Below, one piece after another: positions 1 through 64,000 of a stretch of 64,000 bases of DNA. The position numbers and the translations under genes were made by a program. Source of the stretch: Entomortierella parvispora E1425 (taxonomy: Eukaryota > Fungi > Mortierellomycota); contig BQFW01000010.1 in assembly GCA_020891255.1 (NCBI GenBank), positions 124,001 to 188,000 of the forward strand. Direction: 5' to 3'. Position 1 is the stretch's first letter, and every line of letters starts with the position of its first letter. The notes beneath the pieces were generated by a model, which saw nothing but the letters and a program-made list of their open reading frames with translations, ran no database searches and was not told the origin of the DNA.

Positions 1-27
1 CTTTTTTTTTTTCCTTTCGGAATATAG

Positions 28-489
<462 letters not shown>

Positions 490-1572
490 ACAAAGAAAGG
501 ACGAATCAGAGATAGCTCCAGGAGAAATGAACAGACTGGTGACTATCTGCACACATCATTATTAAAACAAAAAAGTAAAAAGTCCAATGTGCAATGGTGT
601 TCTCGTTCATTGTATGGTCCAATGGTGACCAACGTTTGCATGTAGCGTTATCCGTTTCGCTCCATGTGCGACATGGGACGGGTTGGAAACAAGGCGCGTT
701 TGAGCAAAACTAGACAGGCAGTCTGTCCGTTAAGCCGTTAAGCAGTAAAATGCCAAAAAAAAAAAAAAAAAATGCATTCGGGCAAAAGGCAAGTCGCCGA
801 TCGCGAAACAACCACATAGCCAAATCTGTTAAGATCACTCAAGGGTCACGGACCTGCAACTCTGCTGGCTGTGGCAAAGATGCATTGGCTGTGCGAATGC
901 CTGGTGTGCGACATAACAAAAACGCGAACGAGAGCCAGAGAGAAGAAAAAGGAAATAATCGGCGGCGTGCCGCCAGCATACCAATCAACGCCAGGCATGA
1001 AGCAAAGCTCCTTTTCAAGAAGGCGGTGACCGAGTGGGATGGAAGGAGAAGATGCAGTTACATGATCCCGTCCCCCTCGCTCGGTCTTTCGCCGCGTCTG
1101 TTACCGTGCACTCTGCTTGCATTGCCTTTGCTTTTCAAACAAGAATCGAAGAAACGACCGGGTAACTGCTTTTTTTGTTGTCTGCTGCTGTTGGTGTCGG
1201 GCGGCCTGTTTCGTGTTCTGTTATTGTCCTTGGCAGTGCTTCTCCTCGCCAACCATTGGTGCCAAAGTTTTTTCGCCATTTTTTTTTCTATTTTCCTTCA
1301 TCTTCTTTCCCCTCTTGTTCTTGTTCTTGTTCTTCTTTGTTCCTCTTATATCCACCCATTGCCTTCGCGAAAAACGCACCCATCGCTCTTTGAAAGTTGT
1401 CCCCTTCCACGCAGCCTATATTCTGCTTGTCATCTCCCTTTTGCACTTCTTCATCCTCCTTGTTCCCCCTTATACCGATCAATTTGTTAGCTCAGGAACA
1501 GACTTTTTTTATATTCTCTCTCACCCTCCTATATACCCACAACCACCGCCATCACGACCATCGACCGCCACC

Positions 1573-4500
1573 ATGTCTTTCCATGTCCCTGGCGAGGAAC
1601 TCGACTTTACCATCTACGGAGGAGCCAACACCAGTCAACTGCAGCTGTCTCCTGTTCAACTGTCCAAGCTGTACAAGCAACAACGCGTCAAGGACGAACA
1701 AGAAGGACCGGATCTGACAGGATACCAAACTGGCATCTTTGATAGGGACCTCGTTGGTAACATCGCACGCGCCTTGTATTAATGGTGTTGTTGTTTGGTC
1801 CAAAAAAAACAACAAAAAAACCAGGCTCTCTTTCCCTTTCTGACACACATCCCTTCATCCTCCCTTTCATTTTTGCACTGATGTTCTTCTTTCGTCTAGG
1901 TGGCCGAGCTTCCCGAGAGAGAAAGAAGAAACGATCCTCGATTGCCTTTGTAGACCAACAACCCCCTTCGAGAGCATCGTCTCAGCAACGACAGCACCAG
2001 GGCCCACCACAGCAGCAACAGAAGCAGAGGCTGCAACAACCCACGCCCTCGTTCATTCTCTCACCAGTAACAGATCAAGATGACGCTGTTGGTGGCACTC
2101 TCAATTCCTCCCCTTCTCCACATCGTCATCCCAACCAGTGCGTATCATCGCCTTCTTCGACCACATTTCCCGCTAATGGCCGTGAGGGAATAAACGATTC
2201 AAGCAAGCACCAACCGAAGCTGCACAACAACAACAACATCGTCAACAATGGCAACTTCAGGGAGAGACAAGAGGAGGTGATTAATGATCTAGGGGTCCTC
2301 GAGGCATTACCTATCCCGACGCTAAGGCCCTCTCTGGCCCGATCCTCCACCATCATCAGCACAGCAAGTTCCTCCGGTCGGCCAAGACTTACCCATCGAC
2401 TATCGTACTTGACCCATCTGGAGGACTTGGAGTCTGAAGAAAAGGAGAATGAAGAGGAGACCACGACGACAACAACAACGACAGCATCATTGTCAGACAA
2501 AGTCGAGCCATCCCCGGTTCATGCAGGGAAGAGCACACCATCGACACCTGCTCCACCCGCGACAGCACCTCCTGCAGTGACGCGTGTTCCCCCCCACGAG
2601 CAAGAGACTGCATCCTCCCGTCGTACAACTTCATCACGACAGCCCCCATCCTCCCATCCCTCAAAGCAGGCCAGTGCTCGCGCTCACGCTAGCGTTGCGC
2701 TGCCCCCTATTGTACCTCCCTCACCGCAAGTAGCTGCACCTCAAATCCCAAAGCTATACAAACGGCTGTTAAGAGTGTTTAGGCCACCATCAGATTCTTC
2801 AGATTCAGACACGGGAGATGTTGGTTCCAGTGCGCTTGAAGGACGAGGTCCAAAACATTGTCGCCATCATCATCATCATCACAAGCAGCACTCTCCTGTT
2901 CACGACGCTACAGCTCAGGTGCGCGGGCCATTTGGCCTTGCTTCCAGTCCCGAGGAGAGTAGCCGTAGCAGCCCAACCAAACACACTCCTGCAGAAAGAC
3001 CTGTCATGTTGCCAGCCCAAGCGTCCACACCTGCACAAAAATCCCCCCCAGAATCCATGGGATTCCGAGCCCGGTTCTTGCGCAAACTGATGTCGTCCCC
3101 TAATCTGAATACTGTCGCGCTTCAGGCACCTACTGCAATTACTCCCCTCTCTACTCGGGCTAACGCCCTGAACAAGATCAACACCCCCGAGAAGAAAGCC
3201 ACGGTTAAAGAGGCACCCCTTTCACCTCTGCTTTCTGACTTTGAGCATGACCTGGCTTGTCCTGCGGGACAAAGGATCAAAGATCGACAGATGAACGCAC
3301 CCTCCCGTGCCTCCACATTGCCTCGTGGCCCTCCCGTCATGCCGACCTTGCAGTCCAAGTATGGCGTCCCCGGTCGAGAACTAGGCGCGGGAACACAGGC
3401 CCAGGTGATGTTGTTGCGTGTGAGATCGACCAAGCGACTGAGGAACTCGTACCCTCTCTGGCAAAGGAACAAGAAAGTGGTCATGCCTACGTCTTCCCAA
3501 CCTTCTCGTTCCACCACACCGACAGCTTCTCCCTTGACATCCGGGACGATTGTGATTCAAGATCGACCTAGCCCCCGAGCGGGCACACCCGTGGACCCGT
3601 CTTCATTGTTGACGCCGCGCTCGAGGACTGGCACGTTGATGACAACGACAGAGGACGAGGTGACCCCAGAGCAAAGAGAGGCCTACCGGAAACGACTTCT
3701 TCGAAGGACCAGCACAGCTGGTGTGTCCATGAACCCAAGCGGTGGCTTGATTTACGCCATCAAAAAGTTCCGCCCTCCAAAGGCTTCCGAGACTCATCGA
3801 CAGTACCTGAAGAAGGTCTGTGCCGAATTTTGCATCTCGACCTCAATGGACCACGAGAACATCATCCGGACCATCGACCTCGTTCGAGATCAGCCAGGCC
3901 AGGAGCTCTTGGACGAGGACAACTTTGACAGCCCCTATTATTCAGATGCAAGAGGTCCGCACAGGGCATCAAGCAAGTCCTCTCGGTCGGCAGCGAGGGA
4001 AGAAGGAGGCGGTAGAAGACACGATGACGCAGGCGGCTGCAGCTGTCCACGGGCTAACCAACGGGGTCGGACGCCAAGGAGCAACAATGGCGACCCAGCT
4101 TTGCCCATGAGATCCAACAGCGGTGCCAACACCTCTCATCATAGCGAGTCTTCTGGTGCTGGATCATCATCGCTCTCATCCAAACTCCATCGGCCCATCC
4201 AGAGAAAGTCTGTCATCTCCAAGCCTCAGCGCAAGCGCTCGGTCGACACGGCCTCCAACCGAGGCTCAGACAGCACACTGACCCCTCAGAACACCAACGC
4301 TCGCGTCATGGGATACTTTAATCACCACCAGCATTCTTCGCCCAACGGACGCGCTCATGTCGGCACAGAGCCCAGCGCGCAGGCCATTGCAGCCGCCAAG
4401 AAGAAGAGGCAACAACAGGAACAGGAGCTTCGACAAAAGGAGGTCCAGCGACTGAAGGCACAGCGTCAACGCGAAAAACTGCAGGCCAAGATGCAACGGT

Positions 4501-5809
4501 TGGATCAGTTCCCGGAATACTGCATGGTCATGGAGTATGCGGCAGGTGGAGATTTGTTCAATCTGTTGACAACGGCCCATCCTCCCATCACATTGAACGA
4601 GAAACAGTGTCTGTGGAGACAGCTTGTGAATGGAGTCCAGTACATGCACAGCATGGGGGTTGCAGTAAGTTTGTAGTTTGTTTGAAGTCTGCAAAAAAAA
4701 AAAAAAAAAAAAAAGGCAAAAGTAGGAACTTGTCCTGATCGACTCATTATTTTCGAACCTTTGCTCATAGCACCGCGACCTCAAGCCAGAGAACATCCTG
4801 ATCGATGCTTCTGGGAGAATCTTGAAGATCACCGACTTTGGAATTGCCAACGTTTTCAAGTCTGTAGGCGATCCCACGCCTTTGCCTTGCAAGGGTATCA
4901 TTGGCAGTGGTAGGTTCTCTGCTCGCTTTTTTTTTTTTTTTTTTTTTTTTTTGGTACTCACGCATGTGTTCAATGTTAGAACCCTACATTGCTCCCGAAG
5001 AATTTTACCAAGAAGAGTACGACCCACGCGCGGTCGATGTTTGGGCCTGCGGCATCATTTTTTATGTCTTGTTTTATTCCGCCATGCCCTGGGCTCGCGC
5101 AGACCGCAAGAAGGACGCGCGATACGCTCGCTACATCGCCGATATCACCAATCACCGCTACAGTGAGGCTCAGCGCCGCATCCAGTTTGAGCGTCGCCAT
5201 CTCTATGGAAGCAAAGCCAACTCCTCCTCCTCTTCATCGGGAGGTGGTCGATCGGATAACCTCAACAAGCCTCATGAGGTGAACCATCATCGCCAGTATC
5301 CGCCTTACAAGCCCAGCGAGATCCATATCCCCAAGCACAATGGTCACAACCAGGTTGTCGCGTCTTCGACCGCTACTTCTTCCTCCAACAGTGGATCCCC
5401 CACCAGTCCCTGGAGTCAAGATGAGACAATGACACCTCATACCTCTGCCGAGAGTTCGCCCGTATCCCCCCTCAAGCCAGCGACAGGCACTGCGCTGGAC
5501 TGGTCCTCTGTGACCCTCCCTGCGTCTGCGGTCCCTATAGCCAACCCACCTGTGATCTACAACACGTTCGCGTACAATGGTCATCTCGGTGGCCACGAGT
5601 TCATTGACCGGATCGAGGCGCCAGGCTGCCGACGGGTCTTGTACGCGATTATGGAACCAGATCCAAAGAAACGACTCACGATTGAGCAAGTCCTGGCGGA
5701 TGAGTGGGTGAGCAAGATTCGATTTTGCTCGGATGAGATGGAAAAGCCAACATTGCAGCAGCAACGAGAGCACCATCGACACTTTCAGCCAAAACCTGTT
5801 CGAAATTGA
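1573..5809 (+). CDS. Ser/Thr protein kinase, HAL4/SAT4/HRK1 (Npr/Hal)-like, 4 exons
   Basis: Exons 1573-1756, 1900-4664, 4771-4909 and 4980-5809, with phase-consistent GT..AG introns. Motifs: ELGAGTQAQV, YAIKKF, AEFCISTSMDHENIIRT, VMEYAAGGDLF, HRDLKPENIL, KITDFG, GSEPYIAPE, DVWACG. Confidence 0.9.
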
Positions 5810-6774
5810 TGACAAATGAACGACAAATAGTCTAAAAAACGTAACAAAGCTTTGTTTCGTCAATGACCGATAAGAAAGAGAAGCAGAGGGATGGGAGGAA
5901 ACAGATTGTTTGAGTAAGATGGGTAATTGGATCGCAGGCGGGTCGCAATTCAGGAGTGGGTGCCTTCATGGCTATGCAGTGAATGGCTTGAAAGTTTCTC
6001 CCTTTCAGAATGCTGCTGGAGACATGCGTCTGGATAATATACGAAAAATAACTACACAGCCCAAATGCACCTTACTCCTCGCCCTTTTCCTTCTTTCTAC
6101 TGTTTCCCAGTCCTTGAGCTCCCTAGTTCTCTCTCTCACCCTTGCTCCCCTTACCCCTGATCTCCCCAGTTTCAATGCTTATGTTTGCCGATCTTTCTGG
6201 GATCTCCATGGCCTTTTACCTCTCCCCTTCATCTGTCCCTTTCATCTCTTTCTCTTCCATTGGTTCCTTTCGGCTTTTTCCCTTTCATTAGTCTCTTTTT
6301 CCTCTCTCCCTTAAATCTGTCCCTTTCGGCTTCCTCTCTTTCATCACTCTCTTATACCTCTCTCCCCTGGTCTTGTCCCCATTTCTGTTTCTCTCGGCTT
6401 GCTCCTTCCATCTCTTGAGCGCCCTGCAGTCTTTGAACTGGGGTCATATCCAATTGTTGTCTGGCAGTAACTTAATGCCCCTGGTTCTTTTCAGCCGTCG
6501 TCACCTTTAAAAGGCAGGCCATTCCGTTCGACAAAAAAAAGACATTCCAAAAGAGCACACTTTCTGCGACGCACCAATAACCCCTCACATCAAAGAACAT
6601 CCAAGTCATTCTCTCAAAGAAAGCTGTAAGATCCCTCTCTGCACCTTCCTGGGTTTGATAAATACCTTGCAAACCGCCGAGAAAAACATTTTCCCAAGAG
6701 GGGCTGCCTATATGAACTGACATTTTTTTTTTTATCATCTCAACTGCCTCGTTCATCCACCCTGGAAAACAGCC

Positions 6775-7026
6775 ATGCATCAAAACAAGAGCACGATTCT
6801 TTTTATTATCGCCTCTTTGCTTTTTATGGCTCTGGCTGTACACGCACAGACAAGGACCAAATGTCAAAAACAGGCACGAGCTGCGATGCAGGGCGAATTT
6901 AAACCGAGGTGTGATTCGAATGGCGATTTCGCCAAGGTCCAGTGCGACAAGGAGGGGCGCTGGTGTGCCGATAAACAGGGCCGAGTGCTCACCAAGCCTG
7001 TCAAGGGAACTCCCACATGTGCATAG
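6775..7026 (+). CDS. Small secreted thyroglobulin type-1 (thyropin-like) protein A, 83 aa, 5 Cys
   Basis: Signal peptide ending ..LAVHA, then TKC..FKPRCDSNGDFAKVQC..GRWCADKQG..GTPTC. This matches the Tg1 pattern PxCxxxGxF/YxxxQC..(C)WCxxxxG..C. Confidence 0.8.
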   Translation: MHQNKSTILFIIASLLFMALAVHAQTRTKCQKQARAAMQGEFKPRCDSNGDFAKVQCDKEGRWCADKQGRVLTKPVKGTPTCA

Positions 7027-7558
7027 AGGGATTATCCTTGTTCGTCTCTCTTTTTTTGCACTGCTTTTTTTTTGAGACGAGATCTGAATTCTACTTCACT
7101 GGTTGTGTAAATAAACCAGAAAAAAAGTCAGGACCCAGCATCTTTTGGAAAGGGTCGTGTAAAGCTATTCCTTGATTCTTTCCATAGTATCTTTTCTTGC
7201 ACGTACCCTCTTCCTCCACTTGTCTACTAGTGCTATTCTCTTACATCGTTCTCTGCTCTAGGAAGGGATCGATCAATATTTTTTCTTCCTGGACCAATTC
7301 CTTGAGGCGGAAAAAGGTCGTGAAGAGAATCCAGAGACTTCAAGGCGTAGCGTGAGAAAACAATGTCACTAACGGCAGTGGCTTCCCTGGTGGACCAGAT
7401 GGGATAGACAGGAAAGGTGGAATATTAATTCAGGCTGCGTGCGATCAAGGCAGCCGATCTCTGGGGGAAAAAAATCACCAGAACCACGGTTCCAAAAATG
7501 CTACGATTTTGGTTGTATCGACTTCGGAAAAAAACGAGAATCGAGGCACCACAGGGTG

Positions 7559-7800
7559 GTCGACAATGACACCCCATGGCTATGCCGAGAGTTCGCCCGT
7601 ATCGTTCCTCAAGCCAACGATAGGCACTCCTTTGGATTGGTCCTCTGTGACCCTCCCCGCTTCTGCGGTCCCTATAGCCAACCCACATGTGATCTACAGC
7701 ACATTCGCGTACAATGGTCATCTAGATCTAGGCTGTCAGGAGTTCATAACTCGCACCGAGACCCCGGATTACCGACAATTGCTGCACACACGATTATGGA
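7559..7800 (+). pseudogene. Old, diverged fragment of the kinase last exon
   Basis: MTPHGYAESSPVSFLKPTIGTPLDWSSVTLPASAVPIANPHVIYSTFAYNGHL..EFITRTETPDYRQ aligns with kinase 5426-5665, with many substitutions and a frameshift. There is no upstream kinase sequence. Confidence 0.85.
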
Positions 7801-8482
7801 AGGCGATCGGACGAAAGGGTGTGTTTGAGAGAAAAAAAAAAGAAAGAGTGACTAATGAGCGACGCGGGTGCCCCTTCATTATTTTTCAGCTTCCTATGAC
7901 TTGAATGGGTATGACTTCTGAAGTCGGCCAGGTCACCAGGGTCGTCATACAACCCATGATTTCACCGTCCTTGCCCCTGACCTGATCTCACCGTTCTTGC
8001 CCCCTGACCCCACTGCCTTTTTTCTTTCTTTTAGCATGTCTGTCCCCGATCTCTCTGTCTCTTTTCTCGCTTCGTCTCTGCCCTTGCTCTCAGTCCCTGC
8101 TCTGGCACTCCTGTTGAAAAATCCCAGTATTTGGGAGTCACTCCTCGTTTTCCATTCCTTGCGCGTGTCGTGTTCCCATCCCCTATTTTTTTTTTTTTAC
8201 TTAAAAAGCGAACTCACATCTGATTCTGTCAACTCTTATAATAAACTTTCAACGGCATTCTCAACAACTCTTTTATCAGCACCCAACACCCTCACCCAAG
8301 AACCGCCTCCTACAAGAACCATCCAAGCAGCCTCTCAATAATCGTAATGGCAGACACATCCCCTTTGAAACACAATAGGCACTCTACAAACATCCACACC
8401 TGCCAGCCTCGATCTTGTGAACGCAATTGAGCTAACGCCTGGACTACGACGCTTTCCTTCATGTTTTAATTCGTTTTAGAGT

Positions 8483-8773
8483 ATGATGCTTCAAAACAAG
8501 AACACGACTGGGTTCATTGCAGCTCTCCTCCTTGGCTTTGCCTTGGTTGCGAACGCCGCCACACAATGTCAACTCAAAAGATCATTGACGATAAACTCTT
8601 CCCGCGGTTTTGTATACGAATGTACCGCCAACGGCGAGTATGCCCATGTCCAGTGTGGTCAAATTAGTTATACGGGCCCGTACCTTTGCTGGTGCTCCAC
8701 TCGCGATGGTGTTAAGCAGACCCCAGTCATCCAGGACGTCACCACCCTTGATTGCTCGCAGTACCCTTACTAG
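8483..8773 (+). CDS. Small secreted thyroglobulin type-1 protein B, 96 aa, 6 Cys
   Basis: Signal peptide ending ..ALVANA, then QC..YECTANGEYAHVQCGQ..LCWCSTRDG..LDC, containing the QC and CWC signature with six Cys. Confidence 0.85.
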   Translation: MMLQNKNTTGFIAALLLGFALVANAATQCQLKRSLTINSSRGFVYECTANGEYAHVQCGQISYTGPYLCWCSTRDGVKQTPVIQDVTTLDCSQYPY

Positions 8774-9451
8774 TATCCTGCGCAATAAAGACCTTGGACG
8801 TCTCGAATTCCTAGAAAGTCGTTCTCACCACTGTTCTGATTAACAATCCGTCAAAAATACACGATGGCATGTTCATTATCACCAATTATTGCCAGAGTGC
8901 TCCTCGATGCCGTAGCTATTTTCCTTCATTCATCTTTTTGATCTTTTTTTTTTCTTGCTCGGAGAATGGCCGATCCGATAATCCCAATAAGGCTCATGAC
9001 GGGCTGCCAGTCCTGGCTTTGTAGCTTGTTTTGGAGGGGTCGCTTCGGCTTTGACTGGCTGCTCTTGGACTCATCTTCTTTATTCTTGTTTCTTCCCTTT
9101 GCTCTTCTTGCCTAACTTGCGTCAGGGAGGAGCTAATCAATTTTGCAAGTGGTCCCTTCTCTCATCTTTTCTCTCTCCGTTTTTGACGCCTTCGTTTTTT
9201 GGGAGCATTCCCCACACTTATAGGCAGGCGCCTCCTAGCGCTGTCTGCAATACTTAGAACAATACCCGCCACAGAAACACACTGACAGCAACACCTCGAT
9301 AACACTCCCAGGCTCGCTGCGGCCATAAGAACCAACAGAAAAAACATCCCCAAGAAAGCTGTAAGAAGTCGCCTCATTCAAAAAATACCGGTCTTGCTTT
9401 TGCAATGGCTGACCCTGGTTTCCCTCCCATCCATTTACCGTCAAAGTAACA

Positions 9452-9677
9452 AAGCGCCAAAACAAGAGACAGGAGTATCGTTTTTTTCCGTTGCGGCCAC
9501 CGTGCTGAACACGGTGTTGGTTGCAAATGCCCGGCAGTTCAGCCGAGATGCAATCGCGATGGCCCCTACGCTCCAATCCAGTGCCGTGATAACAAGGACG
9601 GCATTCAGTTTTGCTGGTGTGCCGACAGTGATGGAAACCAGTGCAACAGGGCCCAACAAGGCACCCCTAATTGTTAG
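9452..9677 (+). pseudogene. Thyroglobulin type-1 pseudogene (A-type)
   Basis: The position of the start codon reads AAG (AAG CGC CAA AAC AAG versus ATG CAT CAA AAC AAG in copy A). A signal remnant ..VLVANA lies in one frame and QPRCNRDGPYAPIQCRDNKDGIQFCWCADSDGNQCNRAQQGTPNC* in another. The Cys1 helix is missing. Confidence 0.8.
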
Positions 9678-9799
9678 TTGCGGGGTCTTCCTTCAAATGA
9701 TTGAATTCTATAATTTCTATTCGACCTGATTATCAGGAATAACCTGATTATCCGGAATAAATTAATCCTGATTTTCCGTTAATAAATCAAAGATCCCTG

Positions 9800-10520
9800 C
9801 TTTTTTTTTTGGTACTTACGCATGTGTACAATGTTAGCCTACATTGCTCCCGAAGAATTTTACCAAGAAGAGTACGACCCACACGCAGTCGATGTTTGGG
9901 CCTGCGGCATCATTTTTTATGTCATGTTTTATTCTGCCATGCCCTGGGCACGCGCAGACCGCAAGAAGGACGCCCGATACGCTCGCTACATCGCTGATAT
10001 TACCAATCACCGCTACAGTGAGGCTCAGCGCCGCATCCAGTTTGAGCGTCGCCATCTCTATGGAAGCAAAGCCAACTCCTCCTCCTCTTCATCGGGAGGT
10101 GGTCGATCGGATAACCTCAACAAGCCTCATGAGGTGAACCATCATCGCCAGTATCCGCCTTACAAGCCCAGCGAGATCCATATCCCCAAGCACAATGGTC
10201 ACAACCAGGTTGTCGTGTCTTCGACCGCTACTTCTTCCTCCAACAGTGGATCCCCCACCAGTCCCTGGAGTCAAGATGAGACAATGACACCTCATACCTC
10301 TGCCGAGAGTTCGCCCGTATCCCCCCTCAAGCCAGCGACAGGCACTGCGCTGGACTGGTCCTCTGTGACCCTCCCTGCGTCTGCGGTCCCTATAGCCAAC
10401 CCACCTGTGATCTACAACACGTTCGCATACAATGGTCGTCTAGATCTAGGCTGTTGGAGTTCATGAGTCGCTCCGAGACACCGGATTACCGACAGTCGCT
10501 GCACACGATTATGGAAGATG
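9800..10520 (+). pseudogene. Orphan copy of kinase intron-3 3' end plus last exon
   Basis: 9800-10436 is nearly identical to about 4945-5580, including the poly-T tract, acceptor, and PYIAPE..DVWACG..FAYNG. After about 10437 it switches to the diverged version seen at 7717-7800. Confidence 0.92.
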
Positions 10521-11174
10521 ATCGGACGAAAGGGTGTATTTGAGAAAAAAGAAAAAAAAAGGAAAAAGTTGGCTAATGAGCGAGCGCGGGTGCCCTCTCA
10601 TTTTTTTCAGCTTCCTACGACTTAAATGGTTATGACTTCTAGAGTAGGCTGGGTTACCAGGCTCGTCAGATAACCATGATCTGATCCAGCGTTCTTGCCC
10701 CCTGACCCCGTTGCCCTGTTTCTCTCTTTTAGAGTGTCTGTCCCCGATCTCTCCGTCTCTTTTCTCGCTTCGTCTCTGCCCTTGCTCTCAGTCCCTGCTC
10801 TGGCACTCCTGTTGAAAAATGTTCCAGTATTTGGGAGTCACCCCTCTTTTTCCATCCCTTGCGTGTGGTATGTTCCCATCCTCCATTTTTTTTTTACTTA
10901 AAAGCGAACACACATCTGATTCTGTCAACTCTTATAGTCTAATAAACTTTCTCAACAACTCTTTTATCGGCACCCAACACCATCGCTCAAGAACCGCCTC
11001 CTACAAGTACCATCCAAGCAGCCTCTCAATAATCGTAATGGCAGACACATCTCCTTTGAAGCTACAACAGGCACTCTGCAAACATCCACACCTGCCAGCC
11101 TCGATCCTGTGAATGCAATTGAGCTTACGCCTAGACTACGACGCTTTCCTTCATGTTTTAATTCGTTCTAGAGT

Positions 11175-11474
11175 ATGATGCTTCAAAACAAGAACACAGT
11201 TGGGTTCATGGCAGCTCTCCTCCTTGGCTTGGCCTTGGTTGCGAACGCCGCACCAAAATTAACAAAATGTCAAGCCTCAAGAGGTATCGCGCAAGGCACT
11301 GGCTATGGTTTTGAATACGAATGTACTGCCAATGGCGAGTATGCCCATGTCCAGTGTGGTCAAATTAATGGGGAGGGCCCGAACGTTTGCTGGTGCTCCA
11401 CTCGCGCTGGTAAACAGCAGGGCCCAGACGTCGAGGGCGTCACCACCCTTGATTGCTCGAAGTACCCTTACTAG
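11175..11474 (+). CDS. Small secreted thyroglobulin type-1 protein B', 99 aa, 6 Cys
   Basis: Paralog of 8483-8773: signal peptide, then TKC..YECTANGEYAHVQCGQ..VCWCSTRAG..LDCSKYPY. Confidence 0.85.
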   Translation: MMLQNKNTVGFMAALLLGLALVANAAPKLTKCQASRGIAQGTGYGFEYECTANGEYAHVQCGQINGEGPNVCWCSTRAGKQQGPDVEGVTTLDCSKYPY

Positions 11475-11890
11475 TATCCCGCGCAATAAAGACTTTGGAC
11501 GCCTCGAATTCCTAGAGAGTCGTTCTCACCCACTGTCCTGATCAACAATCCGTCAAAAATACATGATGGCATGTTCGTGGGCGCTTTTTTTTTCTGTGCT
11601 CTTCTGTCTCTCTCTCCGTTTCTACTGTTGCCCGACATTCTCTTTTCTCTGTCTGTCCCTTTCCACAGACTTTCTCTTTCTGGGTCCCTTTCTCCGTTTT
11701 CTTTGAGGAACATACACATTTAAAAGCAGACACATCCCAACGCTGTCAGCAATACTCAGAATAACACCTGCCCCCAAAAAACACTTGCAGTAACACCTCG
11801 ATAACCCTCCCAGGCCCGCTGCCGCCACAAGAACCAACAGAAAGAACGTCCCCAAGAAAGCTGTAAGGAGTTGCCTCATTCAAAAATACC

Positions 11891-12031
11891 GGCGGCGCTT
11901 ACGCCCAAGTCCAGTGCCGCCTTGATAACAAGGGCGGCATTGAGTTCTGATGGTGTTCTGACAGTGATCGCAACCCGCTTACCAGGTCCCAAAAGGGTAC
12001 CCCCAGTTGTCCGCGGCGATTCCTACCATGA
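11891..12031 (+). pseudogene. Thyroglobulin type-1 pseudogene remnant (A-type)
   Basis: Reads GGAYAQVQCRLDNKGGIEF*WCSDSDRNPLTRSQKGTPSC, with TGA at 11948-11950 replacing the first Cys of CWC. About 165 bp, including the signal peptide, is deleted relative to the 9452-9677 copy. Confidence 0.8.
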
Positions 12032-12304
12032 GGCCAATCTGACTGATTATCCTTGATAAATTAATCCAGACTTTCTATTCATAAATCAAGAAGGGATCCT
12101 CGATCGGGGCGTCCTTGGTTCTCCCCCACATCACACCACACGGAGCAGAGGCCGAAGCCCGGCTCCGATCATTGGGATCCTTGCTCTTTCTCCCTTTCTC
12201 TTCCCCACACGCCTTTGCTACTTGCCTACTTCCCTTTCTTCATTGTTCATTGTTCATCTCATCCCTCCCAATCCCATCCTCACTCTACTCCCCTTCTCGC
12301 ATCA

Positions 12305-13447
12305 ATGCATGTCCAAGACAAGGTCGCCATCATCACAGGAGGCTCATCGGGTACAATCCATGTCTCATCGCACCCATGCACCCTCATCAACCATAGAGTC
12401 TCAAGTTCATTCCTCTTCCTCAGCATGAATTCATCCTTGACTCACTCATTCCACTTTGCCTGACTCGTCTCTTGTCCCTTCCTCCCTTTGATTGATAGGC
12501 CTCGGTAAGGCTCTGGCCGAGAGACTCGTCAGCAAAGGGTAACCACGGATAGGGCTCAAAAAGTTTGCAGCACCAGCCATCACCAGAACTCTTGAACTTA
12601 CACTCTTTGTTTGCACTCCCATCCTGTCTTCTTGCCCCTCGAAACTTCAAATAGTGCCAAGGTCATCCTCGGTGATATTGACATGAAGGATGGCGTCCGT
12701 GTCGCCAACGAGCTCAACTATGGGTACAGTCAAAAAAAAAAATTAACCGACCATACCGATGACAGAATCGATCGAGACGACTGATATTCTACCTCTCCTA
12801 TTTTTCCTTTCCTTCTGCTCAAACACAGCAAGGACAAGGAGGTCGCATACTTTTTCCAGTGCGATGTCACGAAATACGACCAGCAGGAAGATCTGTTCAA
12901 GGCCGCGTACAAGCACTTTGGAGGCGTGGACATCATCGTCAACAACGCCGGTATTGCCGAGAACGCACCTCTGTGGGAGGACGAAAAGGGCATCTGGAAG
13001 AAGGTCATCGACATTGATCTCTCGGCCGTGGTCGAGGGCACTCGTCTGGGTATTGAGCATCTCAAGAAGCAAGGACGTAGCGGTGTCATCGTCAACACAG
13101 CCTCCTTGGCCGGTCTTTACCCTCAGTCCCGGACACCCGTCTATTCTGCAGCCAAGTTTGGTGTCGTCGGTTTGACCCGATCATTCAAGGGATTCGGCCA
13201 GGGTATTCGCGTCAACGCCGTTGCTCCTTCGTTTGCAGACACAAAGATCATTGCGCCTATCAAGGATGCGGTCATGAAGATGGCCCCTCTGGTCACCGTC
13301 GAGATGGTCACGGACGCTTTTATGTTGTTGATCGAGGACGACAGCTTTGATGGAGATATCGCCAGAATTACTCCGCAGTACGGTATCTCGGTCATGGGTC
13401 GCCCTGCCCCCGGCAGCGCCAAGGCTGGCAAGAAAGCCAAGCTGTAA
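12305..13447 (+). CDS. Classical short-chain dehydrogenase/reductase (15-hydroxyprostaglandin dehydrogenase-like)
   Basis: Spliced MHVQDKVAIITGGSSG|LGKALAERL, VILGDID, CDVT, DIIVNNAGI, IVNTASLAG, catalytic YSAAK, IRVNAVAPSF. Confidence 0.9.
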
Positions 13448-13879
13448 ATAAGAAAAAATATATACCGCTCAATTTCAACTCTCTTTGATTGTTTTTTTTT
13501 TTTTTTTTTTGTGGAGTGAGACAGTAGGCTCAGTATAACTCATGCCAGCTGAAGTAGGATGGATAGAGGAGAGGCGGTGTCCGTTGGCTTGGAGAGATAA
13601 TGTCTATTCATAATACAAGCGCGTACCGCGTCGTGATGTCAGCGTGTTATTGTCGCGCTGTTGCTGACAATGGGTACATCGACTCGATCATTGTTCTTTC
13701 AGCTCTTCCTTGACAATCTGAGGTGCAACACGCTAGACCACCAAGTTCATGCCAGGAACAGGTCTCGGCGTTATTCTGGCTTCCTTCTTGAACTCGAACC
13801 CTGGTGATACTCCAGATTCACCAACAAGTAATACAGCAGGATTTAGATTTCAACTTTGACCCAATACAATGCTCAGCGC

Positions 13880-14600
13880 CTGTGGCAATAGCGAGTCGAG
13901 TTCAGCGCAACCGCAACTTCACTCTGGATCACGGACAGAGGTTGTGAAACACCTTCGAAAGGTCCTGCCCGAGGCCAAATTGATGAGTGCCGGCTTCAGT
14001 TTGGGCACCAACATCCTGATGAACTATATGGGCGAGGAAAGAGATCAATGCGAGTTCTTGGGTGGTATATCTGTGGGTAACCTTTTTTTTTCCCTTTTTT
14101 TTTTTTCAACGTGGTTCTTTGCTGACAACACAATTCTCTTCATTTTTTCGAAGCAGCTAGAACGGGAATGGCTTTTGACCGTGGATTCCTGGCACGCATT
14201 CTTTATTCACCATTCACCATTGATAGGTCGCAAAATGAAGCGTATCTTCATGAAGCACACCGAGTCGTTTGAGGGCAGCAACGTCGTCAACATCGAGGCC
14301 TTGAAACGCGTACGGACGGTTCGTGATTTTGATGATCAGGTAACGCGCTAGATGTTCAAGAATAGGACTGTGAACGAACACTACAAGATGGTATCCTCTT
14401 CCCTGAGGCTTTTTGATATCAAGCGACCTATCCTCCGTCTCAGTGCATTCGACGACCCTGTTTTGGTGAAGGAATGCCTGCCCATGACGAGATCAAAGGA
14501 AACCCCTATGGATTGTTGGCAAAGACAGAGTATAGAGGTCATCTGGGTTAGTTCGAGGGGTTTGGTCCCAGAAGAGATGGTGTGTGTATACACCACTTGA
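13880..14600 (+). pseudogene. Alpha/beta-hydrolase pseudogene (ABHD1-3/EHT1/YheT-like)
   Basis: EVVKHLRK..GFSLGTNILMNYMGEE (nucleophile elbow), VRDFDDQVTR*MF with an in-frame TAG at 14349-14351, and LSAFDDP. The N-terminus is absent. Confidence 0.75.
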
Positions 14601-15083
14601 CCGAGTACTGCGTGACTTTGTTCGAGGTCGACACGCGTCCTGTTACTGAGACGCCTTCTATGAAGCCCCCCCGTGAAGAAGATAGTAACGACTGCGAGAA
14701 ATGGAGAAATCTATCCTCGAGAGAAGTCTGCCTTTAAATGCAGTAACATCTCGGTCAGAACTGAATCAGGGATGATCACGGAACCTCTCGGGTAAATGAG
14801 CAGATCCGGATTTCAAGTACAGGATCGCACCCATCAACAGGAAGACAGTGGATGCTGAGACGCAAATCTTTTGGGATCACTCCTGGCAAGCTCCTCTCGA
14901 TGATGCACTGGTAAGGGTCTCGAACTGGAATAGAATGACCGTAGTATTGCATAGATTCGTAGAGCAGTATCATTCCTTTTTTTTTTTGCAAGTCCAGTGA
15001 ACGCGCCGCTATAAAGGGTTTTATTTACAAGGGTTTACAAAAGAGTCGGAGGAAAGATGTCATCCACTGACTTAAACGGGATC

Positions 15084-16332
15084 CTAGATGGCAAACTCCT
15101 TGGGTTTCGACTGGATGGTCTTAATTGTTTCCTTCCATAGTCGCTCTCCAAGAGCCTTTCCTTCCTCTCCCTCCACAACAGGGTTCACGGGTGAGACACG
15201 GCAACTTGAGTAGTAAAGTCCATTCTCTGCTCCATTCTCGATACCACATTCGGGCTCAATGGCGGCGTAAACCGAGGTCTTTGCACCCTCCAAGGAGTTC
15301 CTAGCGAGCAAGCCTCTCATGAGACCGATCATGACTGTGAACCCAAGTCGGCCCCAGACCGAGTCGTCGGCTTTAGTGCCCAGCTCTGTCGAGACCAGTC
15401 CAGGGTTGATGGACGAGACCGTAATCTTTTTATCCTCTGGATGAGACGAGTTCTTGAGGTGATCCGCCAGGGTTCGAGTAAAGAAAACATTCATCAGCTT
15501 GGAGGTTGGGTACCGATCCTCAAAAGACTTTTTCTCGTTGGGATCGTTCATGGCTTCGACGATGCTGGGCTTCTCCTGTTCGGGGAACTTTGTCCAGTGA
15601 TGCACTTCGGAGGCGACGTTGACGATACGGGGGTAGGTGTTGGCGTCCTCCAGTGCTGTCTTGCGGATGACGGGTAAGAGAAGGAGCGTCAACAGGACTG
15701 TTCCCAAGTGGTTGGTGGCAAAACTGAACAAAGAAGACGGTCAAGGGTTAGAAAACACGTAGACACATAGACACACTACAAAGGAAGACAAAACTGATCA
15801 CAAACAACGGGCAAGGGGAGTTACATTGTTTCGTGGTTGTCCTCTGTCAATGTAAAGTTATGTGAGGCGATACCGGCATTATTGATCAAGATATGAAGAG
15901 GATATCCACTCTCCTGGTACTTTTTGGCAAAGGCACGGCAGGAAGCAAACGACGCCAGGTTCAACTCTTGCGCCTCAAAGATGACGCCCTCCGAGTTGAT
16001 TGAGGTCGTGGCCTTGACCTTGCGGATGGCTTCCTCCGCTTTGGTGGTGTTTCTGCAAGCAAGGATGATACGGGTAGGGTGCATTCCTGCCAGATGGCAG
16101 ACCGTTCCATAACCGATACCTTTGGGGACAAAGTTGGGTGGAAAAAAAAAAAAAAAAAAAAAAAGATGAGGTCATGCCACGTTTTGTTTGTTATTTGTCA
16201 AAGTTGAGACGCAAAAAGTTCCGTACCGACATTGCTTCCAGTGACGATGATGGTCTTTCCTGTCAAGTCTTGGGGAGGAACATTCTGACTGACAAACTGA
16301 TCTTTGACGAAGTTGGTGAAGGAGTATGGCAT
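15084..16332 (-). CDS. Retinol dehydrogenase/WWOX-like SDR, copy 1 (4 exons)
   Basis: MPYSFTNFVKDQ..DLTGKTIIVTGSNVG|IGYGT..ILACRN..ELNLASFASCR..LINNAGI..FATNHLG..RIVNVASEVH..YPTSK..NPGLVSTE. Confidence 0.9.
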
Positions 16333-16372
16333 CTTTTCGACGTGGTTATTGGTGCGTGGGTTGTTGGTGCGC

Positions 16373-16374
<2 letters not shown>

Positions 16375-16424
<50 letters not shown>

Positions 16425-16430
16425 TAGAGA
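16375..16430. repeat. Compound (GT)n(GA)n microsatellite
   Basis: Read directly, just upstream of the SDR copy 1 start. Confidence 0.9.
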
Positions 16431-16847
16431 GAAAAATAGAAAAGGGGAAGATGGGTGGGAAGGGAGTAGGTGGCGACCCTCATCTTATAACCCGTCTCAT
16501 ACTGGCTCTACCGCTGAATCAGATTTTCTGCAGGTCAGGAGAGACAGGAAACATTAACGACTGGCCGCGATGCAGACATTCGCGATTGCTGCGCGCGCGC
16601 CCCGTTCGCTCGATTTGTCGTTGTTGACGTCTCGCGCCCTTCTGGGTCTCAGATTACGTTGGACGTGAAGACCCGTTTACGGTGGGAAAAAAAAGTCCAT
16701 GGGGAAAAGGTTTTGCCACAGCGTCTATTTCAAGCGATGTCTGTCAACCCATTCCGTTGCACACCGTCAAAGAAACTAAGAAAGATAATTTTCATGGGCT
16801 CGTCCCGTTTTTAATGACAGAATGGTGAGAGCAGCTGGAGACACACT

Positions 16848-18114
16848 CTAGATGTCAAACTCAGTGGGTGTGGTCTGGATCGTCTCAATGGTCTCTTTCC
16901 ATAGCCGCTCTCCAAGGGCCTTGCCCTCCTCACCCTCCACAATAGGGTTCACAGGGGCCACACGACAACTTGAATAGTAAAGCCCGTTCTCTGCTCCGTT
17001 TTCGATACCACATTCAGGTTCGATGGCAGCAAAGACGGTGGTCTTGGCTCCGTCCATAATGTTCCTGGCGAGGAAGCCTCTCATGATGCTCATCATGACC
17101 GTGAACCCAAGTCGACTCCAGATTGAAACCTCTGACTTGGTTCCAAACTCTGACGCGACCAGTCCAGGGTTGATGACGGACACGGTGATCTTTTTGTCCT
17201 GGGGATGAGAAGAGGCCTTGAGGTGGGTAGCCAGGCTTCGGGTAAAGAGGACGTTCATGAGTTTGGAGTCTGGGTATCGCTGCTTGAAAGATTCAACATT
17301 GGTGGGATCATCCAAGGCGCGGACAAAGCTGTCACTGTCCTTGGAGGTGAGTGGTCCCCAGTGATGCATCTCTGAAGCAACAACGATGATACGAGGATAA
17401 GTGCTGGCGTCCTGAGCGGCTGTCTTCCGGACAATGGGTAAAAGTAAAAGCGTCAAGAGGACTGTTCCCAAGTGGTTGGTGGCGAAACTAGAGAGGATGG
17501 GGGATGGGGTCAATGCAATTTTTTTTAGAAGATAACGACAAGGTTCAAAAGGAGAGAAAACACAAGATCAACAACACACAGCAAGAGAGCCAGAGCCAGA
17601 AGGAAAAAAACATTACATCGATTCGTGGTTGTCCTCTGTCAGCGAAAAGGTGGTGCTAGTGATACCGGCATTGTTGATCAGGATGTGGATGGGCAGTCCA
17701 CTCTCCTGGTACTTTTTGGCAAAGGCACGGCAGGAAGCAAACGAGGCCAGGTTCAACTCTTGGGCTTCAAAGATGACGCCTTCCGAGTTGATTGAGGCCG
17801 TGGCCTTGATTTTGCGGATGGCTTCCTCCGCTTTTGAGGTGTTTCTGCAAGCGAGGATGATGCGGGCAGGGTGCATCCCTGCCAAATGGCAGACCGTTCC
17901 ATAACCGATACCTTTGGGTGATTAGAGCAGACATGAGGCGTGTTTAAGATGCATGCACCAGGTGTGTTGCAACTCATAAAAAAACAAAAAAAAGGGGGGG
18001 ATTCTTACCGACGTTGCTTCCAGTGACGACGATGGTTTTTCCAGTCAAGTCCTGGGGAGTGATGTTCAGGCTCATAAACTGGTCCTTGAGAAAGTCTTTG
18101 ACTGTGAAAGGCAT
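16848..18114 (-). CDS. Retinol dehydrogenase/WWOX-like SDR, copy 2 (tandem paralog)
   Basis: Same exon structure as copy 1. MPFTVKDFLKDQ..TGKTIVVTGSNVG|IGYG..NNAGI..FATNHLG..YPDSK..NPGLVASE. Confidence 0.9.
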
Positions 18115-21100
18115 CTTGTTTGCAAGTTATCCGTATGTGAATGAGAGAAAGAGATGTAGAGTTGTGAGAGAAAGAAGAGAAAACAAAATGATGAGATGAA
18201 GAAAGAAATGTGAGGGGACTGGGTCTCTCTTTTTATACATGTTTGGATTGCGTGTTGACCGCGCGTCCGATCACCGAGATTATAATTTTTTTCTGTCCTC
18301 CAAATCTTTCTTGTGGGACGTGCGGTAGCATGCATTGACGTGGTGGAGAGACAATAGACCTCACCATCCTTTGCGAGCGGATACACCCAACCTAGCAGCA
18401 TCGTCACCTTGCGTTCGTTTTGCGCAGCTGAGGCGAGAAGGAGAGAGAGGCAAGAACTAGACGGACCTTTTCAACCACTGCAGGAGATGACTCTGCTGAT
18501 CTCCTTCTGCTCGGGTAATCGGGCTCTCCCATGGGCGCTTAGCAATGGGCAGCGTCCGTTTATGAATACTTCAACTGCTGCTGCTGACAAAGGTTGCGTG
18601 CGCGGGGACAGACCGGTAAGCCACGCGCAGGATGCATCATGCAAGCCACGCGCGTGAGACACGTGACGGATCTTTATTTTCAGCGCGCCTCATGGGCATG
18701 TTCTCATGCACTTACACATTTCGTCCCGCATTGACACGCAGACGCACATGGCCCGGATGTCGCCTATAAAGAGGACCCAGGAAGCATGCGATAGGCGATG
18801 GTTCAATTTCCCTGTCTGAAGCCCGCCATCTCCTCTGCACAATGAAGGCGCCATTTCGAAATGCTGAGGAGAAACTCGAGTCCAAAGCAGTTCTTGGGAG
18901 CCGCAGCCTTCAGTTCCAGTTCGCATGATCCGTGATCACGTATCCCGTCCAACTGTCAAAGAAAAAAAGATGGCAAATGACTCAACGGTGCGTTCTTCAA
19001 GAGAGCGATGGTCATCATCGGTGATATTGATGGAGCCAATGTAACATCAACACAATTTGATGACATTTTCGGATACCTTGGAACCATTGTCTTTTCTGCA
19101 GCCAGGTGTACTTGGCCACTTGACGGCGGACCAAACGACTCAGCTGGCCTTTCCTCATGCCTCAAGTCTAGTCAGTCACCGTTTGCAATCCTCCTCACTT
19201 CAACAGAAAAGTGACTTGTACGTATGGGATCCAAATCCGCAACAACCAGCTCGGTCGTCTACATGGGGCCAAACTCACTGCCCTTGGCTCGCCTTCTGTA
19301 AAGGCGCAAACAAATATGCCGCTACCACTGCCGTTGCAGCTGCTGATTCTCTCAATCGAATTTGAGACTACCTCGACACATGGTTCTCTACACTTCAGGC
19401 ACAACCTATCGATCGGAATCCCTTCAACAAAAAGTTGAAAAAGAGATAGAAAAAAGAGGTATGAGCAATTTCCCTCCGGTCCATCAATGTCAATGCATAT
19501 GGTACACCATACAATGGTGTCTGATAATATATTTTTGGTACTATAGACATTCAACGCTGTCTCTACGATTCTCTGTCGACTGAATATATTTCAGGGGTGG
19601 GATCCCTCTGGGACATCAACCTTGGCATATGCAGGCAGTCCAATCGTTCAAGTACCAACGGTCAAGTATCAGACCGAAGCGCCACTCTGTGGTTTGAACA
19701 CAGCCCTCGTTGGACATCGATGGAAAGATCTTGTTGACCAAAATTCCTACGAGCCAATGGAGCAAAAATTGTTCTTTGCCGACTTTTCGAGGCAGTCCAA
19801 TGAAATTGCCCAATCGTTTGCAGGGGCCATGCTGCAGGCACAGTCAACCGTGATCATGATCATCAAGGCGGAGGCGGGAGAAGTCCCACTGAGGACTCTC
19901 ACGGCATCGATGTCGCCACGCCGACATGGGAGCTGAGGACAATAAGCACTGTTGTCCATGATAACACAAGGAGGGTCATCCTCGATACATTGTCTTGCAA
20001 TGTCCTAGTGACGGCGTCCGTGGACCTCACAACAGGGTTGGTGTCAGTTGGCGCCACAACAACTGCACATGTGTCCTCGAACATGCGCATTTGGGCAAGA
20101 AAGGACAGGGAACTAAATCCTTTGGTGGAACGTCTACTAAGGTCAAAATTTCACGACCTAGGTAGTTGACGTGGTAAATAGTGCCATGCACTTTTCCCTG
20201 ATATTCCACATTGTTTGAGGATGGTATCCTGAGCTATGAGTAACATTTTTTTATTCCTCTTTTTCGATAGAAGCACAGCATCCTCATTGAAGTTGGACAC
20301 AGATAGCAAGCCGCGGAGCGTGCAGAATCAAAAAACGAAGTCACGCCATTTGGGAAAAATGTCATCAAGGACAAATCCTTGACTCCTCTTCGAACGTGAA
20401 CAAATCAAGGATGTTCTGGCGGATGTTGACCGTGGTAATCGTTTTTTTGCATGCGTTGCAACCCGGTTGCATTTGGAGGCTTGCCGTACGCTGCAGGGGC
20501 CCGAAAGGAATCGACCAGGCAGATGTGTCCTTACTCTGGCCTGGTCGTGAGTACGACAGAGTGCCGGCCAAGAAATGCAACCGACCTGGCACCTGACTCA
20601 GTCCCTAGACACTGAGCCAAAAGTCGCGAGTGTACCGGTGCAATCGGAAGCAGGAAAGTTGCGGCCTCAACCCTATTTAGTTTGCCGACTAGAGCTGATG
20701 GTCATCCTCATCCACACAAAGGGGATTCAATGACCGGAGAGAAGCAAAGGCCGATACCGATAGGAAAACGTGGTCACCACTCACGGATAAAGGTGGGCCA
20801 GGAGCAGGTCGCCCCTTTTGTCAAAAGGATCCAGGCCAATGCCCACCTTGCAAGAGCATGTTCGGCGACAGACACAGGGAGCGTATTACTTCCTCAGAGA
20901 CCATGCTTTATCCTCTGTCGCCACTTTGCACCAGGGCATGTCCAACAATGTTGAACGCCAGACACGTTCTCACTTTGGTGACGACATTACCTACAGGAAG
21001 CATGCTTTTGTACGCCCTCTGTTTCTCAAGTTCAACACCATGCCAGTAACGTTGGCGACTCTGTGGGCGTTCAAGAAGACGTTGAGAGGATGGTCGGGTC

Positions 21101-21389
21101 AAAGACTTGCAGCTTTTGTCTTTGTTCAACTGTACATGTACAGTGGCGATGACGGGGTTCTACAGTACTGGAAACGGAAGTGGAGAAGTACCACAATACA
21201 TTAGACGAGATTACTGTCGCTTTTTGCTCTTTGCTGAGCAAAGAACGTGGAACCGAGTCCACTTGTCGAATGTGCATCTGGGAAGAAGCGTGAGAGGGAA
21301 CCAAGAAGAGAGAGCCGGCCGCCCCATGGTCCATGAACAAGAAGAACAGGCTTGCTTGGAAGTCAAAGTAGCCCGAATCAAAGCAAAAA

Positions 21390-21980
21390 AGTAAAAAGAA
21401 AAGAAAAGGAAAAAGAAAAAGATCGACGAAACCGAGAGCAGAGAGAGAGCAGAGAGAGCAGAGAGAGCAGATGGACGGACGTGCCAGGGTGCACGGTCGG
21501 GATGTTTCGTGTGGACAGAAGGGGCATGGCAGTATGGCAGTATGGCAGTGTGGCAGTGTGGCAGTGTGGCAGTAAGCGAGCAGCCGGGTCGGGCAGTAGT
21601 GCCGGGATGGAAGTGGCAGCCAAGGGGGGCCCAGCTCACGGTGTGTATGTGTGTGTGTGTGTGTGTGTGCATGTACGTGTCGTGTCTACGTGTGTCTACG
21701 GGGGTGCCAGTCGCTTTGTCGTCTGTCTGTGTGTCAGTCTGTCTGTCAGGGACTGGGGCAGGACTGGGGCAGGACTGGGGCAGGACTGGGACACTCAATA
21801 GGACTGCGCTGGAGTATGTATGCATGTATCGTTCGTTATCTGGCTGATCAATCAAAGAGGTCGGTTGCTCTCTTGAACGAGGAAGGACAAAGTAGGATAG
21901 ACGACAAGTGCACAATGTCAATGGATGGGATGGGATGGGATGGGATGGGATGCATGGATGGAATGAATGAATGAATGAAT
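21390..21980. repeat. Cluster of short tandem repeats upstream of the MFS gene
   Basis: (AGAGAGAGC) about x4, (TGGCAGTR)x6 at 21527-21574, (GT)n, (GGACTGGGGCA) about x4 at 21749-21790, (GGGAT)x5 at 21927-21949, (GAAT)n. Confidence 0.9.
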
Positions 21981-22271
21981 GAAAGTGCATGCAGGGGATG
22001 CGAGAGAAAGAGAGGAAGGAACAGGGGACATTGGGCCCCATTTATTCATTCATCCGTTCATTCATGGGACCCTCGTCACCGTGGCCCCCTCTTCGCTTTT
22101 TCTCTCTTTCTTTCTTCTTTCTTTCACCCTTCTCCTCCTCTTCATTTCCCTTCTCCTTCCTTCCCTTCCCTTCCCTTCTCTTCTCTCTTCTCTCTTCCCT
22201 TCTCTCCTCTCTTCTCTCTTTCCGTTCCCTCCACCCGCAGTCGTCTAGGATACCCCGCCCTCGCCTCCATA

Positions 22272-25213
22272 ATGCCCTCGACCGCCGACCCCTCTCGCCC
22301 GGGCCAACCACACCAGTCTATTTCTGTTCGGACATCCAGCCCGCCCCCAGCTATGCCACCCCCGCCAATGCGATCGCTCTCGCCCGAGGAACTGTTGGCC
22401 CAAACATCGCTGCTCGACAACCTCATGGACGATATCGGCATGGGCAAATTCCAGAAGCAGCTCATGGTATATCTGCGGTTCAGTTTACTCGGTGACAGAG
22501 AGGATGAACTATGAGGCGTCTGGATCGTATCGTTGCAGTAAATATCCTAGGGCTTACCGCGCTCCCTTCTTCTCTTTTTCCTTGGACAGTTTCTCTGCGG
22601 TCTGGGCTGGTTTGCTGACAATGTGAGTAGAAAGAGACAATTCTGGGATCAGCCTTGTCGAGAGCATGACCATGACGACAATGCACTAAAAATGATTAAC
22701 TCAAACCCCTCCTTGCCGTTGGGTCGTGGATCGTCCTAGATGTGGATGCAAGTAAGAAAGACATGGACATGAACAGTTGTTCTGCATCCAGCCCTACTCA
22801 CCCCTCCCCCTCTTGTTCCTGTCTGCAGTGCATCGCATTGATTCTCCCACGCGTCCAGGGTAAGCCGTTGTCCCTCATGTTTAATTTTTTCGCCCCTTGT
22901 CGCCACTGTTTGCCCCGGAACAAACGCCGATGAGCCCCCGATTCCACTAGCGCTAGTCTGTCCTTCTCTGAACTAACAAAAAACGCCCATTTTGTCTCCA
23001 TTCACCCGTCCTGCTTTCGGAAAAAAAGACCAGTTCGAGATCCAGGACAAGTACATCGGCATTCTCTCCAGCTCCATGTTCGTAGGGATGATGTTTGGCG
23101 CCATGTTCTGGGGCATGCTCGCTGATGCATATGGGCGCAAGCAGGCGTTCAACTTTACGTTGATTGTGACCACCTTCTTTGGAATCGCAGCCAGCTTTGC
23201 AAACTCGTACTGGCTTCTATGTCTCTTGATCCTCGGACTGGGCTTTGGGGTAAGTCATCGATCGAGCGCACCACGGGTGGCCAGGAGGTCGCGAAGAGGG
23301 GCAGAGCTTGGACCCTTGAAACGCCGCCTGTTACTAAGCAACTCGATTGACCTTTGTTGTTGTTGACTACTTGTGTAGGTTGGTGGAAACATGCCGGTGA
23401 GTCGTTTTGATATTTGCGCAGATCAGCAGCACATCGGCTGCGCGCTTTTGTCTTGATCTCTCCCCCCCCCCCCCTTTCACCGCAGTTCTTGTCGCTAATG
23501 TTTGAACACAATCCCTAATAGGTCGATGGTAATCACCAATTGCACAATGGGGTTGTTGGCATTGGAATTGAATGACGCTGTGACACTAGATCGCTGGATC
23601 GCTCGATCGCTGATTTCTTTTTTCTGTTTCCCTGGCCGTGTCTTTTTCTGCATAGGCGCTTTATTTCTGGAATTTACGCCCAAGAAGAACCAGTATCTGT
23701 TGACGTTCCTCTCCATCTTTTTCTCATTTGGAGCAGTAGCCACCTCTTTGCTTGGCTACTTTTTGCTTCCTCCATTCAGTTGTGAAACACATGTCGAGGG
23801 AGGATGCCGGGGACGAGGATGGCGATACATGCTTCTCGCCCTCGGTGGTTTGGTAGGTTCTTTGTGGATAACGTATTAGCCAACACTTTTTAGAGACTGA
23901 TATTTTCGAGATCTAACCTGAGGCTTTCTACTCGATCATAGACACTCTCAATGGTAGTTGGAAGAGTTATTTTGTTCAGACTGGAGGAATCGCCAAAGTT
24001 TTTACTGAACCATAACAGACATCAAGAAGCCGCTGTGGTCTTGTGTCGGATATTCGAGATCAACCACAAGGAACCCCAGTCCGACAATTTTGAAGAGAAT
24101 ATTGAGGCACTCACGACCCGCTTCCAACAACCTGACACAGGAATCTATTCTGGAGAAGAGTCATCGTCCTCGGAATCAGAGTCCAGTGACGCAGGCACAT
24201 CACCGACAGAGTTTGGGAACATGCGAAGGGTCCCCACCTCCGATCCGGACTCGGCTCTGTCCCGTCACCGTCGACTGGGTTCCAACCAAACGGGGGGGCC
24301 TCACTCTCACGAGCCGGGGACTCGACCCTCGTACTTTGCGCGACAACGGCGACACTGGAAACACAAGTGGAACACGGCATTGCGGCGGCTGGAACCCCTG
24401 CTGGCGCCCAAATTTCGTTTGAGCACGATTTTGATCTGGATCATTTGGGCGTTGGTCGCCTTTGCCTATACAGCCTTCAACGTCTTTTACCCAAAGTTCT
24501 TGCAGGAGCATGGACAGACAGGCAATGAGTCTTTGAAGCAAGTATACCAAGATATGATAGTCTACTCACTATCAGGTGTCCCTGGGTCTGTGGTAAGTCT
24601 GTCTGTTCATCTTGTGGAGACATGACCTAGCGATATCGCTGACTCTCACCTCTCCTTTTTTTTTTTTTTTTTTTTTTTTTTTTGGATGTCCCGCTCCACG
24701 ACGCTTCTCTCTAGCTTGCGACATATATGGTCGAGACATTCTTGGGAAGACGGTACACAATGGCCGTTTCAACATTTGGCACAGCGCTGTCTGTGATTTT
24801 GTTCGCCTTCTTGTCCAGTCATACAGTCAGTGTTGTCGTCTCTGCAATTCTTAGTCTGTTGTCGACCTTGAACTACGCCGTCATATACTCTTACACGCCT
24901 GAGGTATTCCCGTCTGAGATCCGAGGCACGGCTTGTGGTGTCGCGGCGGCCATGTCACGTTTGTAAGTTTTCTACTTTTTTTTTTTTTTTTTTTGCTTGG
25001 ACTAAGCTTGAGAGAGTGCCATTGCGACGACTGACTGCTTTCCTCTTTCACAACTTTTGCAATAGAGCTGGAATCGTGTCGCCGTTGATTGTCGGTGCCA
25101 TGTTGACAGTGAACACCTCGTTCCCGCTGTATGCTTCCGCGCTGACGTTCCTGATTTCTGGTATCTGCATGGTCTTTTTACCCATTGAGACTAGAGGAAG
25201 GGCTGCGACATAA
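22272..25213 (+). CDS. MFS transporter, SV2/SVOP-like, multi-exon with microexons
   Basis: Spliced LMDDIGMGKFQKQLM|FLCGLGWFADN|MWMQ|CIALILPRVQ, WGMLADAYGRK (MFS motif A), G|VGGNMP|VDG|ALFLEF, GWRY, ESPKFL, YSYTPEVFPSEIRGTACG, LPIETRG. Confidence 0.92.
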
Positions 25214-25640
25214 TACCCTCTCATTCCTGTCCTCGGTCGGTCCTTTACTTTGAGCAGTTGGATCCTTCTCCACTATTTATTCACTAGAACGACAGGAATG
25301 CAACCTTGTAATATAGACAAATGAATACAATACCACTCCCAAATCCACTAACTGCCACAATAGGGGGGAAGGGGGGGAAAGCGCTCCTCTCATGAGTTTC
25401 TTGTTGATTGGGCAAAAGGATGTCTAGGGTCAGGGAATGTCTAGGGTCAATTGAAGCAAGAATTGGAATGTATACAGACACTTTTGTTGCATAATTCCCA
25501 TGCAAGGCAATCTTGATAAGGTGAAGGGTCGACAGAAAGCTTTATCAAGGGTCAATCGTTTGGCAAGAAGATCTACTCATGGGTATATACGATAGACTGC
25601 TATGCTGCTATGTTCACCCTACGTGGTGCTCGATGCTGGC

Positions 25641-26366
25641 TTAGAAGCCCACCTGAATGTCGTAGCCATCTGGCAACTTCTTCAAGATGAATCCGGCCTT
25701 GCCAACGCAGTCGCCGTACTCGTACACACTGGTGATCTCTCCGCCGCTGGCGCCCTTGGTCCTCGAGGTGGGGTTATAAAAGATGACCTCTGTCTTCGGC
25801 AAGGATTCGCAAGTGTGCGCGGGCTGACCGTCCCAGATGTAGTACTCCACAAAGCCCATCTGTCCATTGACAATCTTTCCAGCCCCGGCAGGCAAAGTCC
25901 ATTCACCAATCACGAACGACTTTTTCGTGACCGTATCGGTCAAGGTCCCTCGCCAGGTCGTGCGGCCAATGTTCCTAACTTCAATGCTATAGGTATGGTT
26001 GTAGTCGCCGGGGATATCGAGGGCACAGCTCACACCAGGGCCGCCATCTGCACCTGCGTGACAGTTCTTGTGACGGGTGGTGGTCCCGGCCTGGAAGGAG
26101 GAGAAGGCGGCGTGGACCACGCTCTTGCCGTTGACGTCTTCGCGGGGCTGGAGGCCCGTGTAGCCGACATCGGTGACGTTTTTGAAATTGAACTGTTCTG
26201 CAAAATAAAAGCCGCTTTTGTGAGGGGCCTTGGCCATGTTGAAGGCGAACGAGATGTCGTTCAAACCATCCGCGGGGGCGGTCTTGAAACTCCAGTTGTC
26301 GCCGACGAGTCCAAAGGCGAGAGAAGGGGCGCAGAGCGCGAGAAGAACAGCGGCATTGAGCTTCAT
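25641..26366 (-). CDS. Secreted 241-aa beta-rich protein of unknown function, copy 1
   Basis: ATG at 26366, signal peptide MKLNAAVLLALCAPSLA, intronless, four Cys in the mature part, GYTGLQPR, GADGGPGVSC, GFVEYY. Confidence 0.88.
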   Translation of the reverse strand: MKLNAAVLLALCAPSLAFGLVGDNWSFKTAPADGLNDISFAFNMAKAPHKSGFYFAEQFNFKNVTDVGYTGLQPREDVNGKSVVHAAFSSFQAGTTTRHKNCHAGADGGPGVSCALDIPGDYNHTYSIEVRNIGRTTWRGTLTDTVTKKSFVIGEWTLPAGAGKIVNGQMGFVEYYIWDGQPAHTCESLPKTEVIFYNPTSRTKGASGGEITSVYEYGDCVGKAGFILKKLPDGYDIQVGF

Positions 26367-27685
26367 GGTGGAGGTTTTGTTTGCTTGAGAAGGAGATGTG
26401 GAGGTCAATGATGGAGGAAGTTGGAGTTGGGTTACCCCCTTTTATCAACTTTTTTTTTTTTTTACATTCTCTTTCGTACCTGAAAATGCGCCCGTTCAGC
26501 GTCACTAATCCCTGGGATTCCCATGTTCCAGAAAAGGCCAAACTAACAAACACAGCAGAATACCAACATTGTTGGCAATGTAGATCCCTCTTTCCAATAT
26601 TGCCCAAATGTACTCCCTCATGTAAAGAGATAGAGAGAGAGAAATGGAGCTTTTTTGTCTGACTAACTGCTGGCCCACTCTGTTGTATGTTGGCCCTCCC
26701 AGCAGCAGGGTCAGAAACCATCAGGGTCCACAATTTGCTGCAGTTTACTGACTTCTATCGTGAAAACCAACTCAGACGACGTGCAATGCATATGACCCTT
26801 CCATTCTACATTGAGAGAGCTACCTCAGTTTGCATAGCCTGGTCTCACTCTTTTATTTTCGCATTTTCATACCTCTTAGTGATATGACAAGGTAGCTGGA
26901 AGCTTGGACTAGCGTCGAAACGAAACGAGTTTTTTTTTTTTCTTTTTTTTGGTTGGGCTACTCTCTCTCTTGAGGGCCTGACTAATCCACCTTGAATTCG
27001 AGAAGCGCCCTTTGATGTCGAACTGTAGTGCTGTACTCCATGGCTACCATGGTCGTTACGCAAAGGACCCGGTTCTTGATGGCGCGATCTCTATATTCGT
27101 AGTCGTTGGTGGTTTCACAGCCTCTGCAGCCCTTTGGCCATCCTTGTTGGATAGTGAAAAGCCACTTCAATGTTGAGAAGTGGTAAATGCTGTTGATACG
27201 CTAGACTGGTCGATCCTTGGTGGGTACTCCAAAGTCCATCTATGTTTGGGCAATGATCCCGACCCCCCTCTTGTGAGTACATGCCCCTGTCTGCCATGCC
27301 CCTCTCTACGATTATCAATCACTGCGTCAAGCTAGATATAATTCTGGGTCGTGTGAATATTCTCCGATTCTGGACTGAGGGGCTTGGCTGTAGTCCCACA
27401 CTTCGTCTATGGTTGCAAAGAACAACCCACGCAGACCATCTGTCCACACCCAATGGCTATTCTTTCTAGATATGGACAGGAGTTAGGATATACCTTCAGT
27501 TCTAGAGAATCCGTACTTGTGTGGGCCGATGGCTTCGTTAGGAAGGAACAAAGATCCTGAGGTCGATGCCTGGGAGCGACAGAAACGACCTCGCACGCCA
27601 TGGATGCCACCAAGCGCACCGCCGCATCCCATGCGGGCGCCTCTCTTCGTGAGGGCAAAGCAACACGGGGAGCAAGCGGGAGGGA

Positions 27686-28261
27686 CATACTCTCACGGGC
27701 CGCCGGGGACTCGACCATCGTACTTTGCGCTACAACGGCGACACTAGAAACACAAATGGAACATGGCATTGCGGCGGCTGGAACAACTACTGGCGTCCAA
27801 ATTTCGTTTGAGCACAATTTTGATCTGGATCATTTGGGCGTTGGTCGCCTTTGCCTACACGGCCTTCAACGTCTTTTACCCAAAGTTCTTGCAGGAGCAT
27901 GGACAAGCGGGCAACGTTTGTACTACGCCGTCTTGTACTCTTACACATCCGGGGTGTTTCCATACGAGATTCGAGGCACAGCCTGCGGTGTCGCAGAGGC
28001 CATGTCACGTTTGTAAGCTTTCTACTTTTTTTCTTCTTTTTCCTTTGAGCGAGCTTGAGAGAGCGCCATTGCAACGACTCACTGGTTTCCATTTTCACAA
28101 CCTTTTGCAATAGAGCTGGAATCGTGTCGCCGTTGATTGTCGGTGCCATGATGGAAGTGAATACCTCGTTCTCACTATGTGCTTCCGCGCCGACGTTCCT
28201 GATCTCTGGTATCTGTATGGTCTCTTTTCCCATTGAGGATAGAGGAAGGGCTTCAGAATAA
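27686..28261 (+). pseudogene. Internally deleted copy of the MFS 3' end
   Basis: Matches about 24305-24530 joined directly to about 24872-25213 (deletion of about 340 bp). It keeps the last intron and carries substitutions. Confidence 0.9.
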
Positions 28262-28684
28262 TACCCTCTTGCTCCCCTCCCTGGTCGGCCGTTTACTTTG
28301 AGCAGTTCGACCCCTCTCTCTACTATTTATTCTCTAGAATGCCTGGAATCTACCCTTGTTACATACACAAATGACAAATGAATATAATATCAATCCCAGT
28401 CGCCCGAAAAACCTCTCCGCTGACTGCCACAATGGGGGGTGATGGAGAAGCGCTGAACTCATGAGTCTCTCGTTGATTGGGCAAGGGAATGCCAAGGGTC
28501 AACTGTGGCTAGAAATGAAAGGCGTGATTGTCCGTCAAACATTTTTGTTGTATAACGTCTCATTGCTGAGGATGAACGGTCGAGGTAAACACTTGCTCAA
28601 CTGTCAATCGTTTGGCAAGAAGATCTATTCATTGGTATATACGATAGACTGCTATGTTCACTCTACGTGGAGCCTGATACCGGC

Positions 28685-29410
28685 TTAGAAGCCAACCTTG
28701 ATGTCATAGCCGTTCGACAACTTCTTCAAATTGTATCCGGCCTTGCCAATACAGTCGCCGTACTCGTACACCTTGGTGACCGCTCCGCCGCTGGCGCCCC
28801 TGGTCCTTGAGGTGGGGTTGTAGAAGATGGCCTCCGTCTTGGGCAAGGAATCGCAAGTGTGCGAGGGTTGACCGTTCCAGATGTAGTACTCCACAAAGCC
28901 CACCTGTCCATTGACAAGCTTTCCAGCCCCGGCAGGCAAAGTCCATTCACCAATCACGTACGACCTTTTCGTGACCATATCGGTCATGGTGCCTCGCCAG
29001 GTCGTGCGGCCAATGTTCCTGACCTCAATGTTGTAGGTGTGGTTGTAGTCGCCGGGGACATCGATGGCACAGCTCACACCAGGGCCACCATCCGCGCCTT
29101 GGTAACAGTTCCTGTGACGAGTGGTGGTCCCGGCCTGGAAGGAGGAAAAGGCGGCGTGGACCACGTTCTTGCCATTGGCGTTGGGGCGGGGCTGGAGACC
29201 TGTGTAGCCGACATCGGTGACGTTGTGGAAATTGAACTGTTGGGCGAAATAAAAGCCGCTGGTAGTAGGGGCCTTGGCCATGTTGAAGGGGAACGTGATG
29301 TCGTTCAAACCGTCCGCGGGGGCGGTCTTGAAACTCCAGTCGTTGCCGACGAGGCCAAAGGCGAGAGAAGGAGCGCAGAGCGCGAGAAGAGCGGCGGCAG
29401 AGAGCTTCAT
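28685..29410 (-). CDS. Secreted 241-aa protein, copy 2
   Basis: ATG at 29410, MKLSAAALLALCAPSLA, 726 nt, colinear with copy 1. Confidence 0.88.
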   Translation of the reverse strand: MKLSAAALLALCAPSLAFGLVGNDWSFKTAPADGLNDITFPFNMAKAPTTSGFYFAQQFNFHNVTDVGYTGLQPRPNANGKNVVHAAFSSFQAGTTTRHRNCYQGADGGPGVSCAIDVPGDYNHTYNIEVRNIGRTTWRGTMTDMVTKRSYVIGEWTLPAGAGKLVNGQVGFVEYYIWNGQPSHTCDSLPKTEAIFYNPTSRTRGASGGAVTKVYEYGDCIGKAGYNLKKLSNGYDIKVGF

Positions 29411-30813
29411 AGTGGAGAAAGAGAAGAGAATAAGTAGGAAGGAGGTTTTGTTTGTTGGAGAAGGAGTTGTGGAGGTCAATGATGGAGGAAGTTGGGGTTG
29501 GGTTGCCCCCTTTTATCAACTTTTTTTTTCGTACCTGAAAATGCGCCCGTTCAGTGTCATTAATCCCTGGGGTTCCCATATTCAAGAGGCCAAATTAGCA
29601 AACACAGCAGAATACCAACATTGTTGGTAATGCAGATCACTCCTTCCCCTATTGCCCAAATGTACTCCCTCATGTAGAGAGATATAGAGAAAAAATGGAA
29701 AGTACAGCTTTTTTGTCTGACTAACTGCTGGCCCACTTTGTTGTTTGTTGGCCCTCTCAGCAGCAGGGCCAGAAACCATCAGGGTCCACAATTTGCTGCA
29801 GTTTACTGACTTCTATCGTGAAAACCAACTCAGACAACGTGCAATGCCTATGATCCTTCCATTCTACATTGAGAGAGCTACCTCAGTTTGCATAGCTTGG
29901 TCTCACTCTTTTATTTTCGCATTTTCGCCTCTTTGTGGGATGGGATGGTCACACAAGCAATACAACATGCCAAAGGGTAATTTCGAGCGTGGACGCAAAG
30001 TTATATTGATGCCATGGTATCTCTTGGTGATATGATAAGGTAGCTGGAAACTTGGACTAGCGTCGAAAAAACGAAACGAGCTTTTTTGTGTGGGCTACTC
30101 TCTCTCTTGAGGGCCTGACTAATCCACCTTGAGTTCAAAAAGCGCCTTTTGATGTCGAACTGTAGTGCTGTTCTCCATGGCTACCATGGTCGTTACGCCA
30201 AGGACCCGGTCTTGATAGCGCGATCTCTACATTCGTACTCGTTTGGTGGTTTCACAGCCGCTGCGGCCTTTTGGCCTTTCCATGTTGTATAGTAGAAAAG
30301 CCACTTCTAAGTTGAGTGGTGATGGGCAAGACTGGTCAATTCCTGGCAGGTATTCCAAAGTCTATCTATGTTTGGGCAATGATCATGACCCCCTCTTGTG
30401 AGTACATGCCCTCGGTCGGCCCTTTGCTTTGAGCAGTTGGATCCCTGTCCACTATTTATTCTCTAGAACGACAGGAATGTAATCTTGCAACATAGACAAA
30501 TGAATATAATATCAATCCTAATCGCTTGCAAGACCTCTCCGCTGACTGCCACAATACGGGCGGAGAAGCGCTGAACTCATGACTTTCTTGTTCATTGGGC
30601 AATGGAATATCTAGGATCAATTGAGGCGAGAAATGAAAGGCATGTTGTTGGGCAGACACTTTTGTTGTGTAACATCATCTCGACAAGGTGGATGGTCGAG
30701 GGAAACGGTCGAGGGAAACACTTTCTCAACTGTCAGTTGTTTGGCAAGAAGATCTATTCATTGGTATATACTATAGACTACTATGTTCACTCTACGTAGC
30801 GCCTGATGCTGGT

Positions 30814-31539
30814 TTAGAAGCCAACCTTGATGTCATAGCCATTCGACACCTTCTTCAATTTGTATCCGGCCTTGCCAATGCAGTCGCCGTACTCGTACAC
30901 CTTGGTGACCGCTCCGCCGCTGGCGCCCTTGGTCTTTGAGGTGGGGTTGTAGAAGATGGCCTCTGTCTTGGGCAAGGAATCGCAAGTGTGCGAGGGTTGA
31001 CCGTTCCAGATGTAGTACTCCACAAAGCCCACCTGTCCATTGACAAGCTTTCCAGCCCCGGCAGGCAAAGTCCATTCACCAATCACGATCGACTTGTTCT
31101 TGACCGTATCGGTCATGGTCCCTCTCCAGGTCGTGCCGCCGATGTTCTTGACCTCAATGTTGTAGGTATGTCTGTAGTTACCGGGGACTTCGATGGCACA
31201 GCTCACACCAGGGCCGCCATCTGCGCCTTGGTAACAGTTCTTGTGACGGGTGGTGGTCCCGGCCTGGAAGGAGGAAAAGGCGGCGTGGACCACGTTCTTG
31301 CCATTGGCGTTGGGGCGGGGCTGGAGACCCGTGTAGCCGACATCGGTTACGTTGTGGAAATTGAACTGTTGGGCGAAATAAAAGCCGCTGGTAGTAGGGG
31401 CCTTGGCCATGTTGAAGGGGAACGTGATGTCGTTCAAACCGTCCGCGGGGGCGGTCTTGAAACTCCAGTCGTTGCCGACGAGGCCAAAGGCGAGAGAAGG
31501 AGCGCAGAGCGCGAGAAGAGCGGCGGCAGAGAGCTTCAT
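30814..31539 (-). CDS. Secreted 241-aa protein, copy 3
   Basis: 726-nt ORF; the N-terminal half is identical in protein to copy 2. Confidence 0.88.
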   Translation of the reverse strand: MKLSAAALLALCAPSLAFGLVGNDWSFKTAPADGLNDITFPFNMAKAPTTSGFYFAQQFNFHNVTDVGYTGLQPRPNANGKNVVHAAFSSFQAGTTTRHKNCYQGADGGPGVSCAIEVPGNYRHTYNIEVKNIGGTTWRGTMTDTVKNKSIVIGEWTLPAGAGKLVNGQVGFVEYYIWNGQPSHTCDSLPKTEAIFYNPTSKTKGASGGAVTKVYEYGDCIGKAGYKLKKVSNGYDIKVGF

Positions 31540-33658
31540 AGTGGAGGAAGAGAAGAGACTAAGTGGGAAGGTTTGTTTGCTGAAAGAAGAATTGTGGAGG
31601 TCAATGTTGGAACAAGTTGGGGTTGGGTTGCTCCCTTTTATCAGTTTTTTTTTCTTTTTCGTTCCTGAAATTGAGCCCGTTGGGTGTCATTAACCCCTGG
31701 GATTTCCATGTTCGAGAGAAGGCCAACCTAACAAACAAAGTTGGAAAACCAACAATTAAGAGCAGATCACTCCTTCCCCCATTGCCCAAATGGGCTCCCA
31801 CCCTCATTTAGAGAGATAGAGCTTTTTTTGTCTTACAAACTGCAGGCCCACTTTGTTGTTTGTTGGCCCCCCAGCGACAGGGCCAGAAACCATCAGGGTC
31901 CACAATTTGCTGCAATTGACTGACTTCCATCGTGAAAACCAACTCAGACAACGTGCAATGCATATGACCCCTCCATTCTACATTGAGAGAGCTACCTCAG
32001 TTTGCATAGCTTGGTCTCACTCTTTTATTTTCGCATTTTGGCCTCTTTGTGGGATGGGATGGTCACACAAACAATACAACATGCCAAAGAGTAATTTCGA
32101 GCGTGGACGCAAAGTTATATTGATGCCATGGTACCTCTTGGTGATATGATAAGGTAGCTGGGAACTTGGACTGGCGACGAAAAACGAAACGAGCTTTTTT
32201 GTGTGGGCTACTCTCTCTCTTGAGGGCCTGATTAATCCACCTTGAGTTCAAAAAGCGCCTTTTGATGTCGAACTGTAGTGCTGTACTCCATGGCTACAAT
32301 GGTCGTTACGCAAAGGACCCGGTTCTTAATGGCGCGATCTCTATATTCGTACTCGTTTGGTGGTTTCACAGCCTCTGTAGCCTTTTGGCCATCGATGTTC
32401 GATAGTAGAAAAGCCACTTCTATGTTGAGGAGAGGTAGATGTAGTAGACGCGCTAGACTGGTCAATCCCTGGTAGATACTCCTAAAGTCCAAAGTTCCCG
32501 ACCCCTTTGAGTGTATACCACTCTCTACGATTACTAATCACTGCGTCAACGTGGGTACTATTCTGGGTCTTGTCATGAATAGTCTCCGACTCTAGACTGT
32601 GGTGCTTGGCTGTAGTACCACAGTTCGTCTACGGTTGAAAAGAACAACCCACCCACACCGCCTCCCTTTAGCTATTCCTACAGGCAGAAAGAAGTTATGA
32701 CATGCCTTCAATTCAAGAGAACCCGCGCTTGTGTGGGGCCACTGGCTTTGTTGGGAGGGAGCAAAGAACCTACGACCGCTCTGCGTTTAGCGGTTTCCGC
32801 CGCCCTGTTCTCCAGTCAGAGAAACGGGCGACAAGATATCGCACGTGATGAACGCCACCAAGCGCACCGCCGCGTCCCATGCGGGCGCGTTTCTTTGCGG
32901 CACAAAAGAAAAGGCAAAGCAAAAGGCAGACGGGGAGGACGCACATGGGTCGAGAGCGCATTGTTTTCGTCCTTCCGCATTTCCCCACGCTCCATTTGTC
33001 CACATTACTCATTCTCCTCTTCATCATCAGGCAGCCTGTCTGCTCGTTTCCTTCTTTCATTTGGTTTCTCCATTCTCTTTCTTCAATTACTCGCCCAGAG
33101 AAACAACTCATTCCATCTCGACTGGCAGAGTGCTTGGAACTGTAGGTAATCTTGACATGGGAAACAGGGCCTGGAGGTAGAGTAGAATCCTTCCCATAGA
33201 TTAACCCCGCCAGGCGCCTTTAGTGTTTCTAGAGGGTCAGTCTATCCTGGATTCGCTACTTTCTGGACTTCACTGCCACCGCAACAAAGAAGCAAAGAAT
33301 CGGTCTTTGACATCTGACTTTTGTACCTTCCGGGCATCCTGACGCTGGTTGGTAGTCGAGGTTGATGCCGGAACTCTTTGTGGTCTAGGAATGTTCTTGT
33401 CTTTAACAGTATTTTCCTCATTACGACCAAAGGGACAACTTTCAGCATCCAGAAGTCAAGCATAGGCTACGCCAGCGCGACCTCAGTAGGAGTAACTTTC
33501 TCAGTCATTCACCTTGCGTCTCAGTCCTGACAGTTGACAAAGGGGATCAAACTGATCCAAAGGTAATGTCATATCTCTACTTTATACCGTTCCTCATGGC
33601 CAGCCATTAATTCTGACATCTGCATTATTGTCAATAGTCTCTCCACAGATTGCAACAG

Positions 33659-36600
33659 ATGGCGCAACCCCCGAATCCGAAACCCACACTCGAATTACCG
33701 CCTACCAAAGGCAGACACTCCAGGTCCGCCAGCTCAGGATCTAACGCCAAACAGAGCTGGTGGTCCCGCACAAAGGAGAAAACAGGCGATGCCTTGGGCA
33801 AATTGAGCATTTCAGCGAGCAACAAAACAAGATCACGCTCAACATCACCGGCACCCCATTCCACCACAACAGGATCTGGATGCAATCCCACGCCAATCGC
33901 CGCGCTCGTCACTGTACTGCAAGGTTCTCAGTGCGCCTCCAGTTTGAATTTCAACACTTCCAGCTCAACCATCACAGCGATTTCTGCCACTAGTCTAGCT
34001 ACTTCTTCCTCCAGTTTGGCTGCGACTGCTCCATCCATCAGTATCTCAGCTTCAGTGCCACAGTCGGCATCCGCAAGCAGCAACTCGACATCGACCGAAG
34101 TCGCCAACACGCCTATATCAAGCAATTTTGGCGCACCTCTCAATCCAGTTCAGGCATTGCGAGTGCTGCCCCCGGACATATTCCCGGACAACGGTGTTGC
34201 AAGAACAAAGATCGATTACTCTGTACCCAATATTGGTGATGACTTTAGCGACGCTACCCAACTCTCTTGGTGTGCTCATGCTATATCCAGGAGAGTACCA
34301 TCCCCATTATCCTCAACATCGTCTTCCTCAAGACCCCTCAACGACAAGGATCAATGGATCCAACACATAGAGGAAAGCCCTCGAGAGAAGGAGCACATTT
34401 CCCTCATGATGCATCGAATGGTGGACAAATTCATTTTTGGTTCGACTAAGGACCCGGATTCCATTCGAGAGATCGTTCTCGTGGGACCATGGCTAGATAA
34501 GGCCCGCTACCTGGCTCTACTCAACCGCCTCTTCAACAATTTTCGAGACAATGCATTTTTGGATGTCAACAATCTCTTCGGCCTTGTTCAATTGGTTCAA
34601 GACGCGCCACCAAAGGCACTTGACCTGGACGGTCTGACTAGGATTCTTCGCTCTTTCAGACAACGACTCGAGGATTCAGCTGCTCAGGATTCAGAGAACA
34701 CATTTGATTTGACACTGGCATTGACGGTCTTGCTCACCGTACTCCTTGGCTTCCCAGAGACAAACCTCCGTCACGAACAGGAGCACGCGCCTCTGGTCGA
34801 TGTTTTATCAGACTTGAGAAAAAGCAAGAGCGCCCTTGTCAAGTATCAGGCCGAATATGCACTCCAGACCTTGCTTACTGTTCCGCACGATGAGACAACA
34901 CTACACGAATTTCGCCGCCACGCCATTGGGCTGACTGGTGGTCTCCTTACAATATCAAACATTGTCAGGCTGGAATTTGATGGGCTCAAGGAAGGTCTTC
35001 CTGACGTGATTGAAAGCGGAAAGGGACTCTATCGCCTTTTGAAGGAAAGACTTGGATCAGGACCTTTCGAGGCGTGGTACCTTGAAGCGCAAAAGGCAGA
35101 GGAATTCATTCGACAAGGTCACTTCAAAAACCTGAACCAGCTAATCAGCGAGGGACCTTGTGCGACGGATCCAAAGTTTCAATGGCGAGTTTCTCAGCTT
35201 CTTGGGGAGGTTGCTGTTGATGTCACATGGAATGACCTGACCCGCAGTCGAGCCCTCACTCTCCTGCACGAGTACATCAAAGTCAATAGCGGGCTAAAGC
35301 AGCAGCCAGAGATAAAGCGATGGGTGTTGACAATTCTTGGACACATTGTGGAGCGACTTGCCGACAACGCTCTTTTGGGCACCAACCGAATTCAAACAGT
35401 GCGCTGTGAGTCGATCATGGAACAGGCGCAAACACTGATGCTTGATATATGCCGATCTGGCGAGACACCGTTCGAGTCAACATACCCACTGCGATGTCGC
35501 CTCGCACTCCCACGATCATCAAGACTCTTGAAGGAGGTTATAAGCAGCCCCGATCTCGAATATGTTGTTCACCAACTCCGGCGTCAGCGATGGGAAAGAC
35601 ACAGCGACAAAGAAGTCTACATTGAGACGATGTCCAAAGCCAGCTTGCATGCGTCTGACGACAAGTTGACACCACTGAAGGAGCGCACTTGCGCTTTCCT
35701 GGAGGGAAAGGGAAAGGTGTTCCTCATTGTTGGAGACTCTGGAGCTGGAAAGTCAACATTCAGTCGTCGTCTCGAAAACGATCTCTGGGAAACATACGAG
35801 GAGGGAGGGGCTATTCCTCTATTCATCGACCTGAAAACCATCGACAGGGACAAAGATTTGATTGAGCAACACTTGGACGACCTCAGGTTGTTTTCAAAGG
35901 ACCACATGGATGAACTCAGATTGAATCGGGATGTTGTTTTGATCTGCGATGGGTTCGATGAGCGCCGCAACATGACCAACTTGTACGCCAAAAATAGATT
36001 CCATGCACCAAAACAATGGAAAGTCAAGATGTTGATCAGCTGTCGTACCCAATACCTTAAAGAAGACTATAGGTCACTTTTCGAACCTCAGTCGGACATC
36101 ACGTACAACCAGAGCCGATCTGGATCATCTGAGCTCTTTGAGGAGGCTACCATTGTTCCATTCAAAGAGGAGCAAATCCAGGATTACATTGAGCAGTTCA
36201 CCAAACACCAAAGTAAATGGCCTGAAACTGATGAGCAGCAACTGTGGACTGCGGAACGATATACAAAGACGATGAAAACCATCCCTCAGTTAACGAACCT
36301 TGTCAAGAACCCCTTCTTGCTTCGACTCATGCTGGAGACACTCCCCAGGATCATAGGCTCACGCCAAGACCTCTCAACGATTCAAGTATCGAGGGTCAGA
36401 CTTTACGACGAATTTGTATTCCAGCGCTTCATGAATGAACATTTGCGACTGTGTCGCCAGAGATCCAACAATAGAATGAGTCAAGCAGAGCGAGACGCAC
36501 TCGACTCAGTCGAAGACGACTTTATTCACCACTGTATCGACTACTCCGCGAGACTTGCTGCCGCAATGTTTACGGAACAAGGAGGTGTCAATGCCGTGAA

Positions 36601-39295
36601 ATTCTCATTAGCAACCGATAAACAGGGGTGGAAGGCACAGTTCTTTGGAACGGAAGCAAATGCCAAGTTGCTCCGAGAGTCCAGTGCGATAGTCAAGAGT
36701 CGAAATTCGTTCAAATTCGAGCATCGGTCCATCATGGAATACTTTTTCACCTGTCTGATCTTCGAGCCACGGCGAGTTTCCTCCGACACTGACGACTCCA
36801 GGAAGGCCCATCGACATCTTCATCTTGCCGATTGCCTTGATACGACAGAGGTGCCGTCTCCTCTTGCCCGTCATCCTTTTGGGTTACTGGACATTGTCCA
36901 TTCAGAGCCATCTGTCATCGACTTTATGACTGAGCGCGTCCAGCAGAATCTCGACTTCAAGAACCAACTACATGCCATCATTAACCTGTCAAAGCTGGAT
37001 GCAAGTGTCAGTCAGGCAGCCGCCAATGCTATCACTATTCTTGTGCGCGCCGGTGTGCATTTTAATGGGGCCGACCTTCGATATATCCGAATCTCTGGAG
37101 CAGATCTAACAGAGGGACAATTCGACTATACGCGTTTTGAGGGCGCTGATTTGAAAGGATGCAATTTTACCAGGACTTGGTTGCGGCATGCGGATTTCAC
37201 TAGCGCCCAGATGGAGAATGTCTGGTTCGGAGAAAAGCCATATCTGAGAGTTCCTGGACTATGCTCCTTTGCGGCCTCGCCTAATGGAGAGATGCTGGCA
37301 GCCGGGCTAGAGAAAGGGGATATCACGGTTTATGGTTCTCCGGATTGGCGACTCCTGTACACCTTGAGGGGCCATTCCGAGCGAATCAACAGTGTGACGT
37401 TCTCTAGCGATGGTGAGCGAATCGCCTCTGGGAGCGATGATCGAAATGTCCGTGTCTGGTGCTTGTTGACAGGGAACTGTATCCAAACGTTCAAAGGACA
37501 CTCGCACGCGGTGGAATGCGTGCTCTTTGCGCCAGATGGGCGAAGGGTCGCAGCGCAATATAACCACAACACTGTCCGTATTTGGGACATTCGATCTGGT
37601 GAATATGGCCCAAGTGTGAATGTCCACACCTGCCATAAAGTGATGCTCGAAGAAGGTACCCTCATCCTGAAAGAGAATGGAGGAGATTCCTTTCGATGGG
37701 ACATTGTTTCAGGAAAAATGCAACATTATATAAGGGGCTACTTCTGGAGCAGCATGGCGTGGTCTCCTGATGGTGATTACCTTGCCGCTGGAGGCAGTTG
37801 TAACACAGTGAAGTTATGGAATGTGGCAACAAATGAATTCAAGACACTCTCCCAAGGCCATATCGCCGATACTGTGTGCAAAGTATTCACATATTCTCCA
37901 GATGGTACCCGCCTTGTTACTGAACAAGATGGTCGCCTCTGTCTGTGGACGCTACCCACTGGTAACAGCAAACCGGTCGTCATAAATAACTATGGAAGAG
38001 ACACCACTGCTGCATCGTTTTCGAGAGATGGTCGATGGATTGCCGCATGCGGATATGATCAGTCTGTGAGGCTGTGGGATGTACAGTCTGGATCCTGTGT
38101 CGCGACCATGAGAGGTCATCAACATTTAGTTTGCGGCGTGGCTTTCCTGAATGACAGAGAACTAGCATCGGGTGGATGTGACGGAATGGCGAGGTTCTGG
38201 CAACTACGCAGTGAGACAGGATCGAAGTGGGTGGAGCATGGTGGGACAAAGAACCAGAGACGAGACTACGATAACGCCGTATACCATCCTAATGGCAAAT
38301 GGCTGACCACCATCACCTACAACTGCGGACCTATTCGACAGTGGGACTCAGAGACGGGTGTTTCCCAGTTGGTCTCTATCTTTTCTCAAGGATCAACCAT
38401 ATCCTATTCTTCAGACGGTCAAAAGTGGGCCGTAGCCGCTCCAAGGATGTGCACCATCTATGAAGCATCAAAGGATGGATGGCGATCTTTAGAGGAGCTG
38501 GAAGGATCCCCTGTTGTGTATTCCCCTTGTGGTACACGAATGGCTATTGGACGTAACAATGGTGATATTCAATTGCGAGATCTCCGTCCAAATGTTGGTG
38601 ATCACAGACTATTGAAGGGGCCATCATCCTCGGCACGCAAGTTGGTTTTCTCTCGAAGCGGAGGCCTTCTTGCATCATTAGGCAACTACTATACACAAAT
38701 CTGGATTTGGGACATTGACCAGACGGATTGTCCCAGACCACTCTGCGGGAAGTATACAGGGCTGTCGGATATTGCCTTTTCGCCTTGTGGTGGCATTGTG
38801 GCTATTGCTTATAATTCAGGTATCAGTCTTCTAAATGTGAGGACTGAAGAGGAGGTAGCCCTCCTAAACGAGGGTACGTTCACAGGATGCGTTGCTTGGT
38901 CGAACTGCGGTCGTTGGATAATTGCTAAAAGCGGTGGTCAAGTCGTGCTGTGGAAGATTGATACCGAAGGGTCGGGACTTAAAGGCTGCAATACGGGGGC
39001 AGTTGTAGAACTTCATGCGGACAGTCTACAATGGAGTCCCTCCTCTCTAGAATTTGCGATCTTGAGTTTCGATTCAATATCCGTTTGGAAGATTGTAGAG
39101 GACAAAGAAGGGATCCGTTTATGTTTGGTCTGGGGGTCGTTTGTCAACCGGTTGATGACCGAAGGAACCAGTATCATTGGCGCGATAGGTCTGAGCGGGA
39201 TGCATCGAACGTTACTAGTGCAGCGCAGCAAGGAGCCACCGACCATCCTATGGCCCAAGTTTATGAGATCTCAGAGCTATCTTCAAGAACTCTAA
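33659..39295 (+). CDS. NLR-like STAND protein: Ser/Thr-rich N-terminus, helical ARM-like region, NACHT, pentapeptide repeats, WD40 repeats; intronless
   Basis: Walker A GDSGAGKST, Walker B LICDGFDE, NPFLLRL, pentapeptides (FNGADLRYIRISGADLTEGQFDYTRFEGADLKGCNF), and GH..V.FS.DG..SGS.D..VRVW WD repeats. First ATG is at 33659; a short upstream exon cannot be excluded. Confidence 0.9.
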   Translation: MAQPPNPKPTLELPPTKGRHSRSASSGSNAKQSWWSRTKEKTGDALGKLSISASNKTRSRSTSPAPHSTTTGSGCNPTPIAALVTVLQGSQCASSLNFNTSSSTITAISATSLATSSSSLAATAPSISISASVPQSASASSNSTSTEVANTPISSNFGAPLNPVQALRVLPPDIFPDNGVARTKIDYSVPNIGDDFSDATQLSWCAHAISRRVPSPLSSTSSSSRPLNDKDQWIQHIEESPREKEHISLMMHRMVDKFIFGSTKDPDSIREIVLVGPWLDKARYLALLNRLFNNFRDNAFLDVNNLFGLVQLVQDAPPKALDLDGLTRILRSFRQRLEDSAAQDSENTFDLTLALTVLLTVLLGFPETNLRHEQEHAPLVDVLSDLRKSKSALVKYQAEYALQTLLTVPHDETTLHEFRRHAIGLTGGLLTISNIVRLEFDGLKEGLPDVIESGKGLYRLLKERLGSGPFEAWYLEAQKAEEFIRQGHFKNLNQLISEGPCATDPKFQWRVSQLLGEVAVDVTWNDLTRSRALTLLHEYIKVNSGLKQQPEIKRWVLTILGHIVERLADNALLGTNRIQTVRCESIMEQAQTLMLDICRSGETPFESTYPLRCRLALPRSSRLLKEVISSPDLEYVVHQLRRQRWERHSDKEVYIETMSKASLHASDDKLTPLKERTCAFLEGKGKVFLIVGDSGAGKSTFSRRLENDLWETYEEGGAIPLFIDLKTIDRDKDLIEQHLDDLRLFSKDHMDELRLNRDVVLICDGFDERRNMTNLYAKNRFHAPKQWKVKMLISCRTQYLKEDYRSLFEPQSDITYNQSRSGSSELFEEATIVPFKEEQIQDYIEQFTKHQSKWPETDEQQLWTAERYTKTMKTIPQLTNLVKNPFLLRLMLETLPRIIGSRQDLSTIQVSRVRLYDEFVFQRFMNEHLRLCRQRSNNRMSQAERDALDSVEDDFIHHCIDYSARLAAAMFTEQGGVNAVKFSLATDKQGWKAQFFGTEANAKLLRESSAIVKSRNSFKFEHRSIMEYFFTCLIFEPRRVSSDTDDSRKAHRHLHLADCLDTTEVPSPLARHPFGLLDIVHSEPSVIDFMTERVQQNLDFKNQLHAIINLSKLDASVSQAAANAITILVRAGVHFNGADLRYIRISGADLTEGQFDYTRFEGADLKGCNFTRTWLRHADFTSAQMENVWFGEKPYLRVPGLCSFAASPNGEMLAAGLEKGDITVYGSPDWRLLYTLRGHSERINSVTFSSDGERIASGSDDRNVRVWCLLTGNCIQTFKGHSHAVECVLFAPDGRRVAAQYNHNTVRIWDIRSGEYGPSVNVHTCHKVMLEEGTLILKENGGDSFRWDIVSGKMQHYIRGYFWSSMAWSPDGDYLAAGGSCNTVKLWNVATNEFKTLSQGHIADTVCKVFTYSPDGTRLVTEQDGRLCLWTLPTGNSKPVVINNYGRDTTAASFSRDGRWIAACGYDQSVRLWDVQSGSCVATMRGHQHLVCGVAFLNDRELASGGCDGMARFWQLRSETGSKWVEHGGTKNQRRDYDNAVYHPNGKWLTTITYNCGPIRQWDSETGVSQLVSIFSQGSTISYSSDGQKWAVAAPRMCTIYEASKDGWRSLEELEGSPVVYSPCGTRMAIGRNNGDIQLRDLRPNVGDHRLLKGPSSSARKLVFSRSGGLLASLGNYYTQIWIWDIDQTDCPRPLCGKYTGLSDIAFSPCGGIVAIAYNSGISLLNVRTEEEVALLNEGTFTGCVAWSNCGRWIIAKSGGQVVLWKIDTEGSGLKGCNTGAVVELHADSLQWSPSSLEFAILSFDSISVWKIVEDKEGIRLCLVWGSFVNRLMTEGTSIIGAIGLSGMHRTLLVQRSKEPPTILWPKFMRSQSYLQEL

Positions 39296-39543
39296 GGACC
39301 AAATCCTGATCAACAAAGATTGATTGCGACACGATAAGAAAACAAATAAAAAGAGAGGGGTTGAAGCAGCCATCACCGCTCTGGTTCTGATTTCCTGATT
39401 GCTTGTCCACGCCCTTCATCCATTTTACTCATTCATTCAGGTACTCAATCACACTATTTAATCTATGTTCCTTATCAGTTTGCTTTTTTTTTTTCTATTC
39501 TTGCCTCAGTATATTTGGATTGGAGATATGGCAATGACAGAGT

Positions 39544-39938
39544 TTATTGCTGTGCTTGAAGCAGACGTTCCCGTTCCAAGACTATAGTCTTCAGAGTATG
39601 ATCTGGTACTACGTGCATCGCACGAACCGACTCGATGATATGCTGTGCTTTAGCATCACCCACTGAGGTATTCAAGACGCCCAGAGCCATTCCAGAGACA
39701 ACACTGCAGTGGTGGTCATTGCTCTCGAGAGCTCCAGTTGGAGGATTGTACATGGCGTAAAGCAGTTGATTGAACGAGATGTAATCCGAATATTTGGTTG
39801 TAGGTGTCACAGCATCGCGTCTGAGATCCTGGAGGTTGCGGCCTGAAGAATCTCATTGTCCACGTCGTTGATATACTGGCTCCTGACTGAGAGTGCCAGA
39901 CGCCACAAGACGGGACGATGAATGTCGATTGGGTTCAT
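39544..39938 (-). pseudogene. Orphan coding-like sequence split by a one-base frameshift
   Basis: A 43-aa ORF at 39938-39807 (MNPIDIHRPVLWRL..SDAML*) overlaps, via GTGA, an 88-codon frame at 39810-39544 ending LERERLLQAQQ*. No family recognised. Confidence 0.35.
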
Positions 39939-40228
39939 GGGTTGCTGGAAAAACTACAAAGGAGGGCTCCTGGGTTGTATTGAAAAGATGCCAAGAGCAA
40001 GAGTCTTCTGCGTGAGAAAAGAACAAAAATAAAAAAAAAATCCACAGACCCCCGGAATTTGATGGATGGGCACAGGACTTGCAAGTTTTCTTGGTGCTAC
40101 CACAAAAGAGCTCAGTCGGCTTCAATGGAACTTATTTTTTAATACTGATCCAGATCTCTGCGTTTTTCTTTACAAGAGTCCTGGGCAATCAGGAGCAGAC
40201 GATCGATCCTCAGAGTCAAAAGCGCGAT

Positions 40229-43200
40229 TCATACGGCAATGAACACGTCAGGGTCTTCAGAGCCGATCACTGGGAATCCAAAATCATCGAAAGCGTCTTC
40301 GAGCTCCGCGTCCGACATCTGCACAACCTTCACGCCGTCGTTCTCTTCCTGCCCTGACCCCAGGTCTCGCACATCTTCCTCGGAGTAATCTACTTCATCT
40401 TCACTAATATCCTCATACTGCAGTGGTTGATCCCGCCCAAAGAATTGATCAGGACTCTCTATGATCCGTGCCATCTCGACCTCAACCCCCTTTTTTGCCG
40501 CAGCTACCAGGACCAATTCTGGGAGTCCCTTCTTTCTCATCCTGTGGTTGGACCTTGGTAGTTCCTCATCAGCAGTATCCACCCCGCCATCTTCCACGCC
40601 ACTGCTTGATCCAGAGACAAACCCATCCGCGACCACCCCCCATCCTTCTTCCCGTGCCGGTCGATCCTCTCGTCTACGTTTCGCCCAACTCTGCCAACCA
40701 AGGAACGCATTCTTGACCTTTTCTCTCCGCTTGGACTTTAGATGCATCACCAACATGTAGTAGAGATGCATTTCCTCGCCACGCAATTGTGTTAACTCTG
40801 GTGGAAGGATGATGGACATTTCCAACGCGGCGCTGGGGGATGAAACATCGTGTCGAGGAGGTGAACGAGGTCCTCCTGGAGACATGGGGTCTTTTGAGCT
40901 CAAGATCACGCCTGGGAAGGTAAACTGCTTCCGTTGCTGCTCATCAAACATGCTGGAGTGCCAAGTGTCCATCCTCGTAGTCGCCGCTGACGATTTGTAT
41001 ACCGTGGATACTTGAGTTCCGCCTTCAGAAAGTGGGCAAGATGGAGAAGGGGGGTGGTAATGAAGAAGGATCGTCCTTGTATCCGGCAGGAATGGTGGTG
41101 TGGTGTTGAAATAATACTCGGACCATAGAGCAGTATATCGACCGCCCGTTTGTACGGTCAACACGTTTTTTCTCCAGTCGTCCATCACGCGATGCGATCC
41201 CGATCCTGACCCTGAGGACGCTGATGATAGTGGGGGCGGCGGCGAATAGTCTCGATTCGTAAACCAGCCCCGATGTCTCTGGATCCATTTCCAGATGGAT
41301 GGAGTTCTCTGACGCATCCGGTCTCGTTTCCGTTCCCGCTCAGAATTGTATAAAAAGTCGCCAAAGGGGGATAATCCGCCTGATCCTGCTCTGGCCAAGA
41401 CGATGAGGAGATAGTCATTGAACTCGAATTGGCTTGGATGTTGCTGCACAATATGGTGCAGACAGGTCAGGAACAAAATAAAGACAGGCGAGGGCGATAG
41501 AGGGACCATGGTCGCAATGGAAGTCGCTCCAGGTTGAGGTAAGGTCGCAGTAGGTGGAGAAGAATGAGTTGATGGTTGCTGTGGGGGATATTTTGGTGGC
41601 ACGGGTGTAGACATTGGCCGAGGTGGGTATCCTGTATACATTTGACGAGTAGGTTTTGATACTGGGGTTTCCTGATACGATTTTTCGCTCTTTTCCGTTG
41701 CCGACGGTGAAGAAATATCCACCGGTTGCTGTCGTGCATCCATGTGGTATGTGAACGACGGAAAAGGCTCGAGATCTTTGGGTGGGTCGGGGTCAGGATA
41801 GACATTCTTTCTCATTTTTCGAGAATAAGAGACGGATTCCTTGGCACCGTTGGGGCTGGACTGAACCTCGGCAGCCGATTTCCAGTTCTCAGTCGTGTCG
41901 ACATCGAAACCTGCCGTCCCAGGCTTCCTACCCTGGCCGTTGGGAACGGCGTCTGTCCTGGACTGAAAAGGGTGTCCACATGATAGCCATTCTTTTTCGA
42001 TCAGGATACGCAACCCCTGAATTGTCCTGAAAAATGGATCCATTAAAATCTGTGCCAAGGAAACCAGTTGGGTTGTCCTGTCCCATCCATCTGTGCAATG
42101 CTAACAAATAAAACAATGAAAAAGTATTAATAACGGGGTCATGAATTCCAACCGCCGGTTGACGTTTGACCCAGTAACGGCATAGCAGCACATACAACCA
42201 ACACCGATGCGTTAGAGCCGACCATCTTGCCAACCACGCCTTCTTGTCCAGATGCCGCCTTCAATAGATCTGCCACATGGTTCAGCCACCCTGTTGACTC
42301 AATCAAACTGAACCAGTTCGGAGAGTCGGCCTGGTTCGAAACGGCCTTCAACACTGCCTGATGAGAATTGGCGATGGTGTGAATGTTTCCCAAGGACATA
42401 AACGAAATAGAGGCGTTGGGATAATGTTCTAAACAGTGAAACAGGGCGGAGGGACGAAATTAGATTACGAACAATCCCGTGGAAATCTACCGCGATACCC
42501 ATGTCGCTCTGAATCTCCAAAGTTACCTGGATTTTCTCGCCCTCCGCCAACATATCCATTGGCAACAGCAGAGGCGAATGCACGAGCGTCCATGATGCAC
42601 AGTTTTGGACTAGTACGATGCTTTGAGTCTGCCCCCGCCTGTTTTGCTGCACTACTGAGAATCGTCCTAATATATAGCTCATCCTCTGGTCCTCTATGTG
42701 CTCAAAAAAGGGCAAAGAAGGAGAACATGTAAGTCTTGCTTGTCGCCACCGTATACTACTGTTGCATTTCAATATATACCTGGCTCCAAGGAACCCAACC
42801 ATGGGCTGCGAGCTCCTCATCAGCACCAGACCAGAATCCGGTGACCTCCAACACAAGACTGGGAATCGTTTGTTGGACCGAAAGTTTGTTAATTGCTGTA
42901 GGCAGGTGCGTGCGGTTTCATCCAAGGCTATATAGGCTGGTCCTGCGCGGTTTCCATGGCTCGACTTTGTAGGATCCGAGTGACGGTCATGGGCCCGCAA
43001 GTTGTTGGATCCTGAGGTGAGAAAACAGGTTGGCATAATGACTTGCTCAGGATATGTGGGCGAGAGTTCAAAGTCGGCGTTGATATCGGCTACACACCTT
43101 GAAAGGATGATAGTGATATCAAGAACGATTTTAGAAAGATCTCAGATTTTTGGCATAGAAAAAAAAATCGGACTGCCATAGCATACATACCATAGTGACT

Positions 43201-44347
43201 CGTCAAACCCTTGGCGTTGAAACTCGTTGGCGATGTCGTATCCTCCAAACCAGCCTAATTTCTGAGCAACAGCCCTTGACTTGTCTCTAGACATATCCTT
43301 ATAATGACTGTCGTCTCCCGCATCCTCTAACGAGATGATATCCTCTGCTGTCCAAAGAGATGGTCCTTGTTTCCGACTCTCCATAGTTTTTGAATCTTCG
43401 TCCTGCTGTTGTGATGTTGGAGGATGGAGAATTGCCTTTCCCATCTTGTAAGGAAACCTTGTCGAAACCTGCTCATTGAATACCAACGTCTTCAAGATGG
43501 TCATGATCGTGACTACTACAGGTGGTCCATGTCGACTGTCCTGCTGAGCGATCAGATAGCGCGACGTGTCAAACTTGAGGGTGATAGTAATTCGGTCATG
43601 ATCCTGTAATGTCATTTTGGCAATGCTTCCTAGGACGACTTGCTCCAGGATCTGGCCTTGACCGTTGGCGGAAAAGCGCACGAGACACACTCTGAAGTCC
43701 GTGATTTCAAGTTGCAGATTGGTCGACTGGGGAGGTTTTTCAGCAGTGACTAAAGTGGACCCTGACCCTTCCCGGTTCTTTCCCGCTGATGAGAGCACTT
43801 GCTGTTCCTGATTTAGGCCCATCGCTGACTGTAATGCCTCTGATGATGGTGGAGGTAGTAGTACTTCTTGTCCGTCGTGTGAATACTTCTGCTTGTGATG
43901 TTGTTTTCCGGGGTACGATTGGTGATGCAGATAATGCTGTTGATGTGGGCCATGGTGCTGAGGTAATCCTCCGTATGAGAGTGACGACGACGGATCCTGC
44001 GCCAGCTTTCCATGTAATGTCCTTCCAGCTGCGGTCAATAAAGACGCCAGGTGCGCCGAGGGGGACGCTCGATGAGGGTGACTACGCCCAACATGGGCCG
44101 AAGAAGAAAGACCCCGCGTTGTGGAAGAGTCTCGGTCGTGGCGGCCATGCAGACCGAATCGGGTGTCATTGCTCGATGGAGACGATCCAGAGAGAACGGA
44201 GAAAGCCAAAGGGTCGCCACGGGTATCAATACGATAGAAATCAACGTGTCCTGTGAAGGTTGCCTGGACTTCCTCCCCTGGTAGAAGCCACGGTCTCTTG
44301 TATTCTGCGGACGACGCGGAGGTCACAGTGGTAGCGGGGCGAACCAT
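40229..44347 (-). CDS. Myotubularin-family phosphoinositide 3-phosphatase, multi-exon
   Basis: W|[48 protein letters not shown], catalytic SVLV|[56 protein letters not shown]. Confidence 0.92.
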
Positions 44348-45314
44348 GATATCTGCTACTAAAGGTCGTTTCTTCCTTGGCTCCCGAGGAGTGATGAACG
44401 AATGAATGAACGAATGAATGAATGGGCACTGTCCACATTGCTTGGCATTGAACCAATGATGCATGCCATGCGAGTGCATCCTCGTGACTGTCGTCCGTCT
44501 GTCACGAGAAAAGAGAAAAAAGGAAAGAGAGTCGTCCGTGCGGCACAGACGCGCTCTGACCGCGAAAGGGGTTCCCACCCCTCTCAGCAGGCAAGCTCCT
44601 TTTATTGTGGAGGAAAAGGGGCGAGATTCGAGGGAGCATGCAGTGGCGTTCGTCTTCCTTGGGGAGAGGCACCCGAGAGTACATGTACTGACATAGAGAG
44701 AAACAGAAAGAGAGCACAGCAGGGTTGAGCAACATTCTTTTGCACTTTGTCATCCCCGCATCATCCTAGGTTGTGCAAGGGTAAGGGCTCTCGAATCACT
44801 TGAGAATGATACATCGCTGACACGTCCTTCTTTGCAAAATCATGTCCAGACAAGAACAGAGAGGACTGAGATCGCGCGTCGTCTCCCAGAGGAGCCACGT
44901 TCGATCCACTCGGCCCATCAAGCGAACGATCCAAGGAGAATGAACTTGCCAGGGGCTGCTCTTGAGACAAACAACAAATGGTGAGAAAAGCGATTCCAAA
45001 AAGGGGGAAACAGCAAAGAGGAAGAGGAAGGAGAAGAAGAAGGGGAAGAAGTAGCAAGAGAGAGAGAGGAACAATGTGAACAGAACGGACAAGGTGTCAT
45101 CATGGACATCATTTCCACCCTCAATGATGCAGTCGGTCCGTCCTTTTCTTTTTTGTTCTCACACACCCCAAACGCGCTTTCCTCTTTCTTCTCATTCTTT
45201 CCCACTCTCAACTCTCTTCCTTCCTTTCCCTTTCTCCCTTCTTTGTTTCCACTCCTTCAGCTTCCTCTCTTCTCCATTCCTTCCCCCTTTTTATATATAA
45301 TCACCTCAAACGCG

Positions 45315-64000: not shown

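Follow-up and report, generated by a model that had tools for sequence, protein, structure and literature searches.

A young tandem family of stand-alone, predicted secreted thyroglobulin type-1 proteins in the fungus Entomortierella parvispora

To our knowledge, the thyroglobulin type-1 (Tg1) domain has been described, outside the fungus studied here, almost only from animals. Inhibition is an occasional use of this scaffold: it has been demonstrated for few Tg1 proteins, and thyropins bind cathepsins by a three-loop wedge (PMC7863939). The prototype of single-domain thyropins, the p41 fragment (MEROPS I31.002; PDB 1ICF), is one Tg1 domain of ~65 aa that alternative splicing inserts into a membrane protein of vertebrates. 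Equistatin of a sea anemone (three Tg1 domains), IrThy of tick saliva (two Tg1 domains; PMC10889554) and the U24-ctenitoxin-like proteins of spiders and scorpions have nothing but Tg1 domains after the signal peptide, and are secreted against the proteases of other organisms. Arthropods have clusters of small single-domain Tg1 proteins of 88-102 aa. The mushroom mycocypins (clitocypin, I48; macrocypins, I85) are cytoplasmic and are not known to carry a signal peptide. They are β-trefoil proteins of ~16-19 kDa, with a proposed role in blocking the papain-like proteases of grazers (PMC7863939).

We analysed a window of 64 kb (the whole stretch of DNA under study, 64,000 nucleotides of Entomortierella parvispora contig BQFW01000010.1). 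A six-frame HMM scan of the whole window reported five Tg1 segments, all on the + strand within positions 6775-12031, and no further segment above noise in the 64 kb. Three lie in intact ORFs of 83, 96 and 99 aa, all of which start with ATG and end with TAG in the ORF listing, and the other two (9516-9674 and 11888-12010) lie in broken copies, as the first-pass annotation of this DNA had claimed. Each intact gene had also been described as a signal peptide plus a single domain, and indeed all three encode a hydrophobic N-terminal leader, an AXA-like site (VHA/Q, ANA/A) and then one Cys-rich domain. By this layout copies 1-3 look secreted and stand-alone, with mature Tg1 products of 6.5-8 kDa. 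With a pI of 9.6 copy 1 is strongly basic, and pI values of 6.8 and 5.7 place copies 2 and 3, respectively, in the neutral to acidic range. The word intronless, applied to these genes earlier, holds for the coding sequences but not for the transcripts, as each intact gene has a 5′-UTR intron that ends 2-3 nt upstream of the ATG (predicted for copies 2 and 3). The features of the locus are:

6570-6625, + strand: non-coding 5′ exon of copy 1 (only the 3′ part was seen; start placed from the 56-nt length)
6626-6772, + strand: 5′-UTR intron of copy 1, 147 nt (GTAAGA...CAG, branch-like ACTGAC, T-run)
6775-7026, + strand: coding sequence of copy 1, 83 aa (predicted signal peptide of ~24 aa, 59-aa Tg1 domain, 5 Cys)
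7562-7846, + strand: kinase 3′-end fragment, start of duplication unit 1 (identity to the upstream protein-kinase gene)
8344-8479, + strand: predicted 5′-UTR intron of copy 2, 136 nt (GTAATG...TTTTAG, branch GCTAAC)
8483-8773, + strand: coding sequence of copy 2, 96 aa (predicted signal peptide, 71-aa six-Cys Tg1 domain)
9352-9677, + strand: psiA, a decayed copy-1-type gene (HMM segment, lesions relative to the intact copies)
9822-10561, + strand: second duplicated kinase 3′ fragment (the part common with unit 1, where unit 2 starts, runs from 10280)
11035-11171, + strand: predicted 5′-UTR intron of copy 3, 137 nt (GTAATG...TTCTAG; 93% identity to the copy 2 region)
11175-11474, + strand: coding sequence of copy 3, 99 aa (predicted signal peptide, 74-aa six-Cys Tg1 domain)
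11851-12010, + strand: psiB, a decayed copy-1-type gene (HMM segment, lesions relative to the intact copies)

The array is a segmental duplication with a unit of 2.7 kb, whose parts are a 3′ fragment of a kinase gene, one gene of the copy 2 type and one of the copy 1 type. The fragment at 7562-7846 is 84-89% identical to 5425-5646, within the upstream kinase gene, and to 10280-10561; taken from 10280-10561, identity to 7562-7846 is 88-90%, and 9855-10154 is 97% identical to 5000-5299. The decay of two copies, noted at first reading, could be traced to individual lesions. psiA retains the end of the 5′ exon and the donor (GT at 9361) and has lost the acceptor and the ATG; its leader carries an 8-nt insertion, a 46-nt out-of-frame deletion takes out the part with the first Cys and the helix, and its domain frame (9513-9674) is still open. 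psiB likewise retains the 5′-exon end and donor (GT at 11863), a deletion from within the intron to mid-domain has left it without a leader and without the first half of the domain, and a TGA at 11948 stands where the first Cys of CWC stood. Tandem segmental duplication, two pseudogenes and the loop-focused divergence of the youngest paralogues (below) bear out the birth-and-death family that had been proposed: the locus holds a tandem family of stand-alone, predicted secreted Tg1 proteins that is young and still evolving, and two copy-1-type members of which are dead.

As Tg1 is otherwise overwhelmingly animal, the locus could be suspected of being animal DNA contamination or a misassembly, the probability of which we regard as practically nil. 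The contig is 1.81 Mb long with fungal genes on either side (neighbours include GrpE, TIP49, a kinase and an SDR), and the duplications carry pieces of the neighbouring fungal kinase. Independent short-read contigs of run X1 cover the locus at the depth of the flanks, and DNA depth is uniform (~78 in unique parts). The composition is native, with GC3 of 0.55-0.59 in the Tg1 genes, close to the 0.52-0.55 of neighbouring ORFs; the introns are of fungal type, and the closest domains outside the locus are only 30-39% identical. Contig context, X1 coverage, composition and low outside identity effectively refute contamination or misassembly, and the Tg1 genes are native to the Entomortierella parvispora contig.

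The assignment to Tg1 was examined by HMM and by structure prediction, two of the checks that the first-pass annotation had put forward, and it withstood both. All three intact ORFs exceeded the curated gathering cut-off of Pfam PF00086 (20.6 bits), with 38.0 bits for copy 1, 29.9 for copy 2 and 24.9 for copy 3 (E-values 1e-9 to 1e-5), in agreement with the precomputed PF00086 match for protein P0001. Against the PDB, a profile from four domain frames matched thyroglobulin (E 3e-42), saxiphilin (E 3e-12) and the p41 fragment (1icf_I, E 6.6e-9), and also IGFBPs and EpCAM/Trop2. An AlphaFold model of copy 3 (pLDDT 92.9; H6-17, E34-37, E46-50, E56-62), for which the supplied alignment consisted of Tg1 domains, a caveat on the fold match, has an N-terminal helix on a three-stranded β-sheet and is superposable on solved Tg1 domains. 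Of the PDB entries matched by Foldseek, the best 36 (E up to ~1) all contain Tg1, and the top matches in the ESM Atlas and AFDB were likewise all Tg1. The Z values from VIA-align were 9.2 with thyroglobulin, 8.7 with saxiphilin and 7.7 with cathepsin L-bound p41 (61 residues superposed at 2.4 Å, with 31% identity); unrelated non-Tg1 chains reached at most 2.7. Judged by profiles and the predicted structure, the fungal proteins are genuine homologues of Tg1 and have its fold, and we are nearly certain of this structural and evolutionary part of our explanation. No match to mycocypin sequence or fold was found in these proteins: PF00086 was the sole Pfam match above threshold and fold matches were to Tg1 only. 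Small size, richness in disulfides and predicted secretion also set them apart from mycocypins.

Copies 2 and 3 share with p41 the type-1A framework of six Cys (C...YEC..NGEYAHVQC...CWC...C). The six-Cys pattern had been ascribed to all intact genes and stands for these two, but not for copy 1, which has five mature Cys and WC for CWC, the first Cys of this motif being gone, and a C3-C4 loop shorter by six residues. As psiA still has CWC, copy 1 shows the derived state. An odd Cys number could also signal early decay rather than function, a point against an inhibitory mechanism for copy 1. Unlike p41, the fungal proteins are free, predicted secreted products; their C3-C4 loop is longer (copies 2 and 3) or shorter and without Cys4 (copy 1), and where p41 has CWCV they have CWCS or WCAD. 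We also counted against an inhibitory mechanism that in copies 2 and 3 the C3-C4 loop is four residues longer than in the closest animal domains aligned, and that CWCS replaces CWCV. Equistatin, IrThy and the U24-ctenitoxin-like proteins differ in being animal proteins of two or three domains with measured Ki, whereas the fungal proteins have a single domain and are at most 30-39% identical.

Expression was assessed with contigs of X1, a DNA run, and X2, a library of the same strain. A 157-nt X2 contig of low depth joins 6625 to 6773 over the GTAAGA...CAG intron with zero mismatches. It includes 56 nt directly upstream of 6773 (listed part 6596-6625, 30 nt) and the first 99 nt of the copy 1 coding sequence, and skips 6626-6772, which is nevertheless present in the genome and in X1; no 6625-6773 joint was found among the listed contigs of X1. 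Given this spliced form in the X2 library, copy 1 is transcribed and spliced, a result that comes from one low-depth contig of a library whose run label ("DNA?") is a guess. The copy 2 intron is the one used by the GenBank model (exon junction 8343/8480 in P0001), and the copy 3 intron region aligns at 93% identity with the upstream region and intron of copy 2; no RNA contigs covering copies 2 and 3 were seen. Two small X2 contigs cover psiB at 11851-11997 with zero mismatches, and psiB therefore probably has low-level transcription.

Copies 2 and 3 are the youngest pair, in which the disulfide scaffold is kept and the loop amino acids are changing faster than silent sites and flanks. Their mature domains differ by 39 non-synonymous and 5 synonymous changes (dN 0.287, dS 0.116, ratio 2.5), an excess of dN that is borderline with 44 differences (one-sided Fisher p 0.04; binomial p 0.053). 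DNA identity is 79% in the domain, 91% in the 484 nt upstream and 92% in the signal peptide (p 6e-5), such that the domain has diverged 2.3 times as much as the non-coding flanks, and dS equals flank divergence. All six Cys, ECTANGEYAHVQC and CWCSTR are invariant; the changes fall in the C1-C2, C3-C4 and C5-C6 segments, and the sole indel is in frame. A high dN/dS could also reflect relaxed constraint in a dying family, the three ORFs being recently duplicated, functionless remnants: two of the five copies are already dead, copy 1 lacks a conserved Cys, no RNA contig lies over copies 2 and 3, and the dN excess is borderline. Relaxed constraint, however, predicts dN/dS of ~1 and divergence not above that of the flanks. 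Here the Cys and core motifs have survived 21% nucleotide divergence with no out-of-frame indel, whereas the dead neighbours decayed by frameshifts, deletions and stops, and copy 1 yields a correctly spliced transcript. We therefore consider a dying family very improbable.

What might the proteins do? Family I31 of MEROPS, the thyropins, comprises proteins with at least one Tg1 domain, which these have. The three inter-cysteine loops are present and are the sites of the differences between copies 2 and 3, with loop lengths unlike those of p41. We know of no residue signature that distinguishes inhibitory from non-inhibitory Tg1 domains, and sequence therefore cannot decide inhibitor function. 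The most likely activity, to which we give an even chance, is that of a thyropin-type inhibitor. Outside the cell, a rigid three-disulfide wedge would fill the active-site cleft of papain-like cysteine proteases with its loops, and aspartic proteases might be inhibited too. The targets would probably be proteases of other organisms, such as grazing arthropods or nematodes, amoebae or competitors, or those that the fungus itself secretes, and loop diversification would amount to retuning of specificity.

Such diversification would suit any binding interface, and the same fold could serve as a non-inhibitory binding module, as in IGFBP C-domains or EpCAM/Trop2. Its ligand might be a small molecule, a glycan or a partner protein, met at the hyphal surface or during contact with plants, insects or bacteria. 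The non-inhibitory Tg1 domains of IGFBP-1, -2, -4 and -6, EpCAM and Trop2 match at scores similar to p41, and few Tg1 proteins are proven inhibitors according to a review (PMC7863939). On the other hand, non-inhibitory Tg1 domains typically lie within multidomain proteins, most of the described Tg1 proteins that are stand-alone or tandem-only act as inhibitors (equistatin, tick IrThy, the salmon egg inhibitor, the p41 fragment), and the duplication unit holds neither a partner domain nor a co-duplicated partner gene; on balance we judge a binding module possible but unlikely. Small, secreted, disulfide-rich products, one of them strongly basic, could also be antimicrobial or toxin-like peptides built on a Tg1 scaffold, whose targets in competitors or grazers would be membranes or channels and not proteases. 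Copy 1 has sub-threshold Pfam matches to Conotoxin and defensin-like families, and a scorpion U24-ctenitoxin-like protein is among the better outside matches. Those Pfam matches fall short of the curated cut-offs and lie over the leader, copies 2 and 3 are not basic, and venom proteins of the U24-ctenitoxin type are themselves regarded as thyropin-type inhibitors, all of which makes a toxin improbable. As for the inhibitor reading in its most far-reaching form, Entomortierella would have acquired or retained an animal-type thyropin domain, and its fast-diversifying family of secreted single-domain inhibitors would act against gut or immune cathepsins of soil animals, which we think rather doubtful. 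If true, this would extend thyropin systems beyond animals for the first time and give fungi a second, independent answer to animal grazing, beside the mushroom mycocypins; Entomortierella is often isolated from arthropods.

The family had been put forward as undescribed, which holds only in part. A literature search for fungal Tg1 proteins found no paper, and no Tg1 homologue was retrieved from another fungus. Of the two origins raised at first reading, horizontal transfer and an ancient lineage, neither was established by a 71-column tree, which did not resolve, or by the best outside matches, at only 30-39% identity. No model is deposited for copies 1 and 3, but copy 2 is already in UniProt/NCBI, automatically labelled a Tg1-domain protein: the UniRef entry "Thyroglobulin type-1 domain" of Entomortierella parvispora (EMPS_07270) is copy 2 itself. 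New are the 2.7-kb unit with its kinase fragment, the 5′-UTR introns, the transcription of copy 1 and the loop-focused divergence of copies 2 and 3. EMPS_07270, the one Tg1 model in GenBank, is a chimera of 166 aa, the C-terminal 96 residues of which are identical to copy 2; in it the kinase pseudogene fragment of 7562-7846 and the non-coding 5′ exon are joined in front of the true 96-aa ORF. The fragment at 9822-10561 is annotated in GenBank as a 211-aa "Pkinase" gene, which is probably a pseudogene.

The window holds a family of stand-alone, secreted thyroglobulin type-1 (Tg1) domains that is native to the fungus and expressed at least in part. An ORF listing of 6000-13000 returned three intact genes, and when all 64 kb were scanned with an HMM in six frames, exactly five segments resembling Tg1 rose above noise, every one of them on the + strand and within 6.8-12.0 kb. 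Together these bear out the three intact and two decayed + strand copies reported in the first-pass annotation.

Tg1 genes and pseudogenes of the window
6775-7026, + strand: copy 1, coding sequence of 83 aa, ATG to TAG
8483-8773, + strand: copy 2, coding sequence of 96 aa, ATG to TAG
9513-9674, + strand: psiA, domain frame of a pseudogene, from comparison with copy 1
11175-11474, + strand: copy 3, coding sequence of 99 aa, ATG to TAG
11879-12010, + strand: psiB, pseudogene with nothing left upstream of the G-x-Y-A-x-V-Q-C motif

The leader of each intact copy consists of a short polar N-terminus, a hydrophobic core of 15-17 residues and an AXA-like cleavage site (…AVHA before Q, …VANA before A), directly followed by the cysteine-rich domain, and from these leader features we infer that copies 1-3 are secreted proteins. 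Copies 2 and 3 have the six-cysteine type-1A framework, reading CWCS where others read CWCV, and their C3-C4 loop is four residues longer than in the closest animal domains of the alignment. The six-cysteine pattern, initially ascribed to every intact copy, holds for these two and fails for copy 1, which has five mature cysteines, the first Cys of CWC being absent along with six residues of the loop. As psiA still has these residues, their loss from copy 1 is a derived state.

All three intact copies carry a Tg1 domain, scoring 38.0, 29.9 and 24.9 bits (copies 1, 2 and 3) against Pfam Thyroglobulin_1, where the curated cut-off is 20.6. A profile built from the four open domain frames was run on the PDB sequences as a whole and matched thyroglobulin (E 3e-42, several repeats), saxiphilin (3e-12) and the p41 fragment (1icf_I, 6.6e-9), which is the prototype thyropin, or Tg1-domain protease inhibitor, bound to cathepsin L; further matches were IGFBP-1 to -6, EpCAM and Trop2, and the list ended with a marginal match to TRIM21 (E 0.008). 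The domain of copy 3 was modelled by AlphaFold as a helix and three strands with a pLDDT of 92.9 using an alignment of 110 Tg1 domains, and of only 51.6 from the single sequence. The 36 top PDB matches that Foldseek gave for the model, with E values reaching about 1, were Tg1-containing entries without exception. In VIA-align the model superposed best on thyroglobulin (Z 9.2), followed by saxiphilin (Z 8.7) and cathepsin L-bound p41 (Z 7.7; 2.4 Å across 61 residues, 31% identity), and Z fell to 2.7 or less after the Tg1 chains. The Tg1 assignment of the first-pass annotation is thus upheld both by Pfam and by the predicted fold shared with p41. Searches of ESM Atlas and AFDB clusters likewise returned Tg1 clusters only, with animal taxa wherever these were labelled.

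The window was placed on BQFW01000010.1, a 1,814,996-bp contig of GCA_020891255.1, among ordinary fungal genes, with GrpE just upstream of the window start. TIP49 and a 1305-aa protein kinase flank the array upstream, and three short-chain dehydrogenases downstream. Contamination by animal DNA was considered and ruled out: the duplications carry pieces of the adjacent kinase, the contig depth at the locus in X1, the short-read DNA run of the sequenced genome, is about 78 and equal to that of the flanks, GC3 is 0.55-0.59, near the 0.52-0.55 of neighbouring ORFs, and the introns of the Tg1 genes are of fungal type. An artefact as the source of the locus deserves next to no credence.

The deposited annotation omits two of the three intact genes, copies 1 and 3, and joins the remaining one to a piece of a pseudogene. 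The deposited protein, P0001, is listed by NCBI as 'hypothetical protein EMPS_07270 [Entomortierella parvispora]' and labelled 'Thyroglobulin type-1 domain' in UniRef, and its 96 C-terminal residues are exactly copy 2. The 166-aa model is a chimera, whose exon 1 (roughly 7566-7706) is a duplicated piece of the kinase gene, whose exon 2 (to 8343) is non-coding leader and whose exon 3 runs from 8480. Owing to such an annotation gap, protein-database surveys would undercount families of this kind in fungi.

No RNA-labelled run was found on a run search, and the expression data come from X2, a second run of the same sample as the genome run, whose only label is 'DNA?' and which comprises 24 Mb of contigs. 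The last 101 nt of a 157-nt X2 contig equal 6773-6873 with zero mismatches; the preceding 56 nt are unlike the adjacent DNA, and their final 30 nt map uniquely to 6596-6625. The 147 nt skipped start with GTAAGA, end with CAG and contain an ACTGAC branch-like site and a T-run, and the same joint is not listed for the DNA run X1. With its exon-exon junction and canonical GT...AG borders, X2 behaves like a library made from RNA of the sequenced strain, and we read it so. The junction places the end of a 5′-UTR intron of copy 1 at 2 nt before the ATG. In copies 2 and 3 the equivalent predicted intron (GTAATG…GCTAAC…TTTTAG, 136-137 nt) ends 3 nt before the ATG, and in copy 2 it is the intron of the depositors' model. 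Two small, error-free and unspliced X2 contigs cover psiB at 11851-11997, and none lies over copy 2, copy 3 or psiA. Copy 1 is transcribed and spliced, on evidence that is thin since the depth of these contigs is low (3-4) and an RNA-labelled run is absent. The same library could supply expression evidence for other findings in the E. parvispora genome.

Direct-repeat analysis and global alignment revealed two occurrences of a unit of roughly 2.7 kb, one at about 7562-9790 and one at about 10280-12089. A 3′ fragment of the kinase gene, a gene of the copy-2 type and a pseudogene of the copy-1 type make up the unit in both places; upstream of the two lie the intact kinase gene and then the live copy 1. 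The 14-mer made up of AAGAAAGCT, the end of the 5′ exon, and the donor GTAAG occurs at exactly three sites in the window, in copy 1, psiA and psiB, which assigns both pseudogenes to the copy-1 lineage. Two subfamilies result, the copy-1 type with one live and two dead members and the copy-2 type with two live ones. Relative to copy 1, neither the ATG nor the intron acceptor survives in psiA, 8 nt have been inserted into the leader, and a 46-nt deletion shifts the leader remnant into another frame; the domain frame of psiA still reads …CPAVQPRCNRDGPYAPIQC…FCWCADSDG…GTPNC-stop. In psiB a TGA at 11948 stands in place of the first Cys of CWC. The pattern is clearly one of birth and death, as the first-pass annotation had proposed, with the duplicated unit and the live and dead members of the two subfamilies as its record.

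Between copies 2 and 3, 44 of 210 aligned nucleotides of the mature domain differ. By the Nei-Gojobori method 39 differences are non-synonymous and five synonymous (dN 0.287, dS 0.116, ratio 2.5), an excess over the neutral expectation with a one-sided Fisher p of 0.04 and a binomial p of 0.053; the ratio for the signal peptide is 0.6. DNA identity is 79% in the domain, 91% in the 484 nt upstream, 92% in the signal peptide and 93% in the first 100 nt downstream (domain versus upstream, p = 6e-5). Changed residues number 11/17 in the C1-C2 segment, 5/10 in C3-C4 and 8/19 in C5-C6, and 0/10 in the C2-C3 core (TANGEYAHVQ), and every cysteine is unchanged. Because dS equals the divergence of the flanks, both conversion from a distant paralogue and mere relaxation are disfavoured. 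These comparisons give a modest signal suggestive of loop diversification between the two copies, and the family appears to be positively selected. That the open frames are decaying relics is very improbable in our judgement, with psiA, psiB and the cysteine loss of copy 1 on one side and the conserved core and cysteines of copies 2 and 3 on the other.

The standard survey of the Tg1/thyropin family, by Novinec et al. in 2006, is said to describe the domain as animal-specific (Metazoa-specific). Copy 3, copy 1 and a profile of four sequences, used as queries in word-indexed protein searches, matched only copy 2 of the window. An exhaustive HMMER search of 1.84 billion cluster representatives gave 1345 matches at E up to 1e-3. 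The best 150 of these by summed score were nearly all multi-domain, with animal proteins dominating; P0001 was the only single-stretch match among them, the next best single domains reaching 54 bits or less, and ranking by summed score makes weaker single-domain fungal relatives invisible in this set. The best per-domain matches outside the window that bear a name, a sea-urchin SMOC and a scorpion ctenitoxin-like protein, are both from animals; the domain set of the unlabelled match P0116 resembles that of SMOC, and the others are unlabelled marine or metagenomic sequences. No confirmed relative came from pattern scans, which covered JGI metagenome contigs as well as 185,579 genomes of bacteria and archaea. 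Nothing points to a recent donor, since the closest outside domains among the matches listed are just 30-39% identical to those of the window. A maximum-likelihood tree of 110 Tg1 domains (71 columns) showed long fungal branches and no nameable sister group, and in it monophyly of the four fungal sequences was not rejected (AU p 0.63). The fungal domain may have been acquired by horizontal transfer or may be ancient. Absence from the protein databases of other fungi says little, as two of the three genes here are unannotated. A literature search found no publication on a fungal Tg1 or thyropin protein, so the family may be called undescribed as regards the literature and not as regards databases, where copy 2 is automatically labelled. 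The family sits in an unexpected kingdom, with a clear history of duplication and decay, and its presence in an early-diverging fungus widens the known range of the fold.

We know of no sequence feature that tells inhibitory from non-inhibitory Tg1 domains. Thyropins fill the active-site cleft of papain-like proteases with a three-loop wedge, and p41 inhibits cathepsins L and V at the pM level (PMC7863939). The Tg1-only or excised single-domain proteins described, namely equistatin, the salmon egg inhibitor, the tick saliva thyropin IrThy and the p41 fragment, are inhibitors (PMC7863939, PMC10889554), which makes protease inhibition the simplest reading of a secreted, single-domain, loop-diversifying Tg1 protein; by this analogy it would have about an even chance of being right. 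Tg1 domains are inhibitors only 'occasionally' (PMC7863939), and a non-inhibitory binding module is an unlikely alternative of some weight. An antimicrobial or toxin-like peptide seems quite improbable. As putative inhibitors, the proteins are candidates, amenable to testing, for a role in defending the fungus from soil animals. With 59-74 aa in the mature form, they would be the smallest natural single-domain Tg1 proteins and may serve the study of how changes in the loops determine protease specificity.

None of the neighbouring genes looked at, among them a WD40/ARM protein and a myotubularin phosphatase, is functionally linked to the array. At 57933-58604, 46 kb away, an ORF encodes the propeptide of an M14 carboxypeptidase together with the beginning of the catalytic domain, which makes it a single exon of a gene for a secreted zinc carboxypeptidase; no link to the array is evident. 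Several ORFs of 240-270 aa lie within 25602-31539 (25602-26411 on the + strand, 28685-29479 and 30814-31539 on the - strand), and Pfam scans of two of them (25602-26408 + and 28685-29476 -) gave no match. An uninterrupted ORF of 1881 aa (33650-39295), in which a region of ARM-like repeats is combined with WD40 propellers at the C-terminus, is unusually long for this genome given its absence of introns. Duplicated 3′ fragments of the 1305-aa kinase gene (1573-5809) lie at 9822-10466 and 7440-7846, and the former accounts for the 211-aa 'Pkinase' gene of GenBank (9831-10466), which is probably a pseudogene. Within it, 9855-10154 is 97% identical to 5000-5299 and the adjoining parts only 84-89%, which suggests recent gene conversion. 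A CT-rich tandem repeat with about five 28-nt units that are 64-71% alike occupies 6223-6362, in the interval that separates the end of the kinase gene from the 5′ exon of copy 1.
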